Below, one piece after another: positions 1 to 64,000 of a DNA stretch of 64,000 bases. This DNA is from Mobula hypostoma (lineage: Eukaryota). Made by a program: the position numbers and the translations under genes. Numbering within the stretch: the first letter of the stretch is position 1; every line of letters begins with the position of its first letter. The DNA lies in assembly GCF_963921235.1 (NCBI RefSeq), contig NC_086120.1:34100001-34164000 (forward strand), given 5' to 3'. Under the pieces are notes generated by a model, which did not search any database, was not told the DNA's origin, and saw only the letters and a program-made list of their open reading frames with translations.

Positions 1-885
1 GATACAAAGGTAGGTGGAGGGGCAGGTAGTGTAGAGGAAGCAGAGCCTGCGAAGGATTTGCATGGGTTGGAAGGATGGATAAAGAAGTGGCTGATGGAAT
101 AGCATAGGGAAGTATATGGTCATGCAAATTGGCAGAAGGAATGAAGGCAAAAATTCACAAATCAGAAGTGCAAAGGGACTTGGGAGTCGTGATGCAGAAT
201 TCCCTAAAGATTAGCTTGTAGGTTGAATTGGATGTAAGGAGAGCAACTTCAATGTTCGTGTTCAATCAAAGAGTGCTAGAATTTAAAAGCAGGACATATT
301 ACCGACGCTTTTATGAAGCATAGGTCGGACCACATTTAGAGTGTTCTGTGCATTTTAGGTTTCGTATGTATGGAAGGGTGTGCTAGCATTGGAGAGGATC
401 CAGAGATTTATGAAAACGATCTTGAGGATGAAAGTATTAATGATTTGAGGAGCTTTTGATGGCTCTGGGAATGTACCATTGGAGTTTAGAAGGATGTGGA
501 GCATCTCACTGAAACCTACTGAATTTCAAAAAGCCAGGATTGAGTGAATGTGGAGAAGATGTTTCCTACAGTGAAGAAGTCTATGACTAGAGGGCACAGC
601 CTCAAAATAAAAGGATATCCTTCAGAACTGAGATGTAGAGGAATTTCTTTAGCCACAGAATGGTGAATCTGTGGAATTCATTGCCATAAGACGGTTGGAG
701 AACGTCATTGGATATTTTTAAAGCAGAGGTGGTAGATAGGTTCTTGATTAGCAAAGGTGTCAAAAGTTATAGGGAGAAGGCAGGAGAATGGGTTGAGGGG
801 GAAAAATAAACTAGCCATGACTGGATGGTGAAATTGACTCTACGAGCCAAATGACCTAATTCTGCTCCCATGTCTCATGGTTTTA
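1..885 (+). mobile_element. CR1 LINE 3' fragment
   Basis: Decayed RT C-terminal region and typical CR1 3'UTR ending. Confidence 0.85.
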
Positions 886-904
886 AAATACTAGACCCAA
901 AATC

Positions 905-1985
905 AAGAACATAACAAATATGAGCAAGAACAAGCCATCTGGCCTGTCAAGCCTGCTCCACAAGATTATTGTTGATCTGTCCGTGGACTCACCTCTACCC
1001 ATCTGCTATTCCCAATGACATTTAATTCCCCAATAATGCAAAAATATTTACCTTAAATACAGTATACTTAATGAGGTAGCCTCTACTGATTCTTTGGGCA
1101 GAGAATTTCAGATTTGCTGCTCTCTGAGGAAACCAGCTCGTCCTCATCTCTAAATCTTTGTCCTAAATCTACTCCCTCACCTACCAGTTGAAGCAACTTT
1201 CCTGCCTCTATCTTATCTATCCCTTTCATAATTTTATTTCTGTAAGAGCCCTTTTCATCTTCTGCATTCCAGTGAGTATTGTCCAAGGTGACTTTATCTC
1301 TTCTCCTCACCTAATCTTCTTAATTTTGCGAATCAATCTGTTGAACCTCCTCTGCACTGCCTCCCAAAGACAGTCTACTTTTCCTCAAGTAGAGATCAGA
1401 ACTGCATGCAGTTTTCCAGGTGCAGCCTTACCACCTCCCAGCTTGTAAATGCAATTCCTCTAGCAAGGAAGGCCAACATATCATTTGCCTTATTAGCCTA
1501 CTGTAACTGAAGGAGTTGTGTGATTCATGGACCAGCATGTCCAAGTCCATCTGCACAACAGGATGCTGCTTTCACCATTTAAACAATAATCTGATCTTTT
1601 ATTTCTTTCCAAAGTGGATAACTGTGCATTTACCAATGTCACACTCCATCTGCCTGATGTTTGTCCACTCATTTCACCTATTTATATCTCTTTGCAGCCT
1701 CTCTGCACAACTTGCTTTACCACTCACTGTAGTGTCGTTGGCAAACTTAGATACAGTAGACTGTCCCCTAATCAATAATGTATATTTTCTACAGATGTAG
1801 GCCCAACACCAACCCCTATGGCACCCCACTGACTGGTAATCAGCACAACACCCATTTATTCAAACTTTCTGGCTTGGTTAACTAATTCTCTATTCATGTT
1901 AATACTCCCAACTCCATGCATTCTTATCTTATGAATAAGTTTTTCATGCAGCAACTTATGGAATGACTTCTGGAAATGTAAATAT
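905..1985 (-). mobile_element. CR1 LINE 3' fragment
   Basis: KIMKGIDKIEAG remnant; reverse CR1 tail. Confidence 0.8.
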
Positions 1986-2209
1986 GTACTGTACAAAAGT
2001 CAGGCACTTTGGCTAGGTAGCTATACAAATATAGATATTACAGTAAGTGCAAAAGTCTTGGGCACATATATATAGTTAGTGTTCAGCAGTTTCCCTCTAG
2101 TCGCTGCTTGTAATATCCTCAAACTCTACTGTATTTATTTCCCCTCGTAAATTAAGAAAATGGATTTCAAGATACTCCAGAATGTTTTGGCAAACAGGGG
2201 CAACTTGTC

Positions 2210-2880
2210 AAAGCGCGTCTAAAAGTCAGCAGGTCGAGCAGCATCTGAGACGGCAAAAGGAATTGTCCATGTTTCACATCGAGACCCTGCATCACTTTAA
2301 TTCACCCACCCCCACCCACCCCATGCGGCCCAACACACTGAGCCGCCCCAGCGGACTTTGGCTGCTCCTTATCGCAACATCTGCGGTCTCTTGTGTCACT
2401 GTAAAACAGGAACTCACTGCCCGGCGCAAACTGTTGCGACAAGATCGCCTCTCAAAGGGCCACCCTGCTGCGCTCGGAGGCCGCAGAACCGTGGAGAATG
2501 GCTTGGGTCCACCGGGCCGGGGATGGGGACTTGGAAGCGACCGAGAGGGTCTTGGCGCCAGTTAGGCCGCAGATGGAGGTTCGCGCGGCACCGGTAGCCC
2601 GGTGCGAAGTCCACTCCGACTGGTATCCCTCCACACCTGGGCATCGCCAGAGTCTTACCTTGCACCGCCGCCTGCTTCACCGCCGCAGCGGCTCCACGTC
2701 ATCGTTCAATCAACCCGTAGAACGGCCCGCTCCTTCTGACGGCATCGTTCAATCAACAGAACGGCCCGCCTCTTCATGGCGTCATCACTCAATCAACCCG
2801 TAGAACGGCCCGCCCCTTCTGACGGCATCGTTCAATCAACAGAACGGCCCGCCTCTTCATGGCGTCATCACTCAATCAAC
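2210..2880 (-). promoter_or_regulatory. CpG island with first exon (probably non-coding) of an unidentified minus-strand gene running off the left edge
   Basis: Dense CpG; consensus donor CAAG|GTAAGA with exon end at 2659; TGACGTGG at 2694-2701 (-). Confidence 0.7.
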
Positions 2881-2953
2881 CCATGAAACAACAGACCCCT
2901 TCATGATATCATCTCTCAATCTACCCAGAGGATGACACACCCCTTTCATATTA
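2700..2953. repeat. Tandem array of six 40-44 bp units with an 83-bp (43+40) higher-order period
   Basis: Units start at 2700, 2743, 2783, 2826, 2866 and 2910. Units 2 and 4 are identical, 1 and 3 nearly so, 5 and 6 degenerate. Confidence 0.92.
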
Positions 2954-3250
2954 TTAATTAATCCAGAAAACGGCGCTTCAACCCTTTACCTCTTCCACCT
3001 ATCCCTTCCCAGTTTATTCCTCCAATTCTCTCACCTTCCCCCCCTGACCTATCACTGCCATCGTGTACTCCTTGCCTTCCCCCCAGTCTAGCTGCTTCCT
3101 CCTTCCTTTCTAGTTCAGAAGAAGGATCTTGGCTGAAGACGTTCACTGTTTATTCCTGTGGATGCTGCCTGACTTGCTGAATTCCTGCAGCATTTTGTGT
3201 GCGATGCTCAAAATTTCTGGCATTTGTAGAATCTCTTTTGTTTATGATTT
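2950..3250 (+). mobile_element. Degenerate Penelope pLTR fragment
   Basis: Pyrimidine-rich tract followed by gatgctgcctgacttgctgaattcctgcagcattttgtgtg. Confidence 0.7.
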
Positions 3251-3661
3251 GTGACTCCTACTGTCATCATTGCTCGATCAAACACTTGGACTCATTCCCC
3301 TTCCTGAATTAATCAAACAGGGCTGAGGATGGGTTTCACCATCTGACGTCAATATGCAGTCTATTTTAAGGTGAAGGAGCACAGCCTGATCATTGAACAA
3401 GGCTCCTTACTTCTTGAATCTTTTTTTCACTAGGCAATTTATTAATATGGTAAAGTGGTCGAGATCAGTGAACAGGAGGGCCCAATTACCTTAGAATGTT
3501 GTTCAAATGAGTAGGGGAACACTGTACCCATAGTTTTCCAATAGATTAAAGGTTTCATAGCCCCTCTGCTATTTTTATTTTCCCAGTGATAAATTGTCTA
3601 ATTTCTGTCCTATTAGAGTTCACATTTGCCATCATTAGCCTTCCTATTTAACACCTAATGA

Positions 3662-4690
3662 AATTTAAACTCTTCTCGGGCTTCCAGCCAGGTACAGATG
3701 TTGATTTTAACTGACGTTTTGATGACAAACTCTGCCGTCTTCATAAGGGATGATGCCTGGGCATGTCTAGACAGCTGGTATTTATAAACCTGTCATCTGT
3801 TCCAGCTGATTGGTTATTCCTCATCCAAACTGGTTTCCACTGTCCCACTTTGTTTACAATGGAATTCCAGTTCTTACTTAGAGCGAGATCTTCATCTTTG
3901 TTAAAATTCTTTTCTTCTAGTTTTATTTAAAAAGCTTCTTTTTAGTTTTATTTGAATAGCGGTCCCGAAAGCCATTGGCACAGCAGAGTAATTTTGTGCC
4001 ATTGAAGTCAATTCTATGGCCATTGCGAATACAATGTTTTGCCTGTGCCGATTTCTCCGGGTAACCCAAACAGATACAGCTCTTGTGCTCCTTGATGAAG
4101 GTTTCTACTGTGCAACCGGTCTGGCCAATCTACGCTGCTTTGCATTCACAGTGAATTCTGTAAACACCAGCCGACCTGAGTCCCAAGTTATCTTTGACCC
4201 GCATAAACAGTGATTTGAGCTTCCTTACGGGTTTGTGTATGGTATTAATCTGGTAGTTCTTCAGGATCCTGACGATTCTTCCAGAAGCCTTGGAAATACA
4301 GGGAAGACAGATGGTGGTAGCAATGGGTTCTTCCTTCCTGATGAAGATGGCAAAATTTGCCATCGAAACGTTAGTTAAAATTGATACCTGTACTCGCTGG
4401 AAGCCCGAGAAGAGTTTATTCGTTATGTACGCCGGGAAAGCACTAGATCCTTTTTCACCTAAAGAAGTTACTGCAAATGGTTCCTCATCTATTTTACTCT
4501 GATGTTGGTTGGCACCTTCCCCAAGTGAATGGCTGAGACGGTAACCTGACTGTTCTATTTTGACTTTGGTCAGCTTTGTATCTGAGCCAGATTTCCCTCT
4601 CATCTGATAACCACTCAACTAACACCAATAGCCATACCTCTTTGGAAAGCAATAACATTGCCCAAGATTTGGGATTGGAGGTCAAGATTC
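3662..4690 (-). mobile_element. Penelope-like element 3' part (GIY-YIG endonuclease remnant plus pLTR)
   Basis: CLPCISKASGRIVRILKNYQINTIHKP...SAGVYRIHCECKAA*IGQTG...IKEH reads as the PLE linker and GIY-YIG domain with a stop codon. Confidence 0.88.
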
Positions 4691-5257
4691 AAGATTGTTT
4701 AATGTCATTTCCAATACACAAGTGCAAAGGAGAATGAGATAATTGTTACTCTGGATCCCATGCAGCTCACAAAAATAATAAGATAAAGAACACAACAATA
4801 AATATAAATACATAAACTAGCTTATATATATAGATTGATTGTACGTCTGTAAAGTGACACTAGGAACAACATAAGGTGTCTGAGAGTGTTAGTGAGTATT
4901 CTAGAGTTATGTGGATAGAGCAGATATTAATTCAAACGAACCATTCTTCAGTTCTTATAGTAAATGCAAATAAGTTCGGGATGCTTTCAATTAGTCTTCA
5001 GTTCTTATTGGAAATTGCAAGCAGTAAATTGAAGTTAAACTGAGCTACAGTCTAAGAGATACGGTTTGCAAAATGGTGACCAGGAGATGCTTGTATATGC
5101 ATCACACAATGAGTTGGTGTTGATTGTCCTGCAGCAATCGAAGCAACTATGGGTTTAAGAAATTTGCAGCATAGTAAATAAATTCAGAGAGGCTTGGAAT
5201 TAGCAAGGGTATTTGAACATTCAGAGTGTCTCCCACTGTTGACATGTAACTCAAAGG

Positions 5258-6224
5258 AAGCATTATCAGCTTTTGGCACACTGGCCTTCATAGATTAAAG
5301 TGTTGAGTACAGGAGATGAGGTGTTATGTTGAAAGTATATACAACACAGGTGAGGCTTAATTTGGAGATTTGTGCAGTTTTGCTCACCTACCTACAGGAA
5401 AGATGTAAATACTGAAAGAGTACAGAGGAAATTTACAAGGATGTTGCTGGGACTGGAGGACCTGAAACATTGAATAGGTTAGAACTCTATTCCCTAGAAC
5501 ATAGAAGATTAGGGAAGATTCGATAGAGGCATACTGTCAGTACTTCCAGTTGAACTCTGTCTTTTTGTGTGTTTCCCCCTAGCTGTCAGTCTGTGGTTTT
5601 GTATTGCCATGTGCTCCTGTCCCCACTCCTGCTCTACCCCAGCCCCTGTATTACTGAGTACTTCATCTTTCACCTGTTTCTCACTATTACCTGTATTGCT
5701 GCCACCTGAGTCTCATTGTGCTCCACCAATCATCTGCCTCTCTGTTTATTGCTCAGTGTATTTCAGTCCTGTGTTTTCACTTGTTTGTTGCCAGATTGTG
5801 TGGGTGAATTTTCCTGAGCCTTTCCAGTATTTGTGTCTGTCTGTAAACTCTGCCTGATTCTGGTTTTTGGATTTTTCTGGATGTTTTGATCTCTGCCTGA
5901 CTTTGTTTGCACCTTGGCATTTGTTACTCAATTAATATCACTGTGTGCACAGTACTGGATCTGTGATTGCATCCCTGCTCCAACATCCTCACATATATGA
6001 AATTGTGAGGGGTATAGATTGGATAAATGCAAGCAGGTTTTTTCCCCCACAGAGGTTTGGTGAGACTACAACTGGAGGTCATATGTTAAGGGTGAAAGGT
6101 GAAATGTTTAAGAGGAACATGAGGGGAAGCTTCTTCACTCAGAGTGGTGAGCGTGTGGAAAGAGCTGCCAATACAGTGGTGGATGCAATTTTGATTTCAA
6201 CATTCAAGAAAAGTTTGGATGGAT
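5258..6224 (+). mobile_element. CR1 LINE fragment split by a solo LTR
   Basis: YEIVRGIDWINASRFFP...GHMLRVKG remnant. Confidence 0.8.
5535..5993 (+). mobile_element. Solo LTR inserted in a CR1 fragment
   Basis: TG...CA ends, 459 bp; CR1 resumes in register on both sides; decayed 5-bp TSD (catac/tatat). Confidence 0.68.
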
Positions 6225-6783
6225 GAGAGAGATGGCACCTTTGTGTATATACATCCTTGATGGCTGGTTGGCTGGTGCCAGTGATGGTTGGGCAGTTTTG
6301 ACCACTGATTTTAGAGCCTTCCTATCTGCCACAGTTTCTGTATCATGCAGCTTGCTTGAATGCTTTCTACTGCACGTCTGTAGAATGATGTGTATAGGAG
6401 GAAACCTACGTGGTCACAGGGAGAACATACAAAGTCCTTTCAGACAGTGATGGGATTTGAACCTGGGCTGCTGGTACTGTAAATTGTGCTAACAACTATG
6501 CTACAGAGCCGCCCCAACTTCAGTACATTTATCACTTCAGATAACTTCAGAGATACAGTACTGGAGGAGGCCATTTGAACTGGCTACCCTGATACTTAAT
6601 CTATTTGCAGTTCTTTACAGTTCCTTAAGATGAGGAACTGTGATAGTAAAACTAAGCCTTAATTCTGAGTTTGTTATTAACAATTTAGCTACATTAATAA
6701 TTGAAACACATTCATTATAATAAAATATATAATTTCACTTAACTGGTTATACCCACAATGATCACAATCCAATTACATAATCT

Positions 6784-6789
6784 TTTATT
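6784..6789 (-). terminator. Candidate polyadenylation signal of the REEP6-like paralog
   Basis: AATAAA on the minus strand downstream of the TGA at 6958. Confidence 0.5.
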
Positions 6790-6957
6790 TTTGATCTAAG
6801 ATGGTGCATTGCCAGAAACTTTGTGCACAATCTATTCAAACAACATTTCTTAAGGGAGGATGCATTTGGGACTGTACAGGAGTTTCACTTATGAAGTTCT
6901 GACTGGAAACACTTGGGATACCATCACCTCATTATTTCCCCATTCACAGTGGGCTTC

Positions 6958-7007
6958 TCACTTGATCAATGATTTGCCAAAGATGGCACTTAATTTATTT
7001 CTGCGTG
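6958..7007 (-). CDS. REEP6-like paralog terminal coding exon (A-RRNKLSAIFGKSLIK-stop)
   Basis: Acceptor ttttgtatttcag|CAC is near-identical to the REEP6 terminal acceptor; phase 1; AATAAA about 170 nt downstream. Confidence 0.68.
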
Positions 7008-7120
7008 CTGAAATACAAAATGACCAATCATTAATGTCACAAGAGGTCAATATCGTCAGATAATGCTTTTACTGCCACTTAACCCATCAGGTAAGCCAAT
7101 ACTGTTTATAATTACTTGTC

Positions 7121-7290
7121 TGGCCAGGCAGCACCTATGGAGAAAAGTACAGTCGTCATTCCTGCTGAAGGGTTTCAGCCCGAAACATCGACTGTACTCT
7201 TTTCCATAGATACTGCCTGGCCTGCTGAGTTCATCCAGCATTTTGTGTGTGTTACTTGGATTTCCAACATCTGTAGATTTTCTCTTGTTT
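7121..7290 (+). mobile_element. Penelope pLTR insertion with inverted arm and degenerate hammerhead core
   Basis: Inverted arms at about 7122-7155 and 7189-7222; flanking direct repeat tgtttataatYacttgtc. Confidence 0.8.
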
Positions 7291-8514
7291 ATAATCACTT
7301 GTCCTGTTAGTAAGCCCCACACCATCATCTCTTCTGCACTGAGTTCAAAATTAGTGGCTAGTGTTATCTTTTAATCCCTTTCAAAGGACTCCTGCTTGGG
7401 CTGTCATCCAGCTCAGAAAAAGGAAAGGAAGAGAGAAAAGAAGATTCTAGAGCCAAGCCCATATATTTCAAGAGGTCACCTTACATTCTGTCTTTCCTCA
7501 GAAGAAAACGCTGTCACTCCAGGAATGTTTCTAAGTAAAGAATAGTTTTTCCTTGAACATGGGGTCATAGAATAGAACAGCATGGAAAATAGCCCTTCAG
7601 GCTGACTCATTCGTACTGACTGAAATTAATGCACGATAGAAAGCATTCTGTCTGGATACATAATGGTTTGTTATGGCAATTGCTCTGCAGGTGACCACAA
7701 GAAACTGTAGAAAGTTGTGAGCACAGCTCGGAATATCACAGGAACCAGCCTTCCCTCTGTGGTCTCTGCATATACTTCTTGCTATCTCAGTAGAGTGGGC
7801 AGCTTCATCAAAGACTCCACCCACCTCCGATATTCTCTCTTCTCCCCTTTCTATTGTGCAGAAGATACAAAAGCCTGAAAGCACATATCACCAGGCTCAA
7901 GGATGGCTTCTATTCTTCACCCCCCCCCCATTATTACCAGACTCTTGAATGGATCTCTTGTATGATATGATTGGCTCTTGGCCTTGCAAACAATCTCGCT
8001 ATGATCTTGTACTTTATCTTTGGTAGCTTTTACACATTATTCTGCTTTGCTATTGTTTTGCCTTAGCTCAGTGTGTGATGGTTTGATCTGTATAAACAGT
8101 ATGCAAGACAAGCTTTTCACTGTATGTGACAATAATAAACCACCAATACCAATAGCAAATGCCTATATATTGAAGATGCCATTTTCCTGCATCTGTTCCT
8201 TTTCAGTCTGTGAACCCTGTTGAAGTGCTTTTTAAACCTTGTGATTGTGGCTGTCCTTCCGGCCTCTTGTGGCAGCTTGTTCTATTTGCTCTCGGCATGT
8301 GAAGACCCAGGTTGGACACAGAACCAGAAGATACGGCCTCACCAAAGCCATGCTGATCTGCAACTAGACTTCATTACTTTTGTATTGCATTTCCCTTGCT
8401 ATGAAAGCTAACTCCGCACTCGATGAGCCCATTGTGTTATTAGTCATAAATCATCAGGCAAGTTCCACACTACAATGGATTGATTGAGTGTCTTTATTTT
8501 GAGTTTTGTCTTAC

Positions 8515-8559
8515 CTTTTGGGGTTGAGGTGATGCCAATCATGTCCATTGTTGAGGAAC
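8515..8559 (-). CDS. REEP6-like paralog candidate exon 4 (GSSTMDMIGITSTPK), symmetric 45 nt
   Basis: Strong acceptor ttccctttttcttccag and donor AAG|gtaaga; open in phase 1-1; unique sequence; no homology support. Confidence 0.65.
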
Positions 8560-8785
8560 CTGGAAGAAAAAGGGAAAATAGTGCATATTCATAGAAGTTG
8601 ACTCTCATCTTCCCTAATACAAATCAGAGCTGATTTCACCAATATTCCACTTCAAAATCTTCTCCCTTTCTATTCAGAAGATTTGGGCTCATGGGTTTGG
8701 TGTTAAGGAGCCAAAAAAGAACTTTGCTATCTGACAAATTTGCTCTTGTATAAAACTAGCGAAGTGTTAAACGGTGTGTAATGTG

Positions 8786-8927
8786 AACAACAGGAATTCT
8801 GCAGATGCTGGAAATTCAAGCAACACACATAAACTCTGCAGATGCTGGAAGGGTCTCGGCCTGAAACGTCGACTGCACCTCTTCCTAAAGATGCTGCCTG
8901 GCCTGCTGCGTTCACCAGCAACTTTTA
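8786..8927. mobile_element. Rearranged (inverted) Penelope pLTR fragment
   Basis: pLTR pieces in both orientations; 13-bp flanking direct repeat ggtgtgtaatgtg. Confidence 0.78.
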
Positions 8928-11378
8928 GGTGTGTAATGTGGATGTGTTGTAACTTGCCTGCATTAGGGGGTTTTGGAATTTTGGCCTCTGATGGATGTCC
9001 TTTTTACCCATTGACACCATTGGTGAATGCCTACTTCTGACTAGGCTGTATACATACAGGAATTTCCCCTCTAAACTTCTCTAACTCTCTCTTTCCTTTT
9101 CTTAAATGCCACTTAAAGCCTGCATCTGATCATAAGAACATCTCCACATGTTGCTGGGAGCCAAACTTTAGACATAACACTCTTATGAACACTGTACATA
9201 TTTTGCCATATGTGCCATATAAACCATATGTGAGCCCCCTGCACAGTCCTTTGACCCACAGGCAAAAGTGAATCAATCTTACTTATAGAAGGTGCAGTAA
9301 ATTTTCTGATGTCCCATCCAAACACATTTACCCACCCAGCACAAACTAAAGCTATCTGGTTATCCCTGATTTACTGGCATCAATAACCCAGGAAACCACA
9401 GTTACATTGTGAATAGTCGTCAGCTGATCTGGAGATACCAAAGGGACATTGGATCAACTATTAGCCATTGCTGTGTAATGTCTTTCATGATTACTCTGAC
9501 AGTGTCAGGTGAGGTAATTGGGGAGAGAATGAACTTATCGATGAAGCAACATTGTTGAGTGTAACGTAGCCACAGGAACTCTGTAAGAAAACTTTTGATT
9601 CTGTCCATTACCTTCTCAGATGTTGCCTTGTACAGAGACTGGTAGATTGGTCATCGTGGCTCAAGGTTTCAAAAAGTTGGGAATCAAAGATTAATATGGT
9701 TCTGTAGTGTTTAGCGTAACACTTTACAGTACAGATGACCCATGTTAAATTCCCACTGCTGCCTTTCAGGAGGTTGTACATTTTCAGCACGACCGTATGG
9801 GTTTCCCCCTAGTGCTCTGGTTTCCTTCCACAGTACAAAGATGTTATGTTAATAACATTTAACAGTTGATATGTTAATTGGTCATTGTAAATTGTCCCAT
9901 GATCAGGCTAGGATTAAAAGGGCTGGAAGGACCTACTCCACACTGTATCTCAATAAATAAATATTGTGGCTTCAAGAGGCAGGACTTCCAATGTATATTC
10001 TCACATTTTGTTATGACAAAGAAGGAGTTCATTCACCCATTACCTCAAAGCTGGCTCAATGAGCACCCTTATTAATTTTCCATGCAACATGTTCTCCCTG
10101 CAATTCCATTGACTCCACCCGGTTTCTGTCATCTGCATTCCCCCAAGGGGAAATTCAGAATGATCAATTATCCTTCAAAATCTTTGGAACGGGGGAGAAA
10201 ACTCATGCTCTCCTCTCACTACCAAAACCGGACAGGAGGCATGGGAGCCTTCGGTCGCACACCACCAGGATCAGTAACAGTTATTACCCTACAACTATTG
10301 GGCTCCTGAACCAACATGGATAACTTCACTCAATGTAACTCTGAACTGATTCCACAACCTATGGACTCGCTTTCAAGGACTTGTCAACTCACATTCTCAG
10401 TATTATTTACATTTTTTATTTGCACAATTTGTCTTCTTTTGCACATTGGTTATTTGTCCGTCTTTGTTTATGTATAGTTTTTCATAAATTCTATTTATAG
10501 AAACGTAGAAATCTACAGTACATTACAGGCCCTTCAGCCCACAATGTTGTGCCGACCATTTGACCTATTCTAGAAACTGCCTTGAATTACCCTACCGCAT
10601 AGCCCTCTATTTTTCTAAGCTCCATGTACCCATCTAAGAGTCTCTTAAAAGACCATTTTTTATCCACCTCTATCACCTTTGCTGGCAGCGCATTCCACGC
10701 ACCCACCACACTCTGTGTGGAAAAACTTACCTCTGACATTCCCCTTGTACTTGCTTCCGAGCACCTTAAAACTATGCCCCCCTCATGTTAGCCATTTCAG
10801 CCCTGGGGAAAAAAAGCCTCTGGCTATCCCCATGATCAATGCTCTCATCATCTTATACACCTCTATCTTATATTTCTTTATTTTTCTGCAAGAACCCGCA
10901 AGAAAATTAATCTTAATGTATTATATGGTAACATATACGTACGATGATAATCAATTTAATTTGACTTTGAACTAGAGCAGGTGATGGGAACTGATGGATT
11001 GCTGGAGCTATGAGGCCGTAGCTCTACTGTTTGTGCCACTGGGTCTCCCACTTGCGTTGAGAAGTGATGCACATATTTATTTAGTAAGACTGAAATACTT
11101 GGACTTTTTGCCTTTTAATCTGCTTTAAAGTGTTACCGGAACCCCCGGGGTCTTGTTCTAAAGGTTAGGCATTAACTTTAACCTAAGCCTTCTCACTGTC
11201 ATACATTCCCACAGAATAATGCAACATAGAATGAGCCCATTGACCCACCATGTCGTTAAGTAACCGTCCATACTAATCTCCTTTTCCAATACTTAGCCTT
11301 CAATGAATGGATGCATTAAGTGGTACATTGCCTCACATGGTAGTAGGGTTTGACACATTCTGATCAGGTCCGCAGTAT

Positions 11379-11763
11379 TACATAAGAACATATGAAATAG
11401 GAGCAGGAGTAGGCCATTTGGCCTGTCGAGCCTGCTCCACCATTCAATAAGATCATGGCTGATCTGGCCATGGACTCATCTCCACCTACCTGCCTTTTCC
11501 CCATAACCCTTAATTCCCCTACCATGCAAAAATCTATTCAACCTTGTCTTAAATATATTTACTGAGGTAGCCTCCACTGCCTCATTGGGCAGAGAATTCC
11601 ACAGATTCACCACTCTCTGGGAAAAGCAGTTCCACCTCATCTCTGTCCTAAATCTATTGCCCTGAATCTTGAGGCTATGTCCCCTAGTTCTAGTCTCACC
11701 TACCAGTGGAAACTTCTATCCCTTTCATAATTTTATATGCTTCTATAAGATGTCCTCATATTC
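11379..11763 (-). mobile_element. CR1 LINE 3' end
   Basis: acataagaacata tail; near-identical to other CR1 3' ends in the window. Confidence 0.82.
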
Positions 11764-13439
11764 TTAAGCCTGAGGTCATGGTCCTCGGCAGTTACAATGA
11801 CATAGGCAGGAAGGATAATGAGCTCCTGCAAAGTGAGTTTGTGAGTTAGGTGCTAAGTTAAAGAACAGGGCCTCCAGGGTGGTAATCTCAGGAATGCTAC
11901 CAGTGCCACAAGCTAGTCTGGCCAATAAAAGGAAGATAATGCAGTTTAACACATGGCTAAAGAGATGGTGAAAGAGAGGATTTCAGACTTCTCTTTCATT
12001 GGGCTCTCTTCCAGAGAAGGTGGGACAGTTTGCACCTGAACTATAGGGGGACAAATATCCTTGCGGGAAAGTTTGCTGGTGAAGCACCAGCATGTTTGAA
12101 CTGAGGTGCGGGTTGGTGGGAATCAGAGTGGCTGATCAGTAAGTGGAGTGGTTGTGGGGAAAGTAGATTAATCCTACACGCAGAGTCAGAAACCAGAGGC
12201 GGAGCATAGTGGGACTTAAGTTCAGAGTTGCACGTATTTCAATGCAAAGAGTATTGTAGGTAAAGCAAATGGACTTAGAGCATGTTTAAGCATAGGTAAT
12301 TACAATGTTGTTTCCATTAGTGAGACCTGGTTGAGGAAGGAGCAGGACTGGCAGCTCAACGCTCTGGGGTTCCATTGTTTTAGACACGATGGAGGGTACC
12401 AAAGGGGAGGAGTGGCGTTAATCATTAGGGAAAATGTCATGGCAGTACTCAGAGAGGACGTACTAGAGGGTTCATCCACTGAGGCAATATGGGTGTAACT
12501 GAGGAATAAGAAAGGTATGACCACCCTTAATGGGGGTATATTATAGACCTCCCAATGGTAGGCAGATTTTAGAGCAGCAAATTTGTAGAGAGATAGCAGT
12601 CAACTGCAAGAAAAATAAGGCTGTGATAGTTATTGATCTTAATTTTCTGCATATTGACTGGACTCCCATACTGTAAACAGACTGAATGGGATAGCTAAAT
12701 GTGTTCAGGAAAGTTTACTTAATCAACACGTAGAGGTCCCAATTAAAGAGGGCATGATTACTAGAACTCCCCTTAGAGAATGAGACAGGGTAGAGAACAG
12801 AAGTGTGTGTAGTAGAACACTTTGGATATAGTGATCATAATTCCATGAGTTTCAAGATAGCTATAGAGGAGGATAGGACTGATCTTCAGGTTGGGATTCT
12901 AAATTGGTGAAAGACCAATTTTTATGGTATCAGAAGAGATCTCTCAGGTATGGATTGGGATAGGTTTTTTTTCCCTCAGGCAACAGGATGCTTATTAAGC
13001 AGAAGGCTTTCAAAAGTGAAATACCGTGAGTACAGATTTATAGGTTCCTGTTAGAATAAAAGGCAAGGCTAACAGGTTTAAGGAACTTTGGGGTACAGGA
13101 GTCCCAATGAAAGATCTTGGATCAAAACATCCATTCTTTGTTCCCCTCCATAGATGTTACTTGACTTGCTGAGTTCCTCCAGCATTTTTTTAAGGATATA
13201 TAAGTATTTGGATTGACATTAGGAATATTCAAAATGGTTTTGTGTGTGGTAGGTCATGTCTAACCAATCTTGTAGGGTTTTTTGAGTTGGTTATGAGGAA
13301 GGTTGATGAAGGAAAAGCTATGGATATTGTCTACATCAACTTTAGTAAAGCCTTTGACAAAGACTCACATGGGAGGCTAGTCCAGAAGGCTGAGTTGCTT
13401 GTCACTCCAGGATGACATAGTAAATTAGATTCAGCAATC

Positions 13440-13610
13440 CAAACAGGAGAAAATCTGTAGGTGCTGGAAATCCCAGCAGCACACACAGAATGCTAGAGGA
13501 ACTCAGCAGGCCAGGCAGCATCTATGGAAAAAAGTACTATCGATGTTTTGGGCCGAAACCCTATGGCAGGACTGGAGGAAAAAAATCTAGAAGATGGGGG
13601 GAGGGGAGAA
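13440..13610 (-). mobile_element. Penelope pLTR fragment nested in CR1
   Basis: Same pLTR sequence, interrupting a CR1 RT region. Confidence 0.75.
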
Positions 13611-13734
13611 CATTTACTTAGCGGGAGAAGACAGATAGTTGTAGTAGATGGTTTTCTCACTGACTGGAGGCCTATGACCATTGTTGTGCCTCAGATTTCG
13701 CTGCTGGTCAATTGTTGCTTGTCGTCTATCTTCA

Positions 13735-13993
13735 GCTGTCCATCGATTTTCGATGTTGACTGAGGCCTGGGCAAGGTTGTATGGAAGACTGGCAGTTGCC
13801 CATGTTGCAAGTCTCCTCTCTCCATGCCACTGATGTTGTCCAAGGGAAGGGCTCTAGGACACATACAGCTTGGCACCAGTGTCGTCGCAGAGCAATGTGT
13901 GGTTAAGTGCCTTGTTCAAGAACTGAGCTGAGGCTCGAACTAGCGACCTTCGGATCACTAGACTGACGCCATAACCACTTGGCCACGTGCCAC
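13735..13993 (-). mobile_element. tRNA-derived SINE nested in CR1
   Basis: Pol III A box TGGCCAAGTGG and B box GTTCGAGCC on the minus strand; duplicated flank ttgtcRtctat. Confidence 0.78.
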
Positions 13994-14651
13994 ACTATAT
14001 TAATTGTCATCTATATTAATGACTTAGATGATAATGTGGCAAACTGGATCAGCAAATTTGCAGATGACACCAAGATTGGAGGCAATGTGGACAGTGAGGA
14101 AGGCTATCAAAGCTTGCAGAATTTTCTCAATCATTTGGCAAAATAGGCTATACGTAGCAGATAGATTTTAATGTAAACAAGTGTGAAGTGTTGCACGTTG
14201 GCAGGACAAACCAGGGCAGGACTAAAGCAGAGAATGGAAGGGTGCTGAGATGTGCAGTAGATCTGGAATACAGTGCCATAACAAGAAAGTGGTGGCCCAG
14301 TTAGAGCCGTAAAGAGAGCTTTTGGAACTCTGAGATGGAGTGAGACTAGAAGTAGAGGTCATGGTTTAGGGTAAATAGTAAAATATTTAAGGAGAACATG
14401 AGGGGAAAGTTTTTCACTTAGAGGGTGGTGCAAGTGTGAAACAAATGGCCAGTGGAAGTGGTGAAGGCGGTTCCAATGCAACATTTAAGAGAAGTTTGTA
14501 TCGGTATGGAAGGCTATGGTCCTGGTGCAGGTAGATGGGACTAGGCAGAAAAACAAGGTGGTATGGATTAGATGGGCCAAAGTGCCTGTTTCAGTGACTA
14601 GATACTTTGTAAATTTTCATTCTCTAAAACTTAGTCCAACACTAATTTTAC

Positions 14652-14811
14652 CCTCTGGCTTGATATCATCATCTGTGGTTTCGAAAGATTTTCTGTTGAT
14701 TTCCTCCACCGTGGGTTTTGGCGTGTAGACGAAGGGATGGATGACCTTCGTGTAAATAATATGAGAACCATTCCAGTCAACGGGTGCCATGCACCACAGC
14801 AGAAGGAGAGT
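14652..14811 (-). CDS. REEP6-like paralog coding exon 3 ([54 protein letters not shown])
   Basis: [17 protein letters not shown] conserved; acceptor ctctgcag, donor gtaaaa; 160 nt; phases match REEP6 exon 4. Confidence 0.92.
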
Positions 14812-16169
14812 CTGCAGAGTGAAATAACAAGACTTTTACATACACAGCAAGCCTTCAGGCATGAGCAGGACAATAGATTGAGTGGCATTCCACTTGGATT
14901 TGACTTCCAGTCTAACTTAGCTCAATACAAAGTGCTGCAGTGTCTATTAAGTCTGGGTAAGTTAAAATAGGATCGTTATCTCATTTGTATTTATAGAGAG
15001 GGCCTGAGATGCTGTTTATACTGTCATGAGGTGTGGTAGATTGATCTTTCACCATTTCAGTTTTATTGTAACAAAAGGGATCTGCTGCTTGAACCCCATT
15101 AGGAAAGTTTGTTAGCTTTGATCCAACTTAAAACAGCAAAGGGAAATAATAAGCCATCTTGTCCAGTTCCTAATATTCTAATATTAATGTAATATTAAAA
15201 AGAACTTCAACAGTGCACCGTGTGACTTAGTGGATGGAATAGTGTAAAATAAGGGCACCATTATTTTGTTAACTAACATAACTGGGATATCTGTGTTTGT
15301 AGCTCAATGTTAATTAGTGATCCAGTGATTTTTCAAAGGCTTCACCAGGTAAAGCCCTTTCCATGTAGTCAAGGGAAATCACTTGAATCAACATAATTTG
15401 TGACCTTAGTGCAGAATTATATCATTTGGTCCTTCAACCTGGTCCACCATTCAATAAGAGTTTGGCTTCATTATCTCTCTGATTATTCCTTATGACCTTC
15501 TCCACTATAGTCCAAATTTTATCTGTCTTGTCTTTAAGTGTATAGTAATATACATTGAAAGTAACTAAGGCACTGATCCCTGTGCCTTCCTAATTACAAC
15601 TTCCAACCTAAAAATGACTTAACTCATTTTTCAGAAAGTTAGTTAACATTCTTTCTTTGTAAATTTATGTTATTACTAATTCCATGAGCTTCTGTCTTTC
15701 GGAATAATGACATGCCACTCCATCCAGTGCTTTTTGGAAATCCAAATAGATTACATCAACTGGCTCCCTTTATCCTCATGGCACCCATGCATTAAGAGGA
15801 GTTGAGTTCCGAGAAAACAGTCCGTATCACAATTTTATGTATAACACAAAGCTGCATTGTCAGTGCCTTATTCAAGAAATATGAGATAAAAATAAATTCT
15901 GTGTTAATGTATTTACATTTTCCACATTGTTTTTGTATCTGTATTTCAAATTCTAGGGTCATGAGTTGTGAATTCCACAAGGGCAGATTTCCATTACCTA
16001 AATGGCCATAACATGGAGATTGGCTGTGTCTTTATGACATAGGACAAGGTCCCACCCAACCTTTTTATGTTAATTGCCCTATCATTAAACGAGGGCTCTG
16101 TGAAATCCAGGATGTGATCCCCTAATATAGAGAATATTGGCTTTTAAATAGCACACTAAATCCTAAAAA

Positions 16170-17230
16170 AAGGGATAATGAGGTATAGTTCATGGGTTTA
16201 TGGACCCTTTAGAAATCTGATGGCAGAGGGGAAGAATATAGATCTTCAGGCACTTGTACCTCCTCCCTGATGGTAGTAACGAGAAGAGAGCATGTCCCGG
16301 ATGGTGACAGTTCTTAATGATGGGTGCCGCTTTCCTGAGGCACTAATTCTTAATGATGCCCTCAGTGGTAGGGAGTGTTGTGGCTGTGATAGAGCTGGCT
16401 GAGTCTACAATACTCTGCTGCCTCTTGTGATCCTGTACGTTGCAGGTGCCATACCAGGCTGTTTGCCACCAGTCAGAATACTCTCCACTGTATATCTACA
16501 GAATACTCTCTCACTGTATATCTACCGAGATGCAACACTGAGCGTCATAGGAAGTCATTTCTGCCTGTGGCCATCAAACTTTACAACTCCTCCCTTGGAG
16601 GGTCAGACACCCTGAGCCAATAGGCTGGTCCTGGACTTATTTCATTATTTACTGGCATAATTTACATATTACTATTTAAATATTTATGGTTTTATTACTA
16701 TTTAATTATGGTGCAACTGTAACGAAAACCAATTTCCCCCGGGATCAATAAAGTATGACTAAGAATCTATAGAATTTGTCTCTAACATATATTGCAAAAA
16801 ATACAGTAGGTCAACTTCCTTTAAAAAAAATGACGACTTTTAGCATCACATTATTCTAATCTTTATTTACACAATGAATAGTTTCAAGAAAAGTTAACCA
16901 AACACGGCACGATTTGCTTCTGAGTACAGCAGAATCAGAATCAGGCTTAATATCACCAGCATATGTCATGAAATTTGTGAACTTAGCAGCAGGAGTACAA
17001 TGCCATACATGATAATATAGAAAAAAAGAATTACGGTATGTATATATGTATATTAAATAGTTAAATTAAAAATAGTGCAAAAACAGAAAAAAAAGTGAGG
17101 TGGTGTTCATGGGATCAATGTCCATTTAGAAATTGGATGGCAGAGGGGAAGAAGCTGTTCCTGAATTACTAAGTGTGTGCCTTCAGGCTTCTGTACCTCC
17201 TTCCTGATGGTAACAATGAGAAGAGGGTTC
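16170..17230 (-). mobile_element. Cluster of Rex1/Babar-like LINE 3' fragments (also about 7630-8160, 10200-10500, 43050-43520, 44250-44620, 56215-56480, 62345-62650)
   Basis: Recurrent segment reading RRYRSLK.HT..FRNSFFP on the coding strand; family assignment from memory. Confidence 0.65.
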
Positions 17231-17686
17231 TTTGATGTGATTGACTGCTCCGCCAACTCACTAGGTGCCAGTTTTGCCTTTAGATGATGACTGGCAGATG
17301 CAGGCACCAACAAAGGAAAGCCTTGCTACGGAAATCACTAGACTCATATCAACATAGAACCTATGGCCTCACTTACAAGGACTCTACTGCTCATGCTCCC
17401 TGTATTTATTTGTTTGTTTCCATTTGGTTTTTGTTTGTACTTGCACAATTTGTATAGTTTCTTATTGATTCATTGATCTACTGAGAATGCTATGGGGACA
17501 TAAGGTGTACGTAATTTGATAATGAATTTACTTTGAACTTTAGATGTTTACAGGGAGATTGCCCCAGTTCAAAGGGAGGAGCTGTTGTTTCACGGCTGAC
17601 TACAATTTCTGATCTCTTGTGTCCACTATTTTATTCAGCTGAAATTAAATGAGGACCAGAAGACAGAGGTGAATATTGTTACATAC

Positions 17687-17825
17687 CTTCAATTTATAAA
17701 AGGCTGGAAATGCATAGAAGAGGATGCTTGCCACACATTCAACGATAGCAAATGTGCCATAGATCACCCAATAACTAAGCCACTTCAATTTTTCCTTTTT
17801 ATCGGCACTTTCAATAGCTAAAACT
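17687..17825 (-). CDS. REEP6-like paralog coding exon 2 (VLAIESADKKEKLKWLSYWVIYGTFAIVECVASILFYAFPAFYKLK)
   Basis: 139 nt like REEP6 exon 3; 23/46 aa identical by hand alignment; acceptor ttctcag, donor gtatgt; inside supplied ORF 17645..17980. Confidence 0.93.
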
Positions 17826-18489
17826 CTGAGAATAATCAAAACATCAAAGGCAGTTACAGCAATTTTGCATTTGATTATTTGTATAAACAAATTAGAAAAC
17901 TTTTTATTTTCCTCCTTCCTCACCTTTTTACTTTTTACCTTAACATGGACATGAGATAGCCATTTAGCCCCTTGCAGCATTCAATAAGATCAAGAATATC
18001 GCCAACTTCATTAGGATATATTTTCCGATAATGAAAATATCCCGGTAACAAAATCAGATTATTAAAAAATAATCTATGGACCAGGAACAATGACGGTATT
18101 ATTCTTCGCTATTGCCCTAAGTGGTGGTAATGGTGAACAGCTATCTCGAGTCACTATTTTTGCCTTGAACAACTTGCCCTTCATGCTATTGGGTAAGGGG
18201 TTCCAGAATACAGACCAAGCAACAAACCTATGATCTAAAACATCCCCTAATTATCATTAACAATTGAAAGTATCAGTTGCGGATTTTATAAAAACGTTCA
18301 AGATGTTCACCACACTCCAAATTTTTTACCATCTTCAAACCCACTCTTCATGAGCCTGATCAATGTTATCAGATGCTTAGACCATGAGGAAAGTCACAGC
18401 AAAATTTGATTTTTCTAATTTGATACATTTATTCACATCAATATAAGATTCAGTGCTTAATCTGCATGCACAATATATTCATGTCATCT

Positions 18490-19312
18490 CCAGCCACAGG
18501 CAATGTCTGGAGGACTGGCAAGTAGCTAATGTTGTTCCATTATTCAAGAAGGCAACCAAGGATAATCCAGGAAACTATAGACTGGTGAGTTTCACGTCAG
18601 TGGTAGAGAAGTGGTACAAGAGAGAATTCTTAGGGATAGGGTTTATGAGCATTTGGAAAACCATGGCCGAATAGGGAGAACCAGCATAGACAAGTCATGC
18701 ATAAACATGCAGGACAAGTCGTGTCTTATTCACTTGATTAAGTTTTCTGATGACATTACAAGAGTGATTGAAGAAGCTAGAACTGTGGATATTGTCTACT
18801 GGATTTTAGTAAGGCATTTGACAAAGTCCTTCATGGGAGTCTCATCCAGAAGATTGAGATGCATGGGATCAAAGGTGAATTGGCTGTTTGGATTCAGAAC
18901 TGGCTTGTCAATAGAAAACAGAGGGTAGTGGTCAGTGGGACTTATTCTAGCTGGAGGTCTGTGATTAGTGGTGTTCTGCAGGCGTCTGTACTGAGATCTC
19001 TTCAGTTTATGAAGTATATCAATGATCTAGATAAAAATGTAGATAGATTGGTTAGTAAGTTTGAAAATGATATGAAGATTGGTGGTGTTGTAGATAGTGT
19101 GAAAAACTGACAAAGATACAGCGGGATATAGACCAGTTGTCGATATGGGCAGAGAAATGGCAGATAGAGTTTAGCCCAGCCAAGTGTGAGATGTTGCACC
19201 TTGGGAGGTCAAATTTAAAGAGACAATATGCAGTTAAATGCAAAACCATTAACAGTGATGTTGAGTTCCAAGTTCATAACTCCCTGAAAGTGGTTACACA
19301 GGTTGATAGAAT
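18490..19312 (+). mobile_element. CR1 LINE RT fragment
   Basis: EDWQVANVVPLFKK..PGNYR; WIQNWLVNRKQRVVV; YINDLD..SKFENDMKIGG. Confidence 0.9.
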
Positions 19313-19556
19313 AGGTAACGAATTTCAACATGTTTTAACTTAACGGCCAAAAGCACAACGTGAAAGGATTAAATGATAAGAGAGTTATTTGAACTTTCTA
19401 TTCTCTACCTGGCTCAGGTGTGTTACCAGGAATGACTGCTGATGGAAGTAAAACTTATGGGTCACAATTGATATGAGAAATGCACTACGGACAATGGTGC
19501 AGTGATGTGAATCACTACCCTCTGCTGGTACTTTACAGGCAGTGTATTGTGTATGG

Positions 19557-20347
19557 TAGGGGTCCCCAACCCTTTTTGCACCGCGGACCGGTTTAATATT
19601 GACAATTTTCTTGCCGACCGGGTGGGGGGGGGGTGTTAATCACGACTGGAATATAGGTGATAAGTCAACTATAAGTCACTCAATTTCATTTCTAAAAGGG
19701 TTTATCTAATGAATTTAATATTAGACACACAGCGCATATTTTCCTCGTATGAACATATAAAGTCATTGCAACACACCAATATCGCTGAATCAGTGGGAGC
19801 CCTGGGCTTGTTTTCCCGCAACAGCATGGTCCCATCGAGGGGTGATGGGAGACAGCGATACTCGAAAGGGGTTCCTTATGTCCAGTCTATTCTGCAATTT
19901 AGTTTTCATTGCATTCATTGCAGAAAACTCTGCTTCGCAGCGATATGGAAGCAACGTTTTCAGTGCTTTTGTGGCTATCTCAGGATATTCAGCCTTGACT
20001 TTGATCCAGAATGCCAGCGGAGATGTTATGTCAAACCTACTTTTCAGCCCACCGTCATTTGCAAGCTTGAGGAGTTGATCTTTTTCCTATGCTGACATGG
20101 ATGATTCACTGGGGACATTCACAAATGGGTCACGGACCCATTCCTCTGCACGTCTTGGGTCACTTGCATCTTGGGTCACTGATGACCTCGCGTGTGTTCA
20201 AGCTCAACAGTGCGTGACAGGGAATGAGGAAAGGTGAAGCTGAGTCATATCGCTTCATATTGCCAAATTATATCATTTCCTTGCAGCCTGGTAACACATG
20301 CTTTGCGGTCCTGTACCGGTCCGCGGCCTGGTGCTTGGGGACCACTG
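19557..20347 (-). mobile_element. Non-autonomous hAT (Charlie/Buster) DNA transposon with C-terminal transposase remnant
   Basis: TIRs TAGGGGTCCCCAA / TTGGGGACCACTG; perfect 8-bp TSD gtgtatgg. Minus strand reads FWIKVKAEYPEIATKALKTLLP..CEAEFS..KTKLQNRLD..QAQGSH* (hAT dimerisation domain). Confidence 0.93.
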
Positions 20348-20426
20348 GTGTATGGCTGTGTGATGGGTTTGCCTGCAAGAGTAGGTGTTGTTGGGTGGGT
20401 TGGAGTAAGCATCATATCTACTTAGG

Positions 20427-20815
20427 AACACACACAAAATGCTGGAGGAACTCAGCAGGTCAGGCAGCATCTATGGAAATGAACAGACAATTGACTTTTC
20501 AGGCTGAGACCCTTCTTCAGGACTGACAAGAGAGGGGAAAGAACACAGATGCCAGAATACAAAGGTAGGTGAGTGAGGGGAAGAGAGGCTAGCTGGAAGT
20601 TTATACAGTAGGTATTGACAGGTGGATGGGACAGGTCAAGGGCTGGAGAAGAAAGAATCTGATAGGAGTGGACTATAGGAAAAGGGAAGGAGGAGGGGAC
20701 CCAGAGGGAAGTGATAGGCAGGTGATAGGCAGGTGAGAAGTCGTAAAAGGTCAGAGTGGGGAATAGAGGAAGGGGAGAGGGAATTTGTTTCCCGAAAGGA
20801 GAAATCGATATTCTG
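20427..20815 (-). mobile_element. Penelope-like pLTR/3'UTR fragment with hammerhead motif (20488-20525)
   Basis: Homologous to 61780-62185; minus strand reads CAGTC-CTGAAGA-A-GGGTCTCAGCCT-GAAA-AG-TC-AATTG. Confidence 0.82.
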
Positions 20816-21079
20816 TTTAGGGTTGCACAACTATTGCTAGTATCTGCTGTGTATTCATTAAACCTATTGTATATTACTGTCACTCTTATCACTTCCCACT
20901 AGGTATGAAAGAAACTGCTGTTTGCCCCTCTCCTTATTTCTATCCACAACTCTGTCTAGTTGGGTGATTTCATATTGGTAACAGGTGACCACCATTCAGT
21001 GTCTTACCACAGAGTGATCTCTGGGCTGAGAAGGGATGTACAGCCATAGTGGTGACAGCCGCCCATGGAAGTGAGTAGG

Positions 21080-21560
21080 TAGTCTATGTTTTGGGCCGAG
21101 ACCCTTCTTTGGGAACGAGAAGGAAGGAGGAAGATGCCAGAATGAAAAGGTGGTGGGGGAAGGGAAAAGAGGCTAGCTGGAAGGTGATTGGTGAAGCCAG
21201 GGGGGGTTAAGAGCTGGAGAAGGAGGAATCTGATAGGAGAGGAGAGTGACCCACAGAAGAAAGAAGGAGGGGACCTGGGGGAATTAATAGACAGGTGAGT
21301 AGAAGTAAAGGGTTAGAATGGGGAGGAATTTGATTATCAGAAGAAGAAATCGATATCCATGCCATCATGTTGAAGGCTACCCAGGCAGAATACAAGGTGT
21401 TGCTCCTCCACCCTGAGGTAGCCTCATCTTGGCACAAGAGATGGCCATGGGCTGACATCTCAGAAAGGGGGTGGGAATTGGAATTAAAATGTTTGGCCAC
21501 TGGGAAGTCCCGCTTGTGGCGGTACTCATCGGCGTAGTCCCCCGATGTAGAGGAGGTTTA
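21080..21560 (-). mobile_element. Penelope-like fragment (endonuclease C-terminus plus degenerate pLTR)
   Basis: AKHFNSNSHPLSEMSAHGHLLCQDEAT is homologous to ORF 61621..61812. Confidence 0.8.
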
Positions 21561-24500
21561 AGATGACACTGGTGAATCTCAGTGGCCTCTGGCAGGTGGC
21601 CGATGAAACAAGGGAAACAACTAAACACTTTGTTAATCACTCTTTTTCTGGTAAATGATCATCGCAAATGGTCTGTAACTTTCCTTCAGACTTGGAGGTA
21701 ATTCAGTGTGGCAGAACCCAGGCAAGTCGAGGCAGTGGGCCCATCACCAGGTGTGAGGAAGACCAGAGGTTTGATCAATTTAAGCACTTGGCCAACTTAG
21801 AAAGGCTGAGTACAGGCTGAATCGAGGCGCTGAGATCCAGGCCTCAGAGCCTACCCGAGTGATTCAACCTGATATTTGGACGATGATTTATGCACCTGGC
21901 TAGAGGAAAAGGTCAGGGTGTCAGGGCCCAAGGCACCTCTCTGCTCCGCACTGCACTGAAGTAAGAGTCTGGGGCTGAGCTCTCTGTGGACTTCCATTCA
22001 AAATACTATTTGCTTGTGTTGTTTGCATGATTTGTGTTTTTTTTTCCTTCTGCACAGTGGGTGTTTGACAGTCTTTTTAATGGGTTCTTTCAGGTTTCTT
22101 TGTTTCGTGCCTGCTGGTTAGGAGACAAATCTCAAGGTTGTATAATATATGCATACTTTGACATTTTGAACTTGTTTCATCATTCAGTGAAATCAACACT
22201 GCATTAACTATGCTCAATTTTCTTCTCTTCTTAAGCCCATCACCTGTACTGAGTCACAGTCCTCCGTCCTGAGCCAGTCATTTAAGTTTTCCCAGGTGTA
22301 GCCCATCTTTTTGGTGTATCCAACCTCTTGCAAGGATGAGGTCTTTGGAGCTTTTGATGGCATTTCTGTAGTATTGTTTTTTAAAAAAAATAGTCCCAAG
22401 TCCAACCCTCCCCTTTTCACGTCATACTTGGGAGCAGCCAAACAGAATTATTTTTCTTCCCAGGCATCTATTTCAGTGAACATTCATATTGCAATTCCTT
22501 TGTGTGAACAAGTGCTTTAAGTCTCTTCCAATGCTCTGCCTCAGATTTTTAAGGATTACCTTTGTTTGTCCTATTATACTCCCCCACATCGTACTCAAGG
22601 GGAAGTGTGGAGGAATGGATAACTACAGCCCTGTTCCTTTCATTATTAAAAACCGTGATCAGATAAACCTTGTGCATTCCAGGACCAACGTGGAGTAGCT
22701 AGAACTGTTGATAGCTCAGAGGAACTTTAATCAGAGTATTGTGTAATTGCAATTAAACTCTCCAGCTGTATATTCCAACCTTCCAGTTATGAATGCGCAA
22801 TACTGATTCTGCACGCACTCTTAATTTCTTTGAATCAGCACTGTCCCTTGCCTTTCACCAACTAGATTGCCCTTTTACCCTATAGTGGATGATCCTATAT
22901 CCCCTATATCATATTTAAGTTTTTATGATATTATTCTGTATGTGATACTTTTTCAGGACATTTGAGTGGCATATGCTGCAAGACTAGGTAAATGGGGCAC
23001 AAGCTCACACTAACCAATCTCACAATTCCTACTCTTCACCGAAACCACCAATTAATTCCTTAAATAAGTTTACCATCCTAAACTCCTGTCAATTAAGCAA
23101 TTCTTTCTGCTGTTCTGTTACCATTTATAAAAAAAGATCAGAAACTCCTCCAGAAATTTACCATTGACAGATAGTTGACTGCCAGTTTCTAAGGTAACTT
23201 CATTCTGTACACTTGTGTAATTAAAGGCCTGTGCCCACATCCACTATTGTTTCATTTAGTTTTCTGCAAGTTTTGAGGAGGTTGCAAGCACTTCATGTGA
23301 GCTGTTGTTTATCATCTGCTCTGAGGATGAAAATTTTTTAAATCTTCATTAAAATGCAAATATTCTTAGTTACTGCAGTATCCAATAATAGTATTCAGGA
23401 AAAGAAAATTGATCCATTCCAGTTGGAAGCAAGATTGTTTCTTTGTAAGAGAACTTGTTCAATTATTTGTTTTAAATATGTGACTCCGAAAACAAGGTGC
23501 AGGAGCATATTATTCACTTCCTTGACCTTGCTCAGCCACGCAATAGGATCAAGGCTAAGCCAATCTTAGATTTACTTTCATCTTCCTACTCAATCCTTCA
23601 GAAATCTGCGGCCCATATAGAAGGCTTCTGTATCATTAAGATACAGAATTAATGAGTTGCTGTGGCAGAGAGTCAAAGCAAAACACAAAGAGCAAATGGT
23701 CTCCTTTACACTGTTATTGTTGGATTCTTCTATGAACCCCCAATAGGTCTGGAATCCAAAAGTTTGTCATAGACTTTAATATACTTAAGACTCCAATTCC
23801 AAACCTCCTTGGGTGCGATTTTCCAAAGATCTGCAACTCCGAGAGAAAAAGAATTCTCAGTTTACGCTTAATGTCCTCAAGATCCAGATTCTGTCTGCCA
23901 GTAGAAAAATCTTTCTCTCACTGCCCATTGCCTCATGTTTTCAAAATGGGATTGTTTCTCAATCTTCTGACCTCCAATCTGCACAAATTTTCCTTAACAG
24001 CGAGAATAATTTAGTAAATCTCCATGCAAAATATGGAGACAAAAATTGCTTGCTGTGCTCTGGGTTCAGGTTCAAGATCTTTGTAACTGTAACAAACTTT
24101 CCCCAACTACAACCAGATGGCACAGACTCAGAATACAAATATGTCCCTTCAGAACAGAGATGAGGGAGTATTTCTTTAGGCAAAGGAAGCCATTGCCACA
24201 GAAGGCTCAGGAGGCCATGTCATTGGGTATATTTAAAGCATAGGTTTAAATTTTGTTTAGTGAGGGCGTAAGAGATTACAGGGAGAAAGCAGGAGAATGG
24301 GATCGACGGGAAGAATAAATCAGCCATTATAGAATGATGGAGCAGACTCGATGGTCCGAATGACCCACGCTCCTATGTCTTATGGTCTTCAAGAAAGTTA
24401 ACTAAATTAAATGCAAGTTATGTATTCTTTCTTGTAAAGAAAAATTATAGTAAGTTTTTGTTCCCTCATCCTTGCAGCAAAGGCTACCATTCCATTGTCT

Positions 24501-25239
24501 CCAATTACATTTTGTATTGTTACACAGTTCTCCTAATCTGTCTGCATTTCAACAATATCTATTTTTCCTACCAGTGGATAATCTCACAACTATTCACATT
24601 CTATTCAAATTGATGGTTTAATTCCTACCCCCCACCCCCATACAGGCAGTTTCCTTCTCTCCTCATTTAGTAAAATAACTTAAAAGCACAAGCTTAGATC
24701 TTATTACATCCCTTGAGAGAAAACAAAATTAAATCCTATAGGGATTAATGAAATCTTGCCATTGTACTTCTTCCCCTCTTAACGTAGCAGATTTGCTTCT
24801 GATGAGTTAATTTACAAATTCATTATCGTCAAAACAATGCAATTGTAGAGCAGCTAATCAGTAAACTTTAGATATTTATAAGTAACCAAAGCTATCAAGA
24901 AAGTGCAAAGGTTGACAACATATCTGAATAAATTAATCATTGGCATCCTTTCACAGGATTGAAATGTTACTCCACATGACCTTTGGATGTGCTGTCGACA
25001 ATTCATCCATTGTAGGGCTCAATGTGGAAGGAAAACTGCAACTGAATTTGAAGCAACAATTTATTGGTGACTTAATTTGGTGGTGGTGGTGGGGGGTGGT
25101 GTTGGAAAAACACTCATCTCAAAAACTCCAGACTTGGCTAGTGGAGGAAGGGATGGACAGAGTGAGAGGAAGCTAGTTACTATCTTCATTTCTTATTAAA
25201 ATGTAACTTTCCATTGAGGAAAGTACGTCCTATACTTAC

Positions 25240-25370
25240 GAAAAGTAGGCTGGATAGAGGAAAACAATCACGTTAAACCAAGTGAACAAGGATGGCCCAA
25301 ATCCAAGTAGTGAACACAAGGCAACCAAAGCGATCAAAGTGCGGACAAATCGAGACACACTCAGAGACAT
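25240..25370 (-). CDS. REEP6-like paralog coding exon 1 (MSLSVSRFVRTLIALVALCSLLGFGPSLFTWFNVIVFLYPAYF-S), homologous to REEP6 exon 2
   Basis: GFGPSL...FLYPAYFS matches GYGASL...FVYPAYFS. Same phase-2 donor TC|gtaagt. ATG has A at -3 and an in-frame upstream TGA. Confidence 0.88.
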
Positions 25371-25550
25371 CGTTTCTCTTTTCGAATCCTCTGTTCAGCT
25401 CCAACTGTTACACCATCTCTTGGTGGTGAAGGATGCGTTACTAGGCTGCGGCAGGAATCAAGTGACATCACAGAAGGATTTATGTGGTCAGAAACGAGAG
25501 CCTAGCATGTGTGGGCATCAGAAACTGGGAACTCAGTACACACAAATCAG
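25371..25550 (-). promoter_or_regulatory. Candidate compact promoter/5'UTR of the REEP6-like paralog
   Basis: MYB-like CCAACTGTTA 25401-25410, X-box-like GTTACTAGGCTGC 25437-25449, CRE-like TGACATCA 25463-25470. Confidence 0.4.
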
Positions 25551-28028
25551 ATGAGCGTTATAACTTTATTTTGTAACACTTCTGAATAAAGTATTTTTGG
25601 AGAAAAAAAATTAGTTGGGATAACTCTCAAGTGTGATACAAGCAATCCATCTTCCAAAATTCCCATTCTCTTATAATTAAGGGATTAAAACTTTAAATTT
25701 AGCATTACTTTTAACCCATTTTTTCTTTCTAATTTAGGATTATGGATCAGGGTTTCAGCTATATAAAGAAACAACGTTTTTTTCTGAAAAGTTGCTGGTG
25801 TATCTTTTCTGCTCAGCATGGATTACAGATACATCAACATCTCCAGTGTACCTCCCCCACTCTAGCACCATCAGATCAAAGTAAATGAATATATTCCAGA
25901 GTTTAAAAAATAAATTACTCAAATACAATGCTTTTTTAAAAATTGATCTTACTTTAACAAATAGAGGTATTACTCCAGTGCACATGAATAATTAAAACTT
26001 CAACCCTATTGATCGATAGAGCAACAAAGCATTGCCTTCAAGCTCTTTCAGAAATTAGGGTCGACAGATTTCTTTGGAATCTACAATCATTAACAGTGTG
26101 GAAAACACTTAAGTGAATTGCACTTTACATTTATACTTGTACATTTTTGCTACCCGAGGCTCACAGTTTTCTCTTTTGATTCAGCATCTGGAACTTAAAT
26201 TTGACTGCCCTAAAATATAAAGTTGTGTTGACCAACTCTCCCCTCCCATTGTTTATCAAAAAATGCTTTATTTATTCTAAAGATATACATGTACTTATGA
26301 CGAGAAAAATCAGCAATTCAAATGTTTTCAAAAAAATTTACAGGAATGCTACAGCAGTTTCCAGTCCCACTGTGATATCAGTGCACTGTAATGATACACA
26401 ACTTGCACACACTCCCCAGTCACAATATCATTTTGCCTCCATTTCTCATCCCACTGGAATACCAGCTGGTGAGAACATTACATTAAAAATCTACATTTCC
26501 CAATAACACCTCTCGAAGGCTCAGCAGTCTCATTAAGATTGCCTGCAAGTTAAGCAAATGCCCTGAAGAGACACCCACTCAGTACAGTTCAATCTACAAA
26601 TTCCCTTGAATTAAATGACAAGAGAGAATCTGTAGTTGCTAGAAATCACTTGAAATAAATAACTAGGTTTTTTTTTTAAACATACGATATTATGACTTTA
26701 AAAGTATTTTCTTATACCTCACACTCCATGTAAAACATTATGAAGGAATTGTGCAGACACCAACACTCCTTCTAAATCACATTATTGTGGAGGTAATGCT
26801 TCTTTCAGCTACAACAGTTTGGGTAACTGAACTTTTTGAGCTGATCCTAAAAAATGACCTACATCACCAACCAAACCCATCCTCGCACCAGTACTGAACA
26901 AAACCTCCCCTCATGAAACAGCAAGGTTTTAAATAGCAATAGAGATGAGGTTACATGGTCTAAAGTTGGCTTGATACATTTTCACATTTAGTAATGGGGA
27001 GGGAAACAAATAATAATGTTCATCTGCCACTCACACTCAAACCTAAATGTTAATAAAAGGCCAGAATAAATGTACTAAGTTCATAACTATCCAGTCTATA
27101 AAATCCCAAAACAAAGTTTTTTCCAGAAATATCCATTTTTGGATCCATAGGCAAATTTTAAAAAGTGGGAACAATTTCATTGAGTCAGCCTACAATGCAG
27201 GATATGACAGGGTTTTAAATTATCGGCATGAGTAAATACAATCACATACAAGTCAGCTGAAGAATATCACTGAGAATTCCTCATAATTAAATGGAGTTAC
27301 TATGCACAGATTGGTTCACCGTTAGCCATCCAATGTCTTGGCATGTAGAACCGGATGGGAAAGTACATTCAATATTTTAATCTTAGTTATTAGGTGGGAC
27401 CACAGGATGAATAAATCACTTTCAACATATCTACTTAGCTAGCAAAAATGAAACCAAGCCATTTCATCCTGTTCACTTCATATCCAATTAAAAAGGATAT
27501 CTATTATCTATCGCCAGTGAAAGTGTTATTGTAAGGTACAACTCAACATTTTCAGGGTACCATGCAAAAATGAAATTATACCAACATCAAAAGGTCTTTT
27601 TCCTGACAATTAGTGCTAAAATTGAGCTTGTGGAATGTTAACATTTGACAAATCTACTACACCTCTGGGGTTAAACAAATCAATGTGGTAATTTTTAACT
27701 GTATATTATAATGCAATGTATAAATCCAGTTTAGACCATAAGAGGGGCCATTCTTCTTTGTTGCTTCAAAAAAAAACTTTAGTCTTTTGCTACAAGAACA
27801 TTGTATAAACCAAGTAGAAAATTTATTGAATTTGAAAAGTAAAATACTTGAAAATGAGAGTGTCTGCTTCTGAAAGAAAAAAGTAGGTTATATTAGATTC
27901 AAATGTCAAATCATACTTAGAAAATCTAACTATAATCTTTTCCTTTCAGAGACTGTTGCTTCTATGCCAGATTTACAGTAAGTCTTCTCTTTTCTTGTGG
28001 GATTAGCTTCATCTTGCAGGCAGTCAGT
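25550..28028 (-). other. reep6: Probable REEP6 3'UTR with AATAAA signals near 26270 and at 25565-25570
   Basis: Unusually repeat-poor AT-rich stretch downstream of the stop codon; minus-strand AATAAA hexamers. True end unknown. Confidence 0.55.
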
Positions 28029-28069
28029 TTATTTTATGGTCCTCAGTTGTTTTCGCCTTTTATCAAGTG
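28029..28069 (-). CDS. reep6: REEP6 terminal coding exon (A-LDKRRKQLRTIK-stop); exon-5-skipped protein is 185 aa
   Basis: Acceptor tttgtattacag|CA, phase 1. Followed by about 2.5 kb of repeat-poor AT-rich sequence. The acceptor and IK-stop end resemble the paralog terminal exon. Confidence 0.7.
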
Positions 28070-30214
28070 CTGTAATACAAAAGAATTAATAAAATCAGAA
28101 ATATCTTGAAATGTAATATGGCTGCTATATTTGCATGTAGAGGTAGGAACAACTTGGGGGGGGGAGGGGGGCGGAGATGGCTGCAATGTTATCAGTAGTT
28201 TTTATAAATCACCAGGTACATCTTTAACAATGGTCAACTTGTTCCATTAAAAAAAAGTTAACTTGTCCCACTCCACCCAAAGTCTCTCTGGCTATCCATC
28301 CCATAGGGTGATGATGGTTCCTTTCAGTCAGTTAGTGGGGTAACTACCCCACTCCCCAGAAAGGAACAGCGTGTGCGTGAGTGGATTTTAGATGAGTAGA
28401 GGGTTGCACAGGTCCAGACCCACCCTCTCGATATCCCCTCCCAGATCCAGTGGCATGATGGGGTTCAAGATGGCTGGGGCAAGTTCTGCTGCAGTGAATG
28501 GCCAGACCAAGCTTCGATACAGGGGATGCCCTTTCCGTGCTTCACGGCACGTGTTTGCTAGATGGCCGTTGACCCTGACAGGGTTCATCCGCCCAAAGTG
28601 ATCAATGTATATGTCACCCTGAGATTCACTTCCTTGTAAGCGTTCAGTGGAATAAATACAACAGAATAAATGAAAAACTACAAAGACTAACAATGAGAGA
28701 CAAACTGAGTAAATATGAAAAATGGTAAATAGATAAATAATACTAAAAGCATGAGCTGTAGAGGACTTGAAAGTGAGCCCATAGGTTGTAAAATTTGTTC
28801 AGTGTTGAGGGGAGTGAAGTTTTCCCCACACTGGATCAGGAGCTTGATAGTTGAAGAACAATAACAGTTCCTGAATCTGCTGGTGTGGAACTCAAGCAGG
28901 GCTTTGAAATAGTAACATAGCTTTCTTTTCCTGACCACGTTCCGCTATAGAAGTAAAGCTCCAAAGCCCATCAGTTCATATACCTTTTAAAATCCAATAT
29001 ACCTACTACTGCAAAATTCAATCTCCATGCTCTGTCTCAAGTAGCACTTGTAATTGTGCCAATCTTGTTGGACATCATCCTAAGCAAACTGATGCATATT
29101 TTATGGCATCCCATCAAAAGGCAATTAGATGCATAGATAATGAGAATATAACATGGGTACTACATATGATCTCTACAAAATCCATAATCCAACTAACAAT
29201 AATTGTTATCTCCCTCACATATCATTGATTGGTAGATTCTCTTTTGAAGAAAGACAAGTGATTAGGCTTATATCCACTGGAGTTCAGAAGAATGAGAGGG
29301 ACATAATTAAAACACACAAATCTGGAGGGTTTTGACAGAGCAGATGTGGATGTTTCTTCCTCTGGGAGAATCTACAATTAGGGGTTACAGTTTAAAAATA
29401 AGGGCCAGTCTATTGAAGACAGACAGAAGACAATTGTTTAAAAAAAAATTCTGGACTGCTGAAAATCTCCAAGGACAACTTGAATGTTTTTTTTAAAAAA
29501 AAACAGATAGATATAGATTCTTAGTAAGCAAAAGGGTGAGACATGACTCTGTAGATGGGGACGCAAGGTTAAGGTCACAAATACTAATCACAATTTTAGT
29601 AAATAGTGGATTATGCTCAAGAGGCTGAGTAGGCTATTATTACTTCTAATTTATATGCTTATATGCATTTCATTATACAGCCACTCAACGTGCCATAAAT
29701 TAGCATATTTCACTGTGGGCAAGGAAACAAATCTCACACCAACACATTTCTATTCAGTGTTTAACCACACCAGAGGCTGGAAATGATGAACAATAATTAT
29801 TTTTCTTTGCAGACAGGTCAACAGCTTCAAGCAAGTTGGTAGGAGGAATATAGACAATTCAGAGGGAAAAAGAGTTACTTACCCTTGAGGATTGAAAATC
29901 TGGCACTCAGTGCCTAAAGTTATGGATGTGGAAACTGTCAAAACATTTAAGATGTGTCTGCTAGAGCCCTTCACACCTATGGGTTGTGGGAGTAACTCAA
30001 TTGGTTGCAATTTTTAAGCCAGCATGACATAATTATTTTCAAAACCTGCATAATTGCTCACTCCGCTATTGAAATCAAAGATTGAAGTTTTTCCAACATT
30101 TAATTGTTTTTCACTGGTTTATAGAGACATTAAAGAATAATACAGGTCAAATCTCAACAAGGAATATGTTATTAAATTGTTAAAAATAAACATCTGGATA
30201 AATTAAAAAAAAGA

Positions 30215-30425
30215 CAGGCAAGAGAGACCATAGATGCAGGAAGTCTCAATCAACACACAAAATGGCGAAGGAAGCAGATCAGGCAGCATCTGAGGAGGAA
30301 AATGAACCACCAGCACTTTGGGCCAGGACTCTTAATCAGGACTTGGGTCTCGGCCTGAAACATCGGCCGTTCAATTTCCTCCACAGATTCTGCCTGATCT
30401 GCTGAGTTCCTCCAGCATTGCGCAT
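30215..30425. mobile_element. Inverted pair of Penelope pLTR fragments
   Basis: Two oppositely oriented copies joined at the hammerhead region near 30342. Confidence 0.72.
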
Positions 30426-30973
30426 GGACAAGTAACAAGACCAGAATAATGACAATCCCCCTGTGGGGAAAAATCTCGTCCTAATGTTGGATGACTTAGG
30501 ATGGCAAGCACAATTGGAGTGCATGCAGAAGCATCGAGAGCAGGCAGAATTGTGAAATGAATTGATGAATAAATGTAAAAGCTTAAGGAGAATTGGACAT
30601 GTAAAATTGTACATGTAAAATTGTACAAACGCTTGCTTCCAATTTCCACAATGTGCTTGGGCATCTGGCCACAAGTGCAATTCATAAGGGTTAATTATTT
30701 ACCAATAAACTTATGACCCATGAGGGCAAGACTGGCCAGAAGCAAATGAGATGGCTAATTTGTAGAGCTTTGGAAGTCAAACATGTTATTAACATATGAA
30801 GTTTACCAAAAAACATGTTGGATAGATGGGAAAAACAATTCGAAAGCAAGTTAAAAAATCTAAAAGTTAACAATTAAATGCTTGGCTGATACTGAACAGC
30901 AGGAAATGGGTGCAGGTTTTTTTTTTAAAAAAGCCAAATGCAACTTACCCTTATATCAATACCCTTCCTGCCA

Positions 30974-30994
30974 TCAGTCTACAGACAGCTGAGT
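30974..30994 (-). CDS. reep6: Candidate REEP6 small exon (whole exon 30949-30994) encoding TQLSVD-stop after the 74-nt exon 5
   Basis: Pyrimidine tract, ctaat branch-like motif and ttaag acceptor; strong donor G|gtaagt at 30948; open in phase 0 to TGA. Acceptor choice is ambiguous. Confidence 0.4.
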   Translation of the reverse strand, partial: TQLSVD

Positions 30995-31419
30995 CTTAAC
31001 ATATTAGGCAGCAGGAAGAAAAAAAAGTGACATTACAGAACAGAACACATGCACATCCCTTCCACTAAGGCCCAAGAACAACTTGCAAGTAATCAAGCTA
31101 GTTAACCGGATTTCATTTTAGCCTTTTTCGGAAAAGGCAATTATCATGCTGGGTACCTGGTTTCAAAACACACAGTACATGAATGTTCAAGTGTTCTACA
31201 ACTGGATATCTAAACCATCACATCAATCAGCTGCTTGGCCACTTTGCATCATTCCTACAATTTACTTATCTATTGGATTCGCTTCAAGAGATCACAAACA
31301 AGGAACCAGTGCTTGTCATTTTAAACAGGTGTGCAGGGTAGTGAATCTCTGAAATAGTCCAGAGAAGGAGCCAGTTCATTAGATAAGTTTGTTATGTGCT
31401 GTGTTGTATGATGTGGGCA

Positions 31420-31750
31420 ATCATGGTCTTTGGGTTGTGGAGTAGAGATATGTCTCCACCAAAGGAGGTGCAAGGTGTTTCTTCTCTCTGCTGGCCTGCA
31501 GGTCACTTTTGGGCAAGGTGTAGCATCTGCTTAGCCCCCTGATCTGGGTTGCATGAAGCCATGGGAGCAGGTGGTGGCTGGTTGTACGAGTAGCTGGTTC
31601 ACATCACAAGTCTGGTTATGTGACCACTAATGCCAGGCAGACAATCTCTGAAGAGTATTGATAATGGCTGGGGCCATCCATCTTGTAAAGACACTGCCCA
31701 GAAGGCAATGGCAAACTACTTCTGTAGAAAAGAACAAGTCATGGTCACAG
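31420..31750 (+). mobile_element. RTE-derived non-autonomous element (second copy about 59600-59965)
   Basis: Two homologous copies in the window, ending in gaaggcaatggcaaac.acttctgta, similar to the RTE/Bov-A motif. Confidence 0.65.
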
Positions 31751-33737
31751 AAAGGTAGAGATAGATAAATATTTGAAAAATCAAGGAATTGATGGTTATG
31801 GGGAACTGACAGAAAAGAAGAGTTGAGACCATCATTGATCACTCACAATCATGCTGGATGGCAGGACAGGTTTGAGGGTCTGCATGCTTACTCCATCTCC
31901 TACTTGTGTTCAGCTGGGCGGCCGAACCAGTATCAGCTTTATTATCACTGACGTATGTCATGAAATTTGTTTTGCAGCAGTAGTACAGCACAATACACAA
32001 AATGTTATAAACTACTATACACTTTTTAAATTAGTGCAAAAACTGGACAGCTTCTTCCCCCAAAACAGAGATGACCATCTATAACTACAGCAACATTATA
32101 AAGATAGTGCTTCTATTATAGTTCATGACTGCTACAGTAAGAAAGACCATACCAAATATTGTGCAGAGTTCTGGCATTGTTTAATGAGGGATATACCTTC
32201 ACTGAATACCATTCAAGAGATGGGTCATTGGGTCGATTCCTGGGATGAGGGCCTATCTGAAGAGGGAAGATTAATCTGTGGAATGCACGAGAATGAGAGG
32301 GGATTTTATTAGAAAATATATATACTGAATGGGCTGAAATCCTCACAGAATGCTTTGCTCCGAGCTCAGTGAAGAATTGACTCTTCAAGATAGAAGTGAG
32401 GAGAAATTTAATAAAGTGTCATGAATGCATTGGAACTCTCTACCCCAGAATTTGATGCAAAATTGAGCCACTGGATATATTGAAGACAGAAATAAATTTG
32501 TATTACAAGCAGGTTGACAATTATAGGAAGTCAGTAAGAAAATCAAGCTTAAGCTAAAGGTTGAATCAATGATCTTATTGAATAAAATAGCAGATTCATT
32601 GGCCACATGGCTGATTTGTCCTTCTTGTATAGTAGAGAGGAACAGTTAAGACTAGAAATAAAAATGAAACTGTTGGTGATTAATCATATGAAACTGAGTA
32701 ATATCTATTCAGATGACCAATTTCCTTCGAAAAACGGAAATAATGAGTACGGTGGAAAATTCAAAAACTTTGCAACTTTTCCTAGAGTGTCAGGAGATTA
32801 AAAAGTTATTGAAGTTTCAACTGAAGGACTGGTACACTCGGGAAATGGGAAGGATTTCAGCTGTAAACACTTGAAAAGGGCAAATGTAGCCAAGAAATGG
32901 CTTAATAGAATATCATTATACCCATCTCCTCAGGTCCAAGGCTTCAGTCTGTTTCTTTTGGACAGTAGCTACTTTTATGTGAACTCCAGATCACAGTTTC
33001 ATTTATTATTACAGAACTGAAACTAACAGGCCATTTCTGGTCATTAACAATTTACACAGTTACTGAGATGTTAATCTACTTAACTTTAAGGCATGCAGCA
33101 AATGCAGTGTTCATTTTTAAAAAAAAAGAAAAAATAGCAAAATCCAACAATGTGATTGAAGTACAATCTTATGATCTCCAATTGCCCGCTTCACATTGCT
33201 GCCATTTAAAGCTTTCCTCAGCACAGACACCATTCAATTAACTCTAAGGCAGCTCTCAAGTTATTTCCGCGACCTGCCCTCTCACACCTATCAGATTTAG
33301 TTTTACCATGCATCACTTGTACATTGAAACATAGTGAAGTGCGACATTTGCTACAATAGCCAGCACAACGTTATGATGTACCATTGCTTCTTTATTCTCC
33401 TGTTGTCCACCTAAACAAGCAGCAAATTTATAACAGTCACATGACCTACCAATCAGGAAACTTTGGGATATGCAAGGGAAGGTGGTGGGGGCGGGGGGGG
33501 GGAAGAAAGGGGGAGAGAAATCAAAATGACGTGAAAGAAACCCCATGAACATACAAGGACAATGGACAATCTACAAACTTCATACAGAAAAGTTCAATTG
33601 TCAGGATCAAATCTTGATCCCTGGAAGTGCAAAGCAGGAAAACTCAAGCAATTTTCCTTTCTTTTCCACCTCCACCATCCCCATCCACTCTGCACTGGGG
33701 TCCACTGAAACTCAAACTCATTTAGTACAAGATCTCA

Positions 33738-36660
33738 AGACCATAAGACATAAGAGCAGAATTAGGCCATTCCATCTGCTCCGCCATTCCATCAAGGGTA
33801 ATCCCGGATCCCACTCAACCCCATACACCTGCTTTCTCACCATATCCTTTCATGCCCTTACTGATCAGTAAACGATCAACTTCCGCTTTAAATATCCTCA
33901 CGGACTTGGCCTCCATCGCACTCTGTGGCAGAGCGTTCCACAGATTTACTACTCTCCGGCTAAAAAAAAATTCCTCCTAACCTCTGTTCTAAAGGGTTGC
34001 CCCCTCAATTCTGAGGCTGTGCCCTTTAGTTCTGGATATCCCCACCATAGGAAACATCCTCTCCACATCCACCCTATCTAGTCCTTTCAACATTCAGTAG
34101 GTTTCAGTGAGATAGCCATGCATTCTTCCAAATTCCAGTAAGGCTCAAAGCCACTGAACGCTCCTCATATGTTAACCCCTTCATTCCCCGAATCAACCTT
34201 GTGAACCTCCTCTGGACTCTCTCCACTGCAACACATCCTTTGATATACGGGCTCTGAAACTGTTGACAATACTCCAAGTGTGGCCTGACTAGTGTCTAAT
34301 AAATGCTGAGCATTGTCTCCTTGATTTTATATTCTATTACCCTTGAAATAAATGCCAATGTTGCATTTGCCTTCTTTACCACAGCCTCAACCTGTAAATT
34401 AACCTTCTGGGAGTCTTGCACAAAGATTCCCAAGCCCCTCTGATGTTTGAGACCCCTCCTCATTTAGATAATAGCCCACACCATCATTCCTTTTACCAAA
34501 ACACATTATCATACATTTCCCAACACTGTATTCCATTTGTCACTTTTTTGCCCATTCTTCCAATTTGTCCAAGTCCTGCTGCAATCTTATTGCTTCCTCA
34601 GCTCTACCTCCCCTCCCCCACCCACATTCATATCATCTGCAAACTTTGCCACAAAGCTATCAATTCTGTTATCTAAGCCACTGACAAACAATGTGAAAAG
34701 TAGCGGTCCCAATACTGACCCAAGGAACGCCACTAGTCACCAGCCGCCAACCAGAAAAGACCCCTTTTATTCCTACTCACTGTCTCCTACACATCAGCCA
34801 TTCCTCTATCCATGCCAGTATCTTGCCTGTAATACCATTGGATTTCATCTCGTTAAGCAGCCTCATGTGTGGCACCTATCAAGCGGCTTCCGAAAATCCA
34901 AGTAAATGAGATACCACCGCCTCTCCTTTGTCCACCCTACTTGTTACTTCCTCGAAGAACTCCAACAGGTTTGTCAGGCAAGATTTCCTTTTACAGAAAC
35001 CATGCTGACTTTGACTTATTTTATCATCAGTCTCCAAGTACCTTGAAACCTCATCCTTAATAATAAACTCCAGCACTTTCCCAACCACTGAGGTTAAGCT
35101 AAATGGCCTATAATTTCCTTTCTTTTGCCTTCCTCCTTTTTTAAAGAGTGGAGTGACATTTGCAATATTCCAGTCCTCCAGGACCATGCCAGAATCAAGT
35201 GATTCTTGAAAGATCATGAGCAATGCATCCGTTATCTCTTCAGCAACCCCTCTCAGTACTCAGATGTAGTCCATCTGGCCCAGATGACATCCACCTTAAG
35301 ACCTCTGAGTTTGCTTGACACTTTTTCCCTTTGTAATAGCAATAGCACTCACTCCTGCTCCCCAACACACATGGACCTCCAGCACACTGCTAGTGTCTTC
35401 CACAGTGAAGACAGATGCAAAGTACCCATTAAATTTATCTGCCATTTCCCTGTACCCCCCCCCCCATTTCTACCTCACCAGCATCATTTTTCAGCGGTTC
35501 AATATTAACTCTCACCTCCCTTTTATTCTTTATATAACTGAAAAAACTTTTGGTAGCCTGCTTTATATTATTGGCTAGTCTGCCCTCATATTTCATCTTT
35601 TCCCTTCTTATAGCTTTTTAGTTGCCTTTTGTTGGATTTTAAAGGCTTCCCAACCATCCAACTTCCCATTCGCTTTTGCTACTTTATATTTCCTTTCCTT
35701 GGCTTTTATCCAGTCCTTAACTTCCCTTATCAGCCACTGTAGCTTACCCTGCCATGTGAGAACTTCTTCCTCTGTGGGACATACCCATCTTGTGCGTTTT
35801 TTCCTGGGAATAGTTCACTTCAGCCACCTTTGTTCTGCCAACATCCTCACCAGTATCCTCCTCCAATCCACCTTGACAAGCTCCTTTCTCATACCTCTGT
35901 AATTCCCTTTTCTCCCCCCCACCCATTGTGATACAGATACATGTGACTTGTGCTTCTCCCTCTCAGATTACAGCGTGAATTCAGTCATATCATGATCACT
36001 ACCTCCCTAGTGTTCCATTACTTTAAGCTCCCTAATAAGATCTGGGTTATCACACAACACCCAATCTAACATAGCCTTTCCCCGAGTCGGCTCAAGCACA
36101 AACTGCTCTAAAAAGCCATCTCATAGGTATTCAACAAATTCCCCTCTTGCAGTCAGACACCAACCCGATTTTCCCAATCCCCTTACATATTGAAATCCCC
36201 CCCATTACAATTGTGTCATTACCCTTATTACACGCCTCTTCCAGCTTCCTTTGCAGTCTCAACTGCACATCTTGGCTACTACTTGGAGGCCTATATATAA
36301 TTCCCATAATGGCTTTTGTACCCTTGCAGTTTTTTTAACTCCATCCACAGAGATTCAACATTCTCTGACCCCATGTTTCCTCTTTCTAAAGGTGCAATTC
36401 CAACTCTTACCAGAGTCACACTACCACCTATGTTTGCCTGCCCTTTCTATACAAAGTATATCCTCTGATGTTAAGCTCCCAAATATGGCCTTCTTTCAGC
36501 CATGACTCAGATGCCTACAATGTCATACTGACCAATCTCCAATTGTGCCACAAGTTTGCCTACCTTATTCCAAATGCAACTGGCATTTAAATAAAGCACC
36601 TTCAGTCCTACATTCTTCACCCTTTTGAATTTTGCCTCTGTGGTACAATTTAACTCATTG
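33738..36660 (-). mobile_element. Long CR1 LINE ORF2 fragment (endonuclease to 3' end, internally deleted)
   Basis: LKVLYLNASCIWNK; IFQESLDSGMVLEDWNIANVTPLFKKGGRQKKGNYRP..QHGF..SCLTNLLEFFEEVT. Confidence 0.92.
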
Positions 36661-37884
36661 CTCTGTATAGTAACTTTATATTGCTGAACTTCAGCCTCAA
36701 GTAATTCTGTGCAGGTAAAATCAATAGTAATGAAAACAGGCAATACCAAACACCTTCTACAAACCACCTAATTTTTCTTTTGAAGTTAGCTTGAAAGAAA
36801 ACATTCAAAATTAAACTTTGATTATTTTTTTAAAAAAATCTGCAGGTTGAAGTGACATTATGTTTAAAAGACAGACTTGCTCAGTTTTAAAGAAATGAAA
36901 CAGAACACCACATAGTGCAAAATGGTAATCAAGTAACCTTGTAAATTTTGCTGGGAAGTGTGACTGCTCTGAAGCGACCTTTCAACTAGGAGCCAAAATC
37001 ACTCACTCCCCAAGTCAACATGAAAGGGCACATCTAATGCAAGCCAAGAAATGTAAAAGATACTCAAACTAGAGCAGTGTTCTTTCCACAGGCAAATGCT
37101 AATGACCCACAACACACATTACCTTATGCATCTGGGACTTTCATGATCCTAACAGAAAGCTGTACACAACGTGGTGTTGGGTTCCTTCGTTTGCTGAAAT
37201 CTAACTTTGTGGGACTCAGTTGATCAACATGTTATATATTAAGGATAGAGAACAGGGCAATATTCTAAAACTGCACAATATTCTCAAACAAAATCTTTGA
37301 AATACATTTACCTATCCAAGGGGAATACAAAAATAGAGCACAAATTACAAAGAAAGCTTTATAGACTGATGGCATACAGCGCTAAATGAAATAGCACACT
37401 TTAAAAATGTTTACATTTGTGATTACACTAAAGGGCAGAAGCTATGAAAATTCAATTTAAATTACTATTAGGGCTTGTTTGGACTAGAGGGACAGCTGGT
37501 TTATCATGACACTTTATTAGTGGAAGAATGAACAAGTTTCACCAGGTGTAATAGTTATGAGCTGTAATAGAAACATTATCCCTATGTTGTTATTATAGTT
37601 ATAAATAGTCACCTCTGTATTAAACACTAATATATGAAGTCTTAAAAGGACAAAATTCAATTGCTCATTAAGGTCACCTTAAAATGAAGATTCAAGCTTT
37701 GTGAATCTTGAATCTCATTCATTTAAAGCCACCTTAAAATGAATAGGGAAAGAATTAAAATGTATACCCCAATATTTATTGCGAAAGTTAAAGTCCAATT
37801 CTGGTGTAATAGTTCCACTAACAACAGATCATGATAAACCATAGATTCTGATCTAGCAAAAAGCAGGCCTGCTTCATTACATAC

Positions 37885-37958
37885 AGATGTTTCAGCTAAC
37901 TGTTTAGGTCGTGCATCTGGCCTTACGAGGCTCTTGCTGTTAGATAGAGTCTGCAAAA
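37885..37958 (-). CDS. reep6: REEP6 alternative exon 5 (VLQTLSNSKSLVRPDARPKQLAETS), likely homolog of the rod-isoform REEP6.1 exon
   Basis: Acceptor gtcttgctttag in phase 1 gives VLQTL..., like the VLQVL... start of the human REEP6.1 insert. Donor gtatgt (74 nt) or gtaatg (78 nt, end 37881). Confidence 0.8.
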
Positions 37959-38020
37959 CTAAAGCAAGACAAAAATGAGAAAACATTAATATAAACTGAA
38001 ATGTATCTAAAATCTCACCA

Positions 38021-38140
38021 CAAACACAAGAGAGTCTGCAGATACAGGGTCCTGATGAAGGGTTGTGGCCCAAAATGTCAACTGTTTATTCCCTGCCATA
38101 GTTGCTGCCTGACTTGAGTTCTTCTAGTATTTTGTGCTGC
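38021..38140 (+). mobile_element. Penelope pLTR fragment with CpG-decayed hammerhead (38048-38084)
   Basis: GTC-CTGATGA-A-GGGTTGTGGCCC-AAAA-TG-TC-AACTG. Confidence 0.75.
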
Positions 38141-38206
38141 TTAAACCTAATGGATTGTGCATCTTGTATATAAAGGGGTTTTTAGATCTCTGCATCTCAC
38201 ATAGCA

Positions 38207-38821
38207 CAGACATCCTACCCTGCAAAAACTCATTCCAGGGAGATAGCACCACCATTTCAGGGAGGTAGCACCCCCGCTCCCCGCATCTTTAAGCACGTCC
38301 ACAGGGAGTTGGTCCTCATCACGTAGGACATCAATAGAGTAGCTCCTCATCAGCTAGCCAGCTAGTTTAAATAATGTTAGCTATGCTAATGAACGAATGA
38401 CACCTGTTAAACTCACCTCAACATGTCTTTTACATTTTAACCCACCATGGGCAATAGAAAAGTCACCGTCGCAAACAGCGCAGCGAGCAACACTGTCATT
38501 ATTTTTTTTACCCCTATTAGGCAGGGGTACACTTTAGTGTAGTCTGGGGTGAAGTGAGTTTTATATTTTCTTTTTTTGGAACACTCTGCCATGGCGGTGC
38601 AGGACAAAACTGGAGAGACAGAGGTCGACTGTAAAGCCCACCCACAGAGAAAATTGGTATGTCTGTTTAGCACAAAGAGAGACAAATCAGGATGCTCGCT
38701 CTCGCTCCCGCTCCCCCTCTCCCTCTCATTTCTGGGATATTGTATATAATTTGCGGGCGTCAGGGAGCTGCTATTAATATGCGGGAGACTCCCAGAACTT
38801 CCGGGAGAGGTGGGATGTCTG
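38207..38821 (-). mobile_element. Non-autonomous hAT-like element with 6-bp TSD and BED-finger-like transposase N-terminus remnant
   Basis: TIRs CAGACATCCTACC / GGTGGGATGTCTG; TSD atagca on both sides. Minus strand reads MAECSKKRKYKTHF..., frameshift, then CAVCDGDFSIAHGGLKCKRHVE|gtgagt. Confidence 0.85.
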
Positions 38822-40779
38822 ATAGCATGAAAGTCTGTTCACATGATAGGGTAAATTTTATTCATATTACATGTGGAGTTTTGACCTGCTGCCTGAAGGA
38901 GCTTGCTGAAGCACATGCGGAATAATTTGTCAATGATGCAAATTCCTTAAACTGCTCAGCACTAGCCATTTATTTACAGCATGGAACTGACCTTTCTGCC
39001 CTTCGAGCTGCACCACCCAGCAACCCCAATTTAACCCTCGCCTAATCATGGAACAATTTACAGTGACCAATTAACCCACCAACTGGTATGTCTTTGGACT
39101 GTGGGAGGAAACCCACACAGTCACGGGGTGAACATACAAACTCCTTACAGGCAGTGGCTGGAATTGAACCTGCATCACCTGTACTGTGAAGCGTTGAGCT
39201 AACCACTACTCTACTGTATTAATCTTTAATGCCCAACTTTTTGAAACCTTGAGCCGTGATGACCAATCTGCCAGTCTCTGTACGAGGCAACATATGGCAC
39301 CAATGAACATACAACAGTTCACTTGAATTGGCAAATCATTTCTGTAACCCCAAGTAGTGATGTTGTGTGGTACAGAGACTGATGAAGTTCTAAAATAGGA
39401 CGATAAGCATGTCATCCTATTGACAAAGCAGGACAGCCAAATTATTTCTTAGTGTTGTATCACGGGGCTGATTTTGAAATAACCCAGTTCGTAATCTCTC
39501 GCCACTTCTAATCAGAATGCACTGGTGTGTGTTATCTGCACAGGCACAAGTGTGTTTCTGGCCATTACTTGCAAGATGGAATCTTAAAAATCTATACTTG
39601 GTTCAAATATTGTTAAAACAGTAGACTTCATAATGCAGATATACAAATGTTGACAGATATACCCCAGTCCATCTATACCCTAGGGTCTGGAACTCCAGAA
39701 CATTTCCACATCTCTTTGAACAAAGCTTTGAGCTGCACCTAATATCTACTTTGAGTCAGTGTCCATTATTTGACTACATAAACTGATAATGTACTTCAGT
39801 ACATCTAAATGCAAAATGTTATTGTACATTTTGAAATGGACATTAACTCAAGACCTTGTATGTAGCAAGTTGTTGCAGCAAAGCAATAGATGCATGCCAA
39901 ACCAACCAACAAAATAGACCAAACCAACAGGATCCCACTTCAGACTAATGTGGAAAACAAACTGTTTATCTACTCGTTTAGGAGTATTAATTAATAGGTA
40001 AAGAACCAATGATTCAGTTTTAATTCAGTATCTTTGAATACAATAGTTTATTCTACTTTGACTGGCAATTCCCAATTTGCTATTCTTTATCTAGTTTGTC
40101 CTATTGTGTGTTAATTAATTCCAGTCAACAGCAGTATAATTTGCAATCCCAGGAAGTACAAAAGGGAACACGCCAAACTGTGCATTGCCAAATATCTCCA
40201 AAATAATGAAGACATTATTTTGTAATCTATTTTAGGTAGGAATATGTCCTCACCTGCTATGTTGCAGGTTTTTTTTTGGAAAAGCTAACTTTGAGTGTCA
40301 ACTGTTTCTTAAAGGATGCAATCAGAATAAGCACATCCATGCAAGATGTATAGATTTGATTCCAAAAGTCACATCATCAATTTTCTTCCAGAGCATACAA
40401 AGCCTTGTATACAATTTATACTTTATTGTTGCCAAACAGTTGGTACTAGAACGTACAATCATCACAGTGATATTTGATTCTGCGCTTCACACTCCCTGGA
40501 TTACAAATATTAAATAAAAATATTAAAAATAGTTAAAATTAGTAAATATTAAAAATTTAAATTATAAATTAAATTAATTTGCAACTGGCATTGTGTCTGT
40601 GATAAACTTGTTACTGAATCCACACTGACAGATTTTTTAAATATACTGACAATACTGTGCCAAAACAAATCTCAATGTGTTAAAATTTTCAAAAATGATT
40701 CCAGCTTACTGATTTAATTTTTAATAAACATTGAAAGAGTCAAGGGTGAGGTTCAAATTTGCAATATATTGGCCAATTC

Positions 40780-40905
40780 TCAAGCAACACACACAAAATG
40801 CTGGAAAAACTCAAGAGGTCAGGCAGCATCTGTGGAGAGAAATAAACTGTCAACCTTTCGGGCTGAGACTGGAAAGAAGAGAGAAGAAGCCAGGATAACA
40901 TGCCA
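40780..40905 (-). mobile_element. Penelope pLTR fragment
   Basis: acacacaaaatgctgga...caggcagcatct family sequence. Confidence 0.7.
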
Positions 40906-42173
40906 GTATTCCTTCCATCCCAGATTCTTGAAAGGAGAAAGTTAGGAAGAGACTTAGACATGTCCTTGGAAAGATAGGATCAAGATTTATTCAATTGTTC
41001 TAAATAATTTAATAGCCCACTGATACCAAGCCACACAAATAAAAAAAATACATAGAACACCAGCTATTGGCATATGTGTAACTGCATCCAAATTCAGTTG
41101 GTGCTTTGAACAAGCATTTACTGGCACAGGATACTGGGACCAGTAGAAAGATTAATGCCAGGTGCAGGCACCTAATTATGAACAAAGGTACTCCCTTGGT
41201 AATGGACGCTCAACATGTGGACACTGGCACATATGAAAAAGTCTTAAAAATAAAGCTGTAATTCAAAAGTCCGCAGAACTATTTTTCTCCCACTCTCTAC
41301 TTTCAGAGCTTGCTCTTTCTCATCAAAAGCGAACCAGTCTTGGCAAAAGTTACCTGTTTTATAATCTACCTGCAGTACTCAGACACCATCATGTCTTAAG
41401 AACATAGGTTGCCAGATTCATTGAAGAAGGCAACTCAATAGAGCTGCTTTGGACACTGACAAGCAATCACTTCTATTAACAATTGTGTAACAATGGTCCC
41501 TTAAGCAATGCAAAATCTACCGATACTTTGAGGCATCAACACCACCCATTGAGTGTGAGATATCTTGATACTGTACCATTGTAACAAGGCAGGGGAAGAC
41601 AAACATCCATAGTTGGCCCGCATCAACACTATAATTACTGTCAAGTCGTATATTTTCCAACTTATGGACATAAAACATATGGATGTCTGTAAAAACATAA
41701 TGCATCTGTAACCTGGAGAGGGCATGCATTTAAAACATTGGAATTGCTTATTGGATCTTTTTCCCCCCCTCTACATCAGCCAAGATATGAATTGCATAAC
41801 TTTTTAGTAACTTCATTGGATATCCTACTTACATTGCCTTTCAAGAGTCACCAATCAGGACAAGCCAAGATAAAGATGGGGCGTGAAGGAATAAGTAATT
41901 TTATCTGCCAATTTCAATCAGAAAATAATCAAGGATTATTTGGAAATGAGCCATTAAATTTTGAAAGGATGTTTTCAAGAGATTAAGAATGGCAAAAACT
42001 ATTGTTCACAGGAGTTAAAGATAAACAAATATTTTTAAAATGGATTTTGTAACAGAAGTTCTCTGCCTCATCCTAAATCCAAGTCACCTTATACACAACT
42101 TTCCTAGATATACACAAGCATGATTACACATAATATTTGAAAGATCTTCACTTTATGGTCATGCTTCACTGAC

Positions 42174-42342
42174 CTTCTCTGGTCACGCATTCTGCTGCAT
42201 CCAAAGCCTTGCTACTGAGGTCATTAACAGCACTATCCACTTGGGCATGATGCTTCAGGAACAGAGGGCGGACAATTCGCTTATAGATGATCTGAGAACC
42301 GTTCCACATGACTGGTGCCATGCACCACAGCAGGAAAAGACA
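42174..42342 (-). CDS. reep6: REEP6 coding exon 4 ([56 protein letters not shown])
   Basis: LLWCMAP-WNG and RPxFLKH motifs plus C-terminal amphipathic helix region; acceptor ttgcctgcag, donor gtcagt; 169 nt, ends phase 1. Confidence 0.97.
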
Positions 42343-42571
42343 CTGCAGGCAAAAAATTCTCCAGCATTAGTTACTAACCAAAAGTTGTCTAAGTAATAGA
42401 ACCAGAAAATCCATCAAATCAGAGCATATTTTATGAAAAATACAAATCTTGAATATCAAAAATAATAGCATGCTAAAACATGAATTCCTGATGTTCCTTA
42501 TGCTTAGCTTAATAGTAAAGAATGCAATAGATTTGACAACACTTGGAAGATTAAAATCAAAGGTAAGATTA

Positions 42572-42748
<177 letters not shown>

Positions 42749-44639
42749 TTAGATTAGATTATGAGGACATGCAGTCCTCTTTTATTGTCATTTAGTAATG
42801 CATGCATTAAGAAATGATACAATATTCCTCCGGTGTGATATCACAGAAATGCGCCGCCATCTTCTCCTCCCCTCCGGATTAAGATTAAACAATGATTATG
42901 CTAAAATCACTATACTAATACCATCAAGTTATTTAAAAATCTAAGTGTATTTTGTTTTTCAAAATAGTAGGCATTGTATCAACGATCAAAGCATCTGCTA
43001 ATGGTGAAGAATAAATCATAAATTCCAAGCTTTAGATGCAAAATGGATTCAAGATTGTTCAACATCATTTCCAGTATACAAGTATAAAGGAGAATGAAGT
43101 AATTGTTACTCCATATCCAATGCAGCACAGAAAAAACAATGAAATAATAAACACACAAAATAAATACACATGATAGCTAATGTACATAGATTGATTGTAT
43201 GTCCATTAAGTGACACTAGACACAGGAGTATCTGTACGTAAGGTGACTCTGACAGGAAATGAAGTAGTGGTGCTGGGGGTGTGGTGGGTGGGTTAGTTAG
43301 TGGGTGGAGGTGATGATTAGTCTTACTGTTTGGGGAAAGAAACAGAGTCTGGTGGTCCTGGCGTGGATGCTATGTAGCCTCCTCCCTGATGGGAGTGGGA
43401 CAAACAGTCCATAAGCATGGTGGGTGGGATCTCACATGATGCTGCTGGCCTGCTTCTGGCATCTTTCCATTAATACATCCTTGATGGCAGGTAGTCTGGT
43501 GCTGGTGAAACTGCAGTGCAGTTTCTGTATGTTATTCCATATTTTGCATTATTCTTTTAAATTCTCTCTAGAACATCCAATATCTAAATTGTTTATAAAG
43601 GTACATAAACTGAAGTATCTGTTAGTCTATCCAATTTCAATGATTTTGAGCATCCATTCAATTTTCAATTATGTTTCACCTCACAATGTTACCATAACCT
43701 TCTTAGGTAATTCATGACACATCATTAAAACCGGCAATAAAATAATTTAGCTTGGCCTACGTACAGGTATTCAAAACTTAATTTATTAATTTCATTGAAT
43801 AAATAGTCAAAGGCTGATATTCAATAAAATTTACCCTTGATATTTAAATGGTACAGTGTTGACTCACTACCAACGTGACCCTCCTCTTTACAAGTTACAT
43901 GTAGTGACAGCCTCAAGATGTACCATTGTCATTAACGCCCAATAAAACAGACTGTTCCTGACATGAAAAATGGGAGCCACGGACGCGTTAAAATTTGAAA
44001 CATAGATGAAATTTAGTTAGGTCTACTCAATCTGACTGAAGATCAAATTATTATACTAACTGAATGACATGCTCTCTGAAGAGTTGCCGCTAGAAAGAAG
44101 AAAAAGTTTGCGACCTTAAGAGTTTGCCTCGCCATGCAACTTTTCTATTTGCAAAAATCATATTAGGCCAGATGATTAAAATGTCAGAAACTAGAATCAC
44201 CTGCATTATCAGGTGGAGGTTATGCACATCAAGGTAAAATTCAACATCTAAAGTGATTACAAAAAAAAGTCATGAAATTTGTTGACTTGCAGCAGAGTTA
44301 AGCGCAATACAAAAAAACCACCATAATTTAAAGAAAGTGCAAAAGACAAAATAGTGCCAGTTTTCCTGGAACATTCTGAAATCTGATGGTGTAGGGAAGA
44401 AACTGTTCCTAAAACATTGAGTGTGCATTTTCAAACTCCTATACCTCCTCCATGATGGCGATACTGAGAAGAGGCATGTTCTGCATGGAGAGGGTCCCCA
44501 GTGATTTTCTTGAGACACCACCTTTTGAAGATATCCTCAATGGTGGGGAGATACAGCATGTGCCCTTGATAGAGTAGGCCAAGTCTACAACTTTTTTCCT
44601 TCCTGTACATTGGAGCCATCACACCAGGTGGCTCCAATA

Positions 44640-45095
44640 TTTCAGTAAGATTGAAAGAGTACAGAGAAAATTTCCAAAGATGTTTCCAGAACATAAAGTC
44701 CTGAGTTTATAGGGAAAAATTCAATAGTTTAGGACTTTATTCCCTGGAGCATACGGGAGGAAATTCAATAGAGGTATGCAAATTATGAAGGGTATAGATA
44801 GATTAAATGCTAGCGTGCTCTTTCCACTGAGGTTGTGTGAGACAAGAACAAGAGGTTGTAGGTTAAGGGTGGAAGGTGAAATATTTAAAGGGAACATGAG
44901 GGGAAACTTCGTCACTCGGAAGAAGTGCAAAAAAAAAGCTGCCAGCAGTTTGATTTCAGCATTTAGCAGAAATTTGGATAAGTGTATGGATGGGAGTGGT
45001 ATGGAGGGCTATAGTCCAAGTTTAGGTTGATGGGATTAGGTAGAATAATAGTTTTGCATGGACTAGATGGGCTGAAGGGCCTCACTCTGACTATG
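44640..45095 (+). mobile_element. CR1 LINE 3' fragment
   Basis: IMKGIDRLNASVLFPLR..TRG..RLRVEG remnant. Confidence 0.82.
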
Positions 45096-45924
45096 ATGGA
45101 ACAACAAATGCTCTCCAGTTTTTCTATGCCATTATTTGGTCACAGTTGGTGGCATTCAGTTGAAACTATTCATGGGGAATTGAGACCAACAAGATTAGTC
45201 TAGACCGTTTGCATAGACTTAACGAACCAAGCAGCCACTTCATGTGCTGTAATTACTAGTTCTACCAATTAACCTATGGCTTCTAGTGGAAAAGGCAATA
45301 ATAATCAGCTTGCTTCCCCATCAGCAATAAATTAAGATAAATTATAACAAGTAAAATTGAGATAACAATTGAGAGACACTGAGAAACAACATTGCAGCAT
45401 ATTACATTACGAACAGAAAACTACCAGAGTTAAGCAAATTTTTAAAGTTTTAGATTTCCTCGTATTCTAGCAATTTACGTGATGTATTTTACATAATACC
45501 AAGTGGTCAAACTAAAGCTGACCTACTAGTAAAGCAAGATACATCAACAGTATTTTGGCATGTGCAGCTTCTACACTACATTGTTATTTATTAAGGCAAG
45601 TAAAGCAGGATGGAACTTGTAGCTAAAAAAAAAATCCCTTTTTGATGGCCATAAATGACTGTTGCGGCTGACAACATTCGAAAGGCATATCACATAATAT
45701 GAATAATTGTTAAAAATACATTTTGAGTGTGTATCTGTCATAAGCACAGTGTTCCAGGACATAGTTTTCTAGTGCATCCAATTCAAACTTTGGGTGTGCC
45801 AAGACCCCATTCACTAATCAACATCAAACTGAAACAGAGGATTATGCCTTGCTCTACAAGATACATGAAGACACAATGCAGAAACTCCTGTGAACCACAT
45901 GAAAAAAGGGAGAAAATGAAAACA

Positions 45925-47278
45925 GGAAGAAAATAGTGAGCCTGACATCAATAGTGGAAAGTTATTGTAAGGTATTCCAAGGGACTGGATATATGAATAT
46001 TTGGATAGACAAGGACTGATGAGGGATAGTTAGGGTGGGTTTGTGCATAGTAGGTTGTGTCTAATCAATCTTCGAGTTGTTTTTTTTTTGAGGAAGTTAC
46101 CAAGAAAGTTGAAGGCAAATGGATGTTGTCTACAAGGACTTTAGCAAGGCATTTGACAAGGTCCACATGGGAGATTGGTCAAGATTCAAGGTGCAGTCAC
46201 TCTGCATTCAAAACAAGGTAGTAAATTGGATTAGATATTGGCTTTATGGGAGAAGCCAGAGAGTGGTAGTAGATGGTCGACTCTGACTGGAAGTCTGTGA
46301 CTAGTGGAGTACCACGGGGATCGGTGCTGGATACATTATTGTTTGTCATCCACATCAGTGATCTGGATGATCATGTGGTTAACTGGATCAGCAAATTTGC
46401 AGATGATCCCAAGATGGGGGGTGTAGTAGACAGTGAGGAAGACCAGAGCTTGCTGTGGAATCAAGACCAGCTGGAAAACTGGCCTGAGAAATGGCAGATG
46501 AAATTTAATCTGGACAAGTGTGAGGTGTTGGTCTTTTGGTAGGATGGACCTGGGTAGGTCTTACAGTGAAGAGTGGGACACTAGATGTGCTAGAACAAAA
46601 GGATCTAGAAATACAGGCCCATAATTCATTGAAAGTATCAGCACAGCTAGAGGATCATAAAGAAAGCTTTGGACCCTTTGGCTTTAATAAATCGAAGTAC
46701 TGAGAGCAGGAGAGTGGATGTTATATTGAAGTTATACAAGACATTGCTGAGGCCATTGGAGTATCATGTGCAGTTTTGGTCATTTACCCAAAAGGAAAAA
46801 TGTAAACAAGATTGAAAGAGTACAGTGAAAATTTACAAGGATGTTGTTGGAGCTGGAGGACCTGAGCTGTAATGAAGGATTGAACAGGTTAGGACATTAT
46901 TCCTTGGAACACAGATGATTGAGAGGAACTTGACAGAAATTATACAAAATTACAAGGGGTAATAGACAGAGTAAATGCAAGCAGACTTTGTCCACAAAGT
47001 TTGGGTGGGACTACAGCTAGAGGTCATGGGTTAAGGGTGAAAGGTGAAAAGTTTAGGGCAACAAGGGGAGAAACTTCTTCACTCAGAGGGTAGTGAGTGC
47101 TTAATAAGCTATCAGTGCATGCAGGCAGGCTCAATTTCAACTTCTAAGAGAAGATTAGATAGGTACATGGATGGTAGGGGTATGAAGGGTTATAGTCCTG
47201 GAGCAGGTAGTTTAAATGGTTCAGTATTGACTAGATGGGCTGAATGGCTTGTTTCTGTGCTGTATTTTTCCATGACAT
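45925..47278 (+). mobile_element. CR1 LINE RT and 3' fragment
   Basis: SDWKSVTSGVPRGSVL..ISDLD..SKFADD. Confidence 0.88.
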
Positions 47279-47308
47279 AGCCTATCCCATTCAGCACCAC
47301 AACCTATA

Positions 47309-48423
47309 CAGTGGATTCTTATTAATTGAGCCATTCATTAATCAGGACATTCACTTATTTGGAACAGCTTTTGAAGAACAAAAACTAATAGAGAAGTTAG
47401 CCGGAATTTCCTTTGTGTATTTGGGACACAATGCCGCTTAATTGCGACAGGAGACTGTTGCCGAAGCTTCCAACTAGCATCAGCCACGTGCACTTGTGTG
47501 GCCGTTAGACACTACACCATGCCTAGAGTGAACAGCTTTTAAATAGTGTCAGTTGCATGTGTTTGTGTTCAAAAAGCAGTGATTTTTGTCACTAATCGTT
47601 AATGAGAAATAAGCAGCAGGACAATTCTGAACTGTTTTGCTCACTGTGGTTTCAGGCATTCAGGCTTGGAGATGCCAGAAATAATTAGGAGTATAAATAA
47701 AATGATTTCACAACTTCAACAAGTTAAGAACTGCAAAGAATCTAGAAGGTATTGACAATCATAGAAACATAGAAAATAGGTGCAGGAGTAGGCCATTTGG
47801 CCCTTCGAGCCTGCACCGCCATTCAGTACGACCATGGCTGATCATCCAACTCAGAACCCTGTACCTGCCTTATCTCCATACCCCCTGATCCCTTTAGCCA
47901 CAACAGCCATATCTAACTCCCTCTTAAATATAGCCAATGAACTGGCCTCAACTGTTTCCTGTGGCAGAGAATTCCACAGAGTCACCACTCTCTGTGTGAA
48001 GAAGTTTTTCCTAATCTCGGTCCTAAAAGGCATCCCCTTTATCCTCAAACTGTGACCCCTCATTCTGGACTTCCCCAACATTAGGAACAATCTTCCTGCA
48101 TCTAGCCTGTCCAATCCCTTTAGAATTTTATACATTTCAATCAGATCCCCCCCTCAATCTTCTAAATTCCAGAGAGAACAAGCCTAGTCGATCCAGTCTT
48201 TAATCATATGAAAGTCCTGCTATCCCAGGAATCAATCTGGTGAACCTTCTTTGTACTCCCTCTATGGCAAGAATGTCTTTCCTCAGATTAGTTATTCAGT
48301 TAAATGGCAGTTTGTCCTTTGTTTTTAAAAAAAATTGTTAACTATTTCTATGATACTTCAGTTATTTGGGGCAGTCGCCTAATTGGACCAAAATGACGTG
48401 TCCCAATTAACTGGAATCCATTG
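47309..48423. mobile_element. Tc1/mariner (Tigger/pogo-like) non-autonomous element interrupted by CR1
   Basis: TA|CAGTGGATTC ... GAATCCATTG|TA termini. Confidence 0.75.
47760..48290 (-). mobile_element. Young CR1 3' fragment nested in the mariner-type element
   Basis: Uninterrupted YKILKGLDRLDAGRLF...FFTQRVVTLWNSLPQ; intact catagaaa tail. Confidence 0.9.
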
Positions 48424-49045
48424 TACCTGCTTTGGTTACTCAGGGAGACAAGGTACAACAGTGTTAGGGTTACAAAATGCAGTCAGCATGCACTTTCTAC
48501 TAAGGAGATGAAGTGTCATTGAGACGATGTTAAATATATAAACTAGACATGGATATTACAATCCTGAATTTTTTTTAAAAATGCTCAATTTCTGTGATAA
48601 TTGAAGTACGAGTCAAATTTAAGGATTTTGTTCACTTGTGAACAGGTTACATTTAATTCCCAATTTCAGAAATTAATTTTTGACATTTCAGTTTAATTCA
48701 GCTTAAGGTCTGGCTCAGATTTTGACGTGTTAGTAGCTTGAATATTTTTGCAAATTTTGTCTGCGACCAACAAGCAAGTTGTCTGCATTCAGAATTAGAG
48801 TCAACAATTCTGTTTGCAACTTATCAAATGTTTGACAATTGAGCTAAGAGGTACTATTGTGCAGACTAATAATGTAATGCTGCTAAAGGAAGCTTTCAAC
48901 TTAAATTCTTGTATTGAAGGAAAGAATGGAATCAAGAACTACAAACCCGAGTTAATAAAAAGATATAGATTTGTATGAAGTCAAAGCATGCAGTATGTTA
49001 TACAAAATGTCATGGGACAGATATTTTCCTCTAAATTCATACTCA

Positions 49046-49189
<144 letters not shown>

Positions 49190-49221
49190 TCAACTAAGTT
49201 TCTCTCATACAAAAAGTGACA

Positions 49222-49842
49222 ATTTAGAACAGGGGCTTCAGCCCACAATGCTGTGCCAGTCACTTAACCTACTCCACAGTCATCTAGCACTTCCCTGCTT
49301 CATATCTCACAACCTTCCATTGTTCTTCCATCCATGTGCTTATAGAAGAGCCTCTTAAATATCCCCAAGGTATCTGACAATAAACACCACCTCCCCTCCC
49401 GCACCCCAGCAATGCATTCCAGGCACTACCCCTCTGCACAAAAAACTTACCTCAGACCTCTCCCCTAAAATTTCTTCCACTCATCTTGAAAGAATGTCCT
49501 CTGGTATTAGCCATTACAGCCCTAGGAAAAAGATGCCAACTGTCTGCTATGCCTCACAATCTTATGGACACCTATCAAGTCACCTCTCATCCCCCCTCAA
49601 AACCCTAGCTGGCTCAACTTTCCTCACAAGCTGTGTACTCTAATCCAGGCAGCATCCTAGTAGATCTCCTCAGGACTTTCTTCAAAGCTTCCGCATCCTT
49701 CCTATAATGAGGTGACCAGAACTGAACATAATTTCCGTGTGTGGTCTAACCAGAGTTTTACAGAGCTGTAACGTTACCTCCTGGCTCTTGAACTTAGTCA
49801 ACGAAGGCCAATACACTGGATGCCTTCTTAACTATCCTATCT
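49222..49842 (-). mobile_element. CR1 LINE 3' fragment
   Basis: Homologous to other reverse CR1 ends such as 10497-10868. Confidence 0.75.
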
Positions 49843-51029
49843 GATGTGGATGCCATCTGAAGTTTCGTTTAAAAAAAAGATTAACCACAGCATTTAAAAA
49901 AAATCCATTGTCAGTTCTCATGTGTATTTAAGATCCTAATGATTAAGACTGTTCCGGTTTCTTTCTCTTGACAAGGAAACCTCTGTTGTAGTTGTCCACA
50001 TCTAAGGTTACACAGCAAGTGTGCAGTTCTAAAGTCTGATTTGTCCATCACATGCAAATCAAACCTGAATCACATTTACTGCTGACGAAGAGAGACATTA
50101 GAATCATTTGGAACTCCTTTCACTTTAGGAGCTCCGAGATGTTTAAGCAAAATAAAATTCTGGTAAGTAATCCCACTATTTGTTTACCAGATTATGTAAT
50201 TTTATTTAAAAACCATTGAGGTAGAATTAAAAAAGGTGAAAAACAGAAAACAAAATAGTGTTATAGTGACAGAGAAAGTGCAGTTTAGGCAGACAAGGTG
50301 CAAGGGCCACGATGAGGTTGGTTGAGAGATCAAGAGGTCATTTTTAATCATCATTTGAGAGCCTTATAACAGAGGGATGCAAGACATCCTTGAGCCCGGT
50401 CATATACGCGAGCTTTTGTGTCTTCTACTCAGAGGGGAGGGGAGAAGAGGGAATTACAGGGATAGGATGGGTCCTTAATTATGTTGGCTGCTTTCCTGAG
50501 GCATTGGGGTGTGTATACAACATCAATGAAGGAGGCTGGTTTTCATGACAGTCTGGGCTGTCATCACTTGTGCTCACAGCCTCACATCTGTAAGGCAGTG
50601 CATGCAGTAAAGCGCAAGAGACAGATGAGAAAGTAAAGCCATGATTGCTTAAAAAGGTAGGTGTTGGAAGATTGTAAAAGTAGTTAAAAAAGTGCTCCAT
50701 CTATGGATACAGATCTGGGAAATGTGGACTGGCAACCATCTCTACAAATAGTGCACAATGAAGAGAACATCCCAAGTTCATGGACTGACCTGTACAAGCC
50801 GTGCAGGGATAGAGACAAGGTCAGATTCAGGATGACAGCTCGAAACAGTGGACTTCATGCCAATTCTATGGAATAAATGCTCATCAGATGCATTTAAGCC
50901 AAGATGTTGGTGCAAGAGCAACTGAGACATTTAAACTTGACTTAGGAGCAACGTAATACTGAAGCAAGACATCAACCTTGAGAAGATGCATTAAAAACCA
51001 TGGTCATATAGTGTCAACTGTTGACAAAC

Positions 51030-52345
51030 ATGATCTTATGGTATTACAGGAAAGATATTAGCATGAATAGAAGGTTAGCTGACTGACAGGAGGCAAAGAG
51101 GGAATTAATAGAGCCCTTTCTGGTTGACTGCCACTGACTAGTGGTGTTCCACAGGGTCGGTATTGGGACTGATACTTTTCATGTTATCAGTCAGAATGGC
51201 ATGGATGAAGGAATTGATGGCTTTGTGCCAAGTTTGCAGATGATACGAAGGTAGAGGGGCAAGTAGTGTGAGGAAGCAGGGAATCCGCAGAAGAACTTAG
51301 ACAGATTGGGAGAATGGGCAAAGAAGTGGCAAATGGAATGTTGTGTAGGGGAGTGCCTCCTCATGCACTTTAGTAGAAGAAATAAAAGGCGTAGACTATT
51401 TTCTAAATAGGGAGAAAATTTAAAAAAAGGTGTAAAAAGACTTGCCCAGGACTCCCAAAAGGTTAACTTGCAGGTCGAGTCAGTGGCAATGAAGGCAATG
51501 CAAATGTTAGCATCTATTTTGAGAGGACTAGAGTACAAGAGAGAGGATGTAATACTGAGGCTTTAAGGTATTGGTCAGACTGCACTTGGAGTATTGTGAG
51601 CAGTTTTAAGCCCCTTATCTAAGACATTATGTGTTGGCATTAAACAGGGTCCAGAGGAAATTCACAAGAATGATTTCAAGAATTAAAGGGTTAACCTTTG
51701 GGGAACATTTAATGTCTCGAACTGTACTCGCTGGAGTTTAGAAGAACGAGGAGGAAAATATTGAAAGGTCTGGATAGAGTGGATGTGGGGAGGATGTGTT
51801 CTATTGGGGGGGGGGGGAAGAAAGAGGTGGTGAACTTAGGACCAGAGGGCACAGCCTCAGACTAGAGGGATGTCCATGAGATGATGAATGATTTCTTTAG
51901 CCAGCGGGTAGTGAATCTGTGGAATTCGTTGCCACAGGTGGCTGTGGAGATCAAATAGTCAAGTATATTTAAAGCAGAGGTTGACAGGTTCTTGATTAGT
52001 CAGGGTGTCAAATGTTTTGAGGAGAAGGCAGGAGAGTGGGGTTGAGGAGGATTATAAAAGTCAGCCATGATGGAATAGCAGAGCAGACTTGATAGGCCAA
52101 ATGGCCTAATTCTGCTCCCATGTCTTATGGTTTTATAAAAGGGTGGTGCGAATGTGAAACAAGCTGCCAGCAGAATCGGTGAACGTGGGTTTCATTGCAA
52201 TATTTATGAGAAATTTGGGTAAATACATGGATGGGAGGGATATGGAGGACTAAGATTCAGGTGTGGATCAATGGGACGAGGTGGAATAACAGTTCAGCAT
52301 GGACTAGATGGGCCAAAGGGCCTGTTTCTGTACTGCAGAGCTCTG
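51030..52345 (+). mobile_element. CR1 LINE RT and 3' fragments
   Basis: VTSGVPQGS-like and KFADDT remnants; 3' UTR like 700-885. Confidence 0.85.
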
Positions 52346-53201
52346 AGTCGATGACTGTAAAAGGTGGTAGGAAATTATGTCAGTAGAAAAGGAATAACGT
52401 GGATCACAAGAGAAGCTGGTGACACTGGCCATGAGTAACTGCATCAGTGTAAAGTGACATTATGGGAAGGTGGCCCAATGAGATTTATGAGCTTACAATT
52501 CCAAGGAAAAAAAAAACCGCAGTGATTGATACTTTCCAGATTCAAAGAGCCCAGCATTGGATGGCACGAGTGAATTACTCCACATTTCAAAAGGAGGAAC
52601 TTGCAGGGTACTGTTCTCATTTTCTGAAACCACAGGGCAAAGGAGGGAAAAAATGGGAGGCATTTTCTTTGGGGGGGGGAGGGAGGACATTTCTACCCCT
52701 TGTGTTTTAGGTTAATACTAGTCTAGGTCACATTACATTAAAGAGGACTGAAGTCTTATGGAAACAAAACAGTTAGGTGTACAGATGCTCTGACACAACA
52801 GCTGTGCAAGGTGTTGGCTAAGCCCCATTTGGAGTATTACACACTGCGCTGGCTGCCAAACCATAGGATATTAAACAGGAAAGGATGCAGAAAAGTTTTG
52901 TGGACGTAACCAGAGCTGGAGGGCTCGAGTTACAAGGAGAGGCCAGACAGGCTAGGACTTTTTCCCCTTGATCACAGGAGGCTGAGGGGTGACCTTACAG
53001 GGGTTTATAAAATTGCGAGGGTAGGAGTATCCAAAACTAGAGGACGGGTCAAAAGGGCCATGAGGGGCAACCCTCCCCCCCCCACCACAGAGGGTGGGTG
53101 GGCCAGATATTGAATCAGCTGTCACAGGCAGTGGTAGATGCAAGTCCAATTTGGAAATTTCAGAGATGTTTTGATGGTAAATGGAGAGGCAAGGTTTATA
53201 T

Positions 53202-53273
53202 CAGGGCTTCCTAACCATAGGTCCCTCAGTGAATGCTAGGGGTCCATGGCCTAGAAAAGCTTGGGAGCTCCTG
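53202..53273. mobile_element. Tiny hAT-type MITE (related copy at about 53598-53672)
   Basis: CAGGG...CCTG ends; imperfect 8-bp TSD gtttatat/gttcagat. Confidence 0.55.
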
Positions 53274-56200
53274 GTTCAGATGGATATTGACCAAATACAG
53301 GCAAAAAAAAAACCCTACCTCAATTAGGCAACTTGGCTGACATGGTTAAGATAGGCTGAAGGACCCATTCTCCATGCCGTATAGCTCAAACTCCATAACT
53401 TTAACATGACACTTCTTGATAGGTGGATTTTCTAAAGGCTTATAGTCATTCCTATGATGACAACCATTATTTACAGGCTTTTCTTATTGGAAAGCATGCA
53501 AATAAACCAGGAAATCTGGTTGATCTTAATAGGATGCAGACCCTTCGGAGGAATTCATAATGAATTCTGGGCCACTGATACCAGCAGCTCTTAAATCAGG
53601 GATTCCCAGCCCCTTTATGCCATGGGCCAATATCATTAAGCAAGGGGTCCCTGGACTCCAGGTTGGGAACCCATCTTGTCATTGCTCTACCTACCCTCGT
53701 ACTAAAGGCAATCTAACAATATGAAGAGCCACGCTTACTTCACAAGGAAAATGGTAGCTTGCTAATGGCCGGTGTGTACTTTCTCCTCTCCAAAAAGGAA
53801 GGAGAACAGACTAGCAAGGCCTACAGCTTTCCCAATGCATGCCTAGCAGCCCAACCAGCTTAAGGTACAACAGAAAAATGAAGCTCCCAGTTGAAACAGC
53901 ATTGCCCTCTAAGCACCTATAAACTGACCTAATTGAAATTTGAACTCTATTGTTTAGATGGAATGTGTGGGGGATCTCAGCATTGCTGGGAGATGGACAC
54001 GCTACTCAGCCGAGTAGCAGGACCTCACCATGGCTAACAAGCAGGAGCTGAGGTGTTGACATTCAGGACTGGGCCAGCCACCTACAGATGGAAAAGGCCA
54101 ACAGCAAACGGTCACAATCAGCTGGGGTTCAGCACCTGCCTTGGGAGAGAAAACCTGAAAGCATGCTGCAAGAACTAGATGAAGTCTACACAATGGCACC
54201 AGTGAGTTCAGAAAACTTGCTTGCCTTCAGAAAATCTGTTCCATTTCTATTCAATGGTGATTTTGTTCAGAAATCAAAAGCAACTTCAAGAAAAAAAGGA
54301 AAAAAAGGCAGAAGCATATGGAGCTAAACATATGGAACTGCTTTAGGAGTGAATTCTTGAAGGTAGGGCTGAAGCCTATCATAGCGAGAAAATTAGAAAT
54401 TATCATTGTGGAAGAGGCCGAGTTAAATACATGTAAATATCCTGCTGAGCAGGGCGGGAGGTTGAGGGACAGCAAGGCTAAAGCACGAGGAATGCATACA
54501 CGATAAATTCAAAGGCAATGACAAACCCTGAACTAAGTCATCCGCAGAAACATCCTGTTAAACACAGCAATACAATTCCACTTCATAGACATGCACACCA
54601 CAAGTAGTGTGTAAATATCTACAAAATAACTTAACAGTAATAAGAAACTCACAAAAAGTCTAAAATTAGAGTCCTCTGAACAGCTCGGAGAATAAATTTC
54701 TTTCTCCATATGTTTAAATAATTGATAAAGATGTGCATCAGGCTGTACATCCCCCATCTTAGAATGGGAACGTTTGCTTGCAGTAACTGAAGATTATGCT
54801 ATCAACAGTAAAAACAGGATTTATAACTCATTATTAGACCAAAGAGTTAGGTTTCATAAACTTCTGGGGTATTTACTTTAAAAGAGAAACGTCAATAATT
54901 GGCAGTAGTTAGGAATTACGTCATTGTGTCTGAACTATTCTGTAAAGTCCTCATCTTTCTGTCAGCTTGTCTACTCCAACAGAAGACTTTGTAAGCTCGT
55001 TCTATTTGCCCATTTTTGACCCATATCCTTCCAAACTTTCCTTATCAATGAACAGGTCCAAGTATTTCTTAAATATAATTGTACCCACCTCTACCAATTT
55101 CTTTGGCAGCTTGTTCCATATATCCAACTATCCACTGTGAAAAGCTTTCCTCTCAGATTCCCTGTAAATCTTTTACCTCTCACCTTAAAATGTCATTAAA
55201 CCATGCTAGTCATTAGTTTAAATCCATACAAGGCAAAGTAGGAATATAATGCCATTAAATACAGAGATGTAGGACAAGTCAAGCTTCAAGTTAACATGCT
55301 TAAAACAATTACCTTCAGGAGCTCTGGATTTAACAGTCCTTTGCTTTCCATTAAAAAAAATTGACAAGTTGAAATCTGTTCCCATATTTCTTTAAAAAGC
55401 TAAAACCCCACAAATTTGGAATTCCTACACAGGTATTATCCTGAATTCCTAAACACAGAATATTGTAGGCATATGACTGACAATACAGTATTAACAACAC
55501 CCTACAATAATTATTTTAGCATGAATGCTGAATGTATTCAGTTGTGTTAGAGATCTTTTGCCCCAGCAAACACAGTTTAAAATGCAAACAATATACATGT
55601 CATTTTTAAGCATTGTGTGAAGTTGTATGGCTGAAACAGCAAACAGGTGCTGTAGAGTTATAGTTGATAGCAAAGCAAATACTACAGGTCACAGGATCAT
55701 CCTTGACTCAATTCATTTTTTTTTAAAAAAAGAATGCAACCAAGTGAAATAAGGTTCTTTAACCTCAAACACTTCCTTAATTCTGGTTGCAGAGGCCATT
55801 TGTTGAAGATAGAAGTTGCAAATTGTATCAATTACTTCCATGATCCCAAATGAAAATAAAACTTTTACAGCTTAATTGGATCAGCTTTGAGGCAGTTGGG
55901 CCAAAGTGCATGTAGTGATCCAACTACGTTCATTGTGGTTATCAAGTGAACAATTCAGTCAAAGAAAAGAGCAACCGCTTTTGCAAAATACCAACTTTTC
56001 CATATTTGTGTTTCAAGTTCAATGTGATATTATCTGGGAACACTGTGCTCAAGACCTTGAACGGAGATATTCCCTAGTAACATGCAAATGTTGCAAAACA
56101 CTAAAAGTACAAATTTGAACATATTTACATATTCTACTTATGGGATTGCAGTTCATGTCATTACTTGATCATGCACAGAGAGAACACGCAGATAAACGAG

Positions 56201-57039
56201 ACCTGACTCCTGAATCCAAATCAGGTTTAATATCACTGACACATGTTGTGGAATTTGTTGCTTTGTGGCAGCTGTACACAAAAAAACTAAATTACAAAAA
56301 TAGAGCAAAAATTCTGAGGCAGTGTTCATAGGTTGGTTCAGTGCCTGTTCAGGAAAATGATGAGGGAAGAAGTTATTCCCAAACATTGAGTGTATGCCCT
56401 CAGTATCCTGTACCTCCTCTGAAGGAAATGAGAAGGGACCATGTCCTGGGTGACGGGGCTCTTGGCAGTTTCTGCATGGGGCCTTCACATTTTATATCAT
56501 TAGCAAAATTCACTTGAGCATATTCATTTTTGGGATTGAAGATACTCTGGGATGTTTTGAACACATCCATTCCTCTGTGTGCATGTGTGGCAGAACTATG
56601 AACAATCGTACATTTACAAAATAAGGGGCTGGCTACCTTGCACTGAGATGCATAGAGATGTCTCAGATGTTTCTGCCTCAGAGGGTGGCAGAGACCAGCA
56701 ATCAGATGCATTTAAGGTGGGGATAGATTATTGCTTGTAACATTGAGGAAATGAGGGTTTTTTGGGGATCTGGCACAGAGGAGGAGTTAAGATCAGGAAA
56801 GTTCAGCCAGAATCATACTGGATGATAGGCAGATTTGAAAGGTATAGTGGCCTGATTCAGTTTTCATCTTTTCCTCCTCTGAAGAGCCTAGTGCTGGTCA
56901 TATAGGCGGATTGGCCTGTCCAACACACGAGAGCTAGTGTAAAAAGGGCCTTTTTTGCTGAGACACTAATAGCAGGTAGCTCTTCCTTTGAGTGAATTGG
57001 GGATTTTGCAGTCCCTTGTTATGCTGTATTGGCTGTAAA

Positions 57040-57320
57040 ATACAGTGGTGTAGTGGTTAGCACAACTCTTTACAGCACCGGTAGCCCAAGTTCAATTCCC
57101 ACCAGTATCTACAAGGAGATTGTATGTTCTCCTCATGACCACGTGGGTTTCCTCCAGGTTCTCCGGTTTCCTCCCACAGTCCAAAGACACACTGGTTGGT
57201 AGGTTAACTGGTTACTGTAAATTGTCTTGCAATTAGGTTAGGGTTAAATCAGGGTTGCTGGGTGTCACAGCTCGAAGGGACACAAGGGCCTAATCTGTGC
57301 TGTATCTCAAGAAATAAAAA
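57040..57320 (+). mobile_element. V-SINE (tRNA-derived); related copies at about 9700-9960 (+), 38945-39212 (-) and 6395-6515 (-)
   Basis: tggtgtagtggttagc...gttcaattccc head and the V-domain gtgggtttcctcc..ctccggtttcctcccaca.tccaaagac. Confidence 0.82.
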
Positions 57321-57831
57321 AACAACTGCCCCAGTCACTGTTGAATATATTAGAGATATACAGCTTGGCAAAAGGTCCTTCCAATCCCCCCATTAACACT
57401 AGTGCCATTTTTGCTCTCACCATATTCCGATCAACCATGTACCCCCCTCCCCCAACCACTACCCATTCAATCACATACTTGGGGTAACTTACAGTAGTTA
57501 ATCTTCCAACCTGCATATTTCTGGAGGATGAGAAGAAACTAATGATCACAGAGAGGTCAGGATTGAACCCAGATTGCTGGAACTGAGGTAGTATTCAGTA
57601 TCTAGAGTATCTAGCTGTGTTACTATTGTTACTAATAAAATAGTCATTGTGAAATAAAAAGATAAGCAGACTACCAATCTGAGAGCAGTTCACTATCATT
57701 ATCAGAACACAATGCTCCTAGTGTTTTGCAATATTCCAAACGGTCCATTGCTACCAGAAGTGAAACTTCTATTTGAACTTAGCACAAATCATTTAGTTCT
57801 AGAAGGCTAACTAGAAACAGCAAATGTTATT

Positions 57832-58018
57832 AAACACAGGTTGAGCAGATGATGGAAATCTAGAGTAACACATAAAATGCTGGAGGAACTCAGCAGATCA
57901 TGCAGCATCTCTAGAGGGTAATGAGCCTTAATGAACTGCCTCGGCCCGAAATGTCGACTGTTTATCCCTCCCCATTGATGTTGCTTGACCTGCTGAGTTA
58001 TTCCAGCATTGTGTGTTT
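57832..58018. mobile_element. Inverted pair of Penelope pLTR fragments
   Basis: Two opposite-orientation copies with a degenerate hammerhead at about 57925-57960. Confidence 0.72.
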
Positions 58019-60762
58019 TATAACAATAGTACAATTTATTATTTATGACTATTTTGCTTATTTTTGCAAACGCATCAGTTGCCAAGAACTTGTTTCACTT
58101 TTAGCAACTTAAAGTTCAGAGATAGGCAAAACAACCAATAAATCAATTAAGTTCCAGCTTTGAAGTTGATCTCTGGGTGTGAAAAGAAAGTTCCAATCTA
58201 CAATTTACATTAAAACAGGAAAAGAGTTGTTAAATAAATCTCAATGGTTGAAACACCATCAAAATAAAGATTGGGTGTTTTTCATGTGGTAGATCGTCAA
58301 TTTATTAATTGATCTCATTAAAATACAAACCTCTTCATTGATGCAAAATAGCTAACACATCACAGATGGTTCTTACAAATTAAGGCAAGATTTTTCTTCA
58401 CAGAATTACAAAAGTGTTACCCATTTTCCAATTCAGCTGGTTACATCTCCAAATTTAAGTATGGAGCACACAGAAAATAAACAATTGTTCTACCACCTTC
58501 AAATCAACATAAAATAACAAGCCTAACCTGGAATTGCACATGGAAGCAACATCAGAAGATCTGCAAACTTCTGAGAGCAGAATTGCTGCACTTGTTAAAG
58601 ACTAAAAATATGCAAATACTTGCACTGCACCAAATGAAAATTCATGGACTAAAGCATCAGCCTGAGTTACAAGGATGATTACTCTGGATTTGAGAGAGTT
58701 TTTAAAAAGTTTGGCATAACAGAGCACTTCTAGTCAAGGTGTCAGAAATTGGTGGATTTATGGTGTAGTTAGATTGAGAAAGCTAGTGAAAAATAGACAA
58801 GGATTTTGAACATTGTTGAAGTGAAGACTTTTATAACAGCACTGTAACAATCTTATTTTTAAAATCCCACTGAGTTTCTAGAAAGGGTACAATCAAATGT
58901 GATAATAGACTCAAAGAAACAAATGTACAAAATAGTTTCACTGGCCTAAATGACCCATGTCAGTTTTCATACTCTGTTGTAACTAATTGGGGTGTAAAAT
59001 TAACATTGTGAATTTTCCAGTAATTATGGCACAATTGTCCCTGCATTTTTTCCTCCTAGCTTTCAGTAGCAGGTGTCATGCTACGTGAATCTGGCTACTT
59101 CATAGGATAAATTATTACCACGAGTTTTTATCATCTCCAGTCTGAGTATGAAACCACCTCAGTTGCTCTCTCCTTTGTCTTTTCTTCATTTTGCAAACTC
59201 CTCTTTCTTTGTTCACTGTTCGCTCTTGTAACACTTAATAAAATCGCTCAGCAACAAGTTTTATGCCTCTTTCTTGACTTCCAAAGGACATTTGGACCTC
59301 AAACGCATCAGGATGCAAAACAGAACCTTCTCCATTTTCACTTATCAATAGGTATTAATAAATTTTGCTGTTCTACTTCTAGCTTTCTCTCAAACAAATC
59401 CGCACATTTCTCTTCTTCAGCATACACGTTGGCAAATTAGGCAGTCTAATTTCTCTTTGGTAGTTTTTGCCTCAATTCCTAAATGGATTTTGTAACTTCC
59501 ATTATACCTCTCAGTTTTGGTTTGCACCAAGGGAAACATTTCCTGTATCCACTTTAAAGACCCTACCTCAACTATCAAGTCACTCTAAAGATTCTTATGG
59601 GTGGGCGGGGTAGAGATAAGTCTCTACTAAGGGAGGGGTAAGACGCTCCTTCCATCCGCTAGCCTACAGGTCACACTTGGACAAGGTAAGCATCTGCTTA
59701 GCACCCTCCCCCCACACCAGTCAGGGTCACGTGAAGTCATTGGAGCAGATGGTCATATGAACAGCTGGTGCATATCACAAGTCTTGGTTATGTGACCACT
59801 GATCAGGCCATTTCTGAAAAGTATTGATTACGGCCAGGGTTACCAGTCTTGTAAAGACACTGCCCAGGAGGAGGCAATGGTGAACCATTTCTGTAGAAAA
59901 ACTTGCCAAGTATAATCATGGTCATAAGACTATGACCATCAATGTCATACTACACAACACATAATGATTATGAAAGATTCTTACTTATTGAACCTTTGCA
60001 ATATTTCCACTATACTTTTTCACTCCCCCTCCCCATATACCTCCTAATAACCATCATTCACATCAAGGTACTCCATACAGAGCTCCACGCCAGAATAATG
60101 AATTTTTGCAGTCTTTTGCCTGTTTTAACATAGCAGAACCCCTTTCAAATAGCAACCTAATCGGTCAGTTTTCAAGTTTCATCCTGAACAATTTGAGTCA
60201 ACTTGTTCTTTCCCTAAATTAATAACATTTGGAAACTACTTATTAAACAGTTATTGTTACAAACTAGTTAACAACCTTAGAAGAGGGACAATTCTTTCAC
60301 TATTGGTCGTTTTTTTTACTCTTATTAAAAAGTACTCGCGCACCTTATACCGATTTAAATTATTAGGTGACGATGTTTTGTAATTGAGATTGAAACCACT
60401 AACACTACAGTATTCAATCTAGTTTGAAACTGCATTTGAAACCACAAGACCAGGTGATTGGAATGGAAATTATAAAATACTTTATCAGTAGGCGAATCAA
60501 ATTATCTTGTTTATGGTCTCCACGCAAAGTACTCAAACTCAACTACCACTCTCGTGTGGACCCAACACACAAATTGTTTGAAAGGAACCGAGCTGAATCA
60601 ATTCTTATAACACCGTCACGTCTCCCACTGAGTCTACAAAATTGTTTATAACATTGTAACAGTAGATAACTTTGTACAAAATATTTTTTCTCAAGTCGCA
60701 TAATTATAAACACTCTTGCATCGAAGTGAAACAAAGGCTATTAGCCAGCATCTGTTACCCAC

Positions 60763-60877
60763 CTGTGGCCAGATGGTATTTGCGCAAACCCGTCTTCTTC
60801 TCAATTTTCTCTAGAATGTTTGTGAAGAAGTTCTTCTCGTCCAGAAATTTTTCCAAACGCTCACGTAAGGATGGCAT
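60763..60877 (-). CDS. reep6: REEP6 coding exon 1 (MPSLRERLEKFLDEKNFFTNILEKIEKKTGLRKYHLAT-G)
   Basis: Hand translation matches the REEP5/6 (DP1/Yop1) N-terminus. 115 nt, phase-1 donor G|GTGGGT, compatible with exon 2. Head-to-head with a PCSK4-like gene, as for human REEP6. Confidence 0.93.
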
Positions 60878-60879
60878 TT

Positions 60880-61290
60880 TTAAAAAAAAATTAGTTTGGT
60901 TTATTTTCAGCACACCCTATGCTCTAAGCAGAAATCAACTCCGTACAAAATTCCAGCCCGCCCTGCTGTTGGGAAAACTCGTAATCCTACAGTTGCTGAC
61001 TCTAGTTTTATTTCCAATCCGTTTAACTATTGTTCAATCCGCTTCCGCCCCTATCCTCTGATTGACGTTGTAAATACCCAATTGGAGCAACTATTCGTAC
61101 CTCATCCCCTGTTTGTGTGCAAATTTATCCCCATCGCGACCGAGAAATCGAGACAGACTGCTCCCTCGATGGGAAGTACATTTCCTATTTTTATTTACCC
61201 CCATGTGTGCTACCGTGAGCGGTCTGATATCCGGTTTATTAAAATGGATGTAGTGTTGCTGCCGCGGGGGAGGGGGGAATGAAACACTTG
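60880..61290 (-). promoter_or_regulatory. REEP6 5'UTR and proximal promoter
   Basis: Locally CpG-enriched; clustered CTTCCG (ETS-like), CCGCCCC (GC box), TGACG and CCAAT at about 61035-61085, upstream of the ATG. Confidence 0.6.
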
Positions 61291-61561
61291 GACAGGTCGG
61301 AACGTCTTTGTCTAGTGAGATGACCTTACAGAGGCCCTGGAAAATTATGACAGCACTTGATTGGTAGGTAGGTTAATTTATAGTGCCCCTCCGCGTCCCC
61401 AGAAATTCAATTTAACCAGAATAGAAAATAGCGAGAGAACAGGGAGTTTATGTAAAATTGTGAGAGGTATGAATAGAGCAGATAGCCGGTACATTTATGC
61501 CTAGGGTCAAAAAGTTTAACCAGCATGTTAAAAACGTTTGACACGTATTTAAATGAGAGGG

Positions 61562-62185
61562 GGAAATAGCTTCGCCAAGCACCACCTGCCTACGGCCGGC
61601 TGAAAAAGCGACATCTCTCAGTGGCCACCACCCATTTTAGTTCCACTTCTCGTTCCCATTCTGACATGTCAGCCCATGGCCTCCTCTACTGCCGCGATGA
61701 GGCCACACTCAGGTTGGAAGAGCAACACCTTGCATTCCGTCTGGGTAGCCCCCAACCTGAATGGCATGAACATCGAGTTCTCGAACTTTCGATAATGCCC
61801 CCCCTACCTTGACCATCCCCCCATTCCCATTTCCTTCCCTTAGTTTATCACCTTACCGGCCCATCACCTCCCTCTGGTGTTACCCCCCTTCCCTTCCCTT
61901 TCTTTCAAGGCCTTCTGTCCTCCTATCAGATTCCCCCTTCTCCAGCCCTTTATCTCTTTCACCATTTGACCTCCAAGCACTTTACTTCACCCCTTTCCCT
62001 CTCCTGGTTTCAGCTATCACCTACCACCTTGTAGTTCTTCCTGCCCTCCCCCGCCTTCTTACTCTGACTTCTCATGTTTTTCTTTCTCAAGTCCTGATGG
62101 AGGGTCTCGGCCCGAAACGTCGACTGTTTACTCTTTTCCATAGATGCTGTCGGGTCTGCTGAGCTCCTCCAGCATTTTATGTGTG
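61562..62185 (+). mobile_element. Penelope-like element 3' fragment (endonuclease C-terminus, pyrimidine-rich UTR, hammerhead-bearing pLTR)
   Basis: VATHFSSTSRSHSDMSAHGLLYCRDEATLRLEEQHLAFRLGSPQP matches the PLE endonuclease C-terminus; followed by the recurrent pLTR sequence. Confidence 0.85.
62090..62125 (+). ncRNA. Minimal type I hammerhead ribozyme motif (best-preserved copy; A9 reads G)
   Basis: AGTC-CTGATGG-A-GGGT(CTCG)GCCC-GAAA-CG-TC/GACT: stem I AGTC/GACT, stem II, palindromic ACGT stem III, GUC site ending at 62121. Confidence 0.75.
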
Positions 62186-62989
62186 AAACTTGTTTTCACA
62201 CATAGTGGTTGTTGCCAGGGGTGGTGGTGGAGGCAGGTACGATGTTTAAGGGGCCTTGGATCGATATGCAGAGAATGGAAGAAAATGAACAACAATTTTG
62301 ACAGATGAAAGTAGAGTAGATAGAGTTAGAAGTAGAACATACCCACGACATGTCCTCTTCTCATTGTTACCATCAGGTAGGAGGTACAGAAGCCCGAAGG
62401 CACACACTCAGTGATTCAGGAACTGCTTCTTTCCGTCTGTCATCCGACTCCTAAATGGGCATTGAACCCATGAACACTACCTCACTTTTTAAATTATTTC
62501 AGTTTTTGCACCATTTTCACTGTAACTATTTAACATACACATATAAACTTTAATCGTTTTACTTATTTTTTCCCAAAATGATCACGTGTTGCATTGTACT
62601 GCTGCCGCTGTTAACAAATTTCACGACGTTATTAAACCAGATTCTGACTCTGAAACCGCCTTCCTCTCACCCACAAATATCAGAAAATGTTGGAAGTCTG
62701 GGGGGGGGGGGGAAGCTACAAAGGATGCTATGTACACTGACCAGCTGTAGAAAGAGTGTTAACGTTTCAGGTGTAGGCTCTTTGTCAGAACCAGGGCAAT
62801 TGTAAAATTATTAGATTTCTTGTGTTAAAGATGTTAGACCAAAGTTATTGAAGTGCTGTGGCGCTGTTGCCGCACCTCTGACAGCCCCGTATCAGATATT
62901 TAAATGTAGAAGGCGAGGGACCAATTGATAGTAAACGGAAATAGTATGGAGCCCTTGGCATGGGTCTGCAACTCCCTAACTCAATGTCA

Positions 62990-63660
62990 ACTCTCGCTCC
63001 AGTGTACCTGGCCGTGACGTCACTGACTGTCAACTGCCTTCCTGAAATTCACCTGGCTGTGACGTTGCCTGGAAGACGTCACCATCGCCGACCGTGGCTG
63101 GTGAGGTCACCGGCCGTCAACCGCCCAGCTGGCCCTCGCTCGGTGACCGTTGCAGCCGGCCCGGGTGGGGTCGGGCTGAAGGGCAGGTGAACCATCGGCT
63201 CTTCCCGAAGAGAAACCGCAGGGCGCGCAGCCCCCCCCACCCTCACCCCCCGGGGGCGGAGTTGCTCCTGAAACTTTATCGCGCCGCCTCCTCGCCCTGG
63301 AGCGGGAGAGCATGTCCCAGAGTATTTAATGAGTGGCGGGCGGTTAGTGTCCCTCCACCCCTCCCTCCCTTGTGCCGGACATGGCAGAAGATAAAGTGAC
63401 GTAGTTCGCAGTAGTGGTCACAGCGGGCGGGGAATTCGCAGCCTCGTCCCCCCCTCAACCCCTTCCCCACCGGTATGACCCGAGTCGGCCGCCTGTTGCT
63501 GCTCGCCTTCCTCAGCCACTTCCTCGGCGGCGCCGGCGGCCGGGAGCTCTACACCAACACCTGGGCGGTGCGCATCTCCGGTGGAGCGGAGCACGCCCAG
63601 AACATTGCCTCTAGGCACGGCTTCATTAACCTGGGACGGGTAAATGGCTCTCTAAACCGA
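62990..63660 (+). promoter_or_regulatory. CpG-island promoter of PCSK4-like gene with perfect CRE (TGACGTCA 63015-63022), CRE-like sites and GC boxes
   Basis: High CpG density; TGACGTCA, TGACGTTG, AGACGTCA, TGAGGTCA and TGACGTAG motifs; GGGGCGG boxes. Confidence 0.75.
63475..63639 (+). CDS. pcsk4: Proprotein convertase first coding exon (signal peptide and start of S8 prodomain); PCSK4 by synteny, furin-like in sequence; gene continues beyond the window
   Basis: MTRVGRLLLLAFLSHFLGG...YTNTWAVRISGG...ASRHGFINLGR with phase-0 donor CGG|gtaaat at the conserved intron position; divergent from REEP6. Confidence 0.82.
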
Positions 63661-63774
63661 ATAGTCAGTGTACCGGTGGTGGAGTGGCTCATCCTGCGCT
63701 TCCACCAACCCAGCAACTGTATCCTTTTATTTTGACGCCTTGCGTTTGGGTTCGCCTCTTTGCAGCAGAGCCAG

Positions 63775-63870
63775 GTTTCCAAGATGAAGGGTCTCGACCC
63801 GGAATGGTGACTGTCCATTTCCCTCTACAGATTGCTGCCCGAATCGCTGAGTTCCTCTAGCAACGTGTTT
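63775..63870 (+). mobile_element. Degenerate Penelope pLTR in PCSK4 intron
   Basis: gatgaagggtctcgacccggaatggtgactg...gctgagttcctctagca. Confidence 0.68.
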
Positions 63871-64000
63871 TTTTTCCCCGAATCTTCCCCCCCCCAAACT
63901 CTTCTCTAGAAAGGTTTGCACCCCGTAGTACTTTAAAAGCAAAGAAATTCACTCAAAGCTCCCGGCAACAGTGTGAAAGGCTGTGTTGATGATCTTGATT

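Follow-up and report, generated by a model that had tools for sequence, protein, structure and literature searches.

A REEP6-like gene adjoining REEP6 in cartilaginous fishes lacks the N-terminal region encoded by REEP6 exon 1

Introduction

Textbook vertebrate REEP5/6 biology assumes two genes. Directly after REEP6 in Mobula hypostoma lies a further set of REEP6-like exons, which raises the question of whether they form a gene of their own, where it came from, and how old it is. The window analyzed here is a 64,000-nt stretch of contig NC_086120.1 (34,100,001 to 34,164,000), and all coordinates below refer to it. A sequence-only reading of the window had proposed an intact but strongly diverged tandem paralog of REEP6, old, lineage-restricted, and kept by selection. 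We refer to this extra copy as REEP6L, which is our own label and not an accepted name.

Results

Gene model and annotation

The coding sequence of REEP6L lies on the minus strand and comprises five exons (131+139+160+45+50 nt), that is, 525 nt or 174 codons plus stop.

Exon 1, 25370..25240, minus strand: 131 nt; ATG start, donor GTAAGT, ends in phase 2; its content (25240..25370, minus strand) is a short N-terminus (MSLSVSRF...), TM1, a luminal turn with a two-codon insertion, and TM2 up to YPAYFS
Exon 2, 17825..17687, minus strand: 139 nt, with AG/GT borders; encodes the cytosolic loop (VLAIESADKKEKLKW) and TM3; ends in phase 0
Exon 3, 14811..14652, minus strand: 160 nt; AG/GT; TM4, putative C-terminal amphipathic helix, and further helix; ends in phase 1
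Exon 4, 8560..8516, minus strand: 45 nt, phase 1 to 1; AG/GT; Ser/Thr/Pro-rich linker (GSSTMDMIGITSTPK)
Exon 5, 7007..6958, minus strand: 50 nt; AG acceptor; basic C-terminus (ARRNKLSAIFGKSLIK) and TGA stop

All four introns are GT-AG in M. hypostoma, with phases 2, 0, 1, and 1. The five in-frame exons with canonical splice sites and the 174-aa product that had been predicted from the letters alone were correct to the base: the translation is identical to RefSeq XP_062888679.1 (P0001), "receptor expression-enhancing protein 6-like" of M. hypostoma, and the gene is therefore already annotated. The RefSeq models of whale shark and Callorhinchus are truncated. No paper on REEP6L was found in the literature, and none of the 90%-identity protein clusters checked contains a sequence from Logan run assemblies.

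Relation to the neighboring REEP6

REEP6 gene, 28029..60877, minus strand: coding exons of 115, 94, 139, 169, and 41 nt, 185-aa product
REEP6 coding exons, 60877..60763, 49140..49047, 42728..42590, 42342..42174, and 28069..28029, minus strand
REEP6 long-isoform exon, near 37959..37894, minus strand

One REEP6 isoform of M. hypostoma (P0011) carries the name "REEP6-like isoform X2". Exon 1 of REEP6L is the homolog of REEP6 exon 2 (49140..49047), extended at its 5' end by new sequence. Nothing in REEP6L corresponds to REEP6 exon 1, and for REEP6L exon 4 no clear equivalent is seen in the REEP6 isoform of 185 aa. The first three intron phases (2, 0, 1) match those of the homologous REEP6 introns, as had been claimed, and a recount of REEP6L exon 2 against REEP6 exon 3 gave exactly the 23 of 46 identical residues given earlier for the core exon. 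Between the REEP6L and REEP6 clades, 38 positions are conserved in both and eight are clade-fixed differences.

Family membership and predicted architecture

REEP6L belongs to the TB2/DP1/HVA22 family. Pfam PF03134 matches exon 2 with 43.8 bits (cut-off 27.2; E=2.5e-11) and exon 3 with E=2e-4, where it continues the profile at positions 53-77; PF03134 is also precomputed for the whole protein. The AF2 model of REEP6L, which is of low confidence (pLDDT 64, pTM 0.34), contains six helices. Four of them (5-21, 25-49, 53-82, and 86-98) are the hydrophobic segments TM1-TM4, which form two hairpins as in the REEP5/6 subfamily; hydropathy windows agree. A Foldseek search with the model matched REEP6, REEP5, and YOP1 with probability 1.0 and TM-scores below 0.5. 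The matches start at residue 33-35 of REEP5/6, and the alignment to REEP5/6 begins at TM1.

The N-terminal cytosolic region with amphipathic helices that marks REEP5/6 was not found. REEP6L begins 4-5 residues before TM1 and lacks the stretch of approximately 35 residues that exon 1 contributes to the N-terminus of REEP6. The TB2/DP1/HVA22 core is kept, as are the conserved loop PAY..AIE..KWL.YW and the segment WCMAP..NGS..Y...RP. After TM4, the same low-confidence model predicts a helix at 104-118, and in the orthologs the hydrophobic moment of this region reaches 0.59 in NIIRPFFYKAK; the Mobula sequence departs from this (R to H, F to V), and a conserved KP follows.

Orthologs and distribution

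Intact five-exon frames were rebuilt in Rhinoraja, Narcine, the whale shark Rhincodon, and the chimaera Callorhinchus. Exons 1, 2, and 5 have invariant lengths (131, 139, and 50 nt) in all five loci, and the GTAAGT donor of exon 1 is kept in the four rebuilt ones. Exon 3 keeps its phase, at a length of 157 nt in the remaining elasmobranchs and of 154 nt in Callorhinchus, and the homologs of exon 4 are 45, 45, 48, and 39 nt long in Rhinoraja, Narcine, Rhincodon, and Callorhinchus, respectively. A five-exon plan common to batoid, shark, and chimaera bears out the claim that the gene is old.

In all loci examined, from rays, sharks, and a chimaera, REEP6L comes directly after REEP6, with both genes on one strand in six species. 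The order REEP6, REEP6L, UPF0449 (C19orf25-type) was found in four to five of seven cartilaginous-fish loci (full order listed: Mobula, Scyliorhinus, Rhinoraja, Cetorhinus, and Callorhinchus); in Narcine and Rhincodon, REEP6 is followed by REEP6L, and UPF0449 falls outside the locus DNA covered. Leucoraja gave no locus. Since a separate REEP6 ortholog lies immediately upstream in every species and REEP6L forms its own clade (100/100), REEP6L is a paralog and not REEP6 itself. An exhaustive HMMER search of 1.84 billion representative annotated proteins found REEP6L-type proteins in cartilaginous fishes only, and a word-indexed profile search of annotated proteins agreed, which sustains the proposed lineage restriction at the level of annotated proteins.

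Phylogenetic position

In the maximum-likelihood (ML) tree, REEP6L is monophyletic (100/100) on a stem of 2.3 substitutions per site and joins REEP6 to the exclusion of REEP5 at 99/94. This tree and the adjoining same-strand position in six species uphold the tandem paralogy to REEP6, although the AU test does not reject the alternatives. One of these, a derivation from REEP5, was not rejected (p=0.169), and NCBI names some orthologs "REEP5-like"; it is nevertheless extremely unlikely, as REEP6L sits in tandem with REEP6 in the REEP6/UPF0449 locus of every species examined, groups with REEP6 in the ML tree, and carries the REEP6-type YPAYFS and WCMAPV.WNGS rather than the PSPSNGAE of REEP5.

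The duplication could also be older than cartilaginous fishes, with REEP6L being a jawed-vertebrate or earlier paralog that was lost in bony vertebrates. A position outside all REEP6 was not rejected (p=0.215), the free ML tree does not resolve the branching order of REEP6L relative to all jawed-vertebrate REEP6, and the long stem leaves room for such an origin. On the other hand, a clade of REEP6L with cartilaginous-fish REEP6 was likewise not rejected (p=0.26), and the two database-wide searches of annotated proteins returned no REEP6L-type protein from bony vertebrates. In sturgeon and paddlefish, REEP6 and UPF0449 are fused in some models, which may hint that the two are direct neighbors there. 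We regard an origin before cartilaginous fishes as possible but unlikely.

Selection on REEP6L

Pairwise dN/dS of REEP6L was 0.28-0.64 overall and 0.26-0.52 in the membrane core, compared with 0.09-0.15 for REEP6, so that constraint on REEP6L is approximately 3-4 times weaker. Each of the six pairs compared had a pN lower than its pS (Fisher p between 0.036 and 3e-10), and in the membrane core every pair gave p<0.01. The C-terminal 50 residues are near-neutral (dN/dS approximately 0.6-1.1). Judging from these codon comparisons, REEP6L is under purifying but relaxed selection. The proposal that it is kept by selection thus agrees with pN < pS in all six pairs and with frames and splice sites intact in all five readable loci; no ortholog in these loci has a disabling mutation, and the ML tree shows no grouping with a known non-REEP6 gene.

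The Mobula copy itself could be decaying or non-functional, its frame open by chance. Its pairs have the highest dN/dS (0.46-0.64), the bootstrap interval for Mobula-Narcine touches 1 (one interval reaches 1.02), seven private substitutions fall at sites invariant in the other orthologs, and its expression is only predicted. However, its frame is free of stops and frameshifts, and all its splice sites are retained. The private substitutions are conservative ones (for example, Y to F, L to F, and R to H), and core dN/dS in the Mobula pairs is 0.34-0.52 (p<0.01). Mobula also retains the conserved promoter block and 3'UTR, and its terminal branch (0.39-0.41) resembles that of Narcine (0.40-0.45); that of Leucoraja is 0.24-0.27, or approximately 0.4 with the shared skate stem. 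Decay of the Mobula copy is accordingly very unlikely.

Flanking DNA and the start of the gene

Conserved non-coding block, 25426..25494, minus strand: likely core promoter or 5'UTR, approximately 70 nt, 56-124 nt upstream of the ATG
3'UTR, 6776..6957, minus strand: conserved motif just past the stop (GAAGCCCACnGTGAATGGG); AATAAA at 6789..6784

In a four-species alignment, 64% of the columns in the upstream block are invariant, compared with 53% in exon 1 and at most 13% further upstream. The block is also present in Callorhinchus and thus in five species, from ray to chimaera. It contains an invariant TGATGTCA and GCAGCC-T-AGTAAC, which by their consensus are putative CRE/ATF-like and RFX X-box-like sites, respectively. 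The post-stop motif of the 3'UTR comes from an alignment of Mobula, Rhinoraja, and Rhincodon. In Callorhinchus, a related GTGAATG follows the stop.

The block also bears on whether the REEP6L exons might be an alternative 3' block of REEP6, used in chimeric transcripts that start at the REEP6 promoter and exon 1 and so retain the N-terminal region. The REEP6L ATG lies only approximately 2.7 kb after the REEP6 stop and approximately 195 nt after an AATAAA, a RefSeq model of Scyliorhinus torazame (P0271) fuses the REEP6 exon-1 peptide to REEP6L exons, and, in both Mobula and Rhinoraja, splicing from the REEP6 exon 1 donor to an upstream AG (20 nt before the ATG in Mobula) would preserve the reading frame. 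This AG, however, has no pyrimidine tract, and its use in Narcine and Rhincodon would break the frame or run into a stop; exon 1 of Mobula REEP6L contains no phase-1 acceptor. The ATG, the N-terminus MS.SVSRF, and the upstream block occur in all five loci, which fits a promoter and start of its own, and seven RefSeq models begin at this ATG; the fused model may be a homology-driven artifact. Chimeric use of these exons is therefore improbable.

Discussion

We conclude, with a probability of roughly 80%, that REEP6L is a functional protein-coding gene that arose by duplication of REEP6 and was then held by moderate purifying selection, with a predicted role in shaping the ER. REEP6L would most likely have originated when REEP6 was partially duplicated in tandem, without its exon 1, before the split of chimaeras and elasmobranchs roughly 400 million years ago. 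The copy presumably acquired both a new start codon and a promoter of its own immediately before what had been exon 2, diverged very fast, as the long stem branch suggests, and has probably been under moderate constraint since.

The REEP5 N-terminal region, which consists of two amphipathic helices and TM1, is a major ER localization factor (PMC11455953). Oligomerization is modulated by the cytosolic loop and C-terminal helix (PMC10162974), and tubule networks need the C-terminal amphipathic helix (PMC7835363). REEP6L would insert in ER membranes and stabilize curvature by forming oligomers, either with itself or with REEP6 or REEP5, and may function as a variant ER-shaping protein. Its oligomerization or localization would be expected to differ from that of REEP6: the missing N-terminal region contributes to the bulk-ER localization of REEP5, and several clade-fixed substitutions lie in the cytosolic loop (K to L, D to K) or immediately past the C-terminal helix, two elements linked to oligomerization in published work. 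The conserved block with its CRE-like and X-box-like motifs hints at a separate expression pattern, probably limited to certain cell types.

More tentatively, and with considerable doubt, REEP6L may represent a seventh vertebrate REEP lineage, cartilaginous-fish-specific and uncharacterized: a natural REEP6 without N-terminal amphipathic helices, with a recharged cytosolic loop and a CRE-like/X-box-like promoter conserved over approximately 400 million years. If so, it would be expressed in a restricted cell type (spermatids, photoreceptors, or other ciliated cells, for example), and would serve a differently localized curved-membrane compartment or modulate REEP6/REEP5 oligomers.

On our preferred reading, a functional duplicate of REEP6, cartilaginous fishes carry a third REEP5/6-type gene that has persisted for roughly 400 million years and is missing precisely the N-terminal region whose influence on the position of REEP5 in the ER was recently demonstrated. 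As a natural deletion variant, REEP6L could be used to test the N-terminal amphipathic helices, cytosolic loop, and C-terminal helix in the oligomerization and localization of curvature-generating proteins. The RefSeq names "REEP5-like" and "REEP6-like", together with several truncated models, obscure what is a single coherent orthology group. In practical terms the impact is modest, being a refinement of a gene family and not a new kind of system.

Among known systems, REEP6 is the closest. REEP6L has in common with it the PF03134 domain, strand and locus, intron phases 2, 0, and 1, the 139-nt core exon, the signatures YPAYFS and WCMAPV.WNGS, and a basic last exon opening with the same split Ala codon; protein identity is approximately 39% overall and 50% in the core exon. 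It differs in lacking the N-terminal 35 residues encoded by exon 1, in a two-residue insertion in the TM1-TM2 turn, in the fixed changes K72L, D82K, F100C, S102A, and L145Y (REEP6 numbering), in the 45-nt Ser/Thr/Pro exon, and in a nonsynonymous rate 3-4 times higher. With REEP5 and yeast Yop1p it shares the predicted order of four TM helices, a putative C-terminal amphipathic helix, and a further helix; it has neither N-terminal amphipathic helices nor the REEP5-type PSPSNGAE, and for REEP6L the generation of curvature is only predicted. The REEP5-type N-terminal region is also absent from REEP1-4, where its absence accompanies vesicular rather than bulk-ER localization (PMC11455953). REEP1-4, however, lack TM1 and have a long disordered C-terminal tail, whereas REEP6L keeps TM1 and, judging by tree and synteny, probably derives from REEP6. 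Without the N-terminal region but with TM1, REEP6L therefore has an N-terminal architecture intermediate between those of REEP5/6 and REEP1-4.

Gene structure and identity

The REEP6-like gene, here labelled REEP6L, and the neighbouring REEP6 were modelled in the window as follows.

25370..25240, minus: REEP6L exon 1, 131 nt, begins with ATG at 25370, donor GTAAGT
17825..17687, minus: REEP6L exon 2, 139 nt, AG/GT flanks
14811..14652, minus: REEP6L exon 3, 160 nt, AG/GT flanks
8560..8516, minus: REEP6L exon 4, 45 nt, AG/GT flanks
7007..6958, minus: REEP6L exon 5, 50 nt, AG acceptor, terminal TGA
60877..60763, 49140..49047, 42728..42590, 42342..42174 and 28069..28029, minus: REEP6 exons 1 to 5

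The exon lengths of REEP6L, proposed earlier from the sequence alone as 131/139/160/45/50 nt (174 codons plus stop), were matched exactly, with AG/GT flanks. The introns common to both genes are in phases 2, 0 and 1, in agreement with the claim of identical intron phases, and the same core-exon identity to REEP6 (23/46) was obtained. Pfam PF03134 (TB2/DP1/HVA22) matched exon 2 of REEP6L with E=2.5e-11, and the profile continued in exon 3. A search with the core exon retrieved XP_062888679.1 of Mobula hypostoma, the lesser devil ray, whose 174 residues equal those of the model; its annotated span is 18,413 nt (25370-6958), which settled whether the gene was already annotated. Full-text literature searches yielded no relevant paper; the paralog exists solely as RefSeq/Ensembl models whose automatic names vary between REEP5-like and REEP6-like, and several of these models are truncated.

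REEP6 (exons of 115/94/139/169/41 nt, 185 aa) lies 5' of REEP6L on the same strand and is nearer to the canonical form. Exon 1 of REEP6L is homologous to REEP6 exon 2 and carries about 31 new 5' nt bearing the ATG, and REEP6 exon 1 has no counterpart in REEP6L. An additional upstream coding exon of REEP6L, spliced at a conserved AACAG, was rejected, the frame across AACAG being unconserved in Narcine and Rhincodon. The upstream gene encodes the 185-aa PF03134 product and the downstream gene a 112-aa UPF0449 (PF15136) product. Human C19orf25 (UPF0449) lies near REEP6 on 19p13.3, and this is therefore the REEP6 locus.

Two observations concern REEP6 itself. Its terminal coding exon in Mobula (28029-28069, minus) encodes ALDKRRKQLRTIK. 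The REEP6 C-terminus of other elasmobranchs is A(L/M)KLHLEK.K.., and a KLHLEK-type exon was not found anywhere in the 64-kb window; the Mobula terminal exon is either lineage-specific or diverged. An alternative REEP6 exon (37894-37959, minus) encodes VLQTLSNSKSLVRPDARPKQLA and matches long REEP6 isoforms of Hemitrygon and Rhinoraja. A long REEP6 isoform is known in mammals, and this exon may be its counterpart.

Distribution among cartilaginous fishes

Annotated orthologs of 170-177 aa occur in nine species besides Mobula: the batoids Rhinoraja longicauda, Leucoraja erinacea and Narcine bancroftii, the sharks Cetorhinus maximus, Scyliorhinus canicula, S. torazame, Rhincodon typus (whale shark) and Chiloscyllium plagiosum, and the chimaera Callorhinchus milii. 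REEP6 lies directly 5' of the paralog on the same strand in every locus examined. The order REEP6, REEP6L, UPF0449 was seen in Mobula, Scyliorhinus, Rhinoraja, Cetorhinus and Callorhinchus; for Narcine and Rhincodon, only REEP6 and REEP6L are listed within the DNA stretch covered. Coding sequences were rebuilt from genomic DNA in four species besides Mobula, and all four had GT-AG introns and zero stops.

Exon lengths of rebuilt REEP6L orthologs
Rhinoraja: 131/139/157/45/50 nt
Narcine: 131/139/157/45/50 nt; exon 5 located by blastn
Whale shark: 131/139/157/48/50 nt; full 174 aa, against 124 in the RefSeq model
Callorhinchus: 131/139/154/39/50 nt; 170 aa, against 133 in the RefSeq model

The truncated RefSeq models (Rhincodon typus locus L003, 3861-21353; Callorhinchus milii locus L006, 8662-11404) lack exon 1, and exon 4 is skipped or read through. 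In the 188-aa isoform X1 of Leucoraja erinacea (P0269), two successive 15-residue exon-4-like units, DLSTVAKNVTASTPK and DLSPVAKKVTTSSPK, suggest tandem duplication of this small cassette exon in the skate.

An exhaustive HMMER search of 1.84 billion cluster representatives found four of the paralog type, in cartilaginous fishes only. The remaining matches scored as ordinary REEP5/6/HVA22, and a separate profile search agreed. The paralog is therefore present across cartilaginous fishes and, as far as annotated proteins show, absent outside them, as the proposed lineage restriction had it. Annotated proteins of Acipenser sinensis (P0044) and Polyodon spathula (P0097) carry both PF03134 and PF15136, which suggests that in sturgeon and paddlefish REEP6 adjoins the UPF0449 gene on the same strand, without an intervening paralog.

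Phylogeny and origin

A maximum-likelihood tree was built from 46 sequences under LG+C20, with REEP5-type sequences, recognised by the PSPSNGAE motif, as outgroup; the aberrant Dipodomys REEP5 model was left out of the second tree. Support was 100/100 for the paralog clade and 99/94 for the split that sets REEP5 apart from REEP6 and the paralog. The paralog thus grouped with REEP6 in the phylogenetic check, although the AU test did not reject its placement with REEP5 (p-AU 0.169). Nor was any other topology rejected: paralog with elasmobranch REEP6, as in the first tree (0.35), with cartilaginous-fish REEP6 (0.26), or outside a clade of all REEP6 (0.215). The paralog sits at an open fork among the REEP6 sequences of jawed vertebrates, and its stem is 2.3 substitutions per site, compared with 0.1-0.3 on typical REEP6 branches. 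A REEP6 origin is the best reading because of the tandem linkage, the REEP6-type signatures YPAYFS and WCMAPV.WNGS, and the missing first exon. A partial tandem duplication of REEP6 would fit this missing exon. The chimaera/elasmobranch split is the only bound on the date of the duplication.

Selection on REEP6L

We estimated dN/dS by the Nei-Gojobori method from five loci, with REEP6L compared pairwise over four species (six pairs). Whole-gene dN/dS was 0.28-0.64, and pN was lower than pS with Fisher p from 0.036 to 3e-10; Mobula-Narcine was the sole pair whose bootstrap interval reached 1.02. Over codons 1-120 (four helices and the next helix) dN/dS was 0.26-0.52, with p<0.01 in six of six pairs, and in the C-terminal tail it was about 0.6-1.1, mostly indistinguishable from neutral. 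The value for REEP6 in the same genomes was 0.09-0.15. REEP6L is under purifying selection, clearly relaxed relative to REEP6, and the sequence-only reading of a gene kept by selection holds in this form.

Blastn between Mobula and whale shark gave five collinear segments only: one spans the promoter and exon 1, one is a short element in intron 1, and three are exons 2, 3 and 5; the other matches were dispersed repeats. Mobula REEP6L has seven private changes, mostly conservative, at positions that do not vary among the other eight orthologs, and other elasmobranch paralogs have 1-5.

Regulatory and other non-coding DNA

The following non-coding features were located.

25494-25426: upstream block, 56-124 nt upstream of the REEP6L ATG
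6789..6784: AATAAA of REEP6L
6939-6957, minus: GAAGCCCACnGTGAATGGG, right after the REEP6L stop
24856-24921, minus: collinear conserved non-coding element in REEP6L intron 1
23376-23483, minus: second such element in REEP6L intron 1
20432-20541, 13483-13562, 7159-7248, 8848-8920 and 11396-11721: short dispersed repeats
13979-14143 and 18453-19110, plus: open frames in REEP6L introns

No other part of the locus is as conserved as the upstream block. Invariant columns in a four-species alignment made up 64% of the block, 53% of exon 1 and at most 13% of the DNA beyond the block, and the block is recognisable in Callorhinchus. It holds an invariant, CRE/ATF-like TGATGTCA and G[C/T]AGCC-T-[A/G]G[T/A]AAC, a putative RFX X-box-like motif. 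The 3'UTR is also conserved. The conserved block and 3'UTR, together with the AATAAA, argue for a separate promoter and polyadenylation site of REEP6L. A minor alternative is chimeric or read-through transcription from REEP6 into REEP6L. In a 192-aa RefSeq protein of Scyliorhinus torazame (P0271) the peptide of REEP6 exon 1 is followed by the paralog exons; this model reflects either such a transcript or a prediction artefact.

Conservation of GAAGCCCACnGTGAATGGG extends over Mobula, Rhinoraja and whale shark, and in Callorhinchus a related GTGAATG lies after the stop. The first intron-1 element is 77% identical with whale shark and overlaps a longer match in two rays, and the second is 82% identical with Rhinoraja and 80% with Narcine; each may be a regulatory element within the intron. 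The dispersed repeats recur at numerous non-collinear positions of the Rhinoraja and whale-shark loci and look like SINE or other transposon families common to elasmobranchs. The intronic open frames contain reverse-transcriptase-like motifs, for example FADDTKIGG, and, judged by this FADD-type motif, are probably decayed LINE copies; six intronic ORFs had no Pfam family match at E ≤ 0.01. Rfam gave no match in the whole window, and a tandem-repeat scan found one trivial array.

Predicted protein and comparison with known REEPs

An AlphaFold2 model from a 34-sequence alignment, of low confidence (mean pLDDT 64, pTM 0.34), predicted helices at residues 5-21, 25-49, 53-82, 86-98, 104-118 and 125-136, with a disordered tail beyond them. 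Foldseek matched REEP6, REEP5 and YOP1 with probability 1.0 and TM-scores below 0.5, the matches starting at residue 33-35 of these proteins. REEP6 and REEP6L share 38 positions conserved in both, and at eight positions each has its own fixed residue. Among these eight, K72L and D82K lie in the cytosolic loop, F100C and S102A where TM3 begins, and L145Y past TM4.

The N-terminal region of REEP5 (two amphipathic helices and TM1) is a major factor in bulk-ER localisation, and REEP1-4, without such a region, are located in a vesicular compartment (PMC11455953). Oligomerisation is tuned by the cytosolic loop and C-terminal helix (PMC10162974), and tubule networks require the C-terminal amphipathic helix (PMC7835363). 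From these published roles we infer that REEP6L would sit in the ER membrane as a hairpin protein and retain membrane-bending activity, differing from REEP6 in self-association, partner choice or localisation, and that it may be expressed from its own putative promoter. Compared with REEP6, it lacks the exon-1 counterpart and is 23/46 identical in the core exon. REEP6L is a new, hitherto unrecognised member of a well-known family, in which it forms an orthology group of its own; it does not amount to a new kind of system.

Follow-up and report, generated by a model that had tools for sequence, protein, structure and literature searches.

Next to REEP6, Mobula hypostoma carries a second gene, genuine, transcribed and coding for protein, that probably arose from it by tandem duplication; both lie in the window analysed here (64,000 nt of contig NC_086120.1, forward-strand positions 34,100,001 to 34,164,000; coordinates below are those of the window). 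Sequence comparison and structure prediction indicate that this paralogue is probably a modified ER-shaping protein, not a dead one. We consider it rather likely to be a REEP5/6-type reticulon-homology protein, presumptively ER-inserted and curvature-stabilising, with an oligomerisation and sub-ER localisation that probably differ from those of REEP6. It can be viewed as an evolutionary experiment in which the N-terminal helices are gone, TM1 and the proximal C-terminal helix are kept, and the cytosolic loop and distal helix are rebuilt.

REEP6 itself, on the minus strand at 60877-28029, encodes 185 aa; the paralogue adjoins next, with five exons (25370-6958) encoding 174 aa (Table 1). All paralogue exons are bounded by GT-AG on the minus strand and translate exactly into the 174-aa product, the same sequence as NCBI's 'REEP6-like [Mobula hypostoma]' model; the window contains 0 N runs. 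Genome pipelines already predict the gene as 'REEP6-like', and it is a lineage-specific gene-family variant; no relevant paper on such a paralogue in sharks or chimaeras came up in a literature search. The range given in an earlier note on this DNA takes in the first three coding exons but ends at 14652, and two further ones (8559-8515 and 7007-6958) lie beyond it. Paralogue exon 1 is the counterpart of the REEP6 exon-2 region, lengthened by ~10 codons at its 5' end and by 2 codons inserted at the TM1-TM2 turn; the three core exons share their intron positions and phases with REEP6. The gene sits in tandem in a REEP6/C19orf25-like neighbourhood, where the order REEP6, paralogue, UPF0449 gene is the same in ray and catshark on synteny comparison, and this tandem synteny favours a REEP6 origin of the paralogue.

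Table 1. Features of the REEP6 paralogue and of REEP6 in the window.
Feature	Position	Strand	Description
Paralogue 5' UTR	25371-25405	-	From RNA; in-frame TGA 25397-25395
Paralogue coding exon 1	25240-25370	-	131 nt: ATG, TM1, TM2 to PAYFS; AF2 helices 7-21, 25-49
Paralogue exon 2	17687-17825	-	139 nt, length as REEP6 exon 3; cytosolic loop and TM3
Paralogue exon 3	14652-14811	-	160 nt; TM4, PVDWNGS, proximal C-terminal amphipathic helix, hinge, distal helix
Proximal amphipathic helix, residues 103-123	14713-14775	-	Aligned to tested Xenopus REEP5 APH peptide; retained
Distal (CTH-like) helix, residues 124-143	14653-14712	-	4 residues shorter than in REEP6 family-wide; acidic in Mobula
Paralogue exon 4	8515-8559	-	45 nt; Ser/Thr-rich linker, low-confidence AF2 prediction
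Paralogue exon 5	6958-7007	-	50 nt with stop; basic C-terminal tail, conserved S-x-I-F core
Paralogue 3' UTR	6784-6957	-	Ends at AATAAA 6789-6784
REEP6 exon 1	60763-60877	-	N-terminal amphipathic helices; 38 codons and first base of codon 39
REEP6 exon 2	49047-49140	-	
REEP6 exon 3	42590-42728	-	KEDDT at 42703-42689
REEP6 exon 4	42174-42342	-	169 nt; its end matches the spliced loose end at 28071
REEP6 last coding exon	28029-28069	-	
REEP6 3' UTR	25560-28028	-	AATAAA 25570-25565; ends ~150-180 nt upstream of paralogue mRNA start

Transcription of the paralogue was evident in RNA run X1, where a 729-nt contig covers 25405-25240 from its first letter and exits at the donor; its length equals 166+139+160+45+219, as would be expected of the full spliced paralogue mRNA. 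Exon 3 is fully present in runs X1 and X2, and for region 6765-7007 the RNA runs contained 83% (X1) and 70% (X2) of the sampled words. Contig depth in X1, a poor measure of expression, is ~10x lower for the paralogue than for REEP6, whose 3' UTR is covered by contigs from 25583 (X1), 25560 (X4) and 25769 (X2), each reaching 28071. The paralogue exons might instead provide REEP6 with an alternative 3' module, attached by read-through and chimeric splicing, given that shared exon phases would leave hybrids in frame and that the REEP6 polyA signal is only ~165 nt upstream of the paralogue mRNA start. However, the REEP6 contigs end at 25560-25769 and the paralogue contig begins independently at 25405, and no bridging contig or joint was found among the RNA contigs, which drop rare forms and could miss rare chimeras; we regard this role of the exons as very unlikely.

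At the N-terminus, exon comparison bore out the earlier proposal that the paralogue has no equivalent of REEP6 exon 1 and starts at an ATG in a 5' extension of the exon-2 homologue, ~31 nt before the point to which the REEP6 exon-2 acceptor aligns. The two halves of REEP6 exon 1 have hydrophobic moments (muH) of 0.64 and 0.66. The paralogue protein begins 6 residues before TM1, as do all six full-length orthologues, and the N-terminal amphipathic region, known as nAPH or APH-N in Yop1p/REEP5 (PMC10162974, PMC11455953), is lost as had been suggested, being absent in 6/6 of them. An upstream exon restoring the N-terminus is excluded in the sequenced transcript: the contig starts 35 nt before the ATG and carries an in-frame TGA upstream of it, so that translation from an exon further 5' could not lengthen the protein.

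The membrane core is retained. The paralogue scored 80.4 bits against Pfam PF03134 (TB2/DP1/HVA22; TB2_DP1_HVA22), for which the curated cut-off is 27.2, over profile positions 1-77 of 77, and its top non-paralogue profile matches are REEP6 proteins. An AF2 model from a 146-sequence alignment (pLDDT 79; an 8-sequence version with pLDDT 52 was discarded) has helices at residues 7-21, 25-49, 53-79, 85-98, 105-119, 123-138 and 161-173, the first four being the membrane helices, TM1 included, and aligns structurally with residues 35-168 of human REEP5 (136 residues, 3.3 A). The paralogue shares with REEP6 the four TM helices, the PVxWNGS link and the proximal amphipathic helix; identity between the two within Mobula is 39% overall and 64% in TM2. 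Residues E49, E73 and K90 are invariant and, from their positions, should be the buried TM2/TM3/TM4 polar triad described for Yop1p. Between TM2 and TM3, the acidic loop motif K(E/D)DDT(K/Q)W of REEP5/6 gives way in the whole paralogue family to (E/D)K(L/M)KW, and the change from KEDDT in REEP6 to KKEKL in the paralogue (17800-17786) was located in the sequence as earlier described. The reversal of loop charge read from it holds in ray and skate paralogues, with a net +1 to +2 versus -2 to -3 for REEP6, but not in shark paralogues, with -1 to -3.

Beyond TM4, the peptides that had been compared lie at 42270-42190 in REEP6 and at 14739-14665 in the paralogue, with 1 and 3 prolines respectively, and the exon-4 homologue is indeed 9 nt shorter (160 nt versus 169 nt). 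To call this segment replaced overstates the change, as it has diverged but is still homologous: it has a 4-codon deletion family-wide plus one extra codon in Mobula, and among the added prolines that of KP is family-wide and that of TP Mobula-specific. Mobula has the most derived post-TM4 sequence of the family, with His for the near-invariant Arg of 'RP' and an extra Pro. The claim that the C-terminal amphipathic helix is lost did not stand up in silico, with the tested Xenopus REEP5 APH peptide (21 aligned residues; PMC7835363, Supp. Table 3) as reference. Residues 103-123 keep every hydrophobic position of that peptide (H 0.67, charge +2), and AF2 predicts the proximal helix at 105-119 with a block pLDDT of 88-89. 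Its muH, which discriminates weakly because absolute muH of the kinked post-TM4 helix is low in all REEPs, is 0.27 in the paralogue, 0.27 in REEP6 and 0.22 in the Xenopus peptide, a similarity of moment that the earlier note had itself named as speaking against its claim. As to the prolines, a functional APH peptide, that of S. japonicus Yop1, also has a second one at the position seen in the paralogue (PMC7835363).

The distal helix (AF2 123-138, block pLDDT ~70) follows a conserved Pro and covers the region of REEP5 V156, whose mutation V156P in this helix was treated in human cells as giving an inactive APH-C (PMC11455953). Its muH is 0.39 versus 0.37 in REEP6, with a mean H in Mobula of -0.01 versus 0.16 and a net charge in Mobula of -4. 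The family-wide 4-residue deletion falls about at the V156 region, where the alignment is ambiguous. This deletion and the derived post-TM4 sequence of Mobula speak against retained shaping activity. Some 35 residues follow the distal helix, and the paralogue ends in a new basic C-terminal tail, with an AF2 helix (161-173) predicted at low confidence.

Chimaeras and elasmobranchs split roughly 400 million years ago. Truncated orthologues are found in Rhinoraja, Leucoraja, Narcine, Cetorhinus and Scyliorhinus (skates, electric ray and sharks), whereas the models for Rhincodon and Callorhinchus are partial, with the first exon missing; including these two, the frame is open in 8 species across chimaeras, sharks and rays. 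The paralogue clade (support 100/100, stem 2.47 substitutions/site) falls among REEP6 sequences, and AU tests rejected neither its grouping with chondrichthyan REEP6 (p 0.057) nor that with REEP5 (p 0.23), so that the tree is compatible with a chondrichthyan-specific duplication or an older origin. Between ray and shark, protein identity is 51% for the paralogue versus 81% for REEP6; protein divergence is ~2.5x that of REEP6, and conservation within the paralogue family varies by segment (PVDWNGS 100%, TM3 78%, distal helix 46%, tail 26%). Judged from these comparisons, the gene is ancient and under constraint, and its rate of evolution exceeds that of REEP6. The long stem and the excess divergence could also be expected of a decaying, non-functional duplicate or an annotation artefact, which is extremely improbable in view of the open frames across the 8 species, the uneven conservation that follows structure, the canonical splice sites and the spliced RNA; on conservation and spliced RNA together we reject both a pseudogene and an artefact of annotation.

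In contrast to REEP6, the paralogue lacks the exon-1 helices, has a 2-residue TM1-TM2 insertion, 'DDT' replaced and a distal helix 4 residues shorter, and gains an extra constitutive small exon and the basic tail. It resembles the N-terminal deletion mutant of Yop1p. Yop1p still makes tubules when nAPH is removed, alone or together with TM1, and its loop and C-terminal helix adjust how it oligomerises (PMC10162974). Unlike in engineered REEP5/Yop1p, however, the loss of the N-terminal helices in the paralogue is natural, and loop and C-terminal helix are changed too.

The short N-terminus without amphipathic helices and the loop that is not acidic in ray and skate copies also recall REEP1-4. 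The paralogue could have converged on their behaviour, generating isotropic curvature and small ER-derived vesicles instead of tubules: REEP5 without residues 2-51 shifts to puncta in an APH-C-dependent manner (PMC11455953), the two N-terminal helices are likewise absent here, and the ray and skate loop is basic where that of REEP6 is acidic. Yet both that REEP5 deletion and REEP1-4 lack TM1, which the paralogue retains (AF2 helix 7-21), and removal of only the N-terminus leaves Yop1p able to support tubules (PMC10162974). REEP1-4, moreover, have three membrane helices and a long APH-C with a disordered tail (PMC11455953), in contrast to the retained TM1 and the tail of ~35 residues in the paralogue, and fold matches of the paralogue to REEP3/4 span residues 30-136 only, with TM-scores <0.5. 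Convergence of this kind is thus quite unlikely.

Loss of the N-terminal helices, the changed loop motif and a distal helix that is shorter and, in Mobula and Callorhinchus, of low hydrophobicity could also mean that the paralogue has no shaping activity left and serves mainly as a modulator, binding REEP5/6 via its membrane domain and weakening or redirecting their assemblies; the earlier note had raised a modulator that heterodimerises with REEP5/6 as a possibility, beside altered or no shaping activity. The APH is not needed for REEP dimerisation (PMC7835363), REEP1 APH-C mutants drag wild-type partners along (PMC11455953), and the lower contig depth in X1, poor measure as it is, points the same way. 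Against this stand the retention of the proximal APH, whose moment matches that of REEP6 and whose helix is predicted with confidence, and the dispensability of nAPH in Yop1p (PMC10162974); simple pairing with REEP6 is further opposed by changes in TM2, the main Yop1 dimer contact, at 64% identity, and by the insertion between TM1 and TM2. A modulator without shaping activity is therefore unlikely in our estimate. We would also call it improbable that this presumably REEP6-derived protein, kept by cartilaginous fishes for ~400 million years as a natural variant with no N-terminal helices, a swapped loop and a short distal helix, works unlike both known REEP classes. Were this so, the paralogue might, although TM1 is present, form vesicles of the REEP1-4 kind, or it might act by capping or tuning REEP5/6 oligomers. 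It would then be a natural separation-of-function allele, already at hand for dissecting the debated contributions of nAPH, cytosolic loop and C-terminal helix.

How REEP/Yop1 proteins curve membranes is disputed between wedge insertion of amphipathic helices and oligomeric scaffolding, and the REEP N-terminal domain has recently been suggested to determine whether the protein goes to tubules or to vesicles. As the REEP5/6-type protein that we favour, the paralogue would insert into the ER via its four retained membrane helices and would stabilise high membrane curvature. Its derived parts, namely the loop, the distal helix and the TM2 side, may alter assembly, and loss of the N-terminal domain may shift its sub-ER localisation relative to REEP6. 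Both properties are expected to differ because the derived parts are those that published work ties to self-association and to tubule-versus-vesicle localisation.

As for the 10-codon extension of the paralogue, candidate sources are the end of exon 1 or a former intron. Comparison by eye of its DNA with the REEP6 intron-1/exon-2 boundary gave short out-of-frame matches only, which we took as chance. Its pattern V-x-R-F resembles, as a weak hint, the V-x-R-x-F/Y that ends REEP5/6 exon 1.

The minus strand of the window, which has no assembly gaps, carries two REEP genes in tandem: canonical REEP6 and, downstream of it, a REEP6-like paralog whose translated exons give exactly P0001, the 174-aa NCBI model 'receptor expression-enhancing protein 6-like [Mobula hypostoma]'. 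The paralog had thus been predicted by annotation pipelines; our literature search found no description of it. Exon lengths are 115/94/139/169/41 nt in REEP6 and 131/139/160/45/50 nt in the paralog, in which the REEP6 exon-3 homolog has the same length (139 nt). The peptides quoted in the earlier note were found at the places given, and its account of the gene structure held: REEP6 exon 1 has no counterpart, the ATG lies in a ~10-codon 5' extension that precedes the part homologous to exon 2, and the counterpart of exon 4 is shorter by 9 nt (160 versus 169 nt). Its range, 14652-25370, omits the last two coding exons.

Exons and other features of the two REEP genes (window positions)
Feature	Positions	Strand	Remarks
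REEP6 exons	60877-60763, 49140-49047, 42728-42590, 42342-42174, 28069-28029	-	GT-AG introns; 185 aa
Paralog exons	25370-25240, 17825-17687, 14811-14652, 8559-8515, 7007-6958	-	GT-AG introns
REEP6 alternative exon	37894-37959	-	encodes VLQTLSNSKSLVRPDARPKQLA; not used in the 185-aa model
LINE remnants, paralog introns	18453-19343, 13979-14146	+	reverse-transcriptase-like ORF fragments
Short element, REEP6 intron 4	30200-30600		(TG)n-like loose ends on its flanks
Region upstream of REEP6 exon 1	62000-64000		52% GC, CpG o/e 0.71

Paralog expression was assessed in two runs from the same organism, which we guessed to be RNA. All sampled words of exon 3 were present in both, as were 83% and 70% of those of the last exon and 3' UTR. 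A 729-nt contig from one of them (X1) matches the genome over its first 166 letters only (25405-25240), departing from it exactly at the donor; since 729 equals 166+139+160+45+219, the five-exon mRNA to the AATAAA at 6789, we infer from its length that it is the full transcript. This RNA evidence supports the truncated start: an in-frame TGA at 25397-25395, upstream of the ATG, rules out an upstream exon restoring the N-terminus in that transcript, although contigs drop rare isoforms and a minor alternative form may exist. The REEP6 contigs extend from 28071, the spliced end of the last coding exon, as far as 25560-25769, and an AATAAA lies at 25570. Only ~150-180 nt therefore separate the REEP6 3' end from the start of the paralog mRNA downstream. 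Chimeric REEP6-paralog transcripts are nevertheless very improbable, as no contig of the runs bridges the two genes. The ~165 nt that separate the REEP6 polyA signal at 25570 from the 5' end of the paralog mRNA at 25405 (minus strand) hold no CpG island (CpG o/e 0.38), and such tight spacing invites thoughts of read-through or transcriptional interference.

The earlier note proposed that both amphipathic regions are lost, which is half right: of three elements defined in published work, the first is absent, the second kept and the third remodelled. The N-terminal region (nAPH, residues 1-32 of Yop1p) is wholly absent; in Yop1p it is dispensable for tubule formation, with or without TM1 (PMC10162974), but in human REEP5 residues 2-51, comprising two amphipathic helices and TM1, target it to tubular ER as opposed to puncta (PMC11455953). 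The C-terminal amphipathic helix directly follows TM4; in Xenopus REEP5, SNGATLIYKKIVRPFFLKHEG is its active peptide (PMC7835363 Supp. Table 3). This proximal helix is predicted to be kept in the paralog, whose WNGSHIIYTKVIHPFVYTPKP aligns with the Xenopus peptide position for position. The 18-residue hydrophobic moment is 0.27 in both paralog and REEP6 (Xenopus peptide 0.22), contrary to the expected loss, with mean hydrophobicity 0.67 versus 0.55 and net charge +2 versus +4. Other orthologs are still nearer REEP5 (…IIRPFFYKHKP, muH 0.23-0.36), and the Mobula-specific 'TP' recurs in the functional fission-yeast Yop1 peptide (S. japonicus, ...RPYITPYV...; PMC7835363 Supp. Table 3). An AlphaFold2 model (146-sequence alignment, mean pLDDT 79) has TM1-4 followed by helix 105-119 (block pLDDT 88-89), which a break at T-P-K separates from helix 123-138 (pLDDT ~70); the terminal helix, 161-173, is of low confidence. 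Over 136 residues the model fits human REEP5 residues 35-168 at 3.3 A.

The distal C-terminal helix is predicted to be present yet remodelled. One group names it CTH and ties it, with the cytosolic loop, to oligomerisation (PMC10162974); another assigns it to APH-C, where REEP5 V156P is inactivating (PMC11455953). Every elasmobranch copy except that of Rhincodon (KT) has a proline ahead of it (KP), which is missing in the Callorhinchus model. The helix is four residues shorter than in REEP6, one being regained in Mobula, which accounts for the 9-nt exon difference. Its moment in Mobula, 0.39, is similar to that of REEP6 (0.37); the remaining elasmobranch paralogs give 0.39-0.52 and Callorhinchus 0.36. 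The hydrophobic face is thin in Mobula (mean H -0.01) and in Callorhinchus (-0.21).

The change of KEDDT to KKEKL in the TM2-TM3 loop is confirmed, and throughout the family the near-universal acidic 'DDT' has become (E/D)K(L/M). The proposed charge reversal applies only to rays and skates (net +1 to +2), whereas sharks keep -1 to -3. The TM1-TM2 turn has a 2-residue insertion, and the tail a basic end segment with a conserved S-x-I-F core. E49, E73 and K90 are invariant in the family and by position should match the Yop1p E60/E104/K121 pocket. TM1 is kept but the N-terminal helices are missing and the loop motif is swapped, so that the paralog matches neither the REEP5/6 definition nor, with TM1 kept, that of REEP1-4; unnamed eukaryotic sequences also include REEP5-like proteins with a short N-terminus (P0039, P0065). 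Since neither the membrane core nor the tested amphipathic segment is disrupted, the paralog can probably still enter the membrane in the manner of REEP5/6-type hairpin proteins and stabilise its curvature. A heterodimerising modulator devoid of shaping activity, one reading in the earlier note, is unlikely. The changed parts are tied to self-association and to the choice between tubules and vesicles, and the paralog would thus differ from REEP6 in assembly or location rather than by complete loss of activity; that it makes REEP1-4-like vesicles is rather less likely still, TM1 being kept.

Orthologs that share the MS(V/L)xVSRF start of the Mobula paralog occur in Rhinoraja, Leucoraja, Narcine, Cetorhinus and Scyliorhinus; that of Rhincodon is a partial model missing the first exon. 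A profile search of 1.84 billion representative sequences added Callorhinchus, a chimaera, whose models carry the family signature but not the first exon. None of the 277 proteins fetched has an (E/D)K(L/M)KW loop outside Chondrichthyes. The order REEP6, paralog, UPF0449-domain gene is shared by Mobula and Scyliorhinus; the UPF0449 gene belongs to the C19orf25 family, found close to REEP6 in human. Maximum-likelihood analysis groups the paralogs in a single clade (100/100) among REEP6 sequences, with a very long stem of 2.47 substitutions per site; neither its placement as sister to chondrichthyan REEP6 (p 0.057) nor one elsewhere was rejected in AU tests. Between ray and shark the paralog is 51% identical, against 81% for REEP6 (39% between the two in Mobula). 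Within the family, identity is 100% in the PVDWNGS link, 78% in TM3, 74% in the turn and TM2, 66% in the proximal and 46% in the distal helix, and 26% in the tail. This uneven conservation, with open frames across chimaeras, sharks and rays, points to a functional protein under purifying selection, and a decaying copy is the least credible alternative.

The REEP6 alternative exon is near-identical to the extra exon of long isoforms in Hemitrygon and Rhinoraja (196 and 203 aa), and small exon 4 of the paralog is equivalent in position. The exon resembles the mammalian retina-type REEP6.1 exon. An annotated M. hypostoma REEP6 isoform X2 (P0219, 182 aa) uses an alternative first coding exon (MSWRLEKF…). 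In most other chondrichthyan REEP6 proteins the ending is of the A(L/M/V)KLxxEK type (e.g. ALKLHLEKNKDK, AMKLNSEKDKSN); that encoded by the Mobula REEP6 terminal exon (28029-28069, minus strand) is instead ALDKRRKQLRTIK and resembles the start of the last paralog exon (ARRNKL...), which could reflect shared ancestry of this exon or exchange between neighbours. The LINE remnants lie on the strand opposite to the paralog. The intron 4 element, at contig depth 2,000-10,000 in four of four runs, including one of another organism (probably DNA), probably represents a highly abundant repeat or SINE, and the GC-richer region upstream of REEP6 is likely the promoter island of REEP6 or the next gene.
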